Part shown: positions 1-64,000 of the stretch, in pieces | Numbering within the stretch: the stretch's first letter is position 1 | Layout: every line of letters begins with the position of its first letter | From: a virus | IMG/VR virus record: IMGVR_UViG_3300028388_004772 | Span: 64,001-128,000 of that record | DNA length: 64,000 nucleotides | Reading direction: 5' to 3' (one strand) | The notes under the pieces: model-generated | What the model saw: the letters and a program-made list of their open reading frames with translations, nothing else | Told to the model about the DNA's origin: nothing | The model's database searches: none | Program-made: the position numbers and the translations under genes

Positions 1-315
1 TGATGTCAACGAAGTAGAAACACTTAAATTAACTGTTGCTGATGATCCTGTTCTTGATCTAGAATAATAACCAAGAGTCTCTGCATGAGAAAGAACAGAC
101 GATCTTAGCTGAGCTGATGATAAGAATGACTCATTGATAGCAAGGTTGGCAATCAGACCATTGAGGTGAGTATTATATGCCAGTACATCCAGAATGTTGG
201 AAAGACCTGATGTCTCAAAATCATAGTCAGAGAATTCATCCTGCTGCTGCAGATATGTTTTAAGATTTTCTTTGATTAGATCAAAATCGAGATCACTCGA
301 TCTAATAACCGCCAT
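1..315 (-). CDS. gp6: Baseplate wedge subunit gp6, N-terminal part (runs off the window)
   Basis: Manual translation MAVIRSSDLDFDLIKENLKTYLQQQDEFSDYDFETSGLSNILDVLAYNTHLN, typical gp6 N-terminus; directly follows gp25. Confidence 0.9.
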   Translation of the reverse strand, partial: MAVIRSSDLDFDLIKENLKTYLQQQDEFSDYDFETSGLSNILDVLAYNTHLNGLIANLAINESFLSSAQLRSSVLSHAETLGYYSRSRTGSSATVNLSVSTSLTS

Positions 316-755
316 TATCTCACCCTCGTTAGTGATACGTCTACTTGTACTTGTTCTTCAGTTGAAACCACTTGACAGATAACTGTCACACCAATTGAAT
401 TATAATCTGGGGATGGTTTAACGTTGACCAATCTAACCCTTGCCCTTGGTTCATAATTGTTGATAACATCAAAGATTCTCTCTTTAATATCCAACTCATC
501 AAACTCTTGATCAAGAGAAAATAAGAAATCGTTTAACCCTCCCCCATAATTTGGATCAAAGGGTTTTTCAAATCTGTTAGTTAGAAGAAGATTCTTAATC
601 GCTTGCTTTACAGCAGCACCTTCTGTTTTCTTATAGATGTCACCAGAGGGTCGATTCTGAAAAGTCAGATCGATATCTTTATACGTAACGGACCTACTAC
701 TGATGAGAGGAACGTTCGATAAATTTCCATCTTCTATTGAATATCTTCTGGCCAT
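315..755 (-). CDS. gp25: Baseplate wedge subunit gp25
   Basis: YKDIDLTF...AVKQAIKNLLLTNRFEKPFDPNYG...INNYEPR motifs. Confidence 0.92.
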   Translation of the reverse strand: MARRYSIEDGNLSNVPLISSRSVTYKDIDLTFQNRPSGDIYKKTEGAAVKQAIKNLLLTNRFEKPFDPNYGGGLNDFLFSLDQEFDELDIKERIFDVINNYEPRARVRLVNVKPSPDYNSIGVTVICQVVSTEEQVQVDVSLTRVR

Positions 756-774
756 TATAGAATCTCTTTTGTTT

Positions 775-782
775 TATTTATA
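775..782 (-). promoter_or_regulatory. T4-type late promoter (TATAAATA)
   Basis: Exact TATAAATA on the minus strand just upstream of gp25. Confidence 0.8.
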
Positions 783-786
783 TCAT

Positions 787-3462
787 TTATTGTGCCGAAT
801 CGGCAGCAAGATAAACATATGCGGACCCTGCATCACTTTCACCATTTATATTATCAAGATATGCTCCAATAACAGCCCTGCTATTGCTTAAACCAACACT
901 CCAACCAAAAATATCATTTGCTTCAGGATTAGGATTCAAAATTTCTGCTGCTTGCGACCAACTATCATTAGACCTAGTGAACACATACGCTGCACCACCG
1001 ACATTACGTGAATATCCTCCGGTAATAATTGTGTCACCTTCTATATCAAGACTACCCCCAAGATTTAAAAAACCTGGATAAGCTCCATCTTGTATTAATT
1101 TGGTTTGTTGTGTCCATGTAGAGCCAGATCGAGTAAAAACATAAACCGCTCCGTTGTTTGAACCATTTGCATCATCATTAGGTGCACCAATTGCAATCGT
1201 ATTACTATTACTGTCAACCGCAACACTAGAACCAAATCGATCGTTGCTTTGTCTGTCTCCGGCCGGAGCAGTAAGAACTGTATTTAAAGACCAACTACCA
1301 TTACTTCTTGTAAATACATGAGCATTACCGCTAGCGTATACACCATTTGCGTCTTTATAAGGAGATCCGACGACAATTGTGTCACCGGATATATCAACTC
1401 CATTTACATTTTCACCGAAACGCTCTTGGGCCTGCGGACTGGTTGGGGTCAGTTTTTGTTGTTGTGTCCAAGTACTTCCCGATCTCGTAAACACATATGC
1501 TGCACCTACGTTATTGGATCCACTAATATCATGTAGAGGGGCACTGACAACAATCGTGTCACTGTCTATTGCTACAGATGTTCCAAAATAATCCGAAATT
1601 CTGCCACCTGAGGCTTCTATAGACTGCTGTTTAGTCCAAGTACTTCCTACCCTTGTATATATGTGAGCGTTACCTGTTCCAGAAATACTATTACTGACAT
1701 CTATACTATCTCCTAGTCTTGAACCAGCAACAATTGTATCTCCATCTATAGCAACAGATGATCCCAGTCGATCGGCAGATCCACTAAAACCTTCTGTAAT
1801 TTTTTGTTCTAATTCAAAAGGAGGGAAATCGCCAGTAGAATCTAGTATAAAGTTATAAAAATTTGATAACGAAATTATTCCAGATGTAGGGGCCGGAGAT
1901 AAAATTGATGAACCAATGAGTGCACTATTAAGACGATATACAAAAATAGCTCCTTCGGACGAATAAACATCATCTTCGCGGGGAGCTCCAACCGCAATTG
2001 TATCACTGTCTATTGCTACACTATAACCATAATAATCTGCATATTCCGGTGTTGGATGTGTCAAAGTACCTTCTAGATGAACCAAATTCCAATCAGCAAT
2101 AGGAAAACCAGATTCACTGACACTATCAGAGTAATATTCCGACAATGATATCGGATTAGTTCCTCCTAGGTAATCTTGTACCTCGGACAAACTGATCGGC
2201 GGTTGATACCATCCAAGGGTATTCCATATATCTCCAGCAAAGGAATCGACAATATGTGAGAAGCTACCATTACTATTATAAAAACTCAATCCATAGCTAT
2301 TATTGGTGGTTACTATGAGTCCATTTTCTGCAGCCGCAATGTTGTCTCCAAAAGGAGCAGAATACCCGGACCTTGGGTTTGTAACATTAGGACTATTAAT
2401 AATTATCTCATTAGACCCGTCAGAATCATAAATGTATATACCCCCGATCTCATCCGGGTATCCTTTATACGGAGCTCCCACTATTAACTTGTTATTTTCG
2501 TAGATGATTTCTTGGCCAAAATCATCCCAATCACCCGGATAGCTATTATCACTTGGAAAAATTGGACTAATAGAATCCAGGTGGTCACCAGTAGCTTTAT
2601 CAAATATGAATACAGCACCAGCTCCCTGATTTGCAAATGTCCGAGCAGCCCCAGCATATACCTTGCTTGAATTCATGGCCACCAATCGAACGTGGCCATC
2701 CCCAGTATTAGTCTGTCCGGATCCTCCAAAAATTACAGCACTTCCCATATCAGGAGTAGTAGGTCTAGAGATTGTCCGGGGGTTAGTCAATCCAGAATCT
2801 AGCAGTCGTATTCGACGAAGCTCATTAACTGGATCATTTTCTGAGACAGCAATTGTATTACCTGAGACATATACATTATGACCAAGTTCATCTCCAGAAT
2901 CTCCTTCGTATACGTATTGATAATCTCGTTTATTATTTGGATTTGCTGCTATATTAGCAAGACTGTATTGATATACCCTTCCTTTAGGAACTATACCTGC
3001 ATATCCCGTACCACTGCCTGGTGCACCTACTACTAATACGTCACCAGACACAGATACCGCATGACCGAATCTTGCATTAGGTGAATATTGACCGCCGTCA
3101 TAATACGAATTCGGGTATGTCGCTAAATGAGCATCTGTCATTTCTCTACGGGCTATTAGTTCAAAATTGATAGTATCATATATCCAAACAGCACCAGCAA
3201 AATAGTCATTGCCGAAACCACCTCGATCGGATAAGTCGAAAAACAGCGGATGACCAACGACAATATAATCATCATTAAAATCTACTGATACACCATAACG
3301 ATTATCGATATCCAAGTAATCCTCATCATAACCAGTGGGTACTGTCAGCAGAGCTATTCTTTCCCCTGTTTCAGAATTTACAACAGTTACTTCACCGTTA
3401 CTGTTTACGGTATTATTTCTTGCGTTGCCACCAATAATAAATCTAAATTTAGGAAGAGCCAT
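787..3462 (-). CDS. FG-GAP repeat beta-propeller protein, putative fibre-tip adhesin/receptor-binding protein
   Basis: Many FGxSVAIDGDTIVVGAP...GAAYVF blades; internal ISLSE..GGTNPISLSEYY / PTSGIISLSNFY fibre-adaptor motif; coupled to the fibre gene. Confidence 0.8.
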   Translation of the reverse strand: MALPKFRFIIGGNARNNTVNSNGEVTVVNSETGERIALLTVPTGYDEDYLDIDNRYGVSVDFNDDYIVVGHPLFFDLSDRGGFGNDYFAGAVWIYDTINFELIARREMTDAHLATYPNSYYDGGQYSPNARFGHAVSVSGDVLVVGAPGSGTGYAGIVPKGRVYQYSLANIAANPNNKRDYQYVYEGDSGDELGHNVYVSGNTIAVSENDPVNELRRIRLLDSGLTNPRTISRPTTPDMGSAVIFGGSGQTNTGDGHVRLVAMNSSKVYAGAARTFANQGAGAVFIFDKATGDHLDSISPIFPSDNSYPGDWDDFGQEIIYENNKLIVGAPYKGYPDEIGGIYIYDSDGSNEIIINSPNVTNPRSGYSAPFGDNIAAAENGLIVTTNNSYGLSFYNSNGSFSHIVDSFAGDIWNTLGWYQPPISLSEVQDYLGGTNPISLSEYYSDSVSESGFPIADWNLVHLEGTLTHPTPEYADYYGYSVAIDSDTIAVGAPREDDVYSSEGAIFVYRLNSALIGSSILSPAPTSGIISLSNFYNFILDSTGDFPPFELEQKITEGFSGSADRLGSSVAIDGDTIVAGSRLGDSIDVSNSISGTGNAHIYTRVGSTWTKQQSIEASGGRISDYFGTSVAIDSDTIVVSAPLHDISGSNNVGAAYVFTRSGSTWTQQQKLTPTSPQAQERFGENVNGVDISGDTIVVGSPYKDANGVYASGNAHVFTRSNGSWSLNTVLTAPAGDRQSNDRFGSSVAVDSNSNTIAIGAPNDDANGSNNGAVYVFTRSGSTWTQQTKLIQDGAYPGFLNLGGSLDIEGDTIITGGYSRNVGGAAYVFTRSNDSWSQAAEILNPNPEANDIFGWSVGLSNSRAVIGAYLDNINGESDAGSAYVYLAADSAQ

Positions 3463-4733
3463 TACGGAGATCCAAATGCTGTAACATCATTAACAGCAAC
3501 AATTTCACCAATAGAATCAATTGAAACCTTAGCTATATCATTGTAAGAGAATGTTAATTTATTACTCACCACTGATATTTTCCAATCGCCAATAGTTAAT
3601 GAGGTAGCATCCCCAAATGCACTATCAATCAATGCACCCGCACGCGCTGGGGTATAATAAAGATTATTGCCTTCGGATAAATCTGTAGTTGACTTCTGAC
3701 TTAGGTCTAAGTTTGCTCCTGTCTGCAGATTCACACGAGCATCAGCTCTATCATTTGTATAGTATAGTCTACTACCCTCAGTTATATCAGAGGTTGTAGA
3801 GGGGATTGTTGGTGCACCTGTTAACGAGCTGTATGCAAAATCTTGAGGAGTTTCTCGAGCTCTCACGTATGTGTTATTAACAACAGCAGAAATAAGATCA
3901 ATTACGGCATTCGAGTCGGTACCCACAACACCTAAGGACGTAACATAATCAGCACCTATAATCGATTGAACATCATTAGAATCTAGTAAGTACGGTTTAC
4001 CCGAAATAGAGTTCCAAGAAAAGTTTGGAGCTGTGGATGGACTACCGATATAGAATCCACTAAACCGTGCGCCAGACCTGATAAAAGTTGATGTGTCGCC
4101 TGACACATCATATTCAATTTGAATAGAATCATTAGCTTCAAAATATTCTACTCCCGCGATAGTGTGGGTAGTGAACCCTCCTCCCTGACCGTCCTCTAAG
4201 GTTCTGTAGCTGAAATTAGCATTACCACCAATAAGCTGTTGGTTAACCTTTAGTCGTATCTCAGACCACGCTGCTCCCTCGATATTATCGGAAGTGACCA
4301 TACTATTAAGTTGATAGTATCCACTAACGGGTATAACGTATGAGAACCCTGCTGAATCCCAACCTTGACCCACGTCAAAGATTACATTATCAAACGGAAT
4401 TATTACCGCATTCGTATAATCAGCACTAGACATATTTGTCTCGAGTTGCACACTAAACGCAACAGTTGCTTCTTGTACTATACTATCCGCTATCCACTCG
4501 TTGCCGTTGTATTTTAAGAACATGCCAACGCCAGCAGAATCCACTGAATCTGAAACATTAGATAAAGCACCAAGAGTTGATCCAACAACACCATCCCCAA
4601 ACCTAAGATTGCCGTTCTCATCAATAACGATAACCTGATTTTCAGTACCAGTCTCTGTAGGAAGAGTATACAGAGTATTCCCATTGTCATCAATGTAGAT
4701 TACTGTACTTCCAGACTGTCTTAAATCTGCCAT
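3462..4733 (-). CDS. Tail fibre-like protein with C1q-like domain
   Basis: VAFSV...IPFDNVIFDVGQGWD...IPVSGYYQL...FSGFYIG C1q-like segment, TTSDITEGSRLYYT repeats, fibre-type C-terminus NDVTAFGSP. Confidence 0.72.
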   Translation of the reverse strand: MADLRQSGSTVIYIDDNGNTLYTLPTETGTENQVIVIDENGNLRFGDGVVGSTLGALSNVSDSVDSAGVGMFLKYNGNEWIADSIVQEATVAFSVQLETNMSSADYTNAVIIPFDNVIFDVGQGWDSAGFSYVIPVSGYYQLNSMVTSDNIEGAAWSEIRLKVNQQLIGGNANFSYRTLEDGQGGGFTTHTIAGVEYFEANDSIQIEYDVSGDTSTFIRSGARFSGFYIGSPSTAPNFSWNSISGKPYLLDSNDVQSIIGADYVTSLGVVGTDSNAVIDLISAVVNNTYVRARETPQDFAYSSLTGAPTIPSTTSDITEGSRLYYTNDRADARVNLQTGANLDLSQKSTTDLSEGNNLYYTPARAGALIDSAFGDATSLTIGDWKISVVSNKLTFSYNDIAKVSIDSIGEIVAVNDVTAFGSP

Positions 4734-4735
4734 AC

Positions 4736-5506
4736 CTATGCCTTATTCGGTTTCGCTGTTGTATTTGTAGAAGCTGCCAAGCCAGGACCATCAGTGTGCT
4801 GATGAGTATGATTAACTAATGATACCCCATCAACTACTACATCTCCATTTGTTCCTGTTACATTAACAGTATCACTTGTTACTGTAGTAGTCGTGGATGT
4901 TACGTTCACATTTGTAGCCTTGATATTAGCATTTTCACCAGCATCAATATATACACTTGTTGACTTGATTACTATTTGACCATCAGGATGAAATTCAATG
5001 TATGATCCAGATTTATGAAAGATGTTGATTCTTTCTTTACCATCTGTGTCATCAATTTCAATCACATGACCAGACTTTGTTTGTGTAACCTTATTGTCAG
5101 GATACACTGCACCATATGTATCTGTTGGAGCTCCTGACACTGATACAGATCTGTCAAGGGTATCTGTACCTGTCGTTAAAGGATTAACATCTCCGTCCTT
5201 TGGCATCGAACCCACAACCAATGGAAGCTGAGAGTGTGTTCCATCAAGAAAGATACCAAAGACATTCGAACCAACCTGAACTCCAAGATTGTTTCCAAGA
5301 CCATCGGTTCCACCTTCTGTAATAGGTGTAACAACCTGAGCCCAAGGTAAGTCACTGTCCGGGATGTCAATTGTATTTTCACTATGTACACCAAAGATCC
5401 TGACCTTTATCCGCCCAAGATAGAGAGGGTCGGAGACACTAACAACGCGGCCAATAAACCACCTTGTCTGATCTCCATAAAAGTCAATGTACGGTTTTGG
5501 AATCAT
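4736..5506 (-). CDS. gp5: Baseplate central spike gp5 (no lysozyme domain, HxH tip)
   Basis: WFIGRVVSVSDPLYLGRIKVRIFGVH OB-fold, YPDNKVTQTKSGHVIEIDDT, C-terminal VSLVNHTH. Confidence 0.9.
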   Translation of the reverse strand: MIPKPYIDFYGDQTRWFIGRVVSVSDPLYLGRIKVRIFGVHSENTIDIPDSDLPWAQVVTPITEGGTDGLGNNLGVQVGSNVFGIFLDGTHSQLPLVVGSMPKDGDVNPLTTGTDTLDRSVSVSGAPTDTYGAVYPDNKVTQTKSGHVIEIDDTDGKERINIFHKSGSYIEFHPDGQIVIKSTSVYIDAGENANIKATNVNVTSTTTTVTSDTVNVTGTNGDVVVDGVSLVNHTHQHTDGPGLAASTNTTAKPNKA

Positions 5507-6852
5507 ATAATATCCGTATAGTTAGCGAGTTTAGATCCCGTCATCTTTATATAATGTTTAAATGTATCAGTATCTTTTTTGAATGTGTGTTGGGCAGCAA
5601 AGATCAAATAGTCACCTGACTTTTTCTGATCAAGTAACTGATCTGAGAGAGTGGGATCAGGATTGGGAAACGTAAAATGAATTCTCAAGTTGTTTCCGAC
5701 AGTCGTATGTTCTTCACCACCAATAAAATCTAGACCCTTGACAGCAAATGTAATTGGTGCATTAGCAAGAAGCTCTTTCATTGCCTGACTTGTTACATTA
5801 TTCTTATAATCAGATAGCAACTCACTCTCTTTGTAACTATTGAACGATGTTTCATCAACGTATGCTGAGCTTCCACCTATCCGAGTAATCCTTCTACTAC
5901 CAAGTTCATTGTATGGTTTTTCGTTTAACTTGTACCTTGGACCATACATGATATTATTTTGATTTTTTGGTAACACACTATTCTTAACAAGAGGATCTAA
6001 CAGATCTTTCGTTACATCAAATTGAAATGTATTTCTTCTGTTCTTGACTGTATCAATGTATTCGTATTGAGCACCGATCAATCCTCTTTGAATATATCGG
6101 TATAGATTATTAACCTCATTCTGATCAAAGCCAAGTAGGATTCTTCGCTTTGCTGTTTCATCATCCGAAAAAAATGGTGTACTAGAATACCGGTAAGGGC
6201 CATCGGGGTTTATTACTGGAGTGTTAACCAATGTACCCAAATCGACATAATTTAAAGTATCAGTTATCAATGTGGAAAATAGATAAAACGGATACCCATT
6301 GATGGTTGTTGCCCTGTCCCGGATCCACATCATTGCTTCAATAGGACTCAGGTTAGGAACAATCAGCTTTATACTTTGTGTATCCTTTCCAAATTTCGTA
6401 ACTTGTTTGCCTAAGAAATTTGATGCTATTTTTTCAATGATTGTTCCACACTTGCCATTGTATGACTTATTCAAATTTTGAAGATTTGACTCAAATCCAA
6501 TATCTTCAATTAAATTAAAAATATGACCTTCCGAGGTGTCATTAACTTTGGCTGTAGAAAGAATCTCACTGATATAGAATGTTTTACTAAACGGTTTTGC
6601 ATCTTTACTACTACAGGTAATTTTGATAAATATTGTTTCCCCGCCGATGACATCTGCATTAGTAAGAAATCCTGAATCATCGACGAGCATGATTCTTCCA
6701 GTGAGATAGGGAAAGTTCAAGTCTTCAAAGATCTCGAGATCAGTGACATTATTTTTTAGTTCGATAGGACGATCTAAAAACGGTGATGTAAACAATACCG
6801 TATCAAATATAAAATCAGAGACTGTCTCTGGTGCACCCGTAACGACACTCAA
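5503..6852 (-). CDS. Baseplate hub protein (gp27-like)
   Basis: IFEDLNFPYLTGRIMLVD and KSGDYLIFAAQHTF motifs; position between gp53 and gp5. Confidence 0.65.
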   Translation of the reverse strand: MSVVTGAPETVSDFIFDTVLFTSPFLDRPIELKNNVTDLEIFEDLNFPYLTGRIMLVDDSGFLTNADVIGGETIFIKITCSSKDAKPFSKTFYISEILSTAKVNDTSEGHIFNLIEDIGFESNLQNLNKSYNGKCGTIIEKIASNFLGKQVTKFGKDTQSIKLIVPNLSPIEAMMWIRDRATTINGYPFYLFSTLITDTLNYVDLGTLVNTPVINPDGPYRYSSTPFFSDDETAKRRILLGFDQNEVNNLYRYIQRGLIGAQYEYIDTVKNRRNTFQFDVTKDLLDPLVKNSVLPKNQNNIMYGPRYKLNEKPYNELGSRRITRIGGSSAYVDETSFNSYKESELLSDYKNNVTSQAMKELLANAPITFAVKGLDFIGGEEHTTVGNNLRIHFTFPNPDPTLSDQLLDQKKSGDYLIFAAQHTFKKDTDTFKHYIKMTGSKLANYTDII

Positions 6853-7577
6853 CTTCCAACTGCCTCTCTAAATGATGCTACGACAGTAGGCATAGCCGAA
6901 GGTTTGATAATTCTGATTTGCTTTAGATCTTCATTTTGAGTAACCATTCTATCAAGATAGGTTATTTCAGTAAGGAGAGCTCCAGGTCCAACTTCAGGAT
7001 CAATATCAACAACCTCCCCGGAAGCATTCTCATAGTGATGGGCAGACAAATATTCAAGACCTGAACTAACTAACGTAATAGATTCCAACTCTTCATCTAA
7101 ATTTGTTGATGTAATCGTTTCACCCGCAATGAACTGATTCGTCAACTGACCAACGACAAGCTGACCAAGGTCTAGGTGTCTGTGATTAATAACAGCAGTA
7201 GCACCAGACGTTGTTCCTTGAATTGTTTGACCAACCTTAAACTTATCGGTTAGTCTTGTCCTTGTAGTAAGAGTTGTCAGACTATAATCCTTTTGTGCTT
7301 TTGCAATCAACTCCTGATTAGTGATGGGCCATCCACGACCTCTAATTTTGTCATTAATTAAATAAAACGTCCAATGCAATGTAGGGGTGTCATATAAGAA
7401 ATATGATAGACGATCGGGTCTTTCGCCTTCCTGAATATAATAATCTTGATAGAACGCAACATTGTTTTTAATTTCATCAAAGATACTGGAATATACTGAG
7501 ATGTTTTGAAATACATCAGGTGTAGTCTCGTCCCCAAAGTAATATTCCACGTACGGAAAGTATCTAAAAAATGACAT
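6849..7577 (-). CDS. gp53: Baseplate wedge protein gp53
   Basis: FFRYFPYVEY, YYIQEGERPDRLSYFLYDTPTLHW LysM-like motif. Confidence 0.9.
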   Translation of the reverse strand: MSFFRYFPYVEYYFGDETTPDVFQNISVYSSIFDEIKNNVAFYQDYYIQEGERPDRLSYFLYDTPTLHWTFYLINDKIRGRGWPITNQELIAKAQKDYSLTTLTTRTRLTDKFKVGQTIQGTTSGATAVINHRHLDLGQLVVGQLTNQFIAGETITSTNLDEELESITLVSSGLEYLSAHHYENASGEVVDIDPEVGPGALLTEITYLDRMVTQNEDLKQIRIIKPSAMPTVVASFREAVGS

Positions 7578-7579
7578 AA

Positions 7580-8629
7580 TTAAATCTCCAGTGGGTCATC
7601 ATTATCAGACTGATTAACAACATCAGAGAACGCTTTCTCCTGACCCCGTTGGGTAGCAGGATCAGGATAATCTTTCCACTGATCCTCAATATCACTTCTT
7701 GCCAATGGTCTGTGCTCCATAAAGTTTAAAGTCAGATCAGTTTCAATAGGCTCACCATCATAATGATATACACCTGCTGTTCCATTGGTTGTTACTGAAA
7801 TCGAGTTTAGAAAGCAGTCTAGTAATTTAGTACCAATAGGTGTATATCTTAAATTTCCGTTCTCGAACGTCCGAGAGAACAATTTAATTCTAAACATGTC
7901 AGGATACTTATATGCAATTGGAATAGCTCCACCGATAGGTAATTCCTCTGGATATGCATGGAACCTGAAATAATTAACTATCTGCTTGACGAGTACAGCC
8001 TCATCACGAGACCTTGGAATAAATTTAAACTGAAAAGAAAATTGTCTTATACCGACATTAGAAAACGTTGTTCTCAGATTAGGGTGAATACTAGCCTGAG
8101 CAACTAATCCAACAGCATCCCTCACTCCTTGAGGAATAGGAGCAAATGACGCTGCTCTCACAGCAGCTGCTTGGGACAAAGCTTGACCACCAAAAGCTTT
8201 TAAAACATCATCTACACCTTTGACAAATCCTTCTCTCATCGCAGTGGATGCAGCTTGAGCAACTGATCCACCTTGCTGCATTGTATTGAGAAAACCAGCT
8301 CCCGCGATACCTAATGAGGCTGCGTTGTTATAACTAAACACATCTGTCACCGTATGCGCCTGAGGAACATATAGATCAACTTTTTTTCCAGTTGCACTGA
8401 CACTATACCCAGAAGCCTTGAGTGGCTTGCTTTCTGGTCGATCTACTCGGTTTCCTGATGCATCTATATCGACATCCCCATCTCTCTTCCATTTCAACAG
8501 GGACTTGAAGTCTCCACGAATTGTGGGAGGATTAGTTTTAATAATCTCAAATTGGATCTTAGCATTGTACCTGTCTCTGTCGTCAACTGGATACTCAAAT
8601 CGACCAGGCTTATAATCTTCAACGGCCAT
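7580..8629 (-). CDS. gp48: Baseplate tail-tube cap gp48
   Basis: HPNLRTTFSNVGIRQFSFQFKFIPRSRDEA...YPDMFRI...LTLNFME. Confidence 0.85.
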   Translation of the reverse strand: MAVEDYKPGRFEYPVDDRDRYNAKIQFEIIKTNPPTIRGDFKSLLKWKRDGDVDIDASGNRVDRPESKPLKASGYSVSATGKKVDLYVPQAHTVTDVFSYNNAASLGIAGAGFLNTMQQGGSVAQAASTAMREGFVKGVDDVLKAFGGQALSQAAAVRAASFAPIPQGVRDAVGLVAQASIHPNLRTTFSNVGIRQFSFQFKFIPRSRDEAVLVKQIVNYFRFHAYPEELPIGGAIPIAYKYPDMFRIKLFSRTFENGNLRYTPIGTKLLDCFLNSISVTTNGTAGVYHYDGEPIETDLTLNFMEHRPLARSDIEDQWKDYPDPATQRGQEKAFSDVVNQSDNDDPLEI

Positions 8630-8662
8630 GTAGAAAACCTATAGATAGAATTAGTTTAGTTT

Positions 8663-8670
8663 TATTTATA
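8663..8670 (-). promoter_or_regulatory. T4-type late promoter (TATAAATA)
   Basis: Exact motif upstream of gp48 in the divergent gp48/gp4 gap. Confidence 0.8.
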
Positions 8671-8677
8671 ATCAAAT

Positions 8678-9181
8678 ATGGCATATTCAGGTAAATACCA
8701 AGTTATCAATCGCGACAAGTATAAAGGCGATCCAGACATGATCGTCTACAGGTCCCTATGGGAAAAATATTGTTTCGTTTGGTGTGACACAAATCCCAAG
8801 GTTAAGGCTTGGAGCTCTGAAGAAATTATTATTCCATACTACTATGATGTAGACAAAAAATATCATCGGTATTTTCCTGATCTGAAAATTGTGACAGAAG
8901 AGAAAACACTTCTTGTTGAAATTAAGCCAGATAAGGAAACAAAACCTCCAACAGGGGAGAGACGGACAAAGCGATACATCAACGAAGGATTGACATACAT
9001 TAAAAATATGAACAAGTGGGAAGCCGCCGAAGAATATTGTAAAGACCGCAGTTGGGAATTTCAGATTTGGACTGAGGATACGTTGATTGAGATGGGATTG
9101 TTGCCAAAAAAGATGCCTGGCAAAATTAAAAAGCCTCTGAAAAGAATGCAGCCATACCGTAAGAAAAAATCTAAAAAATAA
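8678..9181 (+). CDS. gp4: Head completion nuclease gp4
   Basis: AYSGKY...KYKGDP..IVYRSLWE...WSSEEIIIPY...HRYFPD...EIKP. Confidence 0.93.
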   Translation: MAYSGKYQVINRDKYKGDPDMIVYRSLWEKYCFVWCDTNPKVKAWSSEEIIIPYYYDVDKKYHRYFPDLKIVTEEKTLLVEIKPDKETKPPTGERRTKRYINEGLTYIKNMNKWEAAEEYCKDRSWEFQIWTEDTLIEMGLLPKKMPGKIKKPLKRMQPYRKKKSKK

Positions 9182-9182
9182 C

Positions 9183-9190
9183 TATAAATA
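9183..9190 (+). promoter_or_regulatory. T4-type late promoter (TATAAATA)
   Basis: Exact motif immediately upstream of gp2. Confidence 0.75.
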
Positions 9191-9195
9191 CTTTT

Positions 9196-9747
9196 ATGAG
9201 CAACCTATTTCAAAAACTAGAGATTGAAGCGTTCCGCGCTGGTATTCAACCTCGTACAAAAGAATCTATGGATTGGTTTCGGAGGAAAGCAACACAGCTC
9301 GGCCGTGTCGGTAAATCCGTTATGAATGACGAAGCTGTTAAGCTTCAAAGCAGTATGAGGGATCCGGTTGGAAATATGTACATGTTCTTCTATGATCCTA
9401 AGCATAAGAAGACATTACCCTACTATGATAAGTTTCCACTGATCCTTATGATTGGTCCTGCAGATGGTGGATTCTATGGTTTGAATCTTCATTATCTTCC
9501 ACCAGTGCTTAGGGCAAAGGTCCTTGATGCTGTCTTAGCAGAAGATAACAAAGAAGTTGCCATCAAAAGAATTCCAAAGAAATATATTTCACCAATGATC
9601 AAACATTACTTAAATGATCATGTAAAAAGTAGATTTGCGTTGGTTGATAAACCAGAGTGGGAGATTGCAACGTTTTTGCCAACAGCCCAGTTCGAGAAAC
9701 TAACAGCATCTCAAGTGTACACCAGATCAAAGAGAATGATAAAGTAA
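9196..9747 (+). CDS. gp2: DNA end protector protein gp2
   Basis: MYMFFYDPKHKKTLPYYDKFPL...GLNLHYLPP. Confidence 0.93.
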   Translation: MSNLFQKLEIEAFRAGIQPRTKESMDWFRRKATQLGRVGKSVMNDEAVKLQSSMRDPVGNMYMFFYDPKHKKTLPYYDKFPLILMIGPADGGFYGLNLHYLPPVLRAKVLDAVLAEDNKEVAIKRIPKKYISPMIKHYLNDHVKSRFALVDKPEWEIATFLPTAQFEKLTASQVYTRSKRMIK

Positions 9748-9748
9748 T

Positions 9749-10396
9749 ATGGCAAACATAAGCGAACTCAAATCACTTGCTTCCGTTACATTTGGTTTTG
9801 CCAGAAGCAATAACTTTCTCGTTGAACTTCCGTCAATCGGAGGTGCTGGAGGATCAAGTTCTAGTCAAAAAAGAGAACTCAATCTTCTTTGTAAAAATGC
9901 GTCCCTCCCTGGCAAGCAAATTTTAACCGTCGATCGTGTTATTGGTATGCAAGCAGAAAAAATTGCATACGGATACGCCGTTCCTCCTATTAATTTGTCA
10001 TTCTATGCTATGAACGATTATTTCATTCGCAAATATTTTGACAGATGGCTAGACTTAATGATGAATGAGGACAATGGGTTGGTGGGATATAAGAAGCCAT
10101 CTGGATACGGTGGATACAGAAGTACAGGTTATGCTGCAGCAATAAAAATTCATCAATTAAGAAAACCTCAGATTGGTATCAATGCTAATGTTGGACCAAT
10201 TCAGATTAACGTTGGGGCAGGTGGAGGTTCAGTATACAGTATTGAGCTCGAAGATGCATTTCCTACTCAAATCAGCGCAGTAGAATTTTCAAATGACTTG
10301 GACGGTCTTGTTGAAGTGAATGTTGAATTTTCATATACGAAGTGGAAGGCAATTCAACCTTCACAAAACTTTATCAATGTAAACGTGGGTGTATAA
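9749..10396 (+). CDS. gp54: Baseplate tail-tube initiator gp54 (tube fold)
   Basis: FARSNNFLVE, LLCKNASLPGKQI, LEDAFPTQI...VEFSY. Confidence 0.8.
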   Translation: MANISELKSLASVTFGFARSNNFLVELPSIGGAGGSSSSQKRELNLLCKNASLPGKQILTVDRVIGMQAEKIAYGYAVPPINLSFYAMNDYFIRKYFDRWLDLMMNEDNGLVGYKKPSGYGGYRSTGYAAAIKIHQLRKPQIGINANVGPIQINVGAGGGSVYSIELEDAFPTQISAVEFSNDLDGLVEVNVEFSYTKWKAIQPSQNFINVNVGV

Positions 10397-10406
10397 TGGA
10401 GAAATT

Positions 10407-11117
10407 ATGGCTATACCATCACTAAATTCGTCACCAAAGTATACGGTACAAATTCCGTCAACAGGTGATACGGTAAGGTTCCGACCTTTCCTTGTTAAAG
10501 AACAAAAGGTCTTGTTGTTGGCTTATGAGTCACAAGACAAGAAACAAATTATTGGTGCAATCCTCGATACAATCAAATCGTGTGTTGAGGAAGACATTGA
10601 TGTCTATCAATTGGCTACCTTTGATGTGGATTATTTGTTTACTCAGATCAGAGCAAAGTCGGTTGGTGAGAAAGTAGATATTGGATTGAAGTGTAGTCAT
10701 TGTGAGACTCAAAACAACCTTGATATCAATCTTGAGGATGTCAAAATTGAGGGTAAGAAAGAGTCTAGTGTGATCAAGCTTACTGACGATATTTCAATTA
10801 AAATGAAATATCCTAACTATGAAAAGTTCATGAAGAACAATGATATCTTTGAATCGAAGACATCGACTGATATCATTATGAACATCATCATAGCAAGCAT
10901 CGAATCGATTATGACAGAAGAAGAAAATGTACTTGCTGCAGATGAGAGTGCTGAAGACCTAATGAACTTTGTTGAGTCAATGACCGCAGCTCAGTTCCAA
11001 AAGGTATCAGACTTTATGGAAGATATGCCAACAATGAAGTTGGATGTGGACTTTAAGTGTGTAAACTGTGGGGAAGATAACACAGTAACATTACAGGGGA
11101 TTGACGATTTTTTTTAA
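10407..11117 (+). CDS. gp26: Baseplate hub assembly protein gp26
   Basis: PKYTVQIPSTG..VRFRPFLVKEQKVLL, FDVDYLFTQIRAKSVGE, two CxxC; ATG at 10407 follows GGAG. Confidence 0.9.
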   Translation: MAIPSLNSSPKYTVQIPSTGDTVRFRPFLVKEQKVLLLAYESQDKKQIIGAILDTIKSCVEEDIDVYQLATFDVDYLFTQIRAKSVGEKVDIGLKCSHCETQNNLDINLEDVKIEGKKESSVIKLTDDISIKMKYPNYEKFMKNNDIFESKTSTDIIMNIIIASIESIMTEEENVLAADESAEDLMNFVESMTAAQFQKVSDFMEDMPTMKLDVDFKCVNCGEDNTVTLQGIDDFF

Positions 11118-11299
11118 TAAGTCTCTCTCATGAATCGCTGGAAAACTATTTTAAGACAAACTTCCAGCTGTTGCAGAATTTTCATTATTCTCTACATGAG
11201 ATCGAAGATATGATCCCTTGGGAGAGAGAAATTTACTTAACGATGTTGATTACTGACATCCAAGAAAAGAACGAAAGGGCACAACAGGGAATGCAATAA
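11114..11299 (+). CDS. gp51: Baseplate hub assembly catalyst gp51; no N-terminal ATG, probably reached by -1 frameshift from gp26
   Basis: Frame reads LISLSHESLENYFKTNFQLLQNFHYSLHEIEDMIPWEREIYLTML (gp51 signature); absent from the ORF track. Confidence 0.85.
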   Translation, partial: LISLSHESLENYFKTNFQLLQNFHYSLHEIEDMIPWEREIYLTMLITDIQEKNERAQQGMQ

Positions 11300-13032
11300 T
11301 GGCAATAACTCTTGCTGATGTAAAAGAACAATTAGTCAAGCAGAACGAGCTCCAGGAAGAACAGAACAATCTTTCTGCAGCTCAGGCTGGGGCTATTGCT
11401 GGGATGGCCAGTGATCTATCTTCTCTAATTAATACCTTTAAGTCTGATCAAATGGATCAGCTTGAGGCTGATCGGGAAAAACGAGCAGAAGAACGTAGGG
11501 CAGTGAAAAGCACTACACCCAAGGCAGACAGCAACAAAGGACTTTTTGACTTTTTGCCACAAGGTGGTCTATTTGGTTTAGGTGCAGCATTAGCTTCACA
11601 ATTACCTAAATTTCTTTTAGGGCGGGCCCTCCCAGCAATTCTTGCAAAAATGTTTGCAGATGAAATTGCTGACTATGTTGAGTCAGCCACAGGCAGTAAA
11701 GCTTTAGGAGATGCTATCTTCAGGGGCCTCAATCTTGGTGCCCTAGGATTGCTTCTTGGCAAAAAGTTCGGAGCAATTGGTTTCATTGCCGGTGTATTGT
11801 TAGATGCAGGTAACAGAGCTAAACTTGATCAGCTCGGTGATACGTTGGCCTCGTTTGGCGATAATTTAGCCAAGATGTTTGGATTAGATGGATTGCCAAC
11901 CTTTAATGAGGCCTTTAAATTTGTCACAGATACGTTTGGTAAGGCAATAGACTTCTTAATATCTGGTACCACATATTTAAGCAATCTAATGAAGAACGAC
12001 AAGACTTCAGAAGATCTCGAAAAAATGAATGAGGACTTGGATATCTTAGGTGAAAATTGGGATGACTTTGGAATCGCGATTGCTGGTCTTGCTGTAATGT
12101 TTAGACCGTTAGGTACAGTAAGCTTGATATTGAAAACAATAGCAGCTCCATTTAAGATGGCATATAATGGACTTAAAGGATTAGCTGGTCTGGTTCTTGG
12201 TGGTACGGCCATTAAAGAGTTTGGTAAAACCCAGATGGGTGAAATGACCAAAGGTCAATTGCAAAGAATGAATACCGAGCAGATCAAAGGGATGTCTGCA
12301 GCCGATATTAAAAAATTAGAAGGTGAAGGGTATAACGTCAATCAAAAGACCGGCGCTGTTACAAATCTCAAAGGACAAACCGTATCAGCTGATCAGGTTC
12401 GTGGCTCTATGTCCCGACTGGGTATGGAGAATCCATTAAACCAAGCTGCAGCTAAAAAATATAGCAGATTCGGAAAACTCCTTAAAGTTGGTAAAAGTAT
12501 ACCATTCCTCGGGAGCTTATTATCAGCTGGATATCTTGGGGCAATCCTACTGAGTGATGCCTCCGACGAAGAAAAAATAAAAACAATCGGCGGACTATTT
12601 GGTGGTGTTGCCGGTTCATTGGCCCTTGCTACAATTGGTGCGGGCGCAGGTCCATTCGGCGCAATTGCTGGAGCAATCGGTGGTGGATTGGGAGGGGATC
12701 TATTGGGTCAGTGGTTTGCTGGATGGTTAATGAATAATAACAGCAAACAAGCTGGTAGTGAAAGTGTTGGGGATTATGGTGAATTTGGTAATTTAGGTAA
12801 CGACCTGAGTGCACCAACTTCCCAAGCATCCGCTCCATATGCACCTATGTCAGGAACAATACTAAGAGATGTTGCAGATCAAAGTGTTGCAATGCAGAAT
12901 ACATCAGGTGGTGTTAATATGCTCGACACTAGTGATAAGAGCGTTACTGTGAATAACAGTAGCGGGGTAACCTTGGCAGGACCAATGGGTACCCCTTTTG
13001 ATACTTACAACAAGTATGTACTGTACGCTTAG
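11299..13032 (+). CDS. gp29: Tape measure / baseplate hub gp29-like
   Basis: Helical, Gly/Ala-rich hydrophobic repeats; follows gp26/gp51 with TAATG coupling. Confidence 0.7.
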   Translation: MAITLADVKEQLVKQNELQEEQNNLSAAQAGAIAGMASDLSSLINTFKSDQMDQLEADREKRAEERRAVKSTTPKADSNKGLFDFLPQGGLFGLGAALASQLPKFLLGRALPAILAKMFADEIADYVESATGSKALGDAIFRGLNLGALGLLLGKKFGAIGFIAGVLLDAGNRAKLDQLGDTLASFGDNLAKMFGLDGLPTFNEAFKFVTDTFGKAIDFLISGTTYLSNLMKNDKTSEDLEKMNEDLDILGENWDDFGIAIAGLAVMFRPLGTVSLILKTIAAPFKMAYNGLKGLAGLVLGGTAIKEFGKTQMGEMTKGQLQRMNTEQIKGMSAADIKKLEGEGYNVNQKTGAVTNLKGQTVSADQVRGSMSRLGMENPLNQAAAKKYSRFGKLLKVGKSIPFLGSLLSAGYLGAILLSDASDEEKIKTIGGLFGGVAGSLALATIGAGAGPFGAIAGAIGGGLGGDLLGQWFAGWLMNNNSKQAGSESVGDYGEFGNLGNDLSAPTSQASAPYAPMSGTILRDVADQSVAMQNTSGGVNMLDTSDKSVTVNNSSGVTLAGPMGTPFDTYNKYVLYA

Positions 13033-13919
13033 TCGTCGTTAGCCAATTTGGCGAAGTATGACATAGTGTCGTCTTCGTCCGTGTCAAACGGAATCTCGTC
13101 CGCTGTGACAGGTTCTAACTTAGGCGCTGCAGGTTCATTCATTTGAGCCTCTTGCTTCAGAGTAGGAGCCCCAGCTTCTGCCTCTTCACCAAGAACCTTC
13201 ATCAACTTAGCTTTCAACTCATCATAAGTCTTGTAGTTAGTTGGATCGTTGAACTCTTGTAGAGGATTCAATTGACTGTAGATTACTTCAAGCTCTTCAT
13301 CAGACGCAAGCTGTGAAGGTGACTCAAACTCAGACTTATCGTAGTTACGATAGCCTTCAACATTACGAATCTTCAACTTGAAGTTTGCTCCATTCCAAAA
13401 GTCGAATGGATTGATTGGATCTTCGTCTTGGAATGATGGCTGCATTACGTCCATAATCATGTCAAAGATTTTCTTACCGAATTGATAGAGGAAGATCTTA
13501 CCTTCGTTCTGAGGATTGGATGGGTCGCTAATCACCTGGATGTTAGTTACATAATGTAGACGGCGCTTCTGATCGCGAGCCTTCTCTTTATTAGCCTCGA
13601 TACCTGAGTTCCACAGACGAGAGTTTAACTCGCCAACAGGATCAGGTTGACCGACAGAAGTCAGAGACTTCTCGATATACCACATACCAGTAGGTCCTTT
13701 GAACCCATGATCCCAGTAACGTACCCATGGAAGGTCTTCGCCTTCTGCTGCTGGTAAGAAACGTAGGACTGCATACCCATTACCAGCCTTATCGACTGTA
13801 GGTTTCCAGAATCGGTCATCACCGTAGGATTTCTTTTCTTGGGTTCCACCGACTGCATCGGCCGCTTGAACAAGCTTAGAGATTTGATCGCGATTACGCT
13901 TTAGATTTTCGAATGACAT
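13029..13919 (-). CDS. gp32: Single-stranded DNA-binding protein gp32
   Basis: DDRFWKPTVDKAGNGYAVLRFLP, GANFKLKIR..GYRNYDKSEF, acidic tail. Confidence 0.97.
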   Translation of the reverse strand: MSFENLKRNRDQISKLVQAADAVGGTQEKKSYGDDRFWKPTVDKAGNGYAVLRFLPAAEGEDLPWVRYWDHGFKGPTGMWYIEKSLTSVGQPDPVGELNSRLWNSGIEANKEKARDQKRRLHYVTNIQVISDPSNPQNEGKIFLYQFGKKIFDMIMDVMQPSFQDEDPINPFDFWNGANFKLKIRNVEGYRNYDKSEFESPSQLASDEELEVIYSQLNPLQEFNDPTNYKTYDELKAKLMKVLGEEAEAGAPTLKQEAQMNEPAAPKLEPVTADEIPFDTDEDDTMSYFAKLANDD

Positions 13920-13997
13920 CGTATTGTCCTTGTATTGCTGAAATATGTTGCTGTATTATACACTATATTTGTACCGATGGGTACACTATTATATAGA

Positions 13998-14231
13998 CTA
14001 ATCAAACGTGAGTTCATTAGTCCTTGGCAAAAAATTTAGTCTTCTTGCCTCCGCTTCAAGTTTATCTTTAATAATAGGATTAATAAACTTTTTGCAGTCT
14101 TCAATCTCAATGGAGTTCTGTTCACATAACCATACTATTGCATCCATATATGAGAGTTGTTTTTCAATCACCGTTCTTTCGACCAGCTTTGAAAATTTTG
14201 CTCTGGTTAAGAAGTTTTCTTCTACACTCAT
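13998..14231 (-). CDS. gp33: Late transcription coactivator gp33
   Basis: LSYMDAIVWLCEQNSIEIE...IKDKLEAEARRLNFLP. Confidence 0.9.
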   Translation of the reverse strand: MSVEENFLTRAKFSKLVERTVIEKQLSYMDAIVWLCEQNSIEIEDCKKFINPIIKDKLEAEARRLNFLPRTNELTFD

Positions 14232-14953
14232 TTTGTTCTTTTCTTCCTCATCGCTTTTTGATTATCCTTAAATTGCTCAAGGTCTGCGATCATTTTATTG
14301 ACACACTTGATTCTCCGAGATAATTCTCTCTTACCAAGGTGTCCGTAAGCAGCCTTTGCATCCTTGCATACACCACTGTGAGCGTCTTGATATTCAGGTA
14401 AGAGACGCTTGAGATACTCTATCACAGGTCCAACAGCCATACCCTTCAACTCGTGGATACGGAAAGCAGCAACAATGTCAAGGCATGTGTCCTCATTGTT
14501 AAACCATTCTTCCTCAAGTTGATCAATATCATACATCACAGTGTTATTGATCTTCATCGCAAGACGTTGTTGTGGTGTATAGACCTTTTTATCTCTTTCC
14601 TCAGTTAGAGCAGCTTTGGCACGTTGGATACCCTTGCCTTTTGATATCAACGTATCAATATATTCTTTGACCTTTTCACCCAGGTCATTATATTTTTCTG
14701 GGAACTCGTATCCTTTATCCATCCAATAACATGCAGCAACAATACTTCCATAAGCAGAGAAATTCCACTCGGCATTTGCAGTAGCGGCACTGTAGTCTTC
14801 TTTTGAGTAATTGTTCTTAATGTAATTTTTGAGAAGTTTTGATCTATCCTTCTCATCTAAGCTGTAGTGAAAATAATAATCAACTTTATTCCAATCACCA
14901 TCAGTGGGAATATTACGGATACCTGTTTTCAATACACCTTTGTTAGTAGCCAT
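14228..14953 (-). CDS. Hypothetical protein (T4-like)
   Basis: 241-aa ORF coupled to gp33. Confidence 0.7.
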   Translation of the reverse strand: MATNKGVLKTGIRNIPTDGDWNKVDYYFHYSLDEKDRSKLLKNYIKNNYSKEDYSAATANAEWNFSAYGSIVAACYWMDKGYEFPEKYNDLGEKVKEYIDTLISKGKGIQRAKAALTEERDKKVYTPQQRLAMKINNTVMYDIDQLEEEWFNNEDTCLDIVAAFRIHELKGMAVGPVIEYLKRLLPEYQDAHSGVCKDAKAAYGHLGKRELSRRIKCVNKMIADLEQFKDNQKAMRKKRTK

Positions 14954-15282
14954 CAGTTACGTCTCATCGTTGCATAATCTACTGGATTGTCGTCCTTTCC
15001 TACTGGGACGATGTTGCTTTTGTGGAGGGTGGCGAGACCAGTGACGTAGTCTCCTGTGTATTCTTTTCTTTCTCTTTTTGCTGCGGTCTGGTGGAAGAGT
15101 TGGTATTGGGTGAGTGATGGAACGGGCTCAGGTACGCGTACATATTTCCTGCTCGGAACATATTCTTTGAATTCCTCGATCTTTGAAGTTGGAGCCTCGA
15201 ACTTCTTAGCTCGCTTTAGCTCGCTACTATACATGCGTAACGCATTTTCGCGAGCTAACTTTTTCCGTCTGCTTACTGCCAT
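14953..15282 (-). CDS. Hypothetical protein
   Basis: YTGDYVTGLATLHKSNIVPV motif familiar from T4-like phage hypotheticals. Confidence 0.7.
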   Translation of the reverse strand: MAVSRRKKLARENALRMYSSELKRAKKFEAPTSKIEEFKEYVPSRKYVRVPEPVPSLTQYQLFHQTAAKRERKEYTGDYVTGLATLHKSNIVPVGKDDNPVDYATMRRN

Positions 15283-15464
15283 TCATCATATCCTTTCATT
15301 GCTTGGTAGGTATCTATAACACCTGAACCTTCCAAAGCATTATACACTTCTTTTTCATCTATGTAAACAGAATTTTCATTAGCAAGACGAGCAGCTACTT
15401 TACGCTCACGGTCAACCTTCTTAGCAACCCTCTTGATTAGCTGGAGCCTTTGTGATTTTGTCAT
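15273..15464 (-). CDS. Hypothetical protein
   Basis: ORF with GAGG RBS in a coupled operon. Confidence 0.55.
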   Translation of the reverse strand: MTKSQRLQLIKRVAKKVDRERKVAARLANENSVYIDEKEVYNALEGSGVIDTYQAMKGYDEWQ

Positions 15465-15612
15465 AATGTAATTTCCTCTCAAATTCATATCTAAGCATTC
15501 TGAGGTTTTCGATCTTCTCTTCCACCTCAGAAGTTTTGTTACCGACCTCTTCTAGGAATCCAAGGTCCTCATCAATTTCATTTAATTTTTGAATGATCTC
15601 TTCATGCGTCAT
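15421..15612 (-). CDS. Hypothetical coiled-coil protein
   Basis: ATGA coupling to the upstream gene. Confidence 0.5.
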   Translation of the reverse strand: MTHEEIIQKLNEIDEDLGFLEEVGNKTSEVEEKIENLRMLRYEFERKLHYDKITKAPANQEGC

Positions 15613-15875
15613 ATTACCAAACCAGAAACAGCCTGAACATAAGCCTTCTGGAATTCCTCGTTTGTTGGTGTGATAAACACATAGTTACTGATTGTGATCT
15701 TTCGAGTCTGTAATTGACCAGATACACAAACACCCTTTGCAAAACCTAGCCCTTGCTCGTTCTGCATTAATACTCGTGGATCCTCAAGTGAAATTTCACC
15801 ATCCTTTCCATTAATGTATTTACCTACAATCTCTCCTGCTAGAGAAAAAACTGTTACGATATCACCTTTTTGCAT
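15609..15875 (-). CDS. Hypothetical Sm-like beta-barrel protein
   Basis: GDIVTVFSLAGEIVGKY...YVQAVSGLV; AAGGA RBS. Confidence 0.65.
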   Translation of the reverse strand: MQKGDIVTVFSLAGEIVGKYINGKDGEISLEDPRVLMQNEQGLGFAKGVCVSGQLQTRKITISNYVFITPTNEEFQKAYVQAVSGLVI

Positions 15876-15902
15876 TACTTATTCCTTCTTACTAAAATAA
15901 AA

Positions 15903-16059
15903 GGCGGAACGGGGGGATTCGGGTAACCCCCAAGGAGGTACTATCTGATGTACCTTTCCGAATGGACCTCCTACGACCTGACGTTCCCGCTAAGGACATG
16001 GGCGCTACCCCTTCGGTCTACCTTACCCCCCATCAGCGAGAGGTATTCGGTCACGTTCC
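15903..16059 (-). ncRNA. Expanded tRNA-like ncRNA (~157 nt)
   Basis: GGAACG/CGTTCC acceptor plus G-CC, D-stem ACC/GGT with an inserted hairpin, enlarged anticodon domain, long variable arm, GGGGG-TTACCCGAAT-CCCCC T-arm; lies in the tRNA cluster. Confidence 0.7.
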
Positions 16060-16068
16060 TATCGGGGC

Positions 16069-16097
16069 AGCGGTCTACCAGACTGACCTATACTCCG
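16069..16097 (-). pseudogene. 5' half of a tRNA (Pro-like)
   Basis: CGGAGTA-TA-GGTC-AGTCTGGTA-GACC-GCT gives the acceptor 5' strand and D-arm; anticodon arm, T-arm and 3' strand are missing. Confidence 0.6.
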
Positions 16098-16104
16098 TAA
16101 ACTG

Positions 16105-16155
16105 TGGCGCCTTTTGTTCGTTGCAAAAGGTTTCCAGTGACGCCCAACTGGAGAC
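16105..16155 (-). ncRNA. Small two-hairpin/pseudoknot RNA element ending in CCA
   Basis: TCCAGT/ACTGGA and CCTTTTG/CAAAAGG stems; loop GGCG can pair with 3' CGCC(A). Confidence 0.4.
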
Positions 16156-16156
16156 T

Positions 16157-16231
16157 TGGAGTGGACGACAGGATTCGAACCTGCCTAAAACTGATTTGCA
16201 GTCAGTCGCCTAACCTATCAGCCACGTCCAC
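16157..16231 (-). tRNA. tRNA-Cys(GCA)
   Basis: Cloverleaf GTGGACG...ACTGA-CTGCAAA-TCAGT...GGTTCGAATCC...CGTCCAC-T-CCA. Confidence 0.95.
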
Positions 16232-16236
16232 AAAAT

Positions 16237-16313
16237 TGGCCTGCTCGGCAGGATTCGAACCTGCGACCCTCTGCTTAGAAGGCAGATGTTCTATCCAACT
16301 GAACTACGAGCAG
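16237..16313 (-). tRNA. tRNA-Arg(TCT)
   Basis: Cloverleaf CTGCTCG...TCTGC-CTTCTAA-GCAGA...GGTTCGAATCC...CGAGCAG-G-CCA. Confidence 0.95.
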
Positions 16314-16499
16314 ATTCTTTAAATTGTCTAACATATCAGCATCTTGTAAAATATACATCGCCACAAGACCTAAAATAATATGCATCCCATATTTTGATAT
16401 GAATGATACGATTGCTGAAAATAGACCAATTAGGACTGCTACCACTACCACGAGAGAGGAGAGAGATAATAGCAGTGATAACAGTTCTGATTGATCCAT
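16275..16499 (-). CDS. Small membrane protein whose 3' end overlaps tRNA-Arg
   Basis: Two hydrophobic stretches; TAATG coupling. Confidence 0.55.
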   Translation of the reverse strand: MDQSELLSLLLSLSSLVVVVAVLIGLFSAIVSFISKYGMHIILGLVAMYILQDADMLDNLKNLLVVQLDRTSAF

Positions 16500-16693
16500 T
16501 ATGCAGGCTCTGTATTCAAATACGTATCAACAATTTCTTTGAACTCTTCGAGTGAGATTTCTCCGTACATATCTAGATCAATCTGTTCACCCGAATCTCG
16601 AAAGCGCATCTGGCGCTTTACGATCTGTCCTGTATTGTTTGACACAACCTCGTATGTCAAACCCTTGTAAGCGTATATAGGATTGCCTTTCAT
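16499..16693 (-). CDS. Hypothetical protein
   Basis: Coupled 64-aa ORF. Confidence 0.6.
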   Translation of the reverse strand: MKGNPIYAYKGLTYEVVSNNTGQIVKRQMRFRDSGEQIDLDMYGEISLEEFKEIVDTYLNTEPA

Positions 16694-16755
16694 AGCGCTG
16701 ATACCACTACGTATTCAACAACGGCAACCACAATCATCAAACCTAAAAATTCCAT
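16690..16755 (-). CDS. 21-aa hydrophobic micropeptide (MEFLGLMIVVAVVEYVVVSAL)
   Basis: Fills the gap exactly with TAATG and ATGA overlaps; GGAGG upstream. Confidence 0.5.
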   Translation of the reverse strand: MEFLGLMIVVAVVEYVVVSAL

Positions 16756-17159
16756 TACACTTCCTCCAAGTATACATATTCTTCATAAGGGAGAGGCTCA
16801 CAATCGAGCTGAAGACCCTGAGCAGCAATCCGCTCTTCCTCAGCCTTCTCGGCCTCCCACTCCTGCTCCATCTCGAACTGAGCATTCAGAGCACGACAAA
16901 TGTCATCGTACTTCTCCTGCAACTCTTCGATAGAGTAGTTATCCCACTCAAGACGCAGACGACAACCATAAAGGTCCTTCGACGCGTCACTGATCCCATT
17001 GATCAGATTGTGACGGATGAAATCCGCAGCGGTGTAAACACCCATCTCAGCCCAATGCGTGAGATCGAGAGTCCACTCAGATGCCCATCCATCATTCTCC
17101 TCAGCCCACTTACGAGCTTGAGCGTTAAGCGAATTCAAGTGATCTAATAATGTGTACAT
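16755..17159 (-). CDS. Hypothetical early protein
   Basis: First gene behind an early promoter, GAGGAGA RBS. Confidence 0.7.
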   Translation of the reverse strand: MYTLLDHLNSLNAQARKWAEENDGWASEWTLDLTHWAEMGVYTAADFIRHNLINGISDASKDLYGCRLRLEWDNYSIEELQEKYDDICRALNAQFEMEQEWEAEKAEEERIAAQGLQLDCEPLPYEEYVYLEEV

Positions 17160-17161
17160 AA

Positions 17162-17222
17162 TGTCTCTCCTCATTTGATGTAACCATTATCTTACCTCTT
17201 GAAGAAAATGTCTACAACTTTT
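17162..17222 (-). promoter_or_regulatory. Repeated early promoter and leader, copy 1
   Basis: GTAGAC...GATAAT-GGTTACATCAAATGAGGAGAGA. Confidence 0.75.
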
Positions 17223-17680
17223 TAATCTTTTTTGTTGAAAACTTTTTTCTTAGATTTCAACGATTTATATTCATCTCGTAGAATACTTTCAAGTCCGTAA
17301 GCTTCTTTTTCCCATGGAAGATTCATGTACTCATCAAGAGTTGTGTACATGGCAATATATTCTTCACCTTTCCATTTTTTCAAGGCAAGCGAACTTGTAT
17401 CTTTGAGTTCATTTCTAGCATGCTGTTTAACATGAACCATTTCATGACAAAGTGTCTCAATCATTTCGTCAATAGTTTCTTTGGCATCAATCTCAATAAC
17501 AAATTCTCTGTTCGTAACTGAAAGACAGAAACCACTATGGAATTCAAGATCATTCGACAATTGAATACAAATGTCTAATGTTTTCATCCGAGGCATCAAT
17601 CGTTTGACACAAAAATTAACTACATCTTCTGCTAGTGCACGTTTCTTTTTTGTAGAACCCCATGCCATTATTTGATTCAT
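17222..17680 (-). CDS. HExxH zinc metallopeptidase-like protein
   Basis: TLCHEMVHVKQ...YMNLPWEKEAY. Confidence 0.75.
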   Translation of the reverse strand: MNQIMAWGSTKKKRALAEDVVNFCVKRLMPRMKTLDICIQLSNDLEFHSGFCLSVTNREFVIEIDAKETIDEMIETLCHEMVHVKQHARNELKDTSSLALKKWKGEEYIAMYTTLDEYMNLPWEKEAYGLESILRDEYKSLKSKKKVFNKKD

Positions 17681-17850
17681 ATCACATCTCCTTTTTGAGG
17701 AGTATAAACGATTGTATCCTGAATTACAACACGTTTGTATTTTTTTAATGTCTTTTTGATAGCATCTTCTGGTTCTGTGTTCATCCATTTCATATGATGC
17801 CAGTGATCACTTCCAGGGACTGTGTAGAATACTTTGCAAACTGTATTCAT
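17677..17850 (-). CDS. Hypothetical protein
   Basis: Coupled small ORF. Confidence 0.5.
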   Translation of the reverse strand: MNTVCKVFYTVPGSDHWHHMKWMNTEPEDAIKKTLKKYKRVVIQDTIVYTPQKGDVI

Positions 17851-18341
17851 GCCAATCTCTCCCAATATGCTTCTTGCTTCTGATTAATGATAGGATTAAC
17901 TAGATCAGAACGAAGATATCGATAGATAGTTCTGAAGCACTCTCCGTGGCCACGATCCTTATCCTGCTTTCTCTTCATATACTCAGGGAACCAGTTGTAG
18001 TATGTGAACTGAATAAAATGTGACACCTCATGAGCTACAAGACAAAGGAGGATGTCTCGGTTGTCTGTAACAGTGATTCGACCAATCACAGGATCCATAT
18101 TGAAACGACTGTACTCACTCCATTCTGAGTTACCGAACTGCCAACACAACACATTGATCTTGATCATGTTATGTCCAGCCCATGAGCGGCCATTACGGCG
18201 CGCATAGACCTTCAAACACTTTACAGCATTATCAACAGCAGACTTAGGAAGGTTGAGCTCATACTTCTTCTTACGAAGATGACGGACACAAAGCTTGACC
18301 ATGTCTTCGACAATCTTTTCTTTCTCGCGAGGAATATTCAT
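17847..18341 (-). CDS. HExxH (SprT-like) zinc-binding protein
   Basis: VAHEVSHFIQ...GHGECF. Confidence 0.65.
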   Translation of the reverse strand: MNIPREKEKIVEDMVKLCVRHLRKKKYELNLPKSAVDNAVKCLKVYARRNGRSWAGHNMIKINVLCWQFGNSEWSEYSRFNMDPVIGRITVTDNRDILLCLVAHEVSHFIQFTYYNWFPEYMKRKQDKDRGHGECFRTIYRYLRSDLVNPIINQKQEAYWERLA

Positions 18342-18535
18342 ACGCAGATACCTGGTGTGAAAGTTTCTTCCCGAACAAGACGTGCTGTCGCTCTTAAATA
18401 GCCAGATACGCTGTCACACTTACGTGCAAGCTCCATACCCTTTTTCAGCGCGTTAAGTTTACAATCAGCTGAAATAATAAAAGACTCGTGGTAGCTGCAG
18501 TTGTAACCAGAAACCGTAACATCAAACTTACTCAT
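18338..18535 (-). CDS. Hypothetical early protein
   Basis: Behind an early promoter with GAAGGAGA RBS. Confidence 0.6.
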   Translation of the reverse strand: MSKFDVTVSGYNCSYHESFIISADCKLNALKKGMELARKCDSVSGYLRATARLVREETFTPGICV

Positions 18536-18537
18536 AT

Positions 18538-18598
18538 ATCTCTCCTTCATTTGATGTAGCCATTATCCTACATTATGAGAAAAAGAAAACATGTTTTT
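18538..18598 (-). promoter_or_regulatory. Repeated early promoter and leader, copy 2
   Basis: GTTTTC-N17-GATAAT-GGCTACATCAAATGAAGGAGAGA; nearly identical to the copy at 62575. Confidence 0.75.
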
Positions 18599-18629
18599 AT
18601 AAAAAAGAAATCATAAAGAAATTAAGTAG

Positions 18630-19250
18630 TTACGAAGCTTTTTTACCTTTACTATGAAGTTCTACCCTAACATTGTCGGAAACAGGGAACTTAATATTGT
18701 TGTGATTATGATGCAAAACGAATTCAACGTTATTAAATTCTTTGAACATATTTGTCCAGATTGGTCTCCAGTTGTTAGCCAACCGATTTGTATTCATATC
18801 ATCGCGAGGAGATGGAAGATAAAAATCTGTGCATGATCTTAGATTAAAATCAAACATCGAATCGAATCCCCACATATGAACAACATCTGGTTTAAACTTT
18901 GTACAACCAAAGTGAGTGCACATATGTCCACAATTGAAATCAGTATAGTTTGCAACATACTTAGGAAGTGTTAGATAGAATTCTTTGATCCTAGGGGCAA
19001 CCTTCATATAGAACCCTGGATTCTTTTCCATCCAAATCTTTGGTCTCATCCCAAGAATCCAGTTACCAGGAGCTTCAATCTCTCCTTCTGTGATTGCCTT
19101 CATCATTTTGAAGTCAACAATTACAGTTCCATATGCATTCTCTACAGGAAATGGTGGAATGTTACATGTGAGGTTTAGTCCTTTGCGAGGAGCCTCGTTA
19201 TAGAAATGAGCATTGTCACCATTGCCAACAATGTGTACAACCCTAGGCAT
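18630..19250 (-). CDS. Putative glycosyltransferase-like protein (GT29/Maf-like Rossmann fold)
   Basis: VHIVGNG...CN...NCGH...VHMWGFD pattern; last gene of the glycan island. Confidence 0.5.
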   Translation of the reverse strand: MPRVVHIVGNGDNAHFYNEAPRKGLNLTCNIPPFPVENAYGTVIVDFKMMKAITEGEIEAPGNWILGMRPKIWMEKNPGFYMKVAPRIKEFYLTLPKYVANYTDFNCGHMCTHFGCTKFKPDVVHMWGFDSMFDFNLRSCTDFYLPSPRDDMNTNRLANNWRPIWTNMFKEFNNVEFVLHHNHNNIKFPVSDNVRVELHSKGKKAS

Positions 19251-19884
19251 TCATTTGTCTCCTAATTTCATCCTTGCCTTTTTGACCTGTCCAGTGAGTT
19301 ACTAGCTCACCTTTTGGTCTGCGGCCATCAATAATATCTAATCTCAGCACATTGTACTTGTGTGGAAGGTCTTTTATATATGACATTTTTGTAATCGGAT
19401 TTAACATTGAGTGGAGAACTTCCTGGTCACCCCGAACAGATGTTTCTTCCACTTGCTGGGTCCACAGTTTAAGAATCTGTGGCTTACCTTGAAAGGCAAC
19501 AATTCCTGAATTGTGCCAAATCTCTTGTCTGCGTTTTGTCCAGGGATGGTCAATAACCATAGACAATTTCTCTGGTTCAACCTCTTTGAAGATACCACTG
19601 ATATCTCCGTGGACTTGACAATCTGTATCAATCCAACATGTTTTATCTGATGGACAATGAACCATTGATTTTGGTTTAAGAAACCACCCCTTTCCTTTAA
19701 ACTTTGACAAGTCTAAAACACCGACAGCTTTTGTTTGAATGTATTTTAACATATCGGAGGAGATACCAAAGTTTGCGAAGACCAATGGAGTATTATTATG
19801 TTTTTCATAGTTCTCCACAAACCAAGGTAACATCCATTCTGTATTCTCATCACATCCTGTTAAAAATGCTTCAGAGTATCTCAT
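19243..19884 (-). CDS. GT-A glycosyltransferase (GT8-like)
   Basis: WIDTD, NSGIV, GDQEVL, HWTG.KGK. Confidence 0.75.
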   Translation of the reverse strand: MRYSEAFLTGCDENTEWMLPWFVENYEKHNNTPLVFANFGISSDMLKYIQTKAVGVLDLSKFKGKGWFLKPKSMVHCPSDKTCWIDTDCQVHGDISGIFKEVEPEKLSMVIDHPWTKRRQEIWHNSGIVAFQGKPQILKLWTQQVEETSVRGDQEVLHSMLNPITKMSYIKDLPHKYNVLRLDIIDGRRPKGELVTHWTGQKGKDEIRRQMNA

Positions 19885-20512
19885 ATTTTTCACCATAATT
19901 ATGTTTTGCCTGACAGCCAACCTCATTCTGAATAGTCGTGAATGTGTCACGAGCTTCTACTGGCCACGGATAAAATTCTTTTAAGTTGGGAAAGTTATCA
20001 AGATTGATAAACACGTCTGTCGGTCCAGCACTTCTCAGTGCCTTATCAATTAGTTGTCGGGCTCCTGCAGGCTCAATATAATATCCATGAGCTCCAGGAA
20101 AGTATCTCTTGGAAACAAGAGGACCTTCTCCTAATACTTGAGGAGTATTGAACCGTCCATAAGAAGGCTTACCAAGATTAACAATTGAGCTCTGGAACAG
20201 AGATGGCAACGAGTTAACGAAAATTGCATCATGTTCAAGAATGACGAATGGTTCTTTACTCTCAGCACATTTTTCCCATAACGTAAAATGAGAAAGAAAT
20301 GCAGCCAAGCAATTATTAAATCGCGAATACTTTTCTTCGAAGTTGTCGATTGGTATTTGTTTTTCTGATGAAATCTTTACAGGACTATCACTTGGTGTAA
20401 ATGCCTTATGTTTGATTACATCAATACCAAACATCTTTCCAGACTGAATGCAGCGTTCAGCCGACTTTACTGATTTATCATTATCAAAGATTGTAATTAC
20501 ATATGCTTTCAT
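19871..20512 (-). CDS. Glycosyltransferase family 25
   Basis: AFLSHFTLWEKC...VILEHDA...GAHGYYIEPAGARQL. Confidence 0.85.
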   Translation of the reverse strand: MKAYVITIFDNDKSVKSAERCIQSGKMFGIDVIKHKAFTPSDSPVKISSEKQIPIDNFEEKYSRFNNCLAAFLSHFTLWEKCAESKEPFVILEHDAIFVNSLPSLFQSSIVNLGKPSYGRFNTPQVLGEGPLVSKRYFPGAHGYYIEPAGARQLIDKALRSAGPTDVFINLDNFPNLKEFYPWPVEARDTFTTIQNEVGCQAKHNYGEKYEIL

Positions 20513-21189
20513 GATGTTGTTGAGGGGGTTCCCTGTACCTTCGTATAAAATGTTTTTGTCACACCAAGCATGCTACCAACAAGTTGTCTACACATCAGTG
20601 CATCGTTTGGCCACGCTCCATACTCATCAACGAGCTCGAGCATTTTCCTAGCACCCTTTGGTTTAATTATGTAGGCTGAGTTTCCAGCGAGACCCTGAGG
20701 AACCGTAACCTCATCAATTGTCGGAACCTGTTGAATAAAGTCATTATTTTTTTGAATAAGTTCATAATATTGCTGAGATCTTCTCGTTGCACCAAGAGGA
20801 TTATTGATTCCAACAATTTGATACTTGTTATCCAATATTCTAAGAATATCAAGGTCTCTGACAAAAATAGCATCATGCTCAAGAATCATATACGGATCCT
20901 TACCTTGAGAACATTCCTTCCAAAGAATATAATGACTAAGAAAGCATGCAATCCGAGCCTTTGGGTTGGGTGTTTGGTATGGATTGAGTTTCAACCCTGA
21001 AGCAAAGTCAACTTTAGGGCTGTCCCAAGGATATGTCCATTTGATTCCATATTCTTCCATCAGACCATCAACCTGATCTGGAGTGATAGCATCAAATGTT
21101 TCAATGAAGATCTTTGTGGACTTCATGCATTTCTCAGCAGCCGCTTCAGAAACTTTATTATCTTTAATTACGATAATACTTGATTTCAC
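20509..21189 (-). CDS. Glycosyltransferase family 25
   Basis: ACFLSHYILWKEC...ILEHDA...GNSAYIIKPKGARKML. Confidence 0.85.
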   Translation of the reverse strand: MKSSIIVIKDNKVSEAAAEKCMKSTKIFIETFDAITPDQVDGLMEEYGIKWTYPWDSPKVDFASGLKLNPYQTPNPKARIACFLSHYILWKECSQGKDPYMILEHDAIFVRDLDILRILDNKYQIVGINNPLGATRRSQQYYELIQKNNDFIQQVPTIDEVTVPQGLAGNSAYIIKPKGARKMLELVDEYGAWPNDALMCRQLVGSMLGVTKTFYTKVQGTPSTTS

Positions 21190-21785
21190 TTTGTACCTTC
21201 GACAACAATCGATTCATGCTCACGCAAGCCATCAACTAGATCCACACCGTTCAACTCTTTGTGTTCACTTTCTGCATATGTACATTCTTTAACATCCTGG
21301 AAGCCAGCCTTCTTATGTTGATCGATCAACATCTCTAGGGTGGGTACCCAATAGTGACCTTGTTCCCCTAAACTTCTCTGTGCAATCTGATTGGCAGCTC
21401 CGAGAAATGTTTCTCGGTTGAGAATCCTGCGGCAATAATTTACTGTAAATTCAGAATGATCGTCGCGGTGTGTTTCATAGAATGTTCTACTAGGAGCAAC
21501 TGTACGAACAACACCTCCAGGCTTCAATACTCTTAAACATTCTTGTAAACAATGTAAACCATCTTTTTCATAGACGTGTTCAATCATATGCTCACTGAAG
21601 ATATAATCAATTGATTCGTCTTCAAACGGAAATTTCTCCGTCACATCAAGAAAGATAATTGTATATCCTTCCTTTCGTTTTTCCTCAAACCACGACAATG
21701 TCTTTTGTTTGGTAAATCCTTTCTGGTCAGTGTTAATCCACCCCAGCTTAGGTTCTCTACCACAACCCAGAACAACCTTTTTCAT
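21186..21785 (-). CDS. SAM-dependent methyltransferase (type 11)
   Basis: VLGCG, FPFEDESIDYIFSEHMIEH, RVLKPGG. Confidence 0.85.
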   Translation of the reverse strand: MKKVVLGCGREPKLGWINTDQKGFTKQKTLSWFEEKRKEGYTIIFLDVTEKFPFEDESIDYIFSEHMIEHVYEKDGLHCLQECLRVLKPGGVVRTVAPSRTFYETHRDDHSEFTVNYCRRILNRETFLGAANQIAQRSLGEQGHYWVPTLEMLIDQHKKAGFQDVKECTYAESEHKELNGVDLVDGLREHESIVVEGTK

Positions 21786-22439
21786 TTAAACTCCAAATTC
21801 TCTATCATACGATTGTACATCATTATTGTAAATTTGTCTACATCTACCAGCAACATGGACAACAGGAGCATGCTTTGAGTATTTTGTTTCTCTTAGAAAG
21901 CAACAATCGGATCTATCGATTTTGCGATATTTACCGAATGCCTGCTCAACCATTAGGTTCAATGCATATTGATCCCGTCCAGGTTTTGTATTCTTATATG
22001 TTTCCCTGTACTTCCTCGGATTCAATTCTCTTAACTTGTTAATTGAGTGTCTAGTAAATACAATAATTCCACTATTAAAATATTGGTTTCCCCATTTTAC
22101 AAACTCAGGTCGGGATTTAGGATGAGGATCATCAACCTCTTTACATGCGGAGAATTCATTATATTTTTCGAAGACATTTACATCTGTGTCACGAATAAAA
22201 ACATCAGCATCAACAAAGACGATTCTGTCATACTCTTCAAACTCATCTGATTCAAGGATTCGGAATACTTCCCATACAGGACTAAATCCTTTAAAGTAGT
22301 TATCAGATTTCAGTTGATAGTCCCACCCAATATTATCAGCATATCTTTTTACTGATCCCACTGCCTTAGTATACAACGATTGTTTGACTTCAGCTAGATC
22401 TGGTTCGACAGAAAAATGTTGTAAAATTAAATTCTTCAT
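21786..22439 (-). CDS. GT-A glycosyltransferase (GT8/GT34-like)
   Basis: FVDADV, YFNSGIIV, DQYALN, VHVAG. Confidence 0.75.
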   Translation of the reverse strand: MKNLILQHFSVEPDLAEVKQSLYTKAVGSVKRYADNIGWDYQLKSDNYFKGFSPVWEVFRILESDEFEEYDRIVFVDADVFIRDTDVNVFEKYNEFSACKEVDDPHPKSRPEFVKWGNQYFNSGIIVFTRHSINKLRELNPRKYRETYKNTKPGRDQYALNLMVEQAFGKYRKIDRSDCCFLRETKYSKHAPVVHVAGRCRQIYNNDVQSYDREFGV

Positions 22440-22440
22440 G

Positions 22441-23586
22441 TTACCACTTTGGTGAGTTTGTTACATTCTCAAACAGCATGTAGTCTTTACATTGTTCGGC
22501 AATGAACTTAACATCATCAATTAATCCTTCATTTAACGTAATTGGTTCAAAACCAAGAGACTTCAAACCTTCATTGACCACACTAAGGTCGTTGACAGGA
22601 GCTTCCTTACGAGGGTTGTCCATGTATTGAATTGCTGCTCCATACCTCGTTGCAATCATATCAGCCAACTCATTGACCTCTTGAACTTCAGAAACCTGGT
22701 TAAAGATTCTCACTCTTGAAGTATCTTCAGGTGGTGTCTGACAAGCTAACATTACACAGTTTGCTGTATCTTCAATATGGATAAACGCTCTCTTCTGGCC
22801 GCCTACACCATAAACTGTCAATGGATGATCTGCTGCAGCTTGAGAAATAAATCTATTCAGTACTGTTCCGTAAAGACCATCGTAATCAAATCTGTTAACA
22901 AGTAATGGATCGAGACGCGTCTCTTCTGTCTGTGTTCCCCAGACAATTCCTTGATGAAGATCCGTGATTTTCAATTTCCAGTTTTTGTTATAGAACTGAA
23001 AAAGAATCTGGTCGAGAGACTTCGTCATGTGATAGACACTACCAGGATTTGTTGGATATAGAATGTCCACCTGTTCATTAGTCTGGTTGACAGTGATATC
23101 CAAATATCCTTCCGGAATATCCCCAAACTCCTTTGAATAACCATAGACACCCATTGTTCCTAAATGGACAAGGTGAATATCTTGATCAACATCGACAATA
23201 GCATTTAATACATTATGTGTCGCCACCACATTATTATCAACTGTATATCGTCTCTCTTTGTTTGAAATCATTGAGTAAGGAGCAGCTCGTTGTTCCGCAA
23301 AATGAACAATTGTATCTGGTCTATGCTTCTTTACATGACCAACAAACTTCTCGTAGTCTGTAATGTCGACATTAATAAATTCAATATCAGCTTCGAGTAT
23401 TTGATTTGCTGTCTCGACGCGAGTAGTGATAGGAGAGATATTTGTTAACGAATTGCTTTTCGTTTCCACATCAATCTGTCGACGTGATAAGTTATCGAGA
23501 ATGAATACCTTATGACCATTCTTGGCTAGCTTTAACGCGGTTGGCCAACCACAGAATCCATCTCCTCCAAGTACAAATATTTTCAT
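22441..23586 (-). CDS. sqdB: UDP-sulfoquinovose synthase
   Basis: GGDGFCGWPTAL, HFAEQRAAPYSM, HLVHLGTMGVYG, PGSVYHMTK, TDLHQGIVWG, NRFDYDG.YGTVLNRF (SqdB/SQD1 signature). Confidence 0.93.
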   Translation of the reverse strand: MKIFVLGGDGFCGWPTALKLAKNGHKVFILDNLSRRQIDVETKSNSLTNISPITTRVETANQILEADIEFINVDITDYEKFVGHVKKHRPDTIVHFAEQRAAPYSMISNKERRYTVDNNVVATHNVLNAIVDVDQDIHLVHLGTMGVYGYSKEFGDIPEGYLDITVNQTNEQVDILYPTNPGSVYHMTKSLDQILFQFYNKNWKLKITDLHQGIVWGTQTEETRLDPLLVNRFDYDGLYGTVLNRFISQAAADHPLTVYGVGGQKRAFIHIEDTANCVMLACQTPPEDTSRVRIFNQVSEVQEVNELADMIATRYGAAIQYMDNPRKEAPVNDLSVVNEGLKSLGFEPITLNEGLIDDVKFIAEQCKDYMLFENVTNSPKW

Positions 23587-23599
23587 GCATTATTTCCTT

Positions 23600-24325
23600 T
23601 CATAAAAATGATCCGACCACAGACTTATCCGGATTTGCCCATCCAGAAAAACACCTATGGTCATTACCTCCACTGAGTACCTGCCACCAACCATACTCAG
23701 CAGCAATTAATTTCTTTTCTTCGTGCAGCTTATATACCCGATCAATATCCAACAGTTCATTAGGATGAACAATCAATTGATCAAATAGAAAATGATCATG
23801 ATAGTTATTATCTCGCTGCTCTCGTATCTTTGTGAATCCTGAATCACTAATTGAAAGACAGGCAAACCCTATTGCTCTTTTGTTTTGATAACTATCCTCG
23901 ACATATTGTTCAAACTTAGCATGTCGATATGTAAGTGTATCGTATCTACACCTGACTATTATATCATACTTTTGTGGTAAAGTGCTAACTAATTTACAAT
24001 GTGCAAGTATTTGTTTTGTTTGGTGAGAAGAAGTTTCCTTGAATTTTTGATTTGCCTTTGCATGACGTACAGCTTTAGCAAGTTTACCAGATTGCTCAGG
24101 AACCTCAATATCCAGAAACGGATGATAATCGATCTTAGGTTCATCAAAGAATTTCACATCAAAGTCTCGGAAGTACTTTTCAATGACAGTCTCATATCCT
24201 TTCCAGGCCCCATAATAAAAATCTGCATCAGGGAAGTTAATTTTGAGATTATCATAATTTCTTCTTAGGTCTCTGTTGTTTACTCCTGATCTGGGAGCAC
24301 CAGAGACACACACTGCTATATTCAT
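23600..24325 (-). CDS. Putative glycosyltransferase-like protein
   Basis: IAVCVSG.PR and YDIIVRCRYD motifs typical of glycan loci. Confidence 0.55.
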   Translation of the reverse strand: MNIAVCVSGAPRSGVNNRDLRRNYDNLKINFPDADFYYGAWKGYETVIEKYFRDFDVKFFDEPKIDYHPFLDIEVPEQSGKLAKAVRHAKANQKFKETSSHQTKQILAHCKLVSTLPQKYDIIVRCRYDTLTYRHAKFEQYVEDSYQNKRAIGFACLSISDSGFTKIREQRDNNYHDHFLFDQLIVHPNELLDIDRVYKLHEEKKLIAAEYGWWQVLSGGNDHRCFSGWANPDKSVVGSFL

Positions 24326-25095
24326 CGTAAATCTTTAAAGATCTTTGGTATCTGATATCTACTGTCGTTGACATAATGTGCAAAGTTACAAGGATAGTCC
24401 TCATTTCTTGTTGGGAATCTATTCCATTCAATTCCAAGCTCAAGGACATCAAAATTGTGTTTGCTCCACATTGCGTTCATGTATGGCTGATCCAAACAAT
24501 GTGAACTGTGGCCACCAACATTAACCCACTTCTTATCCAACCATGCGTTTCTAAATTCGAACCACTCCTCATGGTCAACAAACAGTTCTCTTGCTTTTAG
24601 CCTAGCCTGCTTTGACCATACCATTACACCTGAGTTGATCATCCTCAAAGGAGCATTTGTACTCTTCGCTGGAATGATCGGGGCTCCAAAATGAGCAAAC
24701 CTTTGTGTTAGTGGTCCTGATGGCTGCCAATTAATCTGAGCCGTGATGTCCGGGTGCCTCCACTCAGGCCAACCAGCAACATCAATTACAGGCAAGTTGA
24801 ACACGTTAACGTCCATGTTTTTCGGCATGACATCTACATCACAATACAATACATTCTCATACTGATCGAAGATAGGATCTTTAAATATTCTTGTCACTTC
24901 AAAGTAATTGGAACGAGACTCAACAAATCTGTCTGTCATGAAGTGATGGTCAGCATCATGTTTCTTAGCATATTCTTTGAAGTATGCAACTGAATATTCG
25001 GCCCACTCAGGCATTCCCTCTGTTGGGTAATGCCTGCTTTGTTTACCTATTCCATTGTAGTTTAGGTAATATTGGAAGATTGCATTCTTAGCCAT
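24322..25095 (-). CDS. GT-A glycosyltransferase (GT8/GT34-like)
   Basis: LYCDVDV, INSGVMVW, DQPYMN, NFAHY. Confidence 0.75.
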   Translation of the reverse strand: MAKNAIFQYYLNYNGIGKQSRHYPTEGMPEWAEYSVAYFKEYAKKHDADHHFMTDRFVESRSNYFEVTRIFKDPIFDQYENVLYCDVDVMPKNMDVNVFNLPVIDVAGWPEWRHPDITAQINWQPSGPLTQRFAHFGAPIIPAKSTNAPLRMINSGVMVWSKQARLKARELFVDHEEWFEFRNAWLDKKWVNVGGHSSHCLDQPYMNAMWSKHNFDVLELGIEWNRFPTRNEDYPCNFAHYVNDSRYQIPKIFKDLR

Positions 25096-25732
25096 TCTTT
25101 TTTAACTCTATAATAAAACTATCTGGTTCTCCGGTCTTCGATCTAAAGTCGTGTTCCGCCATTTCCAGATTGTATTCTTTCTTGAGATTATTCAACGAGT
25201 TGATAAACATATCTTGTTGAAATTGATTATACCTTTCAGGATATTTTTGAATCCAAGCATGCTTCATCTCACCCATTGTCATTTTATCTATCGGCCAAAC
25301 ATCTTCGATGACATATGTGCCTCCATCAGCAAGAAACGGAATAAAGTTCTCTAGTGTTTTCTTGTTTGCTTCCGGAAAATGAGCACCATCGTCGATAATA
25401 ATATCAAACTTTATATCACCAAATGATTTCATTGCCGCGGCAACTGATTGACTATCCATAGAATCACATTGAGCAAATGCCACAGGATCATTAGCAGCAA
25501 ATTTACCGCGACACTGTTCAATAGGGACACGTTGAAATAAATCAACCCCGTACAAAGATGCCTCTGGAATGCCCTCTAGGAATGCTTTGGTCGAATCTGC
25601 CTTGAACACACCAATCTCAAGAATATTGATTTGTTGACCACCATACACATCGATCAATGGTTGATAGAATATATCATAGCGATGCTTTTTACTTTTATCG
25701 CAGCCGTACTTATTAAATAATTCTTTAATCAT
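25088..25732 (-). CDS. SAM-dependent (sugar O-)methyltransferase
   Basis: CDK..H.Y, ILEIGV, FDIIIDDGAH, GGTYVIED. Confidence 0.85.
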   Translation of the reverse strand: MIKELFNKYGCDKSKKHRYDIFYQPLIDVYGGQQINILEIGVFKADSTKAFLEGIPEASLYGVDLFQRVPIEQCRGKFAANDPVAFAQCDSMDSQSVAAAMKSFGDIKFDIIIDDGAHFPEANKKTLENFIPFLADGGTYVIEDVWPIDKMTMGEMKHAWIQKYPERYNQFQQDMFINSLNNLKKEYNLEMAEHDFRSKTGEPDSFIIELKKNG

Positions 25733-25735
25733 ATT

Positions 25736-26572
25736 TCATTTCCTATCTGTGTGCATTAACATGAACACGTTATCCATCAAGTCTTGGTCAATTAATTTTT
25801 TAATCCACATTGGCTTATATTTAGCAAACGCTTTCTTAAAGAAAACAGGATCAATTCTCGTCTGAGATTCTAAAAAGCTTCCTCTGTCCCCTTGAGGAGC
25901 AAGAGTGCTGTCGACATTAATAATTTCGATTCTACAGTCGTCCTGAGTAATTAGGTAGTAGAAAAATAAAATGAAATCAAATGACTCATATGTTAATTTA
26001 GATCTGACATTCGGATTGTCATAATCAATGTATTCTAAAAAAGCATAGAACCTTTCGCGATCATATACAGGAACATCATTAAACCAAATATAGCTATGAA
26101 AGTTATCTGTTGTCTGTTTAATCTTCTCATAATCTTCTTCAATGAAGAAGTCTCTGGCAGTCCGGTTACCAATCATGTCATTGATTCCTCGGTTAACTAC
26201 CTTGCTCGCTGTATAGACCTTTTCATTGATTTGTTGTTTAAACAGAGCATCATAGTCTTTATTCATAATAAATTTAGAGTCAACATCGATAACAGCGACA
26301 TAGTCAAAGTCGGTGTTATTAAATACCCATCGAGCTCCAAACAACTTCTTCTGGGTAATTGGTTTTGAACCAAGAAGCTTTTCTGTACAGACAATAGACT
26401 GATATCTTAGGTGTTCTGTCTTAGATTCGAACAGATCCTTCTCATCTTTATTAGTGAATACGATAAACAGATCACTATCATCAAAGTGATTATTATATGA
26501 TTGTATAAATTCAATTCCACGATCCATGTGCTTTCCAACATGAATCGGTGCTACAAAACAAGAGTTTTTCAT
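25736..26572 (-). CDS. Putative GT-A glycosyltransferase
   Basis: VIDVD DxD motif inside the glycan island. Confidence 0.5.
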   Translation of the reverse strand: MKNSCFVAPIHVGKHMDRGIEFIQSYNNHFDDSDLFIVFTNKDEKDLFESKTEHLRYQSIVCTEKLLGSKPITQKKLFGARWVFNNTDFDYVAVIDVDSKFIMNKDYDALFKQQINEKVYTASKVVNRGINDMIGNRTARDFFIEEDYEKIKQTTDNFHSYIWFNDVPVYDRERFYAFLEYIDYDNPNVRSKLTYESFDFILFFYYLITQDDCRIEIINVDSTLAPQGDRGSFLESQTRIDPVFFKKAFAKYKPMWIKKLIDQDLMDNVFMLMHTDRK

Positions 26573-27915
26573 GTGTTATGTTTCAAATAAGTTTCTAAAT
26601 CTTCTGGTGTTCCTAGACCCCACATACCTGACGCTGTGTATGTTCGAATCTCTTTGTCATCTTCAATTGCCTGATTGAACACTGGACAAACATAGAATTC
26701 GTTATTGACTCGAATATCTTTTTCGATCATCTGTTCAGCATACTTGACAAAGTCAGAACCGTTTTTCCAATAGTAGTATCCTACCGTAGCATTATCCGAT
26801 ATTGGTTTCTTTTCGGCAACCTCTGTTACGCAACCTTTTTCATTTATTTTTGCAAATGACCATTTAGGATGAGTTGCCTTGAAAGTAACAATACCACCAT
26901 CAGCACTCTTTTCTTGCATATTGTACATAAACTCGATTGGATCCCATTCAACATACTGATCAGAGTTTGCAAAAAATAATGGTTGGTCATTATCAATAAA
27001 CTCTTTTGCAAGTAACGCTGTACATGCAGCCCCTTCAGTAATTCCATCAGTTTCCACTACTTTACAATCAGGGGCTATCAAGTTCAGCATTGTATCAAGC
27101 TGATATTTTTCTCTATGTTCTTTTTGTACAACAAAGATATAATTAGCATCCAAGCCAAGGTTGTCGACCACAACCTGAATCATTGGTTTGCCGTTTACAT
27201 CAATTAGAGGTTTAGGGAATGTGTATCCAGCCTGAGCAAATCTACTTCCAGCTCCTGCCATCGGAATCAAAACATTTAATTTATCATCAGACCATTTCTT
27301 TTGCATTGGTTCACCTTTCAAATGTGGAAATACTTTATCACAATTCACTTCATATGGATTTGCTACTCTGATATACTTAGCTCTTGATCTAGAGGCAGCT
27401 AATAGTCCTGGAGGAGAGTCCTCTATAATCAACGTTTCTTCAGGTAGGACACCCATCATCGACATTGCTTTCCAATAGATCTCAGGGTGTGGTTTTGAAT
27501 TCTTGACGTCATCATTTGATAAAATAATAGAACAATGTTCAATCAAATCAGTCTTGGCCAAAGCCGTCAGAGCAGTACGACGAATAGAATTAGTACAAAC
27601 CCCAATCTTATAATCGTGAAGCTCGAGCTCTTCAAATAAGATCTTGATATCTCGGATTGGCTTAAGTTCACTAAGCTTATCGATTGTCAGCGCTTGTTTC
27701 TTTTCAAAAATTGTTTGATGAAGATCGAGTGGAAGACCTTTTGTATCAGAAAGCATATCAAGCTTCTCACGAGTCTTCCTGCCATCATAAATATTATGAT
27801 GCTCATCATCTGTAATTGCGTACTGAGGTCCAAGAGCCTCATTAAGGGCCTCGTAATGAATTTGTTTGGCATCGATCAGTACACCATCTAAGTCAAACAA
27901 TACTAACTTGATCAC
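26569..27915 (-). CDS. HAD phosphatase fused to a sugar nucleotidyltransferase
   Basis: N-terminal FDLDGVL, KPHPEIY, IEDS; C-terminal IPMAGAGSRF...PKPLI...GLGTPEDL. Confidence 0.88.
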   Translation of the reverse strand: MIKLVLFDLDGVLIDAKQIHYEALNEALGPQYAITDDEHHNIYDGRKTREKLDMLSDTKGLPLDLHQTIFEKKQALTIDKLSELKPIRDIKILFEELELHDYKIGVCTNSIRRTALTALAKTDLIEHCSIILSNDDVKNSKPHPEIYWKAMSMMGVLPEETLIIEDSPPGLLAASRSRAKYIRVANPYEVNCDKVFPHLKGEPMQKKWSDDKLNVLIPMAGAGSRFAQAGYTFPKPLIDVNGKPMIQVVVDNLGLDANYIFVVQKEHREKYQLDTMLNLIAPDCKVVETDGITEGAACTALLAKEFIDNDQPLFFANSDQYVEWDPIEFMYNMQEKSADGGIVTFKATHPKWSFAKINEKGCVTEVAEKKPISDNATVGYYYWKNGSDFVKYAEQMIEKDIRVNNEFYVCPVFNQAIEDDKEIRTYTASGMWGLGTPEDLETYLKHNT

Positions 27916-28691
27916 ATCACGTCCTTCATCAGCTGATCAACGTTTTCTCCAGCATTGGGAAGCTTGTCCTTTAAGAAGAAGTGTACAAAATATGCTGAGG
28001 CTGGATCTTTGACTGCTGTGTATAAAGCATTCCATTTCCAGTTCAAATGTTGTTGTTTCATCTTCTCTTTACGTACCCAATAATTCAAAAGTGTTTGGTC
28101 TGTTGACCACTTCCAAGGTCCCTGTCCATCCACAAAGTCTTTGAACTCAGGTCTTGTGATAAAGTCCTTTGCCGGCTGGTTGATATACTTATAGATCGAT
28201 TTATTCATCACCATCAGACCCATGTTATAGAATTCAAATCCGTGCTTACCAGGATTGAAGTCAACTTTACCGTGAAGGGATTGGTATTGCATTCTTGAAT
28301 AGTTATCAATCTTTTGAGCATACCAAGGTTGGATTGGCATGTCACGCTCAATGACGCCAGCAAAGTCTACACTGGGATCAACGCTATCAAAAATATTAGG
28401 AGAACCAGGTCGAATCCAAATATCAGCGTCCACAATAGCAATTTGGTCGTATCGGTCAAAGTAATCGAACGCATTTTCTTTTTCGTAGATTGGTAGGAAC
28501 CCACCATGCTTTTCGTAGGACTCTTTAGATCGGTTGGTGGCAAATACATCTGGTTTGATCTTTAAGATCGGAGTACGTTGAACGATATGGTCGATCCCAT
28601 GACGCTCGCAGTACTCCGATACAGAATTAACACAACGGTCATATAATTTAGAAGGCTTACCAACGTAAACCTGGTATATCATTTGTTTCAT
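27912..28691 (-). CDS. GT-A glycosyltransferase (GT8/GT34-like)
   Basis: IVDADIW, YNMGLMV, TDQTLLN, WKWNAL, FVHFF. Confidence 0.75.
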   Translation of the reverse strand: MKQMIYQVYVGKPSKLYDRCVNSVSEYCERHGIDHIVQRTPILKIKPDVFATNRSKESYEKHGGFLPIYEKENAFDYFDRYDQIAIVDADIWIRPGSPNIFDSVDPSVDFAGVIERDMPIQPWYAQKIDNYSRMQYQSLHGKVDFNPGKHGFEFYNMGLMVMNKSIYKYINQPAKDFITRPEFKDFVDGQGPWKWSTDQTLLNYWVRKEKMKQQHLNWKWNALYTAVKDPASAYFVHFFLKDKLPNAGENVDQLMKDVM

Positions 28692-28701
28692 AATTACCTA
28701 A

Positions 28702-28866
28702 TTATCTATTTTTCCATTCAACGCATGTGTATGTATAGTTGCCGTCAAGCTCGCTTATCATAGCCTTACCAACTGATCTACACTGAGACCAATTAGTAAA
28801 GTGTCCTTGATCGTAAGCTACGACCTCACCTTTCGCGGTCAATAGCATTACGAGAAGTACCCACAT
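28702..28866 (-). CDS. Small secreted/membrane protein (54 aa)
   Basis: Manual translation MWVLLVMLLTAKGEVV...C...CVEWKNR; fills the gap. Confidence 0.55.
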   Translation of the reverse strand: MWVLLVMLLTAKGEVVAYDQGHFTNWSQCRSVGKAMISELDGNYTYTCVEWKNR

Positions 28867-29199
28867 TTATTTTTTCTTAGCTAACGCATCCGCTCCAAAG
28901 AATGCAGATACTAAAACTGCAATTGAAGCAAAGTAAGTTGGTGCAATATCAGCGATTAGCTGAGCTGCTGTATCTAAACCAAATGCGGAAGTCATAAAGA
29001 TTCCGATTGGGTAAAGTAAAAGTCCAAATAGTGCGAACCATGCCATTTTGCGAATAGCATCCCGCTGTGCATCTTGGTCTTCCATTTCTTTACGCTTGAA
29101 CTCAAGATACATCTCGTGTTCTTCATCAGTAACAATTCCATCACCATTACTATCGGCTGGATGAAAACCAGCCTTTTCAATTTCTTCTGCCATATCCAT
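28867..29199 (-). CDS. EF-hand-like loop plus two TM helices (holin-like membrane protein)
   Basis: DSNGDGIVTDEE loop, two hydrophobic helices, basic C-terminus. Confidence 0.55.
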   Translation of the reverse strand: MDMAEEIEKAGFHPADSNGDGIVTDEEHEMYLEFKRKEMEDQDAQRDAIRKMAWFALFGLLLYPIGIFMTSAFGLDTAAQLIADIAPTYFASIAVLVSAFFGADALAKKK

Positions 29200-29221
29200 C
29201 TCCTCTCATAGTGGATATAGT

Positions 29222-29229
29222 TATTTATA
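29222..29229 (-). promoter_or_regulatory. T4-type late promoter heading the glycosylation island
   Basis: Exact TATAAATA in the intergenic gap. Confidence 0.75.
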
Positions 29230-29230
29230 C

Positions 29231-30265
29231 TTATTCGTTAAACGTATATGTGAATACTCTGTTTCCAGTAGTAGCCCCAGCAACCGTACTATTATGAAAA
29301 TCAAAGGTGTTCACACCAGTTGTTCCAAATGGTGGATCGTATTCCAGATTCGGACTTGTTATGTTGTCCCCTCCGCCACCACCACTTGGTGTAACAGTTC
29401 CATTTATTACTGTGACGATAGGGTCTGCTGTATACGAGTGATATAGCCAAAGGAAATCAAGATACGCAACAGATGTATTCGAGAATGTGTATCTTTGATC
29501 ACCACTACTATTATAGGTTGTGGTACCAGGCATTTGTATCGAGCAGACAGTAGTTCCTGATGAATTTTTCATTAATATTGATCTAAAAGTAATGCTTGAT
29601 GGAAAGCTTGATTCGAGACCAGACAGGTCACTGTTTGGATTATCGGGCTCAAAACTTATTCTTACCTGAGATGCATATTGACCAAGTGCTAGGGTTGTTA
29701 CTCTAAATATATTAGTAACTGATGTGTGGTATACATCATCTCCTAAGGTAAATGTTTGTGTTGATGATGATGTTGTAGCTATTCCATCACTTGCTTGAAG
29801 TGCAAATGTTCGCGATTGTGCTGAAACACTTGCTGTTCTTGTAAATGAAAACGTGTCGCCCGATTGACCCGTCAATGTGAAGAGATCAGAAGAACCAGTT
29901 CCCAATATATAATCATATGATTGAATTCGAAGGCCATCAGGATCTGTAGCATTTACCACTGCCCTTAATGTATTAGCCGAACCAACCATTGGATGTGTAA
30001 ATTCTGTACCATCAGGAAATGTTACCGAAGAAATTGTTGGTGCAGTATTTGATGAGCTCAATCTAGCCCAACCATTACCAACTGAGACATACGGATTAGT
30101 AGTTGATGTAGTGTATGCAATTGTTCCAGCCGGCGATACAGGCAATAAACCTACACTATCGTACACATCAGTCGTTAGTGTTGCATCTGGTATGTTTTCA
30201 GCACCAAGAACTCCAGTACTATCTGCACCACCGAGGCCTCTTGCTAAATCTCTATTACGAGTCAT
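29231..30265 (-). CDS. Putative virion structural/fibre protein
   Basis: MTRNRDLA start, Ig-like NTAPTIS..ATDPDG, very rich in Ser/Thr. Confidence 0.65.
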   Translation of the reverse strand: MTRNRDLARGLGGADSTGVLGAENIPDATLTTDVYDSVGLLPVSPAGTIAYTTSTTNPYVSVGNGWARLSSSNTAPTISSVTFPDGTEFTHPMVGSANTLRAVVNATDPDGLRIQSYDYILGTGSSDLFTLTGQSGDTFSFTRTASVSAQSRTFALQASDGIATTSSSTQTFTLGDDVYHTSVTNIFRVTTLALGQYASQVRISFEPDNPNSDLSGLESSFPSSITFRSILMKNSSGTTVCSIQMPGTTTYNSSGDQRYTFSNTSVAYLDFLWLYHSYTADPIVTVINGTVTPSGGGGGDNITSPNLEYDPPFGTTGVNTFDFHNSTVAGATTGNRVFTYTFNE

Positions 30266-31629
30266 TAACGCTCTCTTAAAGTTGGTGTAAACGATGTTGT
30301 ATCTGACCAGTTGTCACCATACAATGGCTCTGTATATCTCACAGCAATTCCAGCAAATTTCATTGGTTCAAAAGGCGCAGCACCTGCATATGCATTATCC
30401 CCTCCGAATGTAAATCTTCTTGCATCCGCATTAAAGGTTCCCCTATTCAAGACAGCGGTATCTTCTTCATGAGTTCCGGATGCACCAATTTGTCCGAGAG
30501 AGGTAGTCATAAGTGTTCCATTGATAAAGTAATTAAATTCAATGCTATCAGCAGCACCATACATGTTAATTAAACAATGGTTCCAGGAATCATAATTAGG
30601 ATGATTCATATCCGGACCTCTATCGGCTCCACCACCACTACCATTACCATTGTATGAATAGCCATCACCATCACGTAAGAAAAACAGAGCGTCCGTCAGC
30701 CCGTCTCCATTACCAAACCACTTAGTTCTGATATTTTCCTGGCCATCGAATTTAAACCAAAACTCTAGAGACATTTGTTCATCATAATCATTACCAGACT
30801 GCATTCGTGCGGAGTCTGTCAAATATGCTGATCCGGATAATCTACCACCGATTGCAAATGCATTGTCTGTATTACCAGTATGCAGAACAGTTGTACCTGG
30901 GTAAGATGTGCCTCCACCAGTCAACTGAACAGTCTCTTTGGATACTGTATATGAACCAGCGTCATGAAGCCAAATATCCAAAGTATTAGACTCATCCGTA
31001 AATCCATTACTAATAGTAGCAGATTTAGTTCCAGCGGTTAACGCTGGCCCGTTCAATGCATACACATTGCGCATTGCAATCGGTCTTTGCTTTGACATTC
31101 TAATGGAGGGGGATCCAAATGTTGCAATATTGACACCATCTGAGACTCTGATAGTTAAATCCGTAACATTTACTTCAGCGGAATCATCCAATGTGACAGA
31201 AATACGGTTTCCGTCAATAGTATTTGATGTATATGAGTCAAATACCGAATTGGCTACAAGAGAATATGTCAAAGGTGTGCTATCAGCATCAGTAGCATTA
31301 ACAGTAATAATTGATGGGGATATGGCCGAGTCGAAAAAATAAATACTATCCTCAATATTCCAGCCATCTCCAAACGTCAATCCACTAATCGTAGGAGTAC
31401 TATTTACAGTACTCACCTTGAACCAACCCGAACCGTTTGTCATGTAAAGAGTATTGTTTGCTTCTGAGTATGCAATCTGGCCAGTTGTCAACCCTGTAAG
31501 AGGAAATGCACCCGCACTATCATATGATACTGGTGTACCAACTCCAGCATCTGGTGAAATAGCATTGGAGGTAAATTGACCATCAGGTGTGACTGATTTA
31601 GCTAGTTTGGATATCCGTCTGTTAGACAT
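30265..31629 (-). CDS. Putative virion protein with Ig-like and LamG/ConA-like domains
   Basis: NSTPTIS..ATDAD..LTYS; SLEFWFK...WNHC...YFING. Confidence 0.68.
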   Translation of the reverse strand: MSNRRISKLAKSVTPDGQFTSNAISPDAGVGTPVSYDSAGAFPLTGLTTGQIAYSEANNTLYMTNGSGWFKVSTVNSTPTISGLTFGDGWNIEDSIYFFDSAISPSIITVNATDADSTPLTYSLVANSVFDSYTSNTIDGNRISVTLDDSAEVNVTDLTIRVSDGVNIATFGSPSIRMSKQRPIAMRNVYALNGPALTAGTKSATISNGFTDESNTLDIWLHDAGSYTVSKETVQLTGGGTSYPGTTVLHTGNTDNAFAIGGRLSGSAYLTDSARMQSGNDYDEQMSLEFWFKFDGQENIRTKWFGNGDGLTDALFFLRDGDGYSYNGNGSGGGADRGPDMNHPNYDSWNHCLINMYGAADSIEFNYFINGTLMTTSLGQIGASGTHEEDTAVLNRGTFNADARRFTFGGDNAYAGAAPFEPMKFAGIAVRYTEPLYGDNWSDTTSFTPTLRER

Positions 31630-31656
31630 AGCAACTCTCTAGTGAAGTGATATTAT

Positions 31657-32157
31657 CTATTTATACACTTCTTCAAGTCTTGCGAATAAATATTCTTCCA
31701 AGTCATCTTCATTTGCTTGATAGCGAATACCAATACCACCTGCATCATTCCAACGCTTGATGTTATCTGGCTTATCGTCAATCAGAATGTTCGGAAGACC
31801 CGTAATACTTGAAGTTGCATACTTGTGTTTGTTGCCAGTAAAAATGCATTTTGAAACAGCAGGCATGTATCCATTCTTTTCTAACCAGCAACGCTTGTGG
31901 TAAGTTGAGTTTGCAAAATCATTACGGATCGGTGATGAACAAATACCCCAGTCTCCGTTAGACAACTCTCGTACAAAATTGATCAATTGATCAGACGTTT
32001 CAAACTTGTCAAGATTCTGAAAGAAGTCTGTATTGCGAAGATCAAAGATTCGCTCATCAACATCAAAAATATCTTTCCAATGAAACACCTTGAACTTTCG
32101 CTCAAGACCACCAAAGAAGTCAGCAATGACTCCATCCATATCAACATATATTGTCAT
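31657..32157 (-). CDS. 5'(3')-deoxyribonucleotidase (HAD)
   Basis: IYVDMDGVIADF...ILIDDKPDNI. Confidence 0.85.
   Translation of the reverse strand: MTIYVDMDGVIADFFGGLERKFKVFHWKDIFDVDERIFDLRNTDFFQNLDKFETSDQLINFVRELSNGDWGICSSPIRNDFANSTYHKRCWLEKNGYMPAVSKCIFTGNKHKYATSSITGLPNILIDDKPDNIKRWNDAGGIGIRYQANEDDLEEYLFARLEEVYK
31658..31665 (-). promoter_or_regulatory. T4-type late promoter
   Basis: Exact TATAAATA overlapping the nucleotidase stop, upstream of the structural genes. Confidence 0.7.
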
Positions 32158-32543
32158 TATTCCTCTCTTATCCATACTGAGTCGGTAGCAAGTCTAAAAC
32201 TACCGAGAAATTCAAAATTGTAACCTGATCCCCATTCATCGGGACCTATCATACTAACCCAGTTTTCTCCATCATGATTTTTGTACAGATGGTAGACTTC
32301 TCCAACCTTTGGGTTGAACCGTATCGCTGCATTGTAGATCAGATCATTGTCTGCTGCTGTTTCTACAAGCTTCTTAAATTCTGCCTCGAGCTCTTCGTAT
32401 CGAGTCTTGAGTTTATTTTGTGCTTCCTTGACCTTGACTTCGCGATAGTCTTTAGTATCAGGAAGTGTGATCGCTGGAGCAGCAACATTATCGCCATAAG
32501 GCATTGTCATTTTATTGTCTGCTACTCGATCTGGCTTTCTCAA
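32157..32543 (-). CDS. DUF2452-like protein
   Basis: PYGDNVAAPAI, FNPKVGEVYHLY, SMIGPDEW. Confidence 0.7.
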   Translation of the reverse strand: MRKPDRVADNKMTMPYGDNVAAPAITLPDTKDYREVKVKEAQNKLKTRYEELEAEFKKLVETAADNDLIYNAAIRFNPKVGEVYHLYKNHDGENWVSMIGPDEWGSGYNFEFLGSFRLATDSVWIREE

Positions 32544-32806
32544 AATATATACCTCAACAATGCTGTAAACAACATGAACCCAACAACTGTATTCAAAATA
32601 ATTAGAGCTCTATCCTTCCAAGCTAGGGCAACATAAAGCCAACCGGCAGTACCTACCCACGAAAATACAACGTCATATATTTTAGGAATTTCTTCAACTG
32701 ATCTACATGCCACTGAGACTAAGACAAAGAAGGTTGATATCCACTTAACATAGTAGACCCAACCAGTTGTTTTAATCAGTGTGATTTCTTCATTAAGCTG
32801 CTTCAT
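32540..32806 (-). CDS. Small membrane protein
   Basis: YVKWIST...GWLYVALAWKDRALIILN, about three TM helices. Confidence 0.7.
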   Translation of the reverse strand: MKQLNEEITLIKTTGWVYYVKWISTFFVLVSVACRSVEEIPKIYDVVFSWVGTAGWLYVALAWKDRALIILNTVVGFMLFTALLRYIF

Positions 32807-32984
32807 ATTTTTTCAACTCAACCATGTGTGACATATAGGGAATCATTATTGCCATGGTCCGTGTTGCAACTTCGTATTGCTGCAAACATGTTTCCATTTC
32901 AAACACTTGCTTTTCTTCGAAGACACCTTTTGCAACACCTTCAGCCAAGAGTTTTTCAAAATCTTTTTTAATGCTCATAATCAT
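32793..32984 (-). CDS. Hypothetical protein
   Basis: Coupled ORF with GGAGG RBS. Confidence 0.55.
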   Translation of the reverse strand: MIMSIKKDFEKLLAEGVAKGVFEEKQVFEMETCLQQYEVATRTMAIMIPYMSHMVELKKYEAA

Positions 32985-33130
32985 TCTCCTCCCTTTGCTT
33001 TGTCAAGCTCGATGTAAAGGTATTCTATCTCTGCATTAAGAAAATCATAAGAGCAAGAACCAAAATCACACTCAGCAATGTCATTTTCTAACTCTTCAAT
33101 TTCTTTTTTAAGTTCTTCGATTGTTTTCAT
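32981..33130 (-). CDS. Hypothetical early protein (49 aa)
   Basis: Manual translation MKTIEELKKEIEELENDIAECDFGSC...; behind an early promoter. Confidence 0.6.
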   Translation of the reverse strand: MKTIEELKKEIEELENDIAECDFGSCSYDFLNAEIEYLYIELDKAKGGE

Positions 33131-33134
33131 AATA

Positions 33135-33196
33135 TTCTCTCCTCATTTGATGTAGCCATTATATCAAATAAATTCAAGAAAGGGAACAGTTTTTTG
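33135..33196 (-). promoter_or_regulatory. Repeated early promoter and leader, copy 3
   Basis: TATAAT-GGCTACATCAAATGAGGAGAGA. Confidence 0.75.
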
Positions 33197-33218
33197 AATA
33201 AAAAAATAATGTTAGATA

Positions 33219-33506
33219 TCAATCATCTACAGAGATATCGGAGAATTGTCTTCCGGCAATATCATCAAGTTGGAGTCTAAACTCTTTGATCTTTTTTTGT
33301 CGGTCCTTACCAGGCCATTTGATGTAATCCAATTCAGGGTTCTTTTCAAGGTTGGTGAGGAGAGGGAGAATCATTTCGTATATTTCACTCACTTGCTTAT
33401 CGAGAAACTCAATATGGGCATCTTTCTTCTCGTTAATATTTTTTACTGATTCCAGATCGTTTTCATCAACAAGAGTGAAACCAAAGTCAAAGTCTAGGTC
33501 GGCCAA
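33219..33506 (-). CDS. Hypothetical protein (T4-like)
   Basis: DFDFGFT...ILPLLTNLEKNPELDYIKWP. Confidence 0.7.
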   Translation of the reverse strand: MADLDFDFGFTLVDENDLESVKNINEKKDAHIEFLDKQVSEIYEMILPLLTNLEKNPELDYIKWPGKDRQKKIKEFRLQLDDIAGRQFSDISVDD

Positions 33507-34165
33507 AATTGTCTCCTTTTATATTCTTTAATTGTATCATGTAACATTTCAGTCCAATTGTCTCTATGTTCTTTAAACACAAGAGGTTCGTGACCATCAA
33601 CATCCATAACGACGACGAGGTTTGTGATAGCCTTGCCCGTACGTTCTTCAAACATAATTGCATAGGCTGCCATCTGACAGAAGTAGTTTGTGATTTTCTC
33701 TTTCTGCTTGGGGTATTTGCTTGTCTTCCAGTCAACGATTGACGTTACACCATCGAACTCAGCAATACAATCACAGCGCCCAGCCAAACCCAAGTACTGA
33801 CTATATAAAGGAACTTCAATCCCAAAGATACGTCCAATCCTGGAGTCGAGTATCGGCTCAACATTGGCGAGACTTTGTCTGATATGCGGTAGATATTCTG
33901 AAGTATCTTTTCCATTCAAATAATCCTCAATAATCGAATGTACTAAAGTACCTCTTTGAGAGGCACGACCACTTACCCGATTGGCTTCTTCTTCACCCAC
34001 ACGTTGACGCCAGGCCTGGATTGCTTCTTCGGTTAATATGCTTAGGACAGTAGTCACACTTGGGAAACTACCTTCCGGAGTCTTATATAGTCGTCCAGAG
34101 TCGGAAGTTTCGGCCTCTAGATCAATATATCCAAGATCAATTGGATCATGCTCAAATGTTCTCAT
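33494..34165 (-). CDS. PD-(D/E)xK exonuclease
   Basis: PSVTTVL, RGTLVH, AGRCD, IVDWKTS, YFCQMAAY. Confidence 0.9.
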   Translation of the reverse strand: MRTFEHDPIDLGYIDLEAETSDSGRLYKTPEGSFPSVTTVLSILTEEAIQAWRQRVGEEEANRVSGRASQRGTLVHSIIEDYLNGKDTSEYLPHIRQSLANVEPILDSRIGRIFGIEVPLYSQYLGLAGRCDCIAEFDGVTSIVDWKTSKYPKQKEKITNYFCQMAAYAIMFEERTGKAITNLVVVMDVDGHEPLVFKEHRDNWTEMLHDTIKEYKRRQFWPT

Positions 34166-34395
34166 ACTTTAATAGTGTTGCCGCGGCCACTTCCTTTCTT
34201 AATATTTTTCAAATGATCTTGCCAATCACTACCAGCCCTTGTCAACGGACTTTTTGTATCAGAGATTGGATTCAATGGTTGTAGTTGAATCTTCAAATGA
34301 GGATTATCTTCCTTGAATTGATCAAGTTCAGATATCTTCATAATGTGTTCTTCAATCTGATCAGTAGCTGTATCTTTAAAAACATATGTTGGCAT
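34162..34395 (-). CDS. FmdB-like small regulatory protein
   Basis: MPTYVFKD...EEHIMKISELDQFKEDNP. Confidence 0.7.
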   Translation of the reverse strand: MPTYVFKDTATDQIEEHIMKISELDQFKEDNPHLKIQLQPLNPISDTKSPLTRAGSDWQDHLKNIKKGSGRGNTIKV

Positions 34396-34601
34396 TATGA
34401 CCGTGCCCATAACATTTGTTCTTCCAATGCATGGCGAGCTGCGTGAATATAATCTCTATCCTCATCACTCAGAGCTGACCAAAATTTACTGACAGATGAA
34501 ATGTGATCAGCAACTTCTTCTTGTTGTTGAAGGTGCTTTTGACTCTCCATCATCTCTTGTAACTGATCCATACGCTCATTAATTTTATCTTGTACTGACA
34601 T
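34395..34601 (-). CDS. Hypothetical protein
   Basis: Coupled ORF. Confidence 0.65.
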   Translation of the reverse strand: MSVQDKINERMDQLQEMMESQKHLQQQEEVADHISSVSKFWSALSDEDRDYIHAARHALEEQMLWARS

Positions 34602-34603
34602 AT

Positions 34604-35020
34604 TTACTCCGGGAGCAATCCAGGGAAAGCTTCGTTAACAATTGGTTTGGTTAATCCCTTTGGGGTCTTCTTGTTAATCATATCGATGACTAGTTTGGCA
34701 TCATCTGGATGAATTGATTCCAGCATTCCTATAAAAATATTTTCTCTTTTATATGCTGGTAAATCTTTTCCTTTACCACCCTTAACAAAGTAGGCAAACT
34801 TAACATTTTCCTTCATAAGATTTGTAGGAACTGATTCAATAGGACATGCTGTATAAGGTGGCTCACCTTCTGGGAGCAACCAAACAACCCTTGGGTCCAT
34901 TGATCCACGGATAATGTCCTTAAGTGCCCAAGACTCGTTATTCTTTAGGATCTCAATTTTATCCTTTTTGGATTTCTTTTTGGCGACTTCTTCAAGCACC
35001 TCAAATATAAACTTACGCAT
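34604..35020 (-). CDS. Conserved T4-like hypothetical protein next to rnh
   Basis: WLLPEGEPPY, KRENIFIGMLESIHPDDA, EAFPGLL. Confidence 0.75.
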   Translation of the reverse strand: MRKFIFEVLEEVAKKKSKKDKIEILKNNESWALKDIIRGSMDPRVVWLLPEGEPPYTACPIESVPTNLMKENVKFAYFVKGGKGKDLPAYKRENIFIGMLESIHPDDAKLVIDMINKKTPKGLTKPIVNEAFPGLLPE

Positions 35021-35868
35021 TAAATAAACTCCTCAATGCATTCAATTAATAATTTACACTTTTTATTTATTAAGTAGGGAAGGACCTTGCCTTTGTTTCC
35101 CCATGGGTCTTGAGCCTGATATGACTCGAGTATTTTCTCTTTCAAGGTCTGTGGAGTTTTTGACAGATCGATTAACATTTCATTTCGTTGCCAGTTTCGA
35201 TACCAAGGTGGTAATTCAGAACTGGGCGAGTCAAAGTAGTTAAGAACCTCTGTAACTTTCTTCTTAGAAGCAGGGGTCTGTCGCAACCCTTCAATAAACA
35301 CATTGTCGTCAGAAAAGATATTAGGAACCCCATCACCTGTGTCTCCTTTAATAATTTTCTCCGCAAGATGCAGTCTCGGATGATCCTCTGTAACAAATTT
35401 CTTCAGGATAGGAGAGAACTGTTTGACATTGTCGTATCGTTGCAACTGTTTGAAGTCACCATCAGCTGATACAATCATCACAGGTTCATAGTTACCAAAC
35501 TCTTGGGTATTGGCAACAATCGTACCGATAATATCATCGGCCTCGCATCCATCAATTTGAATTACTTTGTACGGAAAGTTTTCTTTGATCTCTTCCCGTA
35601 CCGTATTGAGAATGCGAAAAGCCTCGTTCCAATCAAAGTCTGAATCTTCGCGCGTCTTTCGACGAGAAGCTTTGTATTGAGGAAAGGCATCTCGTCTCCA
35701 GTTACCTGGACCATCTGCAGCGAGAATAACTTCACCATACTCTTTATGAAACTTTACCCTATACATACGTATAGTATTAAGGATCATGTGTCTAATCAAT
35801 TCTTCATTCAATGTTTTTTCGATAATAATAGAACCCATTGCAATTCCATTATAATCCATAATAATCAT
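35020..35868 (-). CDS. rnh: RNase H (T4 FEN-1-like 5' nuclease)
   Basis: LIRHMILNTIR, WRRDAFPQYKASR, EADDIIG, SADGDFKQL, KGDTGDGVPN. Confidence 0.95.
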   Translation of the reverse strand: MIIMDYNGIAMGSIIIEKTLNEELIRHMILNTIRMYRVKFHKEYGEVILAADGPGNWRRDAFPQYKASRRKTREDSDFDWNEAFRILNTVREEIKENFPYKVIQIDGCEADDIIGTIVANTQEFGNYEPVMIVSADGDFKQLQRYDNVKQFSPILKKFVTEDHPRLHLAEKIIKGDTGDGVPNIFSDDNVFIEGLRQTPASKKKVTEVLNYFDSPSSELPPWYRNWQRNEMLIDLSKTPQTLKEKILESYQAQDPWGNKGKVLPYLINKKCKLLIECIEEFI

Positions 35869-35898
35869 ATATCATTCCTTCCCCGAAATGTCTCGGGT

Positions 35899-35927
35899 AT
35901 TATACAGGATAATTTTTATTTAGACAA
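35899..35927 (-). promoter_or_regulatory. Sigma70-type promoter for rnh
   Basis: TTGTCT-N17-TATAAT with extended -10 TG. Confidence 0.6.
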
Positions 35928-36317
35928 GTGCTTTGAGTGAATTTTACAACCAATAAATTCATTGTAGTATTCATCTGAGAGTAGAACATCATGTTCAAAT
36001 TGAAGTTTGGCTTCATAGTAAGAGCATTCGCCCTTGGTCCTACAAAGCTTTAGGATTTCTCGTTTGTAGTTGTCATGTCCTTTGGATTCAACGAGTCTTT
36101 GAACTTCAATACTCGAACCGAAGTAATCACGCCAATCAGACTCAACACGAGTCTTTATTCTACGTTTACGAGATTTGGTGATGGGTAAGGTTTTAGGCCG
36201 CCAGAAGAATTTTTTACCAATATATTTTTTACCAGTGTCTAATTCAGTAATGCAATAGACAAACCCCTGATATTCATCAGGGGTGTCCATAAACGGTTTA
36301 TCTTCGTATATCCACAT
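35916..36317 (-). CDS. GIY-YIG-like nuclease
   Basis: GFVYCIT..TGKKYIGKK...WRDYFGS..REIL; likely true start MWIYE. Confidence 0.8.
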   Translation of the reverse strand: MWIYEDKPFMDTPDEYQGFVYCITELDTGKKYIGKKFFWRPKTLPITKSRKRRIKTRVESDWRDYFGSSIEVQRLVESKGHDNYKREILKLCRTKGECSYYEAKLQFEHDVLLSDEYYNEFIGCKIHSKHLSK

Positions 36318-36321
36318 GCAT

Positions 36322-36462
36322 TTATATATCATCCCCTTCGGATACGTCCTCTGGTTCCGCACGTCTCCCACAACACGGACAAAACTCGACCAGAACATAC
36401 TCCTCAACGACAAGATGTGTTTCCATATCACATTCTTCACACATAATCCTCAATTGCTTCAT
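36322..36462 (-). CDS. Small zinc-ribbon protein (46 aa)
   Basis: Manual translation MKQLRIMCEECD...FCPCCG; ATGA-coupled to nrdB. Confidence 0.65.
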   Translation of the reverse strand: MKQLRIMCEECDMETHLVVEEYVLVEFCPCCGRRAEPEDVSEGDDI

Positions 36463-37412
36463 GCGGCTTCCCACCCCCAGTCGCCTTCCATGCCGACTAC
36501 GGAGTATTCAGTTACACGCTTCTCAAAGAAGTTATCATGAGAAGCTCCATTCAATACCCAATCCAACCAAGGGAGGGGATTGTCTTTTTGCTTGAACTTT
36601 GGTTTCATACCAAGTTGAAGCAAACGGCGATCTGCGATATGACGAATGTAGAGCTTGACTTCCTCTTTAGTCAAACCTTGAATGTCATGTCCGTTAAACG
36701 CCAGATCAATAAATTTATCTTCTAACTTAACAGCATTCTTTGCCATCTCGTAGATTTTAGACTTGAGCTCATCATTGACGATACGTGGATGCTCATTACA
36801 GAATTCACGGAATAACTTTGAGTTACCTTGTACGTGTAGTGTCTCATCACGGATTGACCATTCAACAATAGTACCCATACCTTTCATCTTACCAAAGCGC
36901 TGGAAGTTTAGCAACATAACGAACGATGCGAAGACAGCAAGACCTTCATTAAATACTGATTGTGCAAGTGCTAGGGCAACACCTGTATGAGATTGAATAT
37001 TACCTTGCTTCATGAAGTCCACTTTATCAGCCATCTCGGTATACTCTAAGAAAGCATGGAAGTCTTCATCTGGCAATCCAAGTGTATCATTCAACAAAGC
37101 ATATGCTCTTTGGTGTACACCTTCACGATTTGCAAACGATGAAAGCATGTTACGTACTTCGTTGTTCTTGAATCGTGGAATCAATAACTCGTGATAGTTC
37201 TCACCAACCTGTACGTCAGATTGGGTGAAAAGGCGAAGAACCTGAGTCACAAATTCTTTTTCAGAATCTGTTAGTTTGGTTCTCCAATCCTGAACGTCTT
37301 CTGACAATTCAGCTTCGTCTTCTACCCAATGGATCTCTTCATGCTTCTTTGTAAGTTCAACTGCCCACGGATACTGAAATGGTTTGTAAGTCTTTGAAAA
37401 CTCTGTTAGCAT
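36459..37412 (-). CDS. nrdB: Ribonucleotide reductase class I beta subunit
   Basis: YKPFQYPW, FTQSDVQV, REGVHQRAY, EGLAVFASF, RDETLH, NFFEKRVTEY. Confidence 0.95.
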   Translation of the reverse strand: MLTEFSKTYKPFQYPWAVELTKKHEEIHWVEDEAELSEDVQDWRTKLTDSEKEFVTQVLRLFTQSDVQVGENYHELLIPRFKNNEVRNMLSSFANREGVHQRAYALLNDTLGLPDEDFHAFLEYTEMADKVDFMKQGNIQSHTGVALALAQSVFNEGLAVFASFVMLLNFQRFGKMKGMGTIVEWSIRDETLHVQGNSKLFREFCNEHPRIVNDELKSKIYEMAKNAVKLEDKFIDLAFNGHDIQGLTKEEVKLYIRHIADRRLLQLGMKPKFKQKDNPLPWLDWVLNGASHDNFFEKRVTEYSVVGMEGDWGWEAA

Positions 37413-37413
37413 A

Positions 37414-39396
37414 TTAGCCCTCGCATGCTCGACATTCATCTGTTTCTATTGTAATTGGTTTATTAAGGTACGCCATTAATTCGTCATAACCACCAACATA
37501 CTGTCCTTCCACATAAATTTGTGGCACGGTCTTCACTTTACGACCAGTTACTTCGGCCGCGGTTTTACCAATCTCTTCCAGATCGATAAACTCAAATGGG
37601 ATATCCCTGAGCTCAAGCTCTTCTTTTGCTTGAGTACAGAAAGGACAATTAACCTTACCGTATACTAAGGTTCTCATGTCATCTTGTAATGCTACTCGCT
37701 CAACCTTCTCTGATACATTCTCAGCACGAGATTTTGCTTCTGTACGAAGGTAATATAATCCCTTAAGCTTTTCCTTCCATGCCTTGAGATGTACTTTATT
37801 AACATAAGATTTTTCTGCACCGGCCGGGAAGAAGAGATTAACCGATTGGCCTTGGCAGATAAACGGCTGTCGATCAGCTGCATGCTGTACGACCCAGTTC
37901 TGATCAAGTTCCTGCGCAGTTTTAAATACCGCTTTTTCGCCTTCGGTGAGCTCGGGCAAGTGTTGAACCGATCCCTTATTAGTAATAATCGATGTCCAGG
38001 TAGTTTCATTATTTATACCATGAGCGTCAAGAACTTCTTCTAAATACTTATTCTTTACAAGATGTGATCCCGCTCTTGTACGATGTGTGTATGCATTTGC
38101 CTTGAGAGGCTCGATTGATGGGGATGTTCCAACAATAAGTCCTGAACTTGCATTAGGAGCAATCGCCAGTAAGTGAGCGAAACGTAAACCGGTACCATAT
38201 CCATCTAAATATTCTCCTCTTTGTTCTGCTAGCCGTTGCGAAGATGCCACAGCTCGATTCTTGATCGTAGAAAATACAACATGATTGATCTCCTGAGCCT
38301 TTTCACTTTCCCAAGCAACCCCGTGCTTTTGGAGAAGTGAATGGAAGCCCATTGCTCCCAGGCCAATCGATCTCTCTCTTGCTGCAGAATAGCGAGCCCT
38401 TGAAATTTCATCTGGTGCATTTTCGATAAAGTATTCAAGTACGTTGTCCAGCATCGTGACGAGATCTTCAACAATAGTGGTATTTTTCCACTCATCGTAG
38501 AACTCCAGATTGAGAGATGATAGGCAACAAACCGCAGTACGGTCAGCGCCGGTAGGTAAATGAATTTCATTGCAAAGATTTGAGCCATTGATTCTTAACC
38601 CCTTATCTTTTAATGCTTGAGGTAAGTGTCTATTTGCTTCATCAATGAAATTCAAATATGGCTCACCTGTTCTAAAACGAACTTCAATAATTCTTTCCCA
38701 TAATTTACGAGCATTAACGGTTTCTTTTACAGATCCATCCTTTGGATCTCTCAGATCAAAATCACTGTTTGAAACTACAGCTTCCATAAATTCATCAGTG
38801 ATATTAATAGCGTTATGTAAGTTCAATGCCTTACGTTGTACGTCTCCGGTCGGAATACGCATATTCAAGAATTCTGAAATATCTGGATGAGATACATCCA
38901 TGTAAGCAGCATATGATCCCTTTCTCGTCTTACCCTGACGATAAGCAATCATATCAGCATCCACTGTATGGAGAAAGGGAATAGGACCAGGAGCCTTATC
39001 CGATACTGTACGGACATCAGACCAATGTCCGCCAACACCACCACCCATGATGGAAAGCCAACGAAGTTCTGATGAATGAGAGATCAGACCTTCTAATGTA
39101 TCAGGAACGTAAGTAAGAAAACAAGAGATCGGAAGACCGTATCCTTCTACCTTTCCATTTGGTGCATTGGATAGTACAGGAGAGGCAAACATAAACCATC
39201 TTTTACTCACATACTCATAAAGACGCTGTGCAAGATCAGCATCCATTTCACCCTTATATGTTGACCATGCAGCTGATGCTCGTGCATAGGCTTCTTGTGG
39301 AGAAGCCTCATTACCTCGCATATAGAAATCCTTGAGCATCCCTATAGCGTAGTCGGTAAGTAGGTCATCTCTGCTTTTATCTATTTTTATTGACAT
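37414..39396 (-). CDS. nrdA: Ribonucleotide reductase class I alpha subunit with an internal glutaredoxin domain
   Basis: ISCF, SNLCNEI, AIAPNASS, GLYYLR; Grx CPFC...TVPQIY..GGY before the C-terminal CRACEG. Confidence 0.95.
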   Translation of the reverse strand: MSIKIDKSRDDLLTDYAIGMLKDFYMRGNEASPQEAYARASAAWSTYKGEMDADLAQRLYEYVSKRWFMFASPVLSNAPNGKVEGYGLPISCFLTYVPDTLEGLISHSSELRWLSIMGGGVGGHWSDVRTVSDKAPGPIPFLHTVDADMIAYRQGKTRKGSYAAYMDVSHPDISEFLNMRIPTGDVQRKALNLHNAINITDEFMEAVVSNSDFDLRDPKDGSVKETVNARKLWERIIEVRFRTGEPYLNFIDEANRHLPQALKDKGLRINGSNLCNEIHLPTGADRTAVCCLSSLNLEFYDEWKNTTIVEDLVTMLDNVLEYFIENAPDEISRARYSAARERSIGLGAMGFHSLLQKHGVAWESEKAQEINHVVFSTIKNRAVASSQRLAEQRGEYLDGYGTGLRFAHLLAIAPNASSGLIVGTSPSIEPLKANAYTHRTRAGSHLVKNKYLEEVLDAHGINNETTWTSIITNKGSVQHLPELTEGEKAVFKTAQELDQNWVVQHAADRQPFICQGQSVNLFFPAGAEKSYVNKVHLKAWKEKLKGLYYLRTEAKSRAENVSEKVERVALQDDMRTLVYGKVNCPFCTQAKEELELRDIPFEFIDLEEIGKTAAEVTGRKVKTVPQIYVEGQYVGGYDELMAYLNKPITIETDECRACEG

Positions 39397-39422
39397 TAAT
39401 TAATTGCCTCGTGTAAAACGGT

Positions 39423-39452
39423 ATTATACACTAAGTCTCATAGTCTGTAAAC
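39423..39452 (-). promoter_or_regulatory. Sigma70/T4 early-type promoter for nrdAB
   Basis: GTTTACA-N17-TATAAT. Confidence 0.65.
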
Positions 39453-39871
39453 TACTGATTATTATCTTGCTCTTGTTGAGCTGAGGGGCTTACGGCTTCT
39501 TCGTAGTATACTATGATTTCAGTTTGTTGATTTATGTATCTTCTTAGCTCTCCGATGTTGAGAGCTAAGTTCTCGTAGTCCTTTACCGACAAAGCGATAA
39601 AGGCCAGATCACCATTGGTGTCTGTAAACTCTTTGATAAAGTCATCAAGATTGTCTTTATTGACAACGTAGATTCTTGTATCAGTTAGTTGTATTGGTTT
39701 CGGGCGTGCTACCGTTGGTACCGTTGTCTTCTCGACCTTGGTTACTACTTTGATCTCCGGTTCCGGTTGGCTGCTGAACGGGTTCAGGCTGCAGCCAGTT
39801 AGGAAGAGGAGTGTCCCCAGTACCACCAGTGTCTTGCTCGAGATCACGCCAAAGTTTTGCTGTTGCGCCAT
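39452..39871 (-). CDS. Outer-membrane spanin (lipoprotein)
   Basis: Lipobox LFLTGC; ALSVKDYENLALN...IIVYYE; overlaps the i-spanin. Confidence 0.8.
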   Translation of the reverse strand: MAQQQNFGVISSKTLVVLGTLLFLTGCSLNPFSSQPEPEIKVVTKVEKTTVPTVARPKPIQLTDTRIYVVNKDNLDDFIKEFTDTNGDLAFIALSVKDYENLALNIGELRRYINQQTEIIVYYEEAVSPSAQQEQDNNQ

Positions 39872-40196
39872 TCATCTTACCTTCTAATAATCCAGGCTTC
39901 TTTAGAGCCAATGCAGTTAAATCATGTCTGCGTAGCTTTGATTGAAGTTCATCGCCGTATTGTTCGGCTTTTTGTAATTGTGTTTGTAATTGGTTATTTA
40001 ATTCTTGAAACTTAGCCATGTCCTGTTGTAGTGTCTGCAGACTGGCTTCACTGGTTTCGATGGCAACTTCTAATTTGGCATTATTCTCGCGTAACGTGGC
40101 AATGCGCGCTTGGGTATCTTGATAGTACCACACACCTGCATATCCTACAGAGGCAAGTATTCCTAGTACTATGACCATGACATAAATTTTAATCAT
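39681..40196 (-). CDS. Inner-membrane spanin
   Basis: N-terminal TM, long coiled coil, KPGLLE motif. Confidence 0.8.
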   Translation of the reverse strand: MIKIYVMVIVLGILASVGYAGVWYYQDTQARIATLRENNAKLEVAIETSEASLQTLQQDMAKFQELNNQLQTQLQKAEQYGDELQSKLRRHDLTALALKKPGLLEGKMNGATAKLWRDLEQDTGGTGDTPLPNWLQPEPVQQPTGTGDQSSNQGREDNGTNGSTPETNTTN

Positions 40197-40369
40197 TTTG
40201 GATCTTCGACGTACTTTCTAAATCTTTTAAGTAGGACAGGCACTTGATCTTTTTTACGTCTGCGATCAGTGACGTTAGTAGTTTTGAGGCGAGGTCCCAT
40301 AGCAGTTTGAGCAGGATTGGGAATTGAAGCTGTAGAGGTTGCTGGAGCGTCTTCTTTTACTTTTTTCAT
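40193..40369 (-). CDS. Hypothetical protein
   Basis: KEDAPATSTASI...DRRRKK; ATGA coupling. Confidence 0.6.
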   Translation of the reverse strand: MKKVKEDAPATSTASIPNPAQTAMGPRLKTTNVTDRRRKKDQVPVLLKRFRKYVEDPK

Positions 40370-40950
40370 TTCGTTAATTCCTGCGCAGAGACATATATCT
40401 CGCGTCCAGTGTTTAAATGTGTTGCCTTGTATATATCTATACCAAGGACATTTCCAATAGGATAACAATCCTCATTGATTTTTATTTTATCTTTTGCTCT
40501 GACCAATTCATCGAATGTATCGTTCAATAATTTAGCTTCTGATAACTTGTATACACCAGGCGATAACATCTTATCGTCTACTATGAACCATGTATTCTCG
40601 ACCATCAGGTCAGTTGTATCAACGTGCAATTTATTTATAATTTCATCGATTGCACGATCGTTCAGACTGTATTGTTCTTTGATTAGAAATAGAGCAGCAG
40701 CGAAACTTCCGATTTTGGAGGATCCACCTGGAATCTTGGAGAGCAGCCGTTTAATGTTAGCAGCCATACGAATAAAAGGAGTGTAGGCAGATTTCTTCTC
40801 ATCTGTATCAAGTTTGACATTCTTGTCTCTCTTGCCTTCTTCGTCTATGATTCCTAGCTTATAGGCATCCCAATCCTTCCAATCAAGGACAAGCATGCGA
40901 ATGAATCTAAAGGTAAATGCTAGGTCGGCTGCTCTTTTTACAATTCCCAT
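40366..40950 (-). CDS. Conserved T4-like hypothetical protein
   Basis: FRFIRML..W..WDAYKLGIIDEEG...AAALFLIKE. Confidence 0.75.
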   Translation of the reverse strand: MGIVKRAADLAFTFRFIRMLVLDWKDWDAYKLGIIDEEGKRDKNVKLDTDEKKSAYTPFIRMAANIKRLLSKIPGGSSKIGSFAAALFLIKEQYSLNDRAIDEIINKLHVDTTDLMVENTWFIVDDKMLSPGVYKLSEAKLLNDTFDELVRAKDKIKINEDCYPIGNVLGIDIYKATHLNTGREIYVSAQELTK

Positions 40951-41318
40951 TATATTTCTCTCAATCTTTTTACTACTGTCTTATCCATTTCAATATCTGT
41001 TAGCTGCTCGTTGGTGATATATCTAAGGAAGATTAAAAATGGTTTGATGACAGGCCAGTGTTTTTCATCGAGTTTCAACTCTAGAATATTTAAGGTGGCC
41101 TCAACACCAAAGACATTGAAGACCACCACCAGATGATTTAAAATTAACCTCTCAGCCAGATCATCATGTTCTAGGTAACGGTTTGTTAATCTCTTAATAT
41201 ATTTGAACCGTTTTAGATCTTCATAAAAATCATCAATATCCGAGAAGGTCGGATTATCATAATGTTTGGCAGCATAGAGAAATAAATTCTCTTCAGTTAA
41301 TTTTTCAAATACAAGCAT
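40950..41318 (-). CDS. Conserved T4-like hypothetical protein
   Basis: YAAKHYDNP...FYEDLKRFKYIKRL...ERLILNH. Confidence 0.78.
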   Translation of the reverse strand: MLVFEKLTEENLFLYAAKHYDNPTFSDIDDFYEDLKRFKYIKRLTNRYLEHDDLAERLILNHLVVVFNVFGVEATLNILELKLDEKHWPVIKPFLIFLRYITNEQLTDIEMDKTVVKRLREI

Positions 41319-41354
41319 TTAATACCCTTAAAATGTATAAGAGTATATATTGCT

Positions 41355-41615
41355 TTAATTAGTGAATCTACTAATAAAAGATGTCTTAGGAGCTGGTTCA
41401 ACCTCAGGCTCTACTTCTTCTACAGGAGCTTCTTCCACAACTGGTTTAGCTTTAGGCTTACGAGCTCTTTTTGGCTTAGGAGCTTCAACAACCGGTGCAG
41501 GTTTTACTACACCGTTGAGTTGATCAGCTTTTTCCTGAGTCATTTTCTGAGCCTTGAGAAGCTCACCTGTCTTAGGGTTAACCCAACCTTTTACTGTAGC
41601 CTTTGCGTTTTTCAT
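41355..41615 (-). CDS. Hypothetical Pro/Lys/Glu-rich protein
   Basis: [11 protein letters not shown] start. Confidence 0.6.
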
Positions 41616-42355
41616 TTTTGTATTTCCTTATAAGCAGCAGCAATTGATCTCACTGTTTGTGAGAATGATTCTTTCATACCGCCCTTCTTAGTAATATCTT
41701 CTGGTGGATTAATAATGTTTTTATCACCTTTAGCATTCATATCAGTAGGATTCTTTGGTGAAACCTTTGCTTGCTTCTCAGCTTTTGCATTATCATCCGT
41801 TGCTTTCTTGATGTCAGCCATTACTTCAGGCTTATGATCAGCTGCCATCTTCTTAGCAGATGGTGACCAATTATCATCATATTCTTGCTTCTGCTCAGTG
41901 TTGCCGTGATCTTTCTTTTCAAGAACAGACAACAACTTTTCTCTGATAGACATATCAGTAGACTCCTTTTTAACAACATCTCTGTCAGCTGGGACCATGC
42001 GTGTATGTTTCTTACCGTCTGGTGCAACAAACACTTCGGGTTTCTTATCAGCTGATCTTACATTTTCAGTAGTTGACTTACTTTCACTTTTAGGATTCAT
42101 GACAGCAGTTTCGCCAGTTTCACCCTTTGGATCGTCTTTACCAGACTTTTTAATAGCCTTGGCAATTGTCTTACGACGATTATGAAGATACTTGTCTGTC
42201 TTATCTCTATCTCCATCGTTATCGATGTCACCATCTTCTTGTCCGACAGGATCGAGCTTAGAGTTGTACAAACCTTTCTTCATTTTTTCTTTTGAAGACA
42301 TTTTTTCAGTGACCTCTTGATAAGCGCGGGCCAACGCTTCGATTTCTTTTTTCAT
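41612..42355 (-). CDS. Putative head-associated protein with a DxDNDGD loop
   Basis: [29 protein letters not shown] motif. Confidence 0.65.
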
Positions 42356-42645
42356 TAAATTATACCTACTAGTTGTGTTACTACCGACCCTGTTACGGCC
42401 ACTAATACAATCCAGAACAATTTGTTTATTACACCAATTGTTCTATGATTATCTCTGCACACTCTTTCAATTTCATCTAATTTTTCAGAGTGTCTATTTA
42501 ATCTTTCATGCATGTCAGCATGATCGCCTTGAAGATTTACAATCTTTTCTTCGGCGCGTGCCATTGCGACCATAGCTTCAGCAAGCTTGTCGAGTTTTTC
42601 CTCGATTCGATCGAGACGAGTTGTTTGAGTTTCGCGGGTAGCCAT
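42355..42645 (-). CDS. Coiled-coil protein with a C-terminal TM helix
   Basis: [21 protein letters not shown]; hydrophobic C-terminus. Confidence 0.7.
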
Positions 42646-42657
42646 TTCTTATCCTTA

Positions 42658-43008
42658 TTAATTATCTACCTTTGCTCCAGCCCGCCATTGGTAACAAGAC
42701 CAATATCTTGCCTTCCATTTTGGACCTGGATTGTCACAATTGTGACGTGCTCTAAAACTTTTACGACGATTGGGATCATCTCTCTTAATTGACAAGTTGG
42801 GATCACCAAAGTTTACTTTAACTACGTTACCCTTATCATTCTTGACATATACAGAAAACTTCTTGGGTCCACTTGGAGTACGGAACGGATCATTCAATGT
42901 CACCTTTCTCCCTTGGTACTCTGCTTCTGTCAGTTCGAGCTGTTCAAACAACTCATCACATTCGCACGTGTCGTCGATCCACTCTTCTCTAAACTTCTTG
43001 AAACCCAT
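42658..43008 (-). CDS. Putative internal head protein
   Basis: CTS-like MGFKKFREE; KVNFGDP...RRKSFRARHNC...ARYWSC. Confidence 0.7.
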   Translation of the reverse strand: MGFKKFREEWIDDTCECDELFEQLELTEAEYQGRKVTLNDPFRTPSGPKKFSVYVKNDKGNVVKVNFGDPNLSIKRDDPNRRKSFRARHNCDNPGPKWKARYWSCYQWRAGAKVDN

Positions 43009-43544
43009 TAGTCTTTCCTCAACCAATTAAATCTTTTTTCTGGAGGAACAGATGTTCCTGGTGATACAGGCTTTCTTTCAAACTTCTTTGGTTCATACTT
43101 CTTACGAGTTTCTGGATCCATCTGCGACTTATAGAAGTCATCATGTTTACCAACACCATGCTTTTTCAACGCTCTGTTCATTCGAATCTGAGCTGTTGTA
43201 GGCATAGCAGCTTCTTTTTTCTGGCCGGGAGTCATTTTCCTAGCATGAGCAGCTGCTTCCGGTGTACCTTCCTCGTATTTATACTCTTCACTAATCGCCA
43301 AATGTTTAGGAAGTTTACCTTGTTTGACCAAATCATTGAGCTTATCAATTAATTGATTTCCATCACGTGGAGACAATCCCATCATCTTAATAGCTTGTTG
43401 TACACCACGCGCACCCTGGCCAGGATTTTTCTTCCGCCAGTTTAAATAAGCTCTAACAAGTTTTTTCATCTTAGGTGCCATAACTGCTTTATGCAGCCAC
43501 TGGGGCCCCATAGATTCTTGTCTCAGATTTCTAAACTTCTTCAT
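43008..43544 (-). CDS. Putative internal head protein
   Basis: MKKFRNLRQE start; YEEGTPE...KMTPGQ. Confidence 0.65.
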   Translation of the reverse strand: MKKFRNLRQESMGPQWLHKAVMAPKMKKLVRAYLNWRKKNPGQGARGVQQAIKMMGLSPRDGNQLIDKLNDLVKQGKLPKHLAISEEYKYEEGTPEAAAHARKMTPGQKKEAAMPTTAQIRMNRALKKHGVGKHDDFYKSQMDPETRKKYEPKKFERKPVSPGTSVPPEKRFNWLRKD

Positions 43545-45498
43545 CACCCTTTCCGTATGCATAAAGAGATTTCAAGTAATCGTTAGCCTTGGTCAACTTA
43601 TTCTGGTACCATTCTTCCATATCACCCTGATTACCGACTCTCTGTTCGATACCATCAAGGAAATGTCTCATTGCCTTAATTTGCTTCATTGCCATCTTTG
43701 TTTCTTCTGCACCACCGGTATCAGTAGAATCAACAGCCTCACCCATTGGACGACCCTGTGCCTTTTGACGATAAGCTTTCTTTACTTCCATGTCAGTATA
43801 TCTTTCAACATTCTTGATCATGGATGGTTGTTTAACAATTTTACGGAGATTAGCTAAAATCTCCGCAGATGATTTACCTTGAATGAAAGTTGGAGGCAAC
43901 CCTTCAATATCTACTTTGAATTGAGCTGCCTCTTCAATCTTTCCCTCAGGAAGCTTTCTCCCTTTGGCTCTGTTCTTAAATGCAGTACTTACAGCATCAG
44001 CAGCTGCTGAAGGATTCATTCCTTTCTTACGTGCTTTGTTGTAAGCTGTACCAGGTGGAATAACAGCTGGTCCATAATTTTTCTTAACAGCAGCTGGATC
44101 CTGTTTAGCATGACGTGCATCGCGATCAGCTCTGCGCTTCTTCATATAATCTTGAACTGCAGGAGACTTAGACATAGAAAACTTCAGATGATCTCTGAAC
44201 TTCTGATCAAATGACTTCGCTTCGTCGATATCTTCCTTTGCCATCTTCTTAGTAGCTGTCTCAACACCTTTCAAACGCTTCATAGATTTAGAGAAATCTT
44301 TGCCAGCTTGATCTGCTCTATTATCTTTAGCAGCTGAAGCAGCGCCATAAGCTTTTGATGCAGCATCTCTTGAAGCCTTATTGACATAAGAACCCAATGT
44401 ACTCTTCTTCAATTCAGATACAGTTTCTTCAGTCTTTGACTTTGAATTTGCCCATGATGGGTTATGATCGGGATCTTTCAAAGCTTGACGTGCTTTCTCG
44501 TTGTCAGCTTGACGCTTTTTCATGATATCACTATATCTTGAACCCATTTGAGCACGACGATGAGCTGCGGATTGTGGAGCTGAATTGTTTTCGCCCATCA
44601 TATCTTTGTCTTTTGACATGGCCTTCATAGCGTCACGTTCAGCTTTCTTTTTCTCTTTATTATACTTGTCACCAGCTTTCTTGATCATCTTGTAACGCTC
44701 GGGAGATCCAGCTTCTTCAATTGACTCGCGGCGCATTTTAGCACCCGGCATAAAGTCGCCAACATTATGACCATGCTTGTTTAATACAGATAATACCTTT
44801 TCACGCGGGGATGTATCGAGGTCACGTAAATGCTTGCTTAACTGTCCAAGATGTTGACCTTTATTCATAATATTAGCTCTACCGATATTCTCGATATGTT
44901 TAGCTGCAGTGTGGAAATCTTTCTTGTCAATACCACCGCTTTTGTTTGCATAATCTTTAAGCTCTTTTGCAGCTGATGCATACATGTCTTTAGCTTCGTC
45001 AAATTCAACAGACTCTCTGTAAGGTCTACGCTCATGCTTAACCTTCATACCCATATCATGAAGATCGTCTACTTCTGAATCAGAAATGTGTTCACCAGGA
45101 TTCAAACGACCTTTGACATTCTTACCCACCTGACCAACAGTATACTTTGTCTTGTCGGTCTTATGTGGATGCAAAGTTACATGATCAGGATGAACTGCTT
45201 CATTAACATCTTCTTTTTTCATTCCTCTGTCACGAGCCATCTTAGCAAGTTGTTTTGCTCTTGACAATGGAGAAGTAGCAGAACCGTCACTATTCTTCTT
45301 CATATTTTTCTTTGGTGGATCTGGGTCAAATGGAGGATTATCATGGGCCTCATTCTTAGGACCTTTCTTTGCATCCAAGTAAGCAGCAATCGCCATCTCG
45401 CGACGCTCCTTATCTGACTTACCGCTGAACTGAGGGGCATCAGACTTCTTGAAATCAGAAATCCACGCTCCCATTCCGTCTGATACTTTAAGTGGCAT
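43531..45498 (-). CDS. Large basic modular protein, putative protease-processed internal polyprotein
   Basis: DFKKSDAPQFSGKS..RREMAIAAYL N-terminus; many xxE-A/G junctions; EEWYQNKLTKANDYL C-terminus. Confidence 0.65.
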   Translation of the reverse strand: MPLKVSDGMGAWISDFKKSDAPQFSGKSDKERREMAIAAYLDAKKGPKNEAHDNPPFDPDPPKKNMKKNSDGSATSPLSRAKQLAKMARDRGMKKEDVNEAVHPDHVTLHPHKTDKTKYTVGQVGKNVKGRLNPGEHISDSEVDDLHDMGMKVKHERRPYRESVEFDEAKDMYASAAKELKDYANKSGGIDKKDFHTAAKHIENIGRANIMNKGQHLGQLSKHLRDLDTSPREKVLSVLNKHGHNVGDFMPGAKMRRESIEEAGSPERYKMIKKAGDKYNKEKKKAERDAMKAMSKDKDMMGENNSAPQSAAHRRAQMGSRYSDIMKKRQADNEKARQALKDPDHNPSWANSKSKTEETVSELKKSTLGSYVNKASRDAASKAYGAASAAKDNRADQAGKDFSKSMKRLKGVETATKKMAKEDIDEAKSFDQKFRDHLKFSMSKSPAVQDYMKKRRADRDARHAKQDPAAVKKNYGPAVIPPGTAYNKARKKGMNPSAAADAVSTAFKNRAKGRKLPEGKIEEAAQFKVDIEGLPPTFIQGKSSAEILANLRKIVKQPSMIKNVERYTDMEVKKAYRQKAQGRPMGEAVDSTDTGGAEETKMAMKQIKAMRHFLDGIEQRVGNQGDMEEWYQNKLTKANDYLKSLYAYGKGDEEV

Positions 45499-45500
45499 GT

Positions 45501-45707
45501 TTAACCTCCATGCATATTAATATAAAAGTTGGCTTGCTTCTTATCCGAAGTCGTAGCGTTTGGTCTATTTTTTAATGCTTTAACTTTTTGTAAAGTGATT
45601 GGTCCATCGATCTTAGCCTTGAGAGTACCAGGTGCACCTCTCTTACTATGACTCTTTTTGATAAGGTCTGCTGTCTTTCCTTCCATAAAGTTCTTGAAGG
45701 ACTTCAT
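45501..45707 (-). CDS. Putative internal head protein
   Basis: CTS-like MKSFKNFME; RGAPGTLKAKI...KQANFYINMH. Confidence 0.65.
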   Translation of the reverse strand: MKSFKNFMEGKTADLIKKSHSKRGAPGTLKAKIDGPITLQKVKALKNRPNATTSDKKQANFYINMHGG

Positions 45708-45940
45708 GCAAGATCCTTATCGTGATTGAGACCACCCTTTTTCTTTTTCACAATGAAAGCATTGACTCTTGCATGTCCCCATTGAGATGGAGTTGTTCCT
45801 GGTCTATGACCAGTCTTCCATGCTGCAACACCTCTGTTGTAAACTTTCTTTAACGTACCTACAGAAATACCTGACTTCTTTGCCTTATCAGCTAGAGACT
45901 TACCAGCCTCTTCCTCTATGTACTGTTGAAATTTGATCAT
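45704..45940 (-). CDS. DUF5824-like small protein
   Basis: LADKAKKSGIS..LKKVYNRGVAAWKTGHRPGTTPSQWGHARVNAF. Confidence 0.7.
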   Translation of the reverse strand: MIKFQQYIEEEAGKSLADKAKKSGISVGTLKKVYNRGVAAWKTGHRPGTTPSQWGHARVNAFIVKKKKGGLNHDKDLA

Positions 45941-47499
45941 TAAGAAGTCCTTCTGTTAATTCTTCTTGTTCTAGCAGAACGAGCTCTATCCATCATCGAG
46001 TCATGACGCTTCTTATCAGCAGCATCTCTTCTTCTTTCAATTTCTCTTTCACGAGAAATGCGATCTTTAACTCTTTCGATATTTTGCTCATTAGTAGGTT
46101 CTTTTAGCATATCTTTAAGCGTATCGATATGACTCTGATGATAATTGTGATCTTTCAACCCGGCTGCTTGAATGGCCGCTTTAGCCGGTTGCTGTCTCTT
46201 CTTCATCAAGTCAATATCAGCCTGAGTTGCATATCCTCGCTTCTTAGCATTATCTTCCACTTCAAGATAATGATCCACAGCTGATATTGCTTTATGGATT
46301 TCATTAGTATTGCCGTGCATTTTGATATCTTTTTTAAATGCTGTAATTGCACTAGGACAATGGTGGAGGTATTTGTATTGTTTTCCTCCTACAGCCGTAT
46401 CCTCACCAAACATTTGCTTGAAGGCTTTGGTGTACTTACTTGGCTTTGTCTTAGCAGTTGCATCACCAGGAGCTGGCTTGTAAGCAGCTGGATCATCGTC
46501 AGCCATTTTTGTTTGTTTCTTAAACTGAGCGTCTCTTTTTACTTTAGTCGACTTAGCCAAACCTTTATGGTATCTTGCTGGCTGAGTTCCTGGACGATCT
46601 TTGATATCTGGATCCTGAGCTTCGCTTAATGATTCCATTTTCACCGAGAAAGGAGCAACTTCGTATTCTACATTATTGTCTTCTACTTTCTCAACAGCAT
46701 CCAACCACTTACGATATTTGTTACCCGATCCTTCAACGATAACGTAATTAGAACCAAGTGTTTTGACTTTTGCTAGTTCACCAGTATCCTTGATGACAAC
46801 GGTATCACCTTCTTTGAAAAGTTCACCGTTGACATATGATTCTCTGATCTCTGATACCTGCTCGAGCTGAACGTGCTGTGTTGTTTCTTTTGCTTCTTTC
46901 AATCCCATTCCTTTACGGACAGCATTGTATAGAGCTTTTGTATCAGCATTAGAAACATTCTTTGGAATACCTTGACTGAACTTGGTAAAGTCCCCAAGCT
47001 TAGCTGCATCTCTCATCTTTGATGCAGACATTCCTTCTACGCCCTCTGCGTCAGGATCCCTGGCTCCAGCTGAAACAACTGTGATCTTATTGAAGTTATA
47101 GAATCCATGGCGTCCCTTGACCCCATTATATTTTTTCAATAGAATATCAAATTCAGGAACACGATCCCCACCAGCAACCATAACAAGGTTAACATATCCA
47201 TCGTTGTACAGCTGAGTGGCAGCATCAATAGCAGTTTTAATTTTTGTATTCATCATGATGCTTCTTGCATACTTAGGAAACATCTTTCTAGCGATCTTGA
47301 CTTTGTCTTTATATGAAAGAGGATTCTTCTTTTGGTCTTCTGACTGAGAGAGATATACGCGATAAGGGTTCTTACCCGCTTTTGATGCAAGTACCTGTAA
47401 AAGCTTCTCATGACCAATCGTCGGAGGATTCATTCTTCCGAACGTGAAATAAACTGTTTTTTCTTCTTCAACTAAGAAGCCTTTAAATGAACTAATCAC
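45940..47499 (-). CDS. HIGH-type cytidylyltransferase-like nucleotidyltransferase with C-terminal extensions
   Basis: FTFGRMNPPTIGHEKL, KKNPLSY, AGGDR, SAGARDPD, MSASKMR. Confidence 0.85.
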   Translation of the reverse strand: MISSFKGFLVEEEKTVYFTFGRMNPPTIGHEKLLQVLASKAGKNPYRVYLSQSEDQKKNPLSYKDKVKIARKMFPKYARSIMMNTKIKTAIDAATQLYNDGYVNLVMVAGGDRVPEFDILLKKYNGVKGRHGFYNFNKITVVSAGARDPDAEGVEGMSASKMRDAAKLGDFTKFSQGIPKNVSNADTKALYNAVRKGMGLKEAKETTQHVQLEQVSEIRESYVNGELFKEGDTVVIKDTGELAKVKTLGSNYVIVEGSGNKYRKWLDAVEKVEDNNVEYEVAPFSVKMESLSEAQDPDIKDRPGTQPARYHKGLAKSTKVKRDAQFKKQTKMADDDPAAYKPAPGDATAKTKPSKYTKAFKQMFGEDTAVGGKQYKYLHHCPSAITAFKKDIKMHGNTNEIHKAISAVDHYLEVEDNAKKRGYATQADIDLMKKRQQPAKAAIQAAGLKDHNYHQSHIDTLKDMLKEPTNEQNIERVKDRISREREIERRRDAADKKRHDSMMDRARSARTRRINRRTS

Positions 47500-48023
47500 T
47501 TAGCGCCGCCTCTTTTCTTTGCTAGTTCGGCCTGCCGAACTTTAGGAAACATTCTCTTTGCCAATGTGTCAATTCTTTTCTTGATAGCTGGTTTATCTAA
47601 ACGCTTTTCAATTTCTTGACGGCGTGCATATGTCAGCTCTGACTTTGGAATGTCTTTGGTAAATTTCTTTAAGAACATTTGACGAACTTGCTTACGAGTT
47701 CGCTTCATTAATTTTTCTTTGGAGGCAATTCTTCGCTTCGCTCTTTCACGACCAAGCTTGATTCTCGGTTGAAGTCTCTTGAATGTTCTCTTGCGCTGGA
47801 GTCTTTGTTGAACGGTTAGAGCTTCTTCTACTGATTCTGTAACTGGACCGCCTTCGCCTACACCATGAGTTCTTTTGCGACGATAGGCGCGATAGTTGGT
47901 AAGATCGTCTTCACCAGGACGGTAGTTTGTGACGTGTAAATCGTCAAAGGATAATGGACGGCTGAAGTTATCCTTCCCATCCATTTCAAGTACATCTCTG
48001 AATCGCAGAAGCTGTTCTGCCAT
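47496..48023 (-). CDS. Very basic hypothetical protein
   Basis: EALTVQQRLQRKRTF...; Arg/Lys-rich. Confidence 0.7.
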   Translation of the reverse strand: MAEQLLRFRDVLEMDGKDNFSRPLSFDDLHVTNYRPGEDDLTNYRAYRRKRTHGVGEGGPVTESVEEALTVQQRLQRKRTFKRLQPRIKLGRERAKRRIASKEKLMKRTRKQVRQMFLKKFTKDIPKSELTYARRQEIEKRLDKPAIKKRIDTLAKRMFPKVRQAELAKKRGGAK

Positions 48024-48054
48024 TTTTATTCTCCTGGTTTTCCCATCTAATATA

Positions 48055-49284
48055 TTATTGACGGCGTGGTGTTTGCCAGCCTTTCAAAATTTCTGGGCTA
48101 AAGTTGGCGTATGAAAATTCCATACGATCAACAATCTTAACCGCATCACCACCAAGTGTGTCAATGGCTACGAAGCCTTCTGACCCTGTGGTTTGGTAAC
48201 CGTTTTTAGTATGCTTAAGAAAAGTCTTAATCTTATTAAATCGGTCTAATATATTTATAAGTTTTAGTTTCGCTAATACAATAACTTTTTGTAATTCAAA
48301 TATTTTTTGTAACGATGCTTTATTCGCTGCAGAGAAAAACTCAAGTAAATCATTCAACGCTTTTTGTTGAGTAGCCTTACCCTTTTCAGTAGTTCTCTTA
48401 CTAATTTCCTTCCTGTACTTATTCTTGATCCAGACGATGAGTTTTCTGGTGTGCGCTGCAGTATCAGTAATAACTGTGCCTGCTCGTACGTGGGTGTTGT
48501 TAAATTGCTCAATATGTTGAGCAAGCTTTTGATTCTGTTCGAGCTGTCTAAGCGTCGAACCTGAGATTTGGTTAAACAATTTCCCAGCTTGTGTAAGATA
48601 TTCATTGACTTCCTCCGTGTCCTTTTTAGACATAGTATATTGAGTCATATCTCTTAGTAGGGCATCTTGTGACCAGACGTTCTTAGATTTTCTAAATCCT
48701 GTGACGTCTGCACCATAACTAGCTTTCATTGTTTCAAAACTGTTTCCTGTATACGAGGTGTGCCACACAATTCCTATTTTCGCCGCATTGATCTCCTTCG
48801 CCATAGGGGTATTGGCTGGGACTGCGTAGACGATTGTGTTCGGATGAAACGTGATGTAATCTTTTCCTTTAATTTTTTCACTCTTAATATCATCGCTTGA
48901 AAATAAGAAATCACCTTGAACTACTCCTTTGATTCCTAGATCCGGTAAATGCTTTAGAGCAAGCTTAAGCTTTGTGTTAAGATCACCGCTTGTATCATCA
49001 TCAATATCACCATCAGACTTGTACACTTTGGGATTTTTATTGAAAATACCTTTCTTGGCGACAAAGAATCGTCCATCACGAGGATCAGTACCAGCAAAGA
49101 TAGAAGGAGCACCATCCCACTTAACAGAAACTTTTCCATCGTGTTCACCAGCAAAGGTATCTCTGAGAGCACGTAATGCAAGAATTGCTTGCCGAGTTCC
49201 ATCAACTCCGCCATATAAAACCTTATCCTCAATGTGAGTCATGTGTGTGTTTTTTTGTTCTGTTATATATTCTGCAAAGTTCAT
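48055..49284 (-). CDS. DUF6267-like protein with ligase-type covalent nucleotidyltransferase motifs
   Basis: KNTHMTHIED; VKWDGAP (KxDG), VQGDFLF, EGFV, AVKIVDRMEFS. Confidence 0.7.
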   Translation of the reverse strand: MNFAEYITEQKNTHMTHIEDKVLYGGVDGTRQAILALRALRDTFAGEHDGKVSVKWDGAPSIFAGTDPRDGRFFVAKKGIFNKNPKVYKSDGDIDDDTSGDLNTKLKLALKHLPDLGIKGVVQGDFLFSSDDIKSEKIKGKDYITFHPNTIVYAVPANTPMAKEINAAKIGIVWHTSYTGNSFETMKASYGADVTGFRKSKNVWSQDALLRDMTQYTMSKKDTEEVNEYLTQAGKLFNQISGSTLRQLEQNQKLAQHIEQFNNTHVRAGTVITDTAAHTRKLIVWIKNKYRKEISKRTTEKGKATQQKALNDLLEFFSAANKASLQKIFELQKVIVLAKLKLINILDRFNKIKTFLKHTKNGYQTTGSEGFVAIDTLGGDAVKIVDRMEFSYANFSPEILKGWQTPRRQ

Positions 49285-50618
49285 TATCGTACCTCAATCC
49301 AACCAAGAGACGCCCAACCAGCTTTATTAGAACTAGTTGCGGCAATGGCAATTAAAAATACATCTGATGTATCTCCAAGAGTAGTAGTTGTACTTCTCTG
49401 AATCTGAGTAATTGATCTTTGCGGAAACGTATACTTCTCACCCTGATTACCAGAACTAACATATGTTGTCTGAAGAATATTACCACCCGTAAAGCTAGTT
49501 GCAGTTATATTATACTCCACCGGACTCTCAGCTCCAGCACTTACCCAAGTACCACCAGTAACTGTAGCACCTTCAATTGATCGAATAAAGATATCTGTAT
49601 TATCTAATGTGCAACCAGCATATTCATCTGGAATAATAACACTAAACAGAGAGTCCGATTTTAATCGAATTGCAACAATTGGATAAAAAGTATTTGCATT
49701 AGTTAGAGTTTTACCGGTAATTGCGCTTGAAATACTTTCTTGTCTACCTAGCAGTGTGGTAGTACCCTCTGCAGACAAAGCGTGAGCACCTTGATAAAAA
49801 GTATGTGTACCAGGAGCACCAGTAACGTTGGTTAATTCCACACGAATTGGTAATGCTGCCCTTGAAGCCCACGTATGAGGGTGTCTGTTAGCGTGAAGAA
49901 TGCGATGAACTGGAAACTTATTATTGTCAATGACAAAGTTCCACTCAATCATACCAGATCCAAACCATTCATATTCCATACTCATATGCTGTATCATTTC
50001 AGGATCAGCTGTAATTCCACTCGGACCAGTACCGTCTAACTTATCAACATTCCACTCATCACGAGCATATGATTCTTCCTCAATGCCACCTGCAGTATTT
50101 CTTCTTAAAACACAACGATATGTTCCATCACCACTATCTTCAAAATAGAATCCATTCGATTCATTAAACATGCCAACTCGGCGACGAATGCCAGTAGTAG
50201 GTGTTCCAAAGATAATTGTTGTTGAAAATTCACCTTGACGGCCAGGAAGATATCTTTGAACTCGTTTGGTTTGACGAATCACTTCATCCCCAACATCTGA
50301 ACCGACTTCTAGTTTAACCATACCAAGATATGCATCATGTGTAGCACTTGCTGTACCGGAAGTTAATTCATCAAAAATTCCTGTATCTTTAGATCGAGTA
50401 AATGTTGCAAAATCTGTCAGCTCAAATGTAGATACCTTACGTCTGTTTAATGATGTATGCTGTACGGTATCATCATCAACAAGAACTACTTGCTTACCAA
50501 ATGGATTGACAGCAGTAACAAATTCACCATCTGTATGAGCTAAGAGATTAACTTCATAAAGATCATCATTTTTCTGAGGTCTTTGTTTACTATTTCTTTT
50601 CTTACTGTACTGAGCCAT
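49284..50618 (-). CDS. Putative virion structural protein
   Basis: IRQTKRVQRYLPG, RRVGMF, QHMSMEYEWFGSG beta-rich family. Confidence 0.65.
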   Translation of the reverse strand: MAQYSKKRNSKQRPQKNDDLYEVNLLAHTDGEFVTAVNPFGKQVVLVDDDTVQHTSLNRRKVSTFELTDFATFTRSKDTGIFDELTSGTASATHDAYLGMVKLEVGSDVGDEVIRQTKRVQRYLPGRQGEFSTTIIFGTPTTGIRRRVGMFNESNGFYFEDSGDGTYRCVLRRNTAGGIEEESYARDEWNVDKLDGTGPSGITADPEMIQHMSMEYEWFGSGMIEWNFVIDNNKFPVHRILHANRHPHTWASRAALPIRVELTNVTGAPGTHTFYQGAHALSAEGTTTLLGRQESISSAITGKTLTNANTFYPIVAIRLKSDSLFSVIIPDEYAGCTLDNTDIFIRSIEGATVTGGTWVSAGAESPVEYNITATSFTGGNILQTTYVSSGNQGEKYTFPQRSITQIQRSTTTTLGDTSDVFLIAIAATSSNKAGWASLGWIEVR

Positions 50619-50621
50619 ATC

Positions 50622-51977
50622 TTAACTTATCTTAATGTATACAGAACTAACGTCTGTCTGGGAACCAGCATATGATACAATCTTTTGGATCGCACATTCA
50701 ACCTTGTCATTAGGCTGACCTTTGAGAGCATTGATCATCTCCATTCCCTGAATCTTAGATATCAGATATGATTTTGGAGAGGTCTTATAATCTTTATGTG
50801 TCTCAATCTCATTCATTAGTTCATCGACATTCATTTTGATAGTTGAGTCAAACTTCTTAGCTTGGTCAAGAGCATACTGATAGATCTTTCTCTTATCTCT
50901 ATCATACATCTGAGTGATCTCGGTAGCAGTCATTACTTTGAATTGGCCACCGACACACTCCTGGATATACTTTTCGATCATTGCTGGTGTAATCTTACCA
51001 CCCGCAGCAAGTCTACCTTTCAACTCACCCTGAGCAGGAGACATTCGCTTGAACGATCTGATATCCAGTGAATCTCTACCATTGAATGTAATCGTACAGG
51101 TTTTGCTCTGAGTGAATCCACGCTTACCAATATCCAGTTTAGTGAGTTTGATAGGCTTTTGGATTGCTCTAAAGTTCTTAATCTCACCTTTGACTTTACT
51201 GTCAGTCTTCTTTAATGATACACCAATTACAGTCTTAGCAACATATTGTTTCTGTAGCCATGTGTTCAGTTCGTAGATACTTTCAAACTGACTGAAGTCT
51301 GTGTCGAGGAATCTAGGATTGACCATCCAAATGTCAGCTGGATTCCACTTATCTAGTTGCATTTCCTTACCAGCTTTTTTCAATAGGGAATCAGCTGCAT
51401 CCGAAATATTCTTAACAAAAGCACTGTTACTTCTTTGACAGATAGTAAACGGCTTACTAGCAATCTGAGGAACTCTTGTAACTCTTTTAGCAACAAACTT
51501 TGAGCTGATGATCCAACTCTGAGGCGCTTTTTTGATCAGATCTTCAGCCGAGAATTTTGATTGTACGGATAGGTTGGCAAAATCATCCATAGCAAATTCA
51601 GTATTAGGATGTTTCAATTTGCAGGCAATGAAGTATGCAGCGAGAGATTCATTTTCATCTGTAGTAAGGTCTTTAGCTCCAGCAGCTGGTTTGACAGAAA
51701 CATATTGACCAGCATATGCTCCATCAAACTTGACAGTACCTTCTGACGACTTTCCTGCCTTCTGACCATCATCAGATACATCTAGTATAGCACCAATTGC
51801 TTTTAGATTATCAGCAATGTTTGCAAGTTCAGTTTTTCTTTCTGATCTTGGAACATAGACAAATAGACGGTTTCTTGTATCGGGTTCAATTTTGCCATAT
51901 CCGAGTTTAACAAGCCTCTTGACTAGTTCATCTTGAAGCATAGTTTCCTCCAATATATAATTCTTAAACTTAATCAT
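50622..51977 (-). CDS. Putative PD-(D/E)xK-like nuclease with a CTS-like N-terminus
   Basis: DKWNPADIWMV...IGVSLKK; start MIKFKNYILEE. Confidence 0.55.
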   Translation of the reverse strand: MIKFKNYILEETMLQDELVKRLVKLGYGKIEPDTRNRLFVYVPRSERKTELANIADNLKAIGAILDVSDDGQKAGKSSEGTVKFDGAYAGQYVSVKPAAGAKDLTTDENESLAAYFIACKLKHPNTEFAMDDFANLSVQSKFSAEDLIKKAPQSWIISSKFVAKRVTRVPQIASKPFTICQRSNSAFVKNISDAADSLLKKAGKEMQLDKWNPADIWMVNPRFLDTDFSQFESIYELNTWLQKQYVAKTVIGVSLKKTDSKVKGEIKNFRAIQKPIKLTKLDIGKRGFTQSKTCTITFNGRDSLDIRSFKRMSPAQGELKGRLAAGGKITPAMIEKYIQECVGGQFKVMTATEITQMYDRDKRKIYQYALDQAKKFDSTIKMNVDELMNEIETHKDYKTSPKSYLISKIQGMEMINALKGQPNDKVECAIQKIVSYAGSQTDVSSVYIKIS

Positions 51978-51978
51978 G

Positions 51979-52590
51979 TTACCTTACAAATCCCCCGACG
52001 CGGCCGTGTAGTTCAGGATAATCAATATATTGATATCCCTCTGGTGGTTGTTTACTATCACCTTCCCACACGGGTATAAATTCCTGTTGGTTTTCTAAAA
52101 AACTGAAGTCTTCATTTCTTCTCAAATGAACTTCAATTAATTTGCCATCAATAAACTCACAGTTGATCCAAGGGATCGATAACGATACTTGTTCTAACTC
52201 ATCAGGAAAAGGAAAGACTATATCATCTCTTATCCATGAATCCCAATGGGTCAATGTATCTTTATTTTTTATACCTTTAACTGTCAGCTCTTGCTGGCCC
52301 CAAAAGTAATCAACAGAATAATGATCACCCTCAAACCACTCACACCAAAAATGTCCAAGTGGTAGATGATCGGTTGACTGTTCAAGAAATACTTTTTGCG
52401 CACCCAATCCCAGTCCTAGCATATTCACACAAGGTCTGACAATATACTCGCCTGGATACGGAACATCCAAACCAGTGGGACCACACATGTATCCCATAGT
52501 CCTGGATAGAATCAGCTTATCCATGACCCACAGATGTTCAGCGTCAGTTGTTAGCCAAGCTTTAGTCTCAGGGTCCATTATCAGTTCCAT
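51979..52590 (-). CDS. ATP-grasp-like protein
   Basis: YIVRPCVN..G.G, WCEWFEGDHYSVDY, INCEF....IEVHLRRN. Confidence 0.6.
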   Translation of the reverse strand: MELIMDPETKAWLTTDAEHLWVMDKLILSRTMGYMCGPTGLDVPYPGEYIVRPCVNMLGLGLGAQKVFLEQSTDHLPLGHFWCEWFEGDHYSVDYFWGQQELTVKGIKNKDTLTHWDSWIRDDIVFPFPDELEQVSLSIPWINCEFIDGKLIEVHLRRNEDFSFLENQQEFIPVWEGDSKQPPEGYQYIDYPELHGRVGGFVR

Positions 52591-52604
52591 CGATTACCTT
52601 AATG

Positions 52605-52612
52605 TATTTATA
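52605..52612 (-). promoter_or_regulatory. T4-type late promoter heading the internal-protein cluster
   Basis: Exact intergenic TATAAATA. Confidence 0.75.
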
Positions 52613-52652
52613 ACAAAAAAGTAATCGATATACTGAAGAAAGGGGGAGGGGC

Positions 52653-53609
52653 TTATGCCGCCTCCGCAAACTCGATCGCTGTTTCCAGCGCATTTTTCTT
52701 GCGAGTCTGGTTAGAACCAAACCATGATGAATACAGACGATTGTCCGCATTGCGTCCCTGGACGTGATCAGTATTGAACGTCACAGAGTTGTATGCCTGC
52801 CACCAGCTGCCTTCAGCAAACTCGGCACCAGGCTGTGTCTCGAGGACATCAAGACATGCTTTCGCATTCCGTGACAATGTCTCTGCAGACAACTTCTTGT
52901 CTTTGACACGCTTGTCAGAATGACGAGGATAAACTGTGTTGTAATACTCAATTAGCTTATCCATAGTGAAACGCTTAGAGCCAAGGTACTCTGCCATCTC
53001 ACGGTATGTAGCCAACTTCTCAGAAGCAATTCCAAGAGCCTCTTTGACTTCACCTGGGTTGAACTCAACACGATGTCCAACCTTTACTTGACGCTCAGCC
53101 TGCATGCTGAGAGACAAAGATAATGTGTTATTACACACTACACGAATAGGAGTGAATCGAACATCGATTGACTTACCATACTGGTGTGGGTTAGAGAAAA
53201 GCAAATACGATTCTACTTGGTCACCACCAAACAAATCAAATGATTCTTTGACTTTTGCCAAAGCCCAGACCATCTGGCCATCACGAAGAGATCCAGCAGT
53301 GTGCATCTCCATATCACCAGCAAAGACATACTCACTAAAGAATTCAAAAGCCTGCTCGTTCTGGACTGGATTCCAGTCCTTACCTACATTGGTAAGAACT
53401 CGGCCGTCAGTAGCACGGACCAGAGCTTTCTGGCCAGTGGCAATCTGTTCGCCATTTAGATTAACAAATGAAGGAAGCTCTTCAACCTTCCAATCGACCC
53501 CAGCCTTCTGCATCATTTGAGCAGGAGTAAGATCATTAGAAACAGGAACTCCAAGACCGTGCCAAGGAAGTTCACCTGCGTACGCCATAGTTTCAACTTG
53601 ATGTGCCAT
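52653..53609 (-). CDS. DUF932/DUF945 phage-plasmid protein
   Basis: MAYAGELPWHGLG, PVQNEQAF, TAGSL..G..VW, TPIRVVCNNTL. Confidence 0.85.
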   Translation of the reverse strand: MAHQVETMAYAGELPWHGLGVPVSNDLTPAQMMQKAGVDWKVEELPSFVNLNGEQIATGQKALVRATDGRVLTNVGKDWNPVQNEQAFEFFSEYVFAGDMEMHTAGSLRDGQMVWALAKVKESFDLFGGDQVESYLLFSNPHQYGKSIDVRFTPIRVVCNNTLSLSLSMQAERQVKVGHRVEFNPGEVKEALGIASEKLATYREMAEYLGSKRFTMDKLIEYYNTVYPRHSDKRVKDKKLSAETLSRNAKACLDVLETQPGAEFAEGSWWQAYNSVTFNTDHVQGRNADNRLYSSWFGSNQTRKKNALETAIEFAEAA

Positions 53610-53635
53610 AATATAAATTCCTTTGTTTTTTGATT

Positions 53636-53685
53636 TCAGATAAACATTATCCGACCATACTTATACAAAGTCAACAGTTTTTTTC
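53636..53685 (-). promoter_or_regulatory. Early promoter, diverged copy 4
   Basis: AAAAAACTG-TTGACT-N17-GATAAT-GTTTATC. Confidence 0.7.
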
Positions 53686-53702
53686 AATTAATTTAAAATT
53701 TG

Positions 53703-53750
53703 TTTTATATCCAACTAATATCTTTTTTTAGGTATTGATTGGATATAAAA
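53703..53750. repeat. Long inverted repeat / hairpin
   Basis: TTTTATATCCAA ... TTGGATATAAAA with an inner imperfect stem. Confidence 0.7.
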
Positions 53751-53756
53751 GGTAAC

Positions 53757-53936
53757 TTAAGAATATTCGTCTTTTGATAATTCACGGCACTTTATAAGAA
53801 GGAGATCAGCAATGATCTCATCAGGAAGGTATTCAGGTTCAAAAGCAATTCCATATCGCATACAGTAATGCAAATAATTTTCAGCCTCTAATAGATTGGC
53901 TGGTGTCAAATGATTCCTATACTTTTCTGTAATCAT
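53757..53936 (-). CDS. Hypothetical protein (59 aa)
   Basis: Manual translation MITEKYRNHLTPANLLEAE...; ATGA-coupled. Confidence 0.55.
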   Translation of the reverse strand: MITEKYRNHLTPANLLEAENYLHYCMRYGIAFEPEYLPDEIIADLLLIKCRELSKDEYS

Positions 53937-54220
53937 GTTTCCGTGCCTTGTGGTGGAAATAACTGAAAGTTGTCACCAGATGAAATAACACATGTCGTTT
54001 GCTTTTGTTTGTTTGTTACAATGAAGGACCAAGTCTTTGTCCGTGGATTCACCCAAAAAGAATGGGCCAAATCTTCACCATCTTCATTTTTACTTGGTGC
54101 CATAAAGATAATTTCCTCTTTATATCTTTCACGAAGGCCCTCCAATAAATTTTGTGAAGGACCACACATAATCGGTAATTGTAATTCGAATGCAGCTACG
54201 GCTGCCAGTAAGAAGCTCAT
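53933..54220 (-). CDS. Hypothetical secreted protein
   Basis: PIMCG...YKEEIIF...VNPRTKTWS...CVISSG; GGAG RBS. Confidence 0.65.
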   Translation of the reverse strand: MSFLLAAVAAFELQLPIMCGPSQNLLEGLRERYKEEIIFMAPSKNEDGEDLAHSFWVNPRTKTWSFIVTNKQKQTTCVISSGDNFQLFPPQGTET

Positions 54221-54235
54221 AGCTTACATCTCCAA

Positions 54236-54495
54236 AAAAGTAGCCCGTTGGATTACAAGGTGGGCCAGACCCCGTTTAGCCTCAAGCGGCTAAAGCGTAA
54301 ACGTCATCGTTTGCGTTTATTTTAAGTCCTTGCATTTTCGGCTAATGATCTAACACCCGCCTGAGGTAGCTTGCGCACCTATTCTCCACAAAGCCTTGGG
54401 TCGCCGTCGAATCTATTTCGGTCCCATCAGAAACACTCCTCGAAGTGCTTTTGGTGGAACCGCCGGGTACTGCCCCCGGGTCCGTCAACTTATCT
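54236..54495 (-). ncRNA. ssrA: Two-piece (circularly permuted) tmRNA, tag ANDDVYALAA
   Basis: 3' module GACCCGGGGGCAGTACCCGGCGGTTCCACCA precedes an intervening hairpin and 5' module GGGACCGAAATAGATTCGAC; G3:U70 pair; tag ORF at 54314-54282; terminator-like end. Confidence 0.9.
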
Positions 54496-54519
54496 CTTTG
54501 CTTCACTGAATTCTACTCT

Positions 54520-54548
54520 ATTATATATTAATTTTTTATTATCGGCAA
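54520..54548 (-). promoter_or_regulatory. Sigma70 promoter for the tmRNA
   Basis: TTGCCG-N17-TATAAT. Confidence 0.65.
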
Positions 54549-54557
54549 CAGGTTTAT

Positions 54558-54565
54558 TATAAATA
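54558..54565 (+). promoter_or_regulatory. T4-type late promoter for the plus-strand envelope operon
   Basis: Exact TATAAATA followed by GAGGAG RBS. Confidence 0.78.
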
Positions 54566-54588
54566 TCCCATAGAGAGAGGAGTCGATT

Positions 54589-55026
54589 ATGTTAGCAGAG
54601 CTTGCCGCTGCTAATGCTGCATTTGATGTCATTAAGCAGACGATTCAGAATGGAAAGGAAATTTATGAGGCTGGTGAAGCAGCCGCAGAATACTTTGGTC
54701 TAAAATCTGAGATTCAGAAGAAAGCTCATGAACATGGATACAAATCTGACTTACAAGCTTTCATGGCTGCTGAGAAGCTTAAAGCTCAGGAGGATGAGCT
54801 AAAAGAGATGATGGTTTGGCAGGGAAGAGGTGGCATGTGGCAGGACTGGCTTACTTTCCAGGCTCAAATGAAAAAAAGTCGAGAAGAAGAAATGAAGTTA
54901 AAACAGATTGCAAAAGTAAAAAGAAAGAAACTTCTTATCGATTCATTGATCATTGGTTCAGCAATAACTGTAGGATTTACAGTTATATCTGGATTTGTTC
55001 TATTATTACTTTCAAATATAAAATAA
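54589..55026 (+). CDS. Hypothetical protein with a C-terminal TM helix
   Basis: MLAELAAANAAFDVIK; strong RBS; hydrophobic C-terminus. Confidence 0.75.
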   Translation: MLAELAAANAAFDVIKQTIQNGKEIYEAGEAAAEYFGLKSEIQKKAHEHGYKSDLQAFMAAEKLKAQEDELKEMMVWQGRGGMWQDWLTFQAQMKKSREEEMKLKQIAKVKRKKLLIDSLIIGSAITVGFTVISGFVLLLLSNIK

Positions 55027-55035
55027 GGAGCAGAG

Positions 55036-55587
55036 ATGCTTAAGAAGCTAGCAATGGCTGGCTTAATTATGTTTACAGCTATGGCTTTTGGTGCTGACCC
55101 AATTGTGACTGATTCAACCAGCAATAGTACGGTTACGACTACAGGAAAGACCGAGACCACAGTTAAGTCTCCACCTTCTTCTGCAATTAGTCCATCTATT
55201 AATTCAAGCAATTCTGATCTATGTACGGTTGGAGTTTCTGGTGCTGTACAGACTCAAATCCTTGGTATTTCTGGTGGAGCTACAGTTAGGGATCTCAACT
55301 GTGAACGATTAAAACTCGCAAAGACTGTATATGACATGGGTATGAAGGTTGCTGCTGTTTCTATTATGTGTGGTGATCCACGTGTATTCAATGCAATGTG
55401 GATGGCAGGAACTCCTTGTCCTTATGAAGGTAAGATTGGATCAGAAGCAAAGGCGTTGTGGGAAGCAAATCCTGAGCTGAAGCCAACAGAGATCGAAGTA
55501 GAGGAAAGACGTAATGACAAGTTTGAAGGTTGGGGTTGGGGTATTGCTACTTCTGCTCTTATCTTTGCACTTACCGGCACACTCTGA
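55036..55587 (+). CDS. Secreted/membrane Cys-containing protein
   Basis: Signal peptide; SPPSSAISP..DLC..GVSGAVQTQ..DLNCERLK..MAGTPCP; C-terminal TM. Confidence 0.75.
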   Translation: MLKKLAMAGLIMFTAMAFGADPIVTDSTSNSTVTTTGKTETTVKSPPSSAISPSINSSNSDLCTVGVSGAVQTQILGISGGATVRDLNCERLKLAKTVYDMGMKVAAVSIMCGDPRVFNAMWMAGTPCPYEGKIGSEAKALWEANPELKPTEIEVEERRNDKFEGWGWGIATSALIFALTGTL

Positions 55588-57190
55588 TACATCAGGTAAT
55601 GTGATTCGCAACGATAGCTGGGACGGTGCTACTTACGGCAATGACCCTGGCGGTTGTTGTGCATCTATCTCTGGTAGTGGTGCTTTATATGATAACAGTA
55701 CTGATACGATTATGTTCAGTTATGGACAGGATATTCTTTCTCAAACAATAGCAATCAATGATGCATTACAAGCATCTGGTGTTCAGGTTGATGGATACAA
55801 CTATGCTTGGACATGGCGTAGAGTTTCCAACAATGGCAGAGGTGGAGATACATTACGATTTGAAGTAACTGTAAAAGATGCAAATGGTAATGAGGTCGAG
55901 GATTATGTTTATGATTATAGCAATATTGGTGCAGATGATACTTGGTATTCAAGTGCTGGTACCGAAACCTTTGCAAATAGTTACCTTGATCCACAAAACA
56001 TTCAATTGAGAATCATTGGTAAGGATGGTGGATTCTGGGCAGGCTATTATGGACCAGAAGTCAAAGACGTCTCATTGACTCTTAATTATACTGCTGATCC
56101 TTGTGCCGCAAATCCTCTCTACGATCCAGCATGTTCTGGATATGCAGAAGCATATGCCGAACAGCAATACCAACTAAACTGTCAAGCAAATCCACTTTAC
56201 GACTCGGGGTGTCCAGGCTATGCACAGGCTTATTTCGACCAACAATGTAATGCAGATCCCTTATATAACCAGAGTTGTCCTGGTTACGCTTCTGCTTACT
56301 TTGACTATCAATGTAGCATTGATCCTCTATACGATACAGCTTGTCCAGGCTATGCCGAAGCATTGTACGACTACAACTGCTCATCAGACCCCTTATTTGA
56401 TACCGGCTGTCCCGGATACGCCCAAGCCTATCTCGAATATCAATGTTCTTTAGATCCTTTATATGATAGAAACTGTGATGGATATGCAGAAGCCTATGCA
56501 CAGGAGAATATCTTAAATGAAGAGACAACAAGTACGCCGGAGACGATTTCTTCAGCATCGGAGACGGTCCTGCCTGTCACTGATCCAGAAGAAATCGGAA
56601 GACCGTCAACAACAGGAGACTCAACCGTCGATGGTATCCTATCTGATCTGTCAACTAGCCCAACGGTCCCCACTGTGGTTACAGAACCTGTTGCTGACCT
56701 GGCACCAGAACCATCTCAACAAGAAACTCAAGAAGAGCAAATGGAAGAAGAACTGGCTTCCCTGGAGTTAGAAAATGATACAACCGAAACCGAGTCTGTT
56801 GCATCTACTGAAGAAGCAGGAGGAGACGATTCTGAATCATCCGATGAATCTGAGGGAGAGTCTTCTGATGGAGGAGATTCAGAATCTGAGAAAAAAGATT
56901 CAAAGAAAGAAAAAATGAAAAAAGCAATTGCGAAAAAGGCTGCTTCATTGGCCGAACAAATGTCAGCAGCTGCATCGCTTGAAGCACAACAAGCAGCACA
57001 AGCTCAAGTCCTTGCCTTGATAAACTATGTTCCTGACTTTAATACATATAGTAGGGCAATGAATGGTGGATATCTTCCTGATGTCCAATTCTACACCGAG
57101 ACTAAAGTGCCAGAATCTCGGCGTGGTCTAAGAAACGGACTGGCACAGCAAATCCTCCATGAAAAAATGGTGGATATGCAATATAGATAG
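55514..57190 (+). CDS. Secreted protein with a beta-sandwich domain, six CxxDPLYDxxCPGY repeats and an acidic linker
   Basis: Signal peptide; GFWAGYYGPEV domain; 22-aa repeats. Confidence 0.75.
   Translation: MTSLKVGVGVLLLLLLSLHLPAHSDTSGNVIRNDSWDGATYGNDPGGCCASISGSGALYDNSTDTIMFSYGQDILSQTIAINDALQASGVQVDGYNYAWTWRRVSNNGRGGDTLRFEVTVKDANGNEVEDYVYDYSNIGADDTWYSSAGTETFANSYLDPQNIQLRIIGKDGGFWAGYYGPEVKDVSLTLNYTADPCAANPLYDPACSGYAEAYAEQQYQLNCQANPLYDSGCPGYAQAYFDQQCNADPLYNQSCPGYASAYFDYQCSIDPLYDTACPGYAEALYDYNCSSDPLFDTGCPGYAQAYLEYQCSLDPLYDRNCDGYAEAYAQENILNEETTSTPETISSASETVLPVTDPEEIGRPSTTGDSTVDGILSDLSTSPTVPTVVTEPVADLAPEPSQQETQEEQMEEELASLELENDTTETESVASTEEAGGDDSESSDESEGESSDGGDSESEKKDSKKEKMKKAIAKKAASLAEQMSAAASLEAQQAAQAQVLALINYVPDFNTYSRAMNGGYLPDVQFYTETKVPESRRGLRNGLAQQILHEKMVDMQYR
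56102..56500 (+). repeat. Six tandem ~66-bp coding repeats (C..DPLYD..CPGYA.AY)
   Basis: Visible directly in the translation. Confidence 0.85.
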
Positions 57191-57197
57191 GAGTCTT

Positions 57198-57302
57198 ATG
57201 TCTGATAGAGATTATTTCAATTTAAGGGAAATGATTCGCAAACTTCAAAGGGAAGTGGAAAGACTAAAACGACAAATAGAGGAAAATGATGTTAAAACTT
57301 AG
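57198..57302 (+). CDS. 34-aa coiled-coil peptide
   Basis: AGGAG RBS; MSDRDYFNLREMIRKLQREVERLKRQIEE. Confidence 0.45.
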   Translation: MSDRDYFNLREMIRKLQREVERLKRQIEENDVKT

Positions 57303-57654
57303 TGCAGCTATTTTAGGACTAGCTCTGATGACGGGATGTTCAACCATCCCGTCTTTCTGGGACGATAACGAATCAATGCTTGCTGTTGATGTAAGATTTG
57401 CGGTTGCTAAACTCGACTGTAGTCAACCATATCAACATCAGGTTGAAGAAATCAAAGACAGGGTGGATTTGTTTACCTACTACTCTGAGTCCAGAGGTTC
57501 TTCGGACATAGGGGAAATCGTCGGGGAAATGAAAAAAACTGTCGATGGTTTATATGAAGATAATTCCAACAACGCGTTCTTCTGTAACATGAAGAAGAAG
57601 ATACTAGTTAAACAATCTGCTGATATTGCAGACGCAACAATGGGGAGATATTAA
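57286..57654 (+). CDS. Lipoprotein
   Basis: Lipobox LMTGC. Confidence 0.72.
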   Translation: MMLKLSAAILGLALMTGCSTIPSFWDDNESMLAVDVRFAVAKLDCSQPYQHQVEEIKDRVDLFTYYSESRGSSDIGEIVGEMKKTVDGLYEDNSNNAFFCNMKKKILVKQSADIADATMGRY

Positions 57655-57896
57655 TGAGTGAAAATATTAAAGAAGTACAAGCACTATTATCATGTGGCGA
57701 CGAGTTTGTTGAAAGACAAGCGGCGTTGGCTCTTGAAATTGCTGATGCACAAGCAATGGGCAATATATCATCTCAGCAAGCAAAAGAGCTTATGGAAGAT
57801 CTGGTTCGAACAGAAAACATTGAAGGCAAGTCAGAAAATATCCAATTGGTTGGAGCGCTAATCACTGGTGTGATGGGCTTGGCTTCCGTAGTATAA
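57654..57896 (+). CDS. Hypothetical protein with a hydrophobic C-terminus
   Basis: TAATG coupling. Confidence 0.65.
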   Translation: MSENIKEVQALLSCGDEFVERQAALALEIADAQAMGNISSQQAKELMEDLVRTENIEGKSENIQLVGALITGVMGLASVV

Positions 57897-57906
57897 GGAG
57901 AAAGTA

Positions 57907-58452
57907 ATGGCAGAGTTTGAATTCGGCGGAATGACATTCCGTGGTGGAAAAATGATGATTATTCTTACTGCATTGTCGACTGCTGGCGGCGCTGCCTGGG
58001 GTGGATTTGAGATCTATAAAGATTACATGGATATGAAAGAGATCATCCAGAATATTGACGTTGATGCGATTGAGGCTTCAAACAATCAAGTTATTCTCAA
58101 GATGGATCAGCAAATGCTTCGCATCGATGAGGCGATTGAATATACTCGGGATATCAAATCTGGTTTGAGAGACGATATCCTTGGTATTGAAAAGCAAGTT
58201 GATCGTATGGAAGATAAAATCCGTGAGACCGAAGAAGATGTTCGTCAGTCAATTTCAAATGCTGAAGAACGTTTTGAGAATAAAAGAGACGCTCTACAAA
58301 ACGATTATGATGAAAAAGCAAATCGTCTTGCAGAACGTAATGATAGTATGAGAACTGATCTAGAGGATAAAGTAGATCGTGAGATCACAGATCTTGAAGA
58401 TCGTCTTGGAAAGAAACTTCAGCGCGCATTGGACAATCCTCTAGCTAACTAG
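57907..58452 (+). CDS. Membrane-anchored coiled-coil protein
   Basis: N-terminal TM, long heptad helix ending ALDNPLAN; AAGGAG RBS. Confidence 0.75.
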   Translation: MAEFEFGGMTFRGGKMMIILTALSTAGGAAWGGFEIYKDYMDMKEIIQNIDVDAIEASNNQVILKMDQQMLRIDEAIEYTRDIKSGLRDDILGIEKQVDRMEDKIRETEEDVRQSISNAEERFENKRDALQNDYDEKANRLAERNDSMRTDLEDKVDREITDLEDRLGKKLQRALDNPLAN

Positions 58453-58627
58453 AGGATTTGTTTCTTCTCAAAACATTATATGGATCTACTTGATCCAACC
58501 AAACATCACCAAGTGCAGCAACATAAGCATCATATGATTTCATCTGAAACTCTGTTTGTTTATCACCTGGAATAAAAATCTCCTGAAATTCATCAGGAGT
58601 AATATCCATTTCAATTTTAATTTTCAT
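58445..58627 (-). CDS. Hypothetical protein
   Basis: MKIKIEMDITPDE; coupled. Confidence 0.6.
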   Translation of the reverse strand: MKIKIEMDITPDEFQEIFIPGDKQTEFQMKSYDAYVAALGDVWLDQVDPYNVLRRNKSSS

Positions 58628-58950
58628 AATTCAATAATCTCAATTCTATCGCCGAACCTTTCCTTTAGTTCATTATATATTCCAGCATTACTCATTCGTA
58701 ATCCTTGACGGCCTTTAAGTAAATAGTATGTTGACCCACTTTCAGTTTTAACTGTATAGAAGTCTTGGTTTACTTTTATATTGATTTCTTTAATATGTGA
58801 GCTCATACGCCAAGAGTCCCCATACAGATAACTACCAGACCAACCAGAGAGAATCTTTTGACGAGGGGGATAACCTGGATGGATCGGATCTTGTATCTCT
58901 ACGATCACCCAAGCATCGGGTGTAATACCTTCCTCAGCTTCCAATTTCAT
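58624..58950 (-). CDS. Hypothetical protein
   Basis: TPDAWVIV..GWSGSYLYGDSWRMSS..SGSTY phage motif. Confidence 0.7.
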   Translation of the reverse strand: MKLEAEEGITPDAWVIVEIQDPIHPGYPPRQKILSGWSGSYLYGDSWRMSSHIKEINIKVNQDFYTVKTESGSTYYLLKGRQGLRMSNAGIYNELKERFGDRIEIIEL

Positions 58951-59224
58951 CTTCTTTCCACCATCTAATCACGTGACCGGTCTCTTGCAAATAGGTCTCC
59001 ATGATTTGCTCAAACGTCCAGAGTGTTTCTGTCTCAAGATCTTCCAACCAAGCACTGAACGGATTCCAATCTTCAGTCCGCATTATCGGCAATGAGTATT
59101 CAAATCCCCAAGGATGATCAGGCACACCGTAAATGTCAATACGGCCTCCGGACCAATGAGATCCATACTCATTAATGAACTCTTCATTGATCGGTCCCAT
59201 CCAATTGGTAGAATAACTAATCAT
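58934..59224 (-). CDS. Hypothetical protein
   Basis: YSTNWMGP..GGRID. Confidence 0.65.
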   Translation of the reverse strand: MISYSTNWMGPINEEFINEYGSHWSGGRIDIYGVPDHPWGFEYSLPIMRTEDWNPFSAWLEDLETETLWTFEQIMETYLQETGHVIRWWKEDEIGS

Positions 59225-59397
59225 TCTTGCGGATCACTCCCTGGATAACAATATCCATCATCTTGCTCTTCCATAAAATCTGCAGCAGTCATAAACTTAA
59301 TATCGCCCATAGGCTTTCTTTTATATTTGCTCAAATCCTGTTCCGTGGCGAGTTCTTCCTTGAGCTCGTCTTCATAAACTCCACCACACATAATCAT
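59221..59397 (-). CDS. Hypothetical acidic protein (58 aa)
   Basis: Manual translation MIMCGGVYEDEL...; coupled at both ends. Confidence 0.55.
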   Translation of the reverse strand: MIMCGGVYEDELKEELATEQDLSKYKRKPMGDIKFMTAADFMEEQDDGYCYPGSDPQE

Positions 59398-59696
59398 TAA
59401 CCTTCTTTCTCCAAATTCCAGCGTACCTTATTCGGTGGCGCAGGATCTGCTTTTTTCTTTTCAATGGTAAAAATAAACCATGTAAAGAATACCATACTAA
59501 TCAAAGCAATATGTCCAATAATGTTATAACCAATAAACAATAGCTCAGCAGTAAAGATGCCGAATGCGATACACCACAACGATGCAAGTAAGTTTGTTGC
59601 TAAAAACTTATATTCCATCGGTGCACTTTTGAGTCCATTCTTTGTTGAATCGAGTAATCCATAACCGATCTTTCCTAGTTTATACCAACCTACCAT
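59397..59696 (-). CDS. Membrane protein
   Basis: Two TM helices. Confidence 0.7.
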   Translation of the reverse strand: MVGWYKLGKIGYGLLDSTKNGLKSAPMEYKFLATNLLASLWCIAFGIFTAELLFIGYNIIGHIALISMVFFTWFIFTIEKKKADPAPPNKVRWNLEKEG

Positions 59697-59697
59697 T

Positions 59698-59907
59698 TTA
59701 CTCTACCTCTTGTGGCCAAGATCTGACCATTTCAAAACTTTCTTCAGGATAGCCAAAGCTACAAACCCATTTTACTAGATCAAAATCGTTTTTGATCCAT
59801 AGATCATAACCTGTGCCACCAACTGCTTCCTCTGGTAATGCACGAGGAAATCCATATGCCCAACCAGCAGGAGTTGGGTCGACCATTAATTGATATTTTG
59901 TCGCCAT
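59698..59907 (-). CDS. Hypothetical protein
   Basis: VDP..GWAYGFPR motif. Confidence 0.65.
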   Translation of the reverse strand: MATKYQLMVDPTPAGWAYGFPRALPEEAVGGTGYDLWIKNDFDLVKWVCSFGYPEESFEMVRSWPQEVE

Positions 59908-60251
59908 TTTCTTTCTTCCTCTTCATAGTAAGCTTCTCGGTCAAAATCAATTTCTGTGATAGCTGATTTCACAATCATATCATCTGTCCAATCAGTATAG
60001 TAACCATTGTCTACCTTGAATTGGTCGATGGCCTCATCTAATGTTACTTCACGACAACTTACTATATTCTCTCCTATGTGCTCCTGAGAAAACTCTCGAG
60101 TGTTTTCACAAACAACAGTATCACTAGCATATTCTTGAGGGGTACAAGGAAACAAGTATTCGTCTTTTGGATTCTCACAATCATCTGGCACTTCTACAAC
60201 ATACCGCATGCGGAACATTGAGACTGTATCGACCATCATATACTTACTCAT
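59886..60251 (-). CDS. Hypothetical protein
   Basis: VDTVSMFRMRYVVE..EFSQEHIGE. Confidence 0.7.
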   Translation of the reverse strand: MSKYMMVDTVSMFRMRYVVEVPDDCENPKDEYLFPCTPQEYASDTVVCENTREFSQEHIGENIVSCREVTLDEAIDQFKVDNGYYTDWTDDMIVKSAITEIDFDREAYYEEEERKWRQNIN

Positions 60252-60615
60252 TAATCACCTGTGCCTTACCGTGCTTGAATTTACCAAACCGATTCTTTTT
60301 CATATTAACTTTAAACATTGTAAACTTCCAGCCTGGTGGTGGCGGTGGAATACACTTATCTTCTCTCGTTACCATGCTAGTTGTGGTTTGGACGACTTTG
60401 ATCAATCGGCCAAACTCCTTCTTGCATGCCCAGATAGCGGCTGGAACACTTTTGTTCAAGAATCTACGTTGCTGAGGAAAACCAACACCGTCTTCAAATT
60501 TTACTGTGACCCAGTAACTGGTTGTATCATCTTCTTGATTGTACCAACCATCTGTCAATGTGTCATCACTACGCATCGATGCTGGCTTGAACTTTCCTGC
60601 TCTTTGATTACTCAT
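60244..60615 (-). CDS. Hypothetical protein
   Basis: Coupled ORF. Confidence 0.6.
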   Translation of the reverse strand: MSNQRAGKFKPASMRSDDTLTDGWYNQEDDTTSYWVTVKFEDGVGFPQQRRFLNKSVPAAIWACKKEFGRLIKVVQTTTSMVTREDKCIPPPPPGWKFTMFKVNMKKNRFGKFKHGKAQVINE

Positions 60616-60618
60616 AAT

Positions 60619-61122
60619 TTAATCCCATAACGATTGGTAATACTTACCGAATAGTTTTAATCCATTAACAATACGATCATTATACAGTTTTAAGCCTTCG
60701 GTGTCAACTTTCAACTTATGTACGGATTCTTCAAGAGAATCATTTTCGTCAACCTCTGAATGATCATAAAACTGACTATCGTCAGATTGAATCACTTGTT
60801 CCATAGCCCAGATCATTTCGCCCATCATCCAATCCCAACATTCCTGTTGTCTTTGGAATTCATCATCATTATATCCAGTGCCATTAAACAAATCACCAAC
60901 TGCTCTTGGATCCCATTCGCGACGAATATATTGTAGATGCTCTGGCATGTCCTCGTAATCCATATAAGGAACACCATGCTTAGTTTCTTTGAGTTGTTTG
61001 AGCATAGGAAGAGCAATCAAGGCCAGTGTATGGTCCATATTCCATGTGTCATATTCATGGATGTGAACCTCCTCTTTGCGAGGAGTATCATCATCTTTAT
61101 ATGGACCAATGTGAACTTTCAT
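60619..61122 (-). CDS. Hypothetical protein
   Basis: MKVHIGPY..YDTWNMDHTLA..LFGKYYQSLWD conserved phage family. Confidence 0.75.
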   Translation of the reverse strand: MKVHIGPYKDDDTPRKEEVHIHEYDTWNMDHTLALIALPMLKQLKETKHGVPYMDYEDMPEHLQYIRREWDPRAVGDLFNGTGYNDDEFQRQQECWDWMMGEMIWAMEQVIQSDDSQFYDHSEVDENDSLEESVHKLKVDTEGLKLYNDRIVNGLKLFGKYYQSLWD

Positions 61123-61274
61123 TCTGTTAAGAACTCTGGATCCGGTTCATTGCTATTATTGATCTGCTCGTACAGATCAGCATTGATTGCGCCGTACTTC
61201 TTGACAAAGTCTTCCTTTGATAAGTTAATTGCATCTTCTTGCATATCAAAGAAATCATTACCCATCTTACTCAT
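61119..61274 (-). CDS. Hypothetical protein (51 aa)
   Basis: Manual translation MSKMGNDFFDMQEDA... Confidence 0.55.
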   Translation of the reverse strand: MSKMGNDFFDMQEDAINLSKEDFVKKYGAINADLYEQINNSNEPDPEFLTE

Positions 61275-61276
61275 TA

Positions 61277-61402
61277 TTAAATCCCCTTTACCATTTTAAT
61301 AATACAATCGGGCCGGCGACGATTTTGATATTCGTACGCTTCTTGCTTGTCTCGTGTATTAAATACAATGTTACCATCTTTATCTATCAAATGAAATCGC
61401 AT
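61277..61402 (-). CDS. Hypothetical protein (41 aa)
   Basis: Manual translation MRFHLIDKDGNIVF...; TAATG coupling. Confidence 0.5.
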   Translation of the reverse strand: MRFHLIDKDGNIVFNTRDKQEAYEYQNRRRPDCIIKMVKGI

Positions 61403-61629
61403 TAGAATTCTCCGCTTGTTCCGTACTTGTTGTAATACTCAACTGCACCACGTTCGTATGCAGTTGAGGCACGTAGCTTACGCATTTTCTCAAAAAAGTA
61501 ATCCTCGCGCACAGCCTCGTGGATTGCAATTGCTGCTTTGATGTATCCACGATTCTGTGTAAAAGTTTTCAGAAGCTCATCCTGTTTCGCGAAGATTTCC
61601 TTTGCACCTGGAATATCAATGTTACGCAT
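61402..61629 (-). CDS. Hypothetical protein
   Basis: GAGGAG RBS; start MRNIDIPG. Confidence 0.6.
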   Translation of the reverse strand: MRNIDIPGAKEIFAKQDELLKTFTQNRGYIKAAIAIHEAVREDYFFEKMRKLRASTAYERGAVEYYNKYGTSGEF

Positions 61630-61789
61630 TTTCGTTCTCCTCAGGAGTAGCCATCTCACCACGCAAGCCAAGCAAAGCAGCCATAGCTTTATGAGCATAG
61701 CTTTTTTCTGCGTTAGTCATTTCACCGTACATACGATCTAAGTCCAACATCATCTTTTGAACTACCGCATCCATCATTTCATTTTTCAT
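61622..61789 (-). CDS. Hypothetical early protein
   Basis: Behind early promoter copy 5. Confidence 0.55.
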   Translation of the reverse strand: MKNEMMDAVVQKMMLDLDRMYGEMTNAEKSYAHKAMAALLGLRGEMATPEENENA

Positions 61790-61792
61790 AAT

Positions 61793-61853
61793 ATATCTCC
61801 TCATTTGATGTAAACATTGTCTCATATACTTTGGCAAAGGTAAACAACATTTT
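61793..61853 (-). promoter_or_regulatory. Repeated early promoter and leader, copy 5
   Basis: GTTTACC-N17-GACAAT-GTTTACATCAAATGAGGAGA. Confidence 0.75.
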
Positions 61854-61880
61854 CAAATCTTTTTTCAATAACAAATTCAA

Positions 61881-62222
61881 TCATTTACTTAAATGTTTGC
61901 ACTCGCCTCGGAACTTGAATCCGGTGCAGGTGCATGTGTTCTTAGTCTTGTTGACTTGGTACACTTTACCCTTCGAGCCAGCAACTTCGATAATATCATC
62001 ATCATGCTCTTCGGGTACTGTGCCAACCAAATCAAATGTACGGCCGCGCGTGTCAAACTTCAACGGTTTCGTATACTTATCCAATCCCCGAGAGTAATCT
62101 CCAACCTGGAACCAAACAAGTTTGTCTTTTTCATTGACATAATAAAGATGTGGTTGATAAGTAAAGTCATCCACCGTGCCAGTTGTTTCTCGAAGAATAC
62201 GAATCATTAGAACTTTCTCCAT
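61881..62222 (-). CDS. SWIM zinc-finger protein
   Basis: VAGSKGKVYQV...CTCTGFKFRGECKH. Confidence 0.78.
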   Translation of the reverse strand: MEKVLMIRILRETTGTVDDFTYQPHLYYVNEKDKLVWFQVGDYSRGLDKYTKPLKFDTRGRTFDLVGTVPEEHDDDIIEVAGSKGKVYQVNKTKNTCTCTGFKFRGECKHLSK

Positions 62223-62319
62223 TCACCAGAGATAAGCAGCCAAGAGATAGCAACTCCAGTGACGCCAAGCACAATCATGACGTCAAGATAATTTGCAGTA
62301 TAACCCATAACCTCTCTCC

Positions 62320-62571
62320 TTACGCCCGAGCCAAAACTTCTGTTGCATCGAACACTGAGAAGAAACGTGGCTTCTTGTTTGTCTCAGTTTCGTCTTCGTC
62401 CTTCGAGAACATCACGAGCTTAGCACAAGCTTTCAAACCTTTCAATTTAGTTCCTGGGATACCCAACTCACGAGTAGCCTGCTTGAAAGTCAATACTGCA
62501 TCAACACCAGCTTCAGCCAAGATCGCTGCGTTCTTACCAGTGTACTCACGCTTAGTTACATAATTAATCAT
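62320..62571 (-). CDS. ArdC N-terminal-like (ssDNA-binding) small protein
   Basis: NYVTKREYTGKNAAIL..LTFKQA...PRFFSVF. Confidence 0.6.
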   Translation of the reverse strand: MINYVTKREYTGKNAAILAEAGVDAVLTFKQATRELGIPGTKLKGLKACAKLVMFSKDEDETETNKKPRFFSVFDATEVLARA

Positions 62572-62574
62572 TTC

Positions 62575-62636
62575 TATCTCTCCTTCATTTGATGTAGCCA
62601 TTATCCTACATTATAAGAAAAAGAAAACAGTTTTTT
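62575..62636 (-). promoter_or_regulatory. Repeated early promoter and leader, copy 6
   Basis: GTTTTC-N17-GATAAT-GGCTACATCAAATGAAGGAGAGA. Confidence 0.75.
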
Positions 62637-62660
62637 GTAATTATTTTAAAATAAAAAATA

Positions 62661-62864
62661 CTAGAGATATGAATCACTTAGACCAAGAACGTCATCTAAG
62701 TTGACAAGAGTTCGGTTACCATCGCTATCAACCACTTCAATAATCAGTGGTTCATCATCGATCATAATCTCACCTAAGAGTCTATGAAGATCTGCGGCCA
62801 TTGCAGCTTCAGCAGCTTCCTCTTTTCTTTTTCGATATTTGTTGATATCAAATATGTTCGACAT
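62661..62864 (-). CDS. Hypothetical protein
   Basis: MSNIFDINKYRKRK start. Confidence 0.6.
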   Translation of the reverse strand: MSNIFDINKYRKRKEEAAEAAMAADLHRLLGEIMIDDEPLIIEVVDSDGNRTLVNLDDVLGLSDSYL

Positions 62865-63525
62865 AGTCTGAAATGCTAGGGAATATAGCAGCAATTGCGT
62901 GTGCACATTCTCTGGCAACCTCCATATGTTCTTTCTGCGTACCATTAGCAGAACGTAGTTCAATAAAATGGATCCACGAACGAAGTGTTCCATTCATATA
63001 CATACGAGACTTTGTTAGTCCTTCTGGTAACAATGCTCGCGCTTGTTCTTTTGCAATACCAAGTTTAATCGCGTTACGATACTCTCTTTCAACCATCCAC
63101 TCAACCCGAGATTGAATTCTATCCCACTCACGTTGAATCTCAATATCGTCTGTAACAATAGAGTTCTGACGATTTTTCTCATCTTGTAATCTTGCTTCTC
63201 TACGCTCAAACATCTCACCAAACTCTTGGTCTGGATTAGCGTACCGCTGAGAAAACTCTTGAAAAGAAAACGAACGATGACGTAAAATCTGACGTGCGAT
63301 GTCTCGTGTAGTCTCAATCTCTAAACAAGCACTGACCATCTCGAACGGGGACCAGTGCTTATGTCGTGATAGATATCCAAGGAGTTTCTCGTTCGTCTCT
63401 TTGTTAAGTTGGTTGGATGGGTTGGAGACACGGGCGCAGAAGGCGATGAGATCTTGTATCGATGAATCGGCTTGTTCTGCGAGTTGTGTATTTGGTTGAG
63501 AGTATGATATAAGCTTAACATTCAT
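62848..63525 (-). CDS. thyX: Flavin-dependent thymidylate synthase
   Basis: HWSPFE, RQILRHRSFSFQEFSQRY, EQARALLP, TQKEH. Confidence 0.95.
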   Translation of the reverse strand: MNVKLISYSQPNTQLAEQADSSIQDLIAFCARVSNPSNQLNKETNEKLLGYLSRHKHWSPFEMVSACLEIETTRDIARQILRHRSFSFQEFSQRYANPDQEFGEMFERREARLQDEKNRQNSIVTDDIEIQREWDRIQSRVEWMVEREYRNAIKLGIAKEQARALLPEGLTKSRMYMNGTLRSWIHFIELRSANGTQKEHMEVARECAHAIAAIFPSISDYVEHI

Positions 63526-63776
63526 AGCTCCAGATTGCTCCATTCTTTAAGCTTTATTCGCTTTGCTTTACATCCATCCATTAATTCAGTGTACGTCAGT
63601 AATTTCTTTTCAATACAAATTTCAATCATACAATACAGATCTCCGAGTTCTTTCTTCAACATTTCTGTTGATTGATCACTTGGAAACCTTAACATCTTGG
63701 AACAGGCCTGAACCACTTCTCCACATTCTTCCGATGTAATTGTCATCAACTCTTCTCGTTCTGTCATAGTTTCCAT
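63522..63776 (-). CDS. MazG-like NTP pyrophosphohydrolase
   Basis: EECGEVVQACSK..RF...ELGDL. Confidence 0.72.
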   Translation of the reverse strand: METMTEREELMTITSEECGEVVQACSKMLRFPSDQSTEMLKKELGDLYCMIEICIEKKLLTYTELMDGCKAKRIKLKEWSNLEL

Positions 63777-64000
63777 CCATTAGTATCAGGTTTTTCATTA
63801 TTACCAAAAGTGTTTAGTGGCTTGTCTGGTATTGGATCGTCGTTCACTAGATCCTGTTCATCCACATCGTACAGCCTCATCTTAGATCGATCAATCCCAA
63901 TCAAGAATCGCTTAGCCATTGTCGGGTCATTGTATCTATTCTTCAGCTGCTTGACCATCAACTGTCCAGCCTGCTCAAGTTCTTCTGTAGATATAAGTGC
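63764..64000 (-). CDS. gp41: Replicative helicase gp41, C-terminal part
   Basis: ALISTEELEQAGQLMVKQLKNRYNDP..KRFLIGIDRSKMRLYDV. Confidence 0.92.
   Translation of the reverse strand, partial: ALISTEELEQAGQLMVKQLKNRYNDPTMAKRFLIGIDRSKMRLYDVDEQDLVNDDPIPDKPLNTFGNNEKPDTNGWKL

Follow-up and report, generated by a model that had tools for sequence, protein, structure and literature searches.

The locus and its surroundings

A 141 kb virus genome deposited in IMG/VR, that of a marine T4-like myophage, carries on its minus strand, downstream of two tRNA genes, a conserved folded RNA with a core of 157 nt. The nearest named relatives of this genome, judged by tRNA-gene similarity only, are Pelagibacter phage Mosig and Methylophilales phage Melnitz. 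The window referred to throughout is the whole stretch of it that was analysed, 64,000 nt long (positions 64,001 to 128,000 of record IMGVR_UViG_3300028388_004772). Conservation of the RNA in marine T4-like phages was established by comparing 27 distinct homologues from viral contigs, and its minus-strand text reads GGAACGUGACCGAAUACCUCUCGCUGAUGGGGGGUAAGGUAGACC...CCCCCCGUUCCGCC, followed by UUUUAUUUU. The principal features of the locus are as follows.

16237-16313, minus strand: tRNA-Arg(tct), upstream of the RNA
16157-16231, minus strand: tRNA-Cys(gca), upstream, ending 97 nt before the RNA
16066-16097, minus strand: orphan 5' half of a tRNA-Pro (acceptor strand, D-arm and anticodon-stem strand), recognised by comparison with the relative L214
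15903-16059, minus strand: manA-type RNA core, a five-way junction (full-length match to RF01745, 186.8 bits with the clade model R1 described below, covariation in 27 homologues)
15609-15875, minus strand: nearest ORF downstream, which encodes 88 aa without a family match and begins 27 nt beyond the RNA

The 88-aa ORF has an AAGGA ribosome-binding site and is read from the same strand as the RNA; beyond it lie small ORFs and genes for a late transcription factor resembling gp33 and a single-strand DNA-binding protein resembling gp32. Upstream of the tRNA-Arg and tRNA-Cys genes there are promoter-like sites at 16403-16375 and 16350-16323, and the spacer that follows tRNA-Cys (16098-16156, minus strand) is about 60 nt long and has two hairpins. 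Elsewhere in the window (54191-54544, minus strand) there is a permuted two-piece tmRNA of alphaproteobacterial type with the tag ANDDVYALAA, a type that hints at an alphaproteobacterial host; one relative discussed below, L039, has a tmRNA about 1.9 kb after its own copy of the RNA.

The window copy has lost sequence on both of its flanks. In the close relative L214 the order is tRNA-Cys, about 200 nt of spacer, tRNA-Pro, a hairpin, the RNA, a second hairpin, tRNA-Trp and the same 88-aa ORF. Because L214 has the whole of tRNA-Pro and the hairpin that follows it, we read the corresponding region of the window as bearing a 64-nt deletion, which took away the second (3') half of tRNA-Pro together with the small hairpin's 5' strand; the remaining tRNA-Pro half is fused to CCGAUA (16060-16065), the last bases of the usual 5' hairpin. 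On the other flank, at about 15893-15894 on the minus strand, a deletion of 108 nt relative to L214 removed the downstream hairpin and tRNA-Trp. The RNA core retained all of its base pairs despite both deletions. The tRNA-Cys/tRNA-Pro spacer of L214 is GC-rich and unrelated to the spacer found in the window, and it may be another structured RNA.

The fold and a covarying loop-loop pairing

An earlier note on this DNA had described a non-coding, highly structured RNA that would be unable to decode, and comparative analysis bears this out, the RNA having no anticodon loop and a cloverleaf-like topology. Our homologue set, drawn from motif scans of IMG/VR, consists of 27 distinct sequences of the 157-nt core, and the structure scored on it comprises eight helices and one loop-loop pairing, that is 42 pairs or 1134 pair cells. 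Standard pairs fill 97.5% of these cells, and both partners have changed in 23 of the 42 pairs. In none of 500 column shuffles were the observed pair values reached; when the 3' partners were slid by 1-3 columns as a control, both-side changes were seen at 0-3 pairs as against the 23 observed; and an earlier alignment of 16 sequences had given the same outcome. Every helix of more than one pair holds pairs with both-side changes, with the exception of a 2-bp AC/GU clamp, which is invariant in the 27 homologues. Comparative support for the fold is far beyond chance. Single-sequence thermodynamics yielded a z of -0.86, which is not beyond chance, and the minimum-free-energy structure disagrees with the fold that covariation supports.

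The alignment shows the RNA to be a five-way junction made up of a closing stem and four arms. Junction linkers, read off the covariation-scored structure, measure 2/1/2/1/0 nt, the last of these meaning that the closing stem passes into the 3' hairpin without a break. The elements are listed below in RNA order, except that the loop-loop partner stands beside arm 1 and the two strands of the closing stem are placed together.

16054-16059, minus strand: closing stem, 5' strand GGAACG, pairing with 15906-15911 (100% paired; both-side changes at 4 of 6 pairs)
15906-15911, minus strand: closing stem, 3' strand CGUUCC, directly after the last hairpin with no linker
16020-16051, minus strand: arm 1 (manA 'P3'), with the AC/GU clamp, conserved GAAUA, stem CCUCUC/GGGGGG and loop GCUGAU (from covariation)
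16032-16036, minus strand: CUGAU of the arm-1 loop, complementary to AUCAG at 15945-15949 as a kissing loop or pseudoknot (from covariation)
15975-16018, minus strand: arm 2 domain, stem GACC/GGUC around two hairpins (from covariation)
16000-16011 and 15985-15996, minus strand: inner hairpins of arm 2, with UAGCG in both loops (from covariation)
15933-15972, minus strand: arm 3 (manA 'P8'), stem AGGAGGU/ACCUCCU and a 26-nt loop (both-side changes at 5 of 7 pairs)
15912-15931, minus strand: arm 4, hairpin GGGGG/CCCCC with the 10-nt loop UUACCCGAAU (100% paired; both-side changes at 3 of 5 pairs)
15894-15905, minus strand: tail GCC and U-rich tract UUUUAUUUU (from the sequences of relatives)

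Five of the six helices that the earlier note had proposed agree with this structure. Its 6-bp outer stem and its 3' hairpin with a 10-nt loop both covary, as does its GACC/GGUC stem, which encloses about 36 nt holding the two small UAGCG-loop hairpins. What had been drawn as a D-arm with a hairpin is correct as regards CCUCUC/GGGGGG, which covaries inside the clamp, while its extra pairs are invariant. The sixth helix, a 'variable arm' AGGTAC/GTACCT, proved wrong: the helix that covaries is instead the 7-bp AGGAGGU/ACCUCCU of arm 3, and the proposed pairing is refuted because GAAAGGUAC is invariant while its 3' partner changes in relatives such as L016.

The single-stranded blocks GUGACCGAAU, GGUAAGGUA, GAAAGGUAC and UACCC are invariant in the clade, and the third of them lies together with AUCAG in the 26-nt loop of arm 3. 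At the 3' side, the U-rich tail is kept in most relatives, where it often touches the 5' end of the next tRNA, and it could serve as a 3'-end or processing signal. Just 3' of the U-tract, five relatives (L006, L039, L190, L214 and L227) share a conserved hairpin, GGAAUGACUGCGCC...GACAGUCCC, sometimes with a second U-run after it; this hairpin is missing from the window.

The contact between the loops of arms 1 and 3 had no place in the earlier description. CUGAU and AUCAG are paired in 27 of 27 homologues with both-side changes at 3 of 5 pairs, relatives in the clade having, for example, CCGAA/UUCGG, CACAU/AUGUG or CAGAU/AUCUG. A second manA clade shows covariation in this loop pair as well (GUAAC/GUUAC, GUAGC/GCUAC, GAGAG/CUCUC and GAUAG/CUAUC), where the pairing was read from aligned relatives, the comparison of single-sequence complementarity with shuffles being uninformative. 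Covariation of this kind fits an intramolecular pseudoknot and an intermolecular kissing loop alike. We infer that the pair corresponds to the one published with a question mark as 'pseudoknot?' and to the L3-L8 contact of a recent preprint, a mapping made through helix order and the GNRA loop named L6 in the preprint. A 6-bp pairing of AUUCGG in the window copy with CCGAAU, between the arm-3 loop and the last loop, was considered and rejected, as it is not kept in relatives. GGUA in the arm-3 loop is also complementary to UACC in the last loop; both are invariant, hence there is no covariation to read.

Membership of the manA family and comparison with tRNAs

The manA RNA was described as a probable cis-regulatory RNA and possible riboswitch, found in marine metagenomes and T4-like cyanophages and drawn with a doubtful pseudoknot (Weinberg et al. 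2010, PMC2864571). The earlier note had called for an Rfam search and a covariance model built from homologues, and the first of these led to this family: at a relaxed threshold, all 192 positions of RF01745 aligned to the window RNA with a score of 48.3 bits (E 2.4e-11), and a search of the whole 141-kb genome gave E 1.3e-12 for the same RNA. The gathering score of the model is 55.2 bits, under which the window RNA falls; the other clade members scored lie at 44.8-51.5 bits, and the clade is missed at the Rfam threshold. Viral loci with the family blocks GUGACNGAAUA...GGUAAGGU have RF01745 scores that descend by degrees from 132.6 to 41.5 bits, so that canonical manA and this clade are joined without a gap. 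In the reciprocal direction, a covariance model made from this clade alone (R1) found 16 of the 16 Rfam-positive manA loci searched (E 1.5e-12 to 1.7e-3), and L022 as well, and found none of eight chance-pattern loci. Because the match is full length, the scores are graded and detection by R1 is reciprocal, membership of the wider manA family is well supported. On these sequence comparisons we regard the RNA as a reduced, divergent member of that family from the tRNA gene arrays of uncultured marine T4-like phages.

Likeness to manA extends to particulars. The blocks GUGACYGAAUA and GGUAAGGU, which flank the first arm, are both present at 16026-16053 (minus strand); among the 27 members GUGAC, GAAU and GGUAAGGUA are invariant, whereas the Y position (C or U) and the last A (A or G) vary. 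The order of elements in manA, namely closing stem, hairpin arm, multi-hairpin domain, long arm and terminal hairpin, is found here with covariation, and the two share the covarying complementarity of the arm-1 and arm-3 loops and marine T4-like phages as carriers. The differences are these: (i) in all 27 members the inner domain has two hairpins, not the three of canonical manA, the model positions of the third being deleted in the cmscan alignment; (ii) the clade has invariant blocks of its own, GAAAGGUAC and the last loop UUACCC; (iii) it is found steadily in tRNA arrays, the family being typed as a 5'-UTR element; and (iv) the manA hairpin 5' of the closing stem, which relatives have as GUUCGGUG...CACCGAU, is destroyed in the window copy.

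A blastn search of the RNA against 50,697 phage records returned zero matches, leaving the clade with no known cultured phage among them, and the Melnitz phage has no convincing manA-type copy (12.3 bits with RF01745, no match with R1). Matches listed for the loose pattern GAAAGGTAC..TACCC were almost all chance. Among the 120 pattern matches listed from cellular genomes the sole genuine copy is on a 1730-bp contig (L293, CALBDR010000389.1) binned with a Melainabacteria MAG, which is probably mis-binned phage DNA.

The earlier note had favored a tRNA mimic, for example a decoy for anticodon nucleases or synthetases, and in its broader form such a mimic would engage RNase P, the CCA-adding enzyme, synthetases or anticodon nucleases. 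The topology gives some reason for this idea: the five-way junction with its short linkers, and the 6-bp closing stem stacked on a 5-bp 3' hairpin, recall a class II tRNA (RF00005), and the RNA is located in tRNA arrays. On the other side, neither ARAGORN nor the Rfam tRNA-clan models matched 15903-16059, even at E<=10. The stem has 6 bp and not the 7 bp of an acceptor; there is no T-loop signature, no GG of a D-loop and no 7-nt anticodon loop; the 10-nt 3' loop varies among the 27 members at the would-be T-loop core positions; and NCCA is not conserved, the tail after the closing stem being GCC, GCA, GCU, ACU, CAU or GAC. Furthermore, the RNA belongs to a family with many members away from tRNAs, and we obtained no finding in favor of a decoy for anticodon nucleases or synthetases. 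We consider a tRNA mimic very improbable.

A second part of the mimic idea concerned phage T4, whose stable RNAs rnaC and rnaD (species 1 and 2) occupy an equivalent place, rnaC having a tRNA-like 3' domain. The analogy of position was well drawn: both systems have small non-coding RNAs, stable in T4 and predicted to be so here, directly 3' of a same-strand phage tRNA gene, the order in T4 being tRNA-Arg, rnaD, rnaC and in the window tRNA-Arg, tRNA-Cys, tRNA-Pro remnant, manA-type RNA. The words CCGA..GTAGCG..GGAACGT, which the earlier note had likened to rnaC, do occur there, but similarity at the level of models is absent. RF01745 gave no match to the T4 rnaC/rnaD locus at E<=10 and R1 none at E<=1, and homology was rejected on these grounds. 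T4 rnaC is in fact the more tRNA-like of the two RNAs, with a canonical T-arm (GGUUCGAAUCC) that the window RNA is without. We also observed that rnaC (L092, 2910-3002, minus strand) has a weak tRNA-Sec-like match of 17.5 bits (E 1.1), obtained through its T-arm and an acceptor-like stem.

tRNA arrays, probable release and possible assembly

In 22 of the 27 clade members the closing stem is preceded, at a distance of 25-27 nt, by the end of a tRNA on the same strand (Cys, Asn, Arg, Thr or Pro), and the gap is occupied by the small conserved hairpin that the window copy has lost. A tRNA also begins 7-50 nt after the RNA in 8 of the 27, sometimes right behind the U-rich tail. tRNAs are absent from the neighborhood in only a single lineage (L036 and L233), and one further copy is at a contig end. 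The first downstream ORFs of the clade fall into at least 10 unrelated groups, among them a clamp-loader-like protein and small orphans. In other manA clades the setting differs from member to member, some adjoining tRNAs (L025, L040) and others soon preceding a ribosome-binding site. In the canonical cyanophage manA of L008 (3334-3597) an upstream terminator and a promoter-like site (TTGACG-17-CATACT) are followed by the RNA and its own downstream terminator, a layout that is that of a free-standing small RNA gene.

These data bear on the published classification of the family, under which the RNA would be a cis-acting 5'-UTR element, a riboswitch candidate acting on the 88-aa ORF and the genes that follow it, either through termination or by covering the ribosome-binding site. 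In favor of this, both Rfam and Weinberg et al. 2010 (PMC2864571) place manA among cis-regulatory RNAs and possible riboswitches, a U-rich tract stands behind the closing stem, and members of another manA clade have a ribosome-binding site and start codon no more than about 25 nt downstream (as in L014 and L021). The position of the ORF in the window, with its ribosome-binding site on the same strand only 27 nt away, is compatible with such a role. Several observations argue otherwise: the next gene, at 50 nt or less, is a tRNA in those 8 of the 27 clade members; downstream ORFs are unrelated from one member to another; in L214 a hairpin and tRNA-Trp come between the RNA and the very same 88-aa ORF; and in the window we saw no alternative pairing between the RNA and the ribosome-binding site, while a simple scan for a terminator after the RNA found none. 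We therefore think a cis-acting element unlikely.

It is also conceivable that the RNA is a passive structured spacer of a tRNA operon, one that guides or insulates processing or ends the transcript and has no function once released. The constant distance of 25 nt to the upstream tRNA, through a conserved small hairpin, would suit a spacer, as would a U-rich tail that adjoins the 5' end of the next tRNA, and the closing stem followed by the U-tract might resemble a termination or RNase E signal. Processing spacers, however, are not normally in need of about 40 pairs, invariant blocks and a covarying loop-loop contact. Moreover, some homologues have no tRNA beside them and seem to possess a promoter-like site and a terminator of their own, and the window copy keeps every pair though both of its flanking tRNAs are lost. 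A spacer of this kind seems to us quite unlikely.

We favor, with slightly more belief than doubt, a composite reading: this is a manA-family RNA embedded in tRNA arrays that is processed out as a stable free RNA and possibly self-assembles. The RNA would share a transcript with tRNAs, started in this genome by a promoter that precedes tRNA-Arg and tRNA-Cys, and host tRNA-processing nucleases would release a stable species of about 160-185 nt. Upstream, release would come about through 3'-end processing of the preceding tRNA and, in relatives, through an RNase P cut at the next tRNA downstream; the 3' end of the RNA would be at the U-tract. The RNA would then act as a free molecule and not as a switch of the next gene. 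That it acts free is argued from the at least 10 unrelated groups of downstream ORFs and from the terminator and promoter layout in L008, and excision from the tRNA transcript is the probable route. Counting against the composite reading are the score under the gathering cut-off, the one family hairpin that is missing and the destruction of the 5' hairpin in the window.

Self-assembly is the more tentative part of the favored reading. By analogy only with cryo-EM of other manA RNAs, the complementary loops may pair between copies as kissing loops and so yield closed homo-oligomers. According to the preprint concerned (bioRxiv 10.64898/2026.07.01.735769), manA RNAs build pentamer-based assemblies in vitro, namely octamers, decamers and a 60-mer with the form of an icosahedral shell. 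The intermolecular kissing loops that hold them are L5-L7', L8-L9' and, in one construct, L3-L8'. The L5-L7 contact would have no counterpart in the window RNA because the third inner hairpin is missing. That text (July 2026) makes no mention of tRNA.

The family has been labelled a 'riboswitch candidate' since 2010, and the 2026 preprint reports RNA-only cages in vitro with no discussion of tRNAs. What the present clade contributes is its setting: the fixed spacing of about 25 nt from a tRNA, the covarying loops and the lack of a conserved downstream gene together speak for manA-type RNAs as independent products of tRNA operons, not switches. A 157-nt construct with defined loop pairs would also make possible a direct comparison of intramolecular with intermolecular pairing.

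Such an origin in tRNA operons would link these RNAs to GOLLD and ROOL. Both are phage RNAs described as 'often near tRNA islands', and both assemble into nanocages (PMC12286853); by analogy we see in them the closest parallels to the manA-type RNA. The likeness would be one of possible working: RNAs of phages or prophages, often beside tRNA islands, that make closed assemblies of RNA only, although assembly of the RNA described here is itself argued by analogy. There is no homology of sequence or structure (the window has no Rfam match for either), and GOLLD and ROOL are 500-800 nt or more in length (PMC12286853) as against 157 nt here. As a speculation to which we attach little probability, manA-type RNAs could be a third and much smaller phage class after GOLLD and ROOL, produced from tRNA operons and assembling by themselves into closed shells within the infected cell. 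On this view their junction, which is like that of a class II tRNA, and their location in tRNA arrays could go back to an ancestral tRNA gene and to a task connected with tRNAs or translation, such as holding phage tRNAs or shielding them from host nucleases.

What the first reader, a model, noticed from the sequence alone, without database searches (positions are those of the whole stretch)
18630..31629. Candidate virion sulfo-glycosylation system: a late-promoter glycan island with UDP-sulfoquinovose synthase next to structural genes
Seen: a TATAAATA late promoter (29222) heads a tightly coupled run of about eight GT-like genes, two methyltransferases, a HAD/nucleotidyltransferase fusion and a full SqdB. 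It sits directly downstream of two late Ser/Thr-rich virion protein genes. Known: SqdB makes UDP-sulfoquinovose, used for the sulfolipid SQDG and, via its archaeal homologue Agl3, for protein N-glycans. Inference: late timing and so many GTs fit decoration of the virion with a sulfonated, methylated glycan better than a simple phosphate-sparing lipid AMG. A competing idea is that one GT8-like gene acts as SqdD for SQDG synthesis.
Basis: partly seen in the sequence, partly recalled or inferred. Interest (0 to 1): 0.8.

Follow-up and report, generated by a model that had tools for sequence, protein, structure and literature searches.

The report
Phage sulfo-sugar glycan operon, late-promoted
An uncultured marine T4-like phage, and dozens of its relatives, carry one tightly packed operon that joins an intact enzyme for the sulfonated sugar donor UDP-sulfoquinovose to many small sugar transferases, so it most likely builds an acidic sulfo-glycan rather than the classical sulfolipid; what receives the glycan (the virus particle or the host envelope) is still open.

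Summary
On the minus strand a TATAAATA motif (29222-29229) heads 15 genes with no gap over 13 nt (29199 to 18630). They include a genuine SqdB/SQD1 homologue, three GT8-like paralogues, two GT25 enzymes, a Maf/CstII-like transferase, two methyltransferases and a HAD-nucleotidyltransferase fusion.

The promoter sits directly before a small EF-hand membrane protein, not before a transferase.

At least 30 IMG/VR contigs of marine T4-like phages keep the same core order. The two Ser/Thr-rich fibre-family genes upstream are not kept there.

A sulfo-glycan is better supported than sulfolipid:
- No GT4-type SQDG synthase and no Und-P, flippase or polymerase gene appears among 131 ORFs of 11 sister islands.
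- Some sister islands add sulfotransferases and an APS kinase.
- The nearest cellular SqdBs lie in surface-glycan or sulfotransferase clusters.

The acceptor is undecided. I put virion proteins at about 0.4, host lipo-oligosaccharide at about 0.3 and an SQDG-type glycolipid at about 0.1.

Glycosyltransferase islands in such phages are published. I found no paper describing SqdB inside them. This scan has already noted phage SqdB on other DNA, including one comparable T4-like island (e1-5360409).

The parts
31658..31665 (-). TATAAATA late-promoter-like motif before the 454-aa fibre-family gene; it overlaps the stop codon of the NT5C-like gene
30265..31629 (-). 454-aa Ser/Thr-rich (21.1%) fibre-family paralogue. 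Not part of the conserved island (a strain-specific cassette)
   Evidence: Shares an N-terminal module of about 170 aa with 7 fibre-region ORFs; S/T content; absent at this site in L001/L002; no Pfam or PHROG hit
29231..30265 (-). 344-aa fibre-family paralogue, the most Ser/Thr-rich ORF of the genome (28.5%). Strain-specific cassette
29222..29229 (-). TATAAATA late-promoter-like motif heading the operon, 22 nt before the ATG of the 110-aa gene
   Evidence: a TATAAATA stands before the homologous gene block in 11 of 15 related loci
28867..29199 (-). 110-aa protein with an acidic N-terminus, an EF-hand-like loop (DSNGDGIVTDEE) and two predicted membrane helices. It is the conserved first gene of the block
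   Evidence: Sequence read directly; 55-92% identical in 15 loci; no family hit
28702..28866 (-). 54-aa ORF with a hydrophobic N-terminus and two Cys; start codon abuts the stop of the previous gene
   Evidence: homologues in L001 and L026
27912..28691 (-). 259-aa retaining GT-A glycosyltransferase of the GT8/GT24 clan, the most conserved transferase of the island. In many relatives it abuts or overlaps sqdB, so it is the candidate sulfoquinovosyltransferase
   Evidence: AF2 pLDDT 88. Foldseek: UGGT E 7e-9, PBCV-1 A64R E 3e-8. VIA: A64R Z 16.9, rmsd 3.0, 192 aligned; UGGT Z 15; LgtC 13.6; GlyE 13.5. 52-92% identity in 21 loci. Adjacency to sqdB
26569..27915 (-). 448-aa fusion of a HAD sugar phosphatase/beta-phosphoglucomutase-like domain with a sugar-1-phosphate nucleotidyltransferase. 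Variable part of the island
   Evidence: found only in L001/L002 among relatives
25736..26572 (-). 278-aa protein of unknown family with a DxD-like stretch (possible GT-A). Variable part
25088..25732 (-). 214-aa class I SAM methyltransferase (Methyltransf_24)
24322..25095 (-). 257-aa GT8-like paralogue of the 259-aa transferase
   Evidence: hhalign probability 95.8%, E 6.7e-9, 209 columns; blastp to 21786-22439
23600..24325 (-). 241-aa protein of unknown function (phrog_13607)
22441..23586 (-). SqdB/SQD1-type UDP-sulfoquinovose synthase, 381 aa
   Evidence: SQD1 (1qrr) E 1.6e-86 over residues 2-381. NF041015 scores 357.6 bits, the best family but under its 575-bit cut-off. GGDGFCG, T144, Y185, H186 and K189 are invariant in 29 viral and 20 cellular homologues
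21786..22439 (-). 217-aa GT8-like glycosyltransferase (weak Pfam GT8 hit, paralogue of the two above)
21186..21785 (-). 199-aa class I SAM methyltransferase (Methyltransf_11)
20509..21189 (-). 226-aa GT25 glycosyltransferase, conserved core
   Evidence: PF01755 E 4.4e-16; 33-94% identity in relatives
19871..20512 (-). 213-aa GT25 glycosyltransferase, conserved core
   Evidence: PF01755 E 5.5e-11
19243..19950 (-). Conserved protein of about 215-235 aa with a DTD stretch (possible GT-A). The listed GTG start overlaps the previous gene by 80 nt and is probably too far upstream
18630..19250 (-). 206-aa Maf/CstII-like (sialyltransferase-fold) putative glycosyltransferase, conserved last gene of the island. 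Also present in Phage C48C1
   Evidence: AF2 pLDDT 87. Foldseek: CstII E 6.8e-4. VIA: Maf 5mu5 Z 10.9, rmsd 3.6, 166 aligned; CstII Z 10.0. Atlas lead to MptE-like. C48C1 41.5% identity

Best explanation
This is one operon, probably transcribed late, that assembles an anionic oligosaccharide in the cytoplasm of the infected cell.

Proposed steps:
1. The phage SqdB converts host UDP-glucose and sulfite into UDP-sulfoquinovose.
2. The neighbouring retaining GT8-clan enzyme (27912-28691) most likely transfers the sulfoquinovose.
3. Two further GT8-like enzymes, two GT25 enzymes, a Maf/CstII-like enzyme and one or two further putative GT-A proteins extend the chain directly on the final acceptor.
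4. Two methyltransferases cap sugars.
5. The HAD-nucleotidyltransferase fusion supplies one more activated sugar.

The island encodes no lipid-carrier, flippase or polymerase step, so the acceptor must be reachable from the cytoplasm. My preferred acceptor is one or more phage particle proteins, the Ser/Thr-rich fibre family being the obvious candidates. That would give the virion a sulfonated, methylated glycan coat.

Shown here: gene identities, operon structure, promoter motif and its conservation, conserved synteny, absence of an SQDG-type GT4.
Inferred: SqdB activity, which enzyme uses UDP-sulfoquinovose, late timing, and the acceptor.
For: SqdB:
- Full-length match to SQD1, with the T/YHxxK catalytic set and the NAD motif invariant.

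Operon and promoter:
- 15 genes follow one TATAAATA with no gap over 13 nt and no predicted terminator on that strand.
- The motif is positioned before ORF starts genome-wide.
- It is kept before the homologous block in 11 of 15 relatives.

Conservation:
- The core order (membrane protein, GT8-clan transferase, SqdB, GT8-like, GT25, GT25, 235-aa protein, Maf/CstII-like) is kept in at least 30 IMG/VR contigs, around a variable middle.
- Among 131 ORFs of 11 sister islands Pfam finds GT25 x22, GT8 x12, SDR x15, FkbM methyltransferase x7, sulfotransferases x4 and APS kinase x1. None of the 25 commonest families (40 matched in all) is a GT4, Wzx, Wzy or phosphoglycosyl-transferase family.

Links to glycans and to protein acceptors:
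- The nearest cellular SqdBs (62-66% identity) form one clade with the viral ones. They lie in polysaccharide or sulfotransferase clusters.
- The best structural neighbour of the 259-aa transferase is the PBCV-1 capsid-glycan transferase A64R (Z 16.9). UGGT, GlyE, glycogenin and the Skp1 galactosyltransferase, all enzymes that act on protein-linked glycans, are also among the top matches.
- The last gene's best structural neighbour is the flagellin-glycosylating Maf (Z 10.9).
- The fibre family is Ser/Thr-rich and shows a marked Asp-Ser(-Ala) excess, 110 observed against 50.9 expected.

Against a DNA target: no ThyA-family hydroxymethylase was found in the genome.
Against:
- The promoter directly precedes a membrane protein and a small exported-looking ORF, which could tie the pathway to the membrane or be unrelated lysis genes.
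- GT8, GT25 and a CstII-like enzyme together are the classic lipo-oligosaccharide outer-core toolkit (established knowledge of Haemophilus, Neisseria and Campylobacter). LgtC and CstII score nearly as well as the protein-glycan enzymes.
- The fibre genes next to the island are not conserved there.
- The Asp-Ser excess sits in regular repeats and may be structural.
- Read-through from the upstream NT5C-like gene could also give earlier expression.
- SqdB scores below the NF041015 cut-off. That model passes in only 1 of 14 control genomes.
Confidence: 0.4

Rival explanations
1. Host envelope remodelling. The same enzymes extend the host's lipid A-core (lipo-oligosaccharide) at the inner face of the inner membrane with a sulfoquinovose-containing, methylated outer core. 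Host MsbA/Lpt then exports it. This would mask receptors against superinfection or stop progeny from sticking to debris.
For: - GT8 and GT25 are, in bacteria, mainly LPS/LOS core enzymes (Pfam names).
- LgtC scores Z 13.6 and CstII Z 10.0 among structural neighbours.
- No carrier-lipid or export genes are needed for LOS extension, and none are present.
- The closest cellular SqdBs sit in surface-polysaccharide clusters.
- The operon starts with a membrane protein.
- This is the published reading of glycosyltransferase islands in pelagimyophages and large cyanomyophages (PMC7029224; PMC12801897).
Against: - A conserved late-type promoter heads the block. In T4-type phages late genes are mostly particle, assembly and lysis genes (established knowledge).
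- The core enzymes are conserved across many divergent phages. That fits a phage-encoded acceptor somewhat better than variable host cores.
- The best structural neighbours are enzymes that act on protein-linked glycans.
Confidence: 0.3
2. Sulfolipid or glycolipid synthesis. SqdB plus the adjacent GT8-clan enzyme act like SqdB plus SqdD and put sulfoquinovose on diacylglycerol. The product is SQDG, a phosphorus-free lipid, possibly extended by the other transferases into a larger glycolipid.
For: - SqdB is intact.
- The 259-aa transferase has a retaining GT8-clan fold, as an alpha-sulfoquinovosyl transfer requires. SqdD of Rhodobacter is glycogenin-like (my own knowledge, not tested here).
- In many relatives its gene abuts or overlaps sqdB.
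- A membrane protein heads the operon.
Against: - The pair never occurs alone. It is embedded in a 10-19-gene transferase island.
- No GT4 SqdX/SQD2-type enzyme is present.
- The viral SqdBs fall outside the clade of the common proteobacterial SqdBs.
- The nearest cellular relatives are in glycan clusters, not lipid operons.
- The nearest cultured relatives infect heterotrophs, and no psbA is present.
- Late membrane-lipid synthesis would save little phosphorus (inference).
Confidence: 0.1
3. DNA hypermodification. The sugar transferases decorate modified bases of the phage DNA with sugars, including sulfoquinovose.
For: - Phages commonly glycosylate DNA.
- Other notes of this scan propose SqdB with DNA-type (TAGT-like) transferases in jumbo phages (unchecked).
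- An NT5C-like nucleotidase gene lies just upstream.
Against: - No ThyA-family hydroxymethylase was found in the 141 kb held.
- The transferases are GT8, GT25 and Maf-like, not the DNA-type families.
- A late promoter is the wrong timing for DNA modification (the T4 glucosyltransferases are early genes, established knowledge).
- Eight or so transferases are far more than any known DNA glycan needs.
Confidence: 0.03

Closest known systems
UDP-sulfoquinovose synthases: Arabidopsis SQD1 (PDB 1qrr, 1i24), bacterial SqdB, Sulfolobus Agl3
   Same: Full-length homology (E 1.6e-86), the extended-SDR NAD motif, and the Thr / Tyr-His-x-x-Lys catalytic set.
   Different: It is encoded by a T4-like phage and sits in a transferase island with no SQDG synthase of the GT4 type. 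It belongs to a viral-plus-few-bacteria clade distinct from the common proteobacterial SqdBs. It scores below the archaeal-type NCBIfam cut-off.
Glycosyltransferase ('LPS-related') islands of pelagimyophages and large cyanomyophages (Zaragoza-Solas et al. 2020, PMC7029224; S-SCSM2R paper, PMC12801897)
   Same: Marine T4-like phages with hypervariable clusters rich in GT8 and GT25 enzymes, sugar epimerases and methyltransferases near fibre genes. The nearest cultured relatives by gp23 are Phage C48C1, Methylophilales phage Melnitz and Pelagibacter phage Mosig.
   Different: Neither of those two papers was found to mention a sulfoquinovose synthase (no word beginning 'sulfo' in PMC7029224; PMC12801897 did not come up in my sulfoquinovose/sqdB searches). 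None of 50,697 deposited phage records has an SqdB above 27% identity. Here the island has a fixed core, a conserved late motif and a sulfonated-sugar donor.
Chlorovirus PBCV-1 capsid glycosylation machinery (A64R and partners)
   Same: Virus-encoded small soluble GT-A enzymes and sugar methyltransferases that build a glycan in the cytoplasm. A64R is the best structural neighbour of the 259-aa transferase (Z 16.9, rmsd 3.0, 192 aligned).
   Different: Only 13-14% sequence identity, a eukaryotic virus, and no sulfonated sugar known there. Glycosylation of this phage's particle is not shown.
Mycobacteriophage virion glycosylation (Freeman et al. 2023, PMC10527164, seen cited in PMC12801897)
   Same: Phage-encoded glycosyltransferases proposed or shown to decorate capsid and tail proteins.
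   Different: Different transferase families, different hosts, only one or two enzymes, and no dedicated sugar-donor synthesis such as SqdB.
Lipo-oligosaccharide outer-core enzymes of Haemophilus, Neisseria and Campylobacter (LgtC GT8; Lic2A/LgtB GT25; CstII/Lic3A GT42)
   Same: The same three enzyme families work together. All are soluble or peripheral enzymes acting without a carrier lipid. LgtC and CstII are good structural matches.
   Different: Phage-encoded, late-motif-driven, and combined with SqdB. No CMP-sugar synthetase or NeuB was found in the genome.
Putative UDP-sulfoquinovose synthase in a Mu-like virus from the Cariaco Basin (Mara et al. 2020, PMC7785012)
   Same: A viral SqdB-like gene, interpreted by its authors in terms of glycosylation.
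   Different: A different phage type (Mu-like, temperate), a single gene, and no transferase operon described.

Membership tests
UDP-sulfoquinovose synthase (SQD1/SqdB/Agl3) | Extended-SDR fold with an N-terminal GxxGxxG NAD-binding motif | tested here: met
   Pfam Epimerase E 4.6e-27. GGDGFCG at residues 7-13; G7, D9, G10, F11, C12 and G13 are invariant in 29 viral and 20 cellular homologues, and residue 8 is Ala in 4 viral ones.
UDP-sulfoquinovose synthase (SQD1/SqdB/Agl3) | Catalytic Thr, Tyr and Lys, plus the His next to the Tyr that marks SQD1 (T145, Y182, H183, K186 in SQD1, from my knowledge of the SQD1 structure papers) | tested here: met
   T144, Y185, H186 and K189 align with LGTMG and YHxxK of 1qrr. 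All are invariant in every homologue examined.
UDP-sulfoquinovose synthase (SQD1/SqdB/Agl3) | End-to-end similarity to a characterised member, well above other sugar SDRs | tested here: met
   1qrr E 1.6e-86 over residues 2-381. The next family (UDP-glucuronate decarboxylase) scores E 1e-10.
UDP-sulfoquinovose synthase (SQD1/SqdB/Agl3) | Score over the curated cut-off of NCBIfam NF041015 (equivalog) | tested here: not met
   357.6 bits against a cut-off of 575. Only 1 of 14 control genomes passes that cut-off, and the model 'rings' without passing in 11 others, Synechococcus elongatus among them. The model is therefore narrower than the enzyme family.
UDP-sulfoquinovose synthase (SQD1/SqdB/Agl3) | Makes UDP-sulfoquinovose from UDP-glucose and sulfite | not testable with these tools
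   Needs an enzyme assay.
SQDG (sulfolipid) pathway | An SQDG synthase of the GT4 type (SqdX/SQD2) encoded with sqdB | tested here: not met
   No GT4 family in the island, nor among the 25 commonest of the 40 Pfam families matched by 131 ORFs of 11 sister islands. By contrast, a common-type Rhodobacteraceae sqdB has a GT4-like neighbour.
SQDG (sulfolipid) pathway | An SqdD-type (GT8, glycogenin-like) sulfoquinovosyltransferase | tested here: inconclusive
   The 259-aa protein has a GT8-clan retaining fold. No reference SqdD sequence could be obtained: the neighbours of sqdB in the cellular loci examined did not match its profile.
T4-type late transcription unit | TATAAATA at the -10 position, a short distance before the gene | tested here: met
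   Motif at 29222-29229, 22 nt before the ATG. The motif is enriched (11 against 4.3 expected) and biased in strand and position.
T4-type late transcription unit | The motif is conserved in relatives | tested here: met
   11 of 15 related loci have a TATAAATA before the homologous block.
T4-type late transcription unit | Transcription late in infection | not testable with these tools
A time course in a cultured host is needed.
Und-P-dependent O-antigen or capsule pathway | An initiating phosphoglycosyl transferase, a flippase or ABC exporter, and a polymerase | tested here: not met
   None in the island, and none among the 25 commonest of the 40 Pfam families matched in 11 sister islands. The Neptuniibacter cluster holding the nearest cellular SqdB does have Bac_transf and Polysacc_synt_2.
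Glycosyltransferase family 25 | Pfam PF01755 over its gathering score | tested here: met
   59.8 and 43.1 bits against a cut-off of 24.
Glycosyltransferase family 8 (clan with GT24) | Pfam PF01501 over its gathering score | tested here: not met
   Only 21786-22439 hits, at 21.6 bits against a cut-off of 24.3. The relation rests on fold, paralogy and Atlas clusters in which 12-13% of members carry GT8. I therefore call these proteins GT8-like, not GT8 members.
Maf / CstII (GT42-like) transferases | Sialyltransferase-type fold with the N-terminal nucleotide-binding GNG motif | tested here: inconclusive
   Maf 5mu5 Z 10.9 and CstII Z 10.0, which count as tied. Foldseek E 6.8e-4 with TM 0.44. H6-x-x-G9-N10-G11 is invariant. 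No Pfam hit. No CMP-sugar pathway in the genome.
Virion glycosylation systems (chlorovirus, mycobacteriophage) | A glycan covalently bound to particle proteins | not testable with these tools
   Needs glycoproteomics of purified particles.

The most novel reading that the evidence does not exclude
Marine T4-like phages of heterotrophic bacteria coat their fibres, or other particle proteins, with a self-made O-glycan that contains sulfoquinovose and methylated sugars. The glycan is built in the cytoplasm by a late operon and possibly attached at the over-represented Asp-Ser(-Ala) sites. This would be the first sulfonated glycan on any virus particle. It would also be a source of sulfoquinovose made in non-phototrophic cells.
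Probability: 0.3. Interest if true: 0.85.

Novelty: new variant of a known kind. Interest (0 to 1): 0.62.

Why it matters
Sulfoquinovose is treated as a product of phototroph membranes and as a major organosulfur currency in the sea (review PMC13436972). Here an intact synthase travels in a conserved operon of abundant uncultured T4-like phages. By capsid gene, their nearest cultured relatives infect heterotrophs. The protein search returned 8,000 homologues (its scoring limit), and the 120 best are 67-97% identical.

If the pathway is active:
- Infected heterotrophs would make a sulfonated sugar for a glycan rather than for a lipid.
- Phage particles or infected cell surfaces would carry a strongly acidic, protease- and lectin-relevant coat that could affect adsorption, host range, grazing and stickiness.
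- A second biological source of sulfoquinovose would have to be added to sulfur budgets.

It also gives a concrete, testable case for the long-standing question of what the many 'LPS-like' glycosyltransferases of marine myophages act on.

Tried and rejected
Searches and comparisons that found nothing:
- Megablast of the 13-kb region against deposited phages gave no match.
- tblastn of the 454-aa and 259-aa proteins against phages gave no match.
- Profile searches of the 259-aa and 206-aa families against PDB sequences gave nothing useful.
- PHROGs gave no function for any of the ten proteins searched, which include the two fibre-like genes; two had only unknown-function hits.
- Attempts to obtain an SqdD reference failed.
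- An alignment of the 235-aa family failed on a stop codon in one reference and was not repeated.

Readings rejected or downgraded:
- A cyanophage AMG reading: no psbA, and the nearest cultured relatives by gp23 infect heterotrophs.
- DNA glycosylation: no ThyA-family enzyme, and wrong enzyme families and timing.
- A phage-encoded sulfite supply: no PAPS-reductase family gene.
- A phage-encoded nonulosonic-acid donor for the Maf/CstII-like enzyme: no NeuB or CTP_transf_3.
- The idea that the two upstream fibre genes are the dedicated substrates because they are adjacent: the adjacency is not conserved.
- The sigma-70 promoter scan is uninformative (53 sites found against 52.7 expected).

Full report
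**What the window is.** The window is bases 64001-128000 of a single 141,247-bp IMG/VR virus record with 39.6% G+C. CheckV estimates it 84% complete. It has a T4-type major capsid gene. The nearest deposited relatives of that gene are Phage C48C1, the Methylophilales phages Melnitz, Pelagibacter phage Mosig and uncultured marine viruses; cyanomyophages come next. No psbA was found. It therefore belongs to the marine T4-like phages related to those that infect streamlined heterotrophs. The host itself is unknown.

**Checking the observation.** The TATAAATA motif is at 29222-29229 on the minus strand. The window holds 11 such motifs against 4.3 expected, and 0 of 100 shuffles reach 11. In the whole genome 20 of 22 motifs lie on the gene strand, and most are 5-40 nt before an ORF start. 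The motif behaves like the T4-type late promoter.

This copy lies 22 nt before a 110-aa gene (28867-29199). That protein has an acidic N-terminus, an EF-hand-like loop and two hydrophobic helices. A 54-aa ORF follows (28702-28866), and then 13 enzyme genes run down to 18630. No gap exceeds 13 nt, many genes overlap, and no terminator-like site is predicted on that strand. After 18630 comes an AT-rich spacer of about 95 nt with promoter-like hexamers before the next small gene. The unit is therefore 15 genes and 10.6 kb long.

**What the genes are.**
- The 381-aa protein (22441-23586) is a genuine SQD1/SqdB homologue. It matches 1qrr at E 1.6e-86 over residues 2-381, while the next SDR family scores E 1e-10. 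The NAD motif and T144, Y185, H186 and K189, which correspond to the SQD1 catalytic set, are invariant in 29 viral and 20 cellular homologues.
- It falls short of the NCBIfam NF041015 cut-off (357.6 against 575 bits). That model passes in only one of 14 control genomes.
- Two genes are GT25.
- Three genes are mutually related GT8-like proteins.
- For the best conserved of these (27912-28691) an AlphaFold model built on 22 homologues (pLDDT 88) matches retaining GT-A enzymes of the GT8/GT24 clan. The matches are PBCV-1 A64R (Z 16.9, rmsd 3.0, 192 aligned), UGGT catalytic domains (Z about 15), LgtC (13.6), GlyE (13.5) and glycogenin (about 13).
- The last gene (18630-19250; pLDDT 87) resembles the flagellin glycosyltransferase Maf (Z 10.9) and the sialyltransferase CstII (Z 10.0).
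- Two class I methyltransferases and a fusion of a HAD sugar phosphatase/mutase with a nucleotidyltransferase are confirmed.
- Two further proteins show only a DxD-type stretch, and one is unknown.

**The two upstream genes.** They are the most Ser/Thr-rich (28.5%) and among the more Ser/Thr-rich (21.1%) ORFs of the genome, whose mean is 13.7%. Their own TATAAATA is at 31658-31665. They share an N-terminal module of about 170 aa with seven ORFs in the fibre region of the genome. 'Fibre-family protein' is therefore a reasonable inference, although Pfam and PHROGs are silent.

**Relatives.** A pattern scan of IMG/VR returned 39 loci with SqdB at 56-96% identity. Mapping the island proteins onto them shows a conserved order: NT5C-like gene, TATAAATA, membrane protein, 259-aa transferase, (variable genes), SqdB, (variable GT8-like genes), GT25, GT25, 235-aa protein, Maf/CstII-like protein.
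- In many loci the 259-aa gene abuts or overlaps sqdB.
- The HAD-nucleotidyltransferase fusion, the 278-aa and 241-aa proteins and one methyltransferase are found only in this phage and its 95% relatives.
- The two fibre-family genes are absent from that site in those same 95% relatives and in most other loci. Only L026 has a related insert.
- A TATAAATA stands before the block in 11 of 15 loci.
- A Pfam tally of 131 ORFs from 11 sister islands gives GT25 x22, SDR x15, GT8 x12, FkbM methyltransferase x7, four sulfotransferases and one APS kinase. None of the 25 commonest of the 40 families matched is a GT4, flippase, polymerase or initiating-transferase family.
- None of 50,697 deposited phage records has an SqdB above 27% identity. 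Phage C48C1 has a different glycan island at the same place, sharing only the Maf/CstII-like gene and one GT8-like gene.

**Cellular relatives of SqdB.** The closest are at 62-66% identity: Neptuniibacter, Luminiphilus, a Halomonas MAG and two Rhodobacteraceae. A 44-kb contig binned as a 'Bacteroidetes MAG' is really a phage contig carrying the same island.
- In a maximum-likelihood tree these five cellular sequences form one clade (100/99) inside the viral radiation. The joint viral-plus-cellular clade has 94/90 support. It is separate from the 12 common proteobacterial SqdBs (100/99). No cyanobacterial, plant or archaeal sequence could be included.
- In Neptuniibacter the gene lies among GT4, GT2, SDR, Bac_transf and Polysacc_synt_2 genes, which is a surface-polysaccharide cluster.
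- In one Rhodobacteraceae genome it lies beside two Stf0-type sulfotransferases and a GT4-GT2 fusion.
- SqdB-like genes were found in 20 of 400 sampled genomes of Neptuniibacter's class and in 47 of 251 sampled genomes of the family of the Rhodobacteraceae MAG.

**Interpretation.** The evidence favours a sulfonated glycan over the classical sulfolipid. The synthase never travels with a GT4 SQDG synthase. It is always inside a multi-transferase operon, sister islands add sulfate chemistry, and its nearest cellular kin are in glycan clusters.

All enzymes are small soluble GT-A-type proteins, and no carrier-lipid or export function is encoded. The glycan must therefore be built directly on an acceptor reachable from the cytoplasm: a phage protein, the host lipid A-core, or a membrane lipid.
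- For a phage protein: the conserved late motif, the fixed core across divergent phages, and best structural neighbours that act on protein-linked glycans (A64R, UGGT, GlyE, glycogenin, Maf).
- For the host core: GT8 + GT25 + CstII-like is the textbook lipo-oligosaccharide toolkit, the operon begins with a membrane protein, and this is the published reading for such islands (PMC7029224, PMC12801897).
- DNA is unlikely: no ThyA-family enzyme, and wrong enzyme families and timing.

I put the virion reading at about 0.4, host envelope at about 0.3, SQDG-type glycolipid at about 0.1 and DNA at about 0.03.

**A side test.** Following an earlier first-reader note, I tested the dipeptide Asp-Ser. It is the most over-represented dipeptide in 11 fibre proteins (110 observed, 50.9 expected). 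Ala follows in 43 of 110 cases, and the 1406-aa fibre alone has 40 against 10.1 expected. The sites sit in regular repeats such as (V/I)DSAYVQxR. They may be structural rather than a sequon, so I treat this as a lead only.

**Literature.** Glycosyltransferase islands in pelagimyophages and large cyanomyophages are described and read as host surface modification. A putative UDP-sulfoquinovose synthase has been reported once in a virus, a Mu-like element from the Cariaco Basin. Searches combining sulfoquinovose or sqdB with phage, viral or auxiliary metabolic genes found no description of this operon. Within this scan, phage SqdB has been noted in at least 29 genomes, including one comparable marine T4-like island. 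Those notes are unchecked and I did not use them as evidence.

**Verdict.** The sulfo-glycan interpretation is supported, and the virion target is plausible but unproven. This is a new variant (a sulfoquinovose-donor-bearing, late-motif-driven, conserved core) of a known kind of phage glycan island.

Noticed in passing
window 28867-29199 and 28702-28866 (minus strand): The first two genes after the late motif are not enzymes. One is a 110-aa protein with a canonical-looking EF-hand loop (DSNGDGIVTDEE) and two membrane helices. The other is a 54-aa protein with a hydrophobic N-terminus and two Cys. They are conserved in relatives and could be lysis-type or membrane-anchoring proteins.
   Followed up: partly
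G000 genome 15520-40090 and window 29231-31629: Nine ORFs share an N-terminal module of about 170 aa with variable C-termini (a fibre-like paralogue family). Across 11 fibre proteins Asp-Ser is the most over-represented dipeptide (110 against 50.9 expected). It is followed by Ala in 39% of cases, often within (V/I)DSAYVQxR-type repeats.
   Followed up: partly
L041 (Neptuniibacter), L073 (G452), L077 (Luminiphilus): A small, taxonomically scattered set of marine bacteria carries the phage-type SqdB inside surface-polysaccharide or Stf0-sulfotransferase clusters. In the tree it forms one clade nested within the viral radiation, which suggests transfer between phages and bacteria. The direction is not resolved.
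   Followed up: partly
L040 (JAHEGS010000004.1, 'Bacteroidetes MAG' contig of 44 kb): This contig carries the same phage island (membrane protein, 259-aa transferase, SqdB, GT25 pair). It is very probably a phage contig binned into a bacterial MAG.
   Followed up: partly
L046 / L057-L058 (Luminiphilus syltensis, second sqdB copy): The second SqdB-like copy, about 24 kb from the first, is split into two frames (residues 1-253 and 261-381). It is probably a frameshifted pseudogene.
   Followed up: no
L011, L025, L027, L031 and other sister islands: Some sister islands add sulfotransferases, an APS kinase, radical-SAM/B12 proteins, cytidylyltransferase-like proteins, a GAPDH and a mannose-6-phosphate isomerase to the SqdB core. 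The variable middle therefore explores more sulfate and sugar chemistry.
   Followed up: partly
window 18535-18629: An AT-rich spacer with sigma-70-like hexamers (CATAAT, TAGGATAAT) follows the last island gene and precedes a small ORF. It marks the downstream end of the operon and looks like a separate promoter.
   Followed up: no
L053 (Phage C48C1, OQ984149.1 88723-117340): The closest cultured relative has, at the equivalent place, a different glycan island with a Nol-like carbamoyltransferase and other transferases. It shares only the Maf/CstII-like gene and one GT8-like gene with this island.
   Followed up: partly
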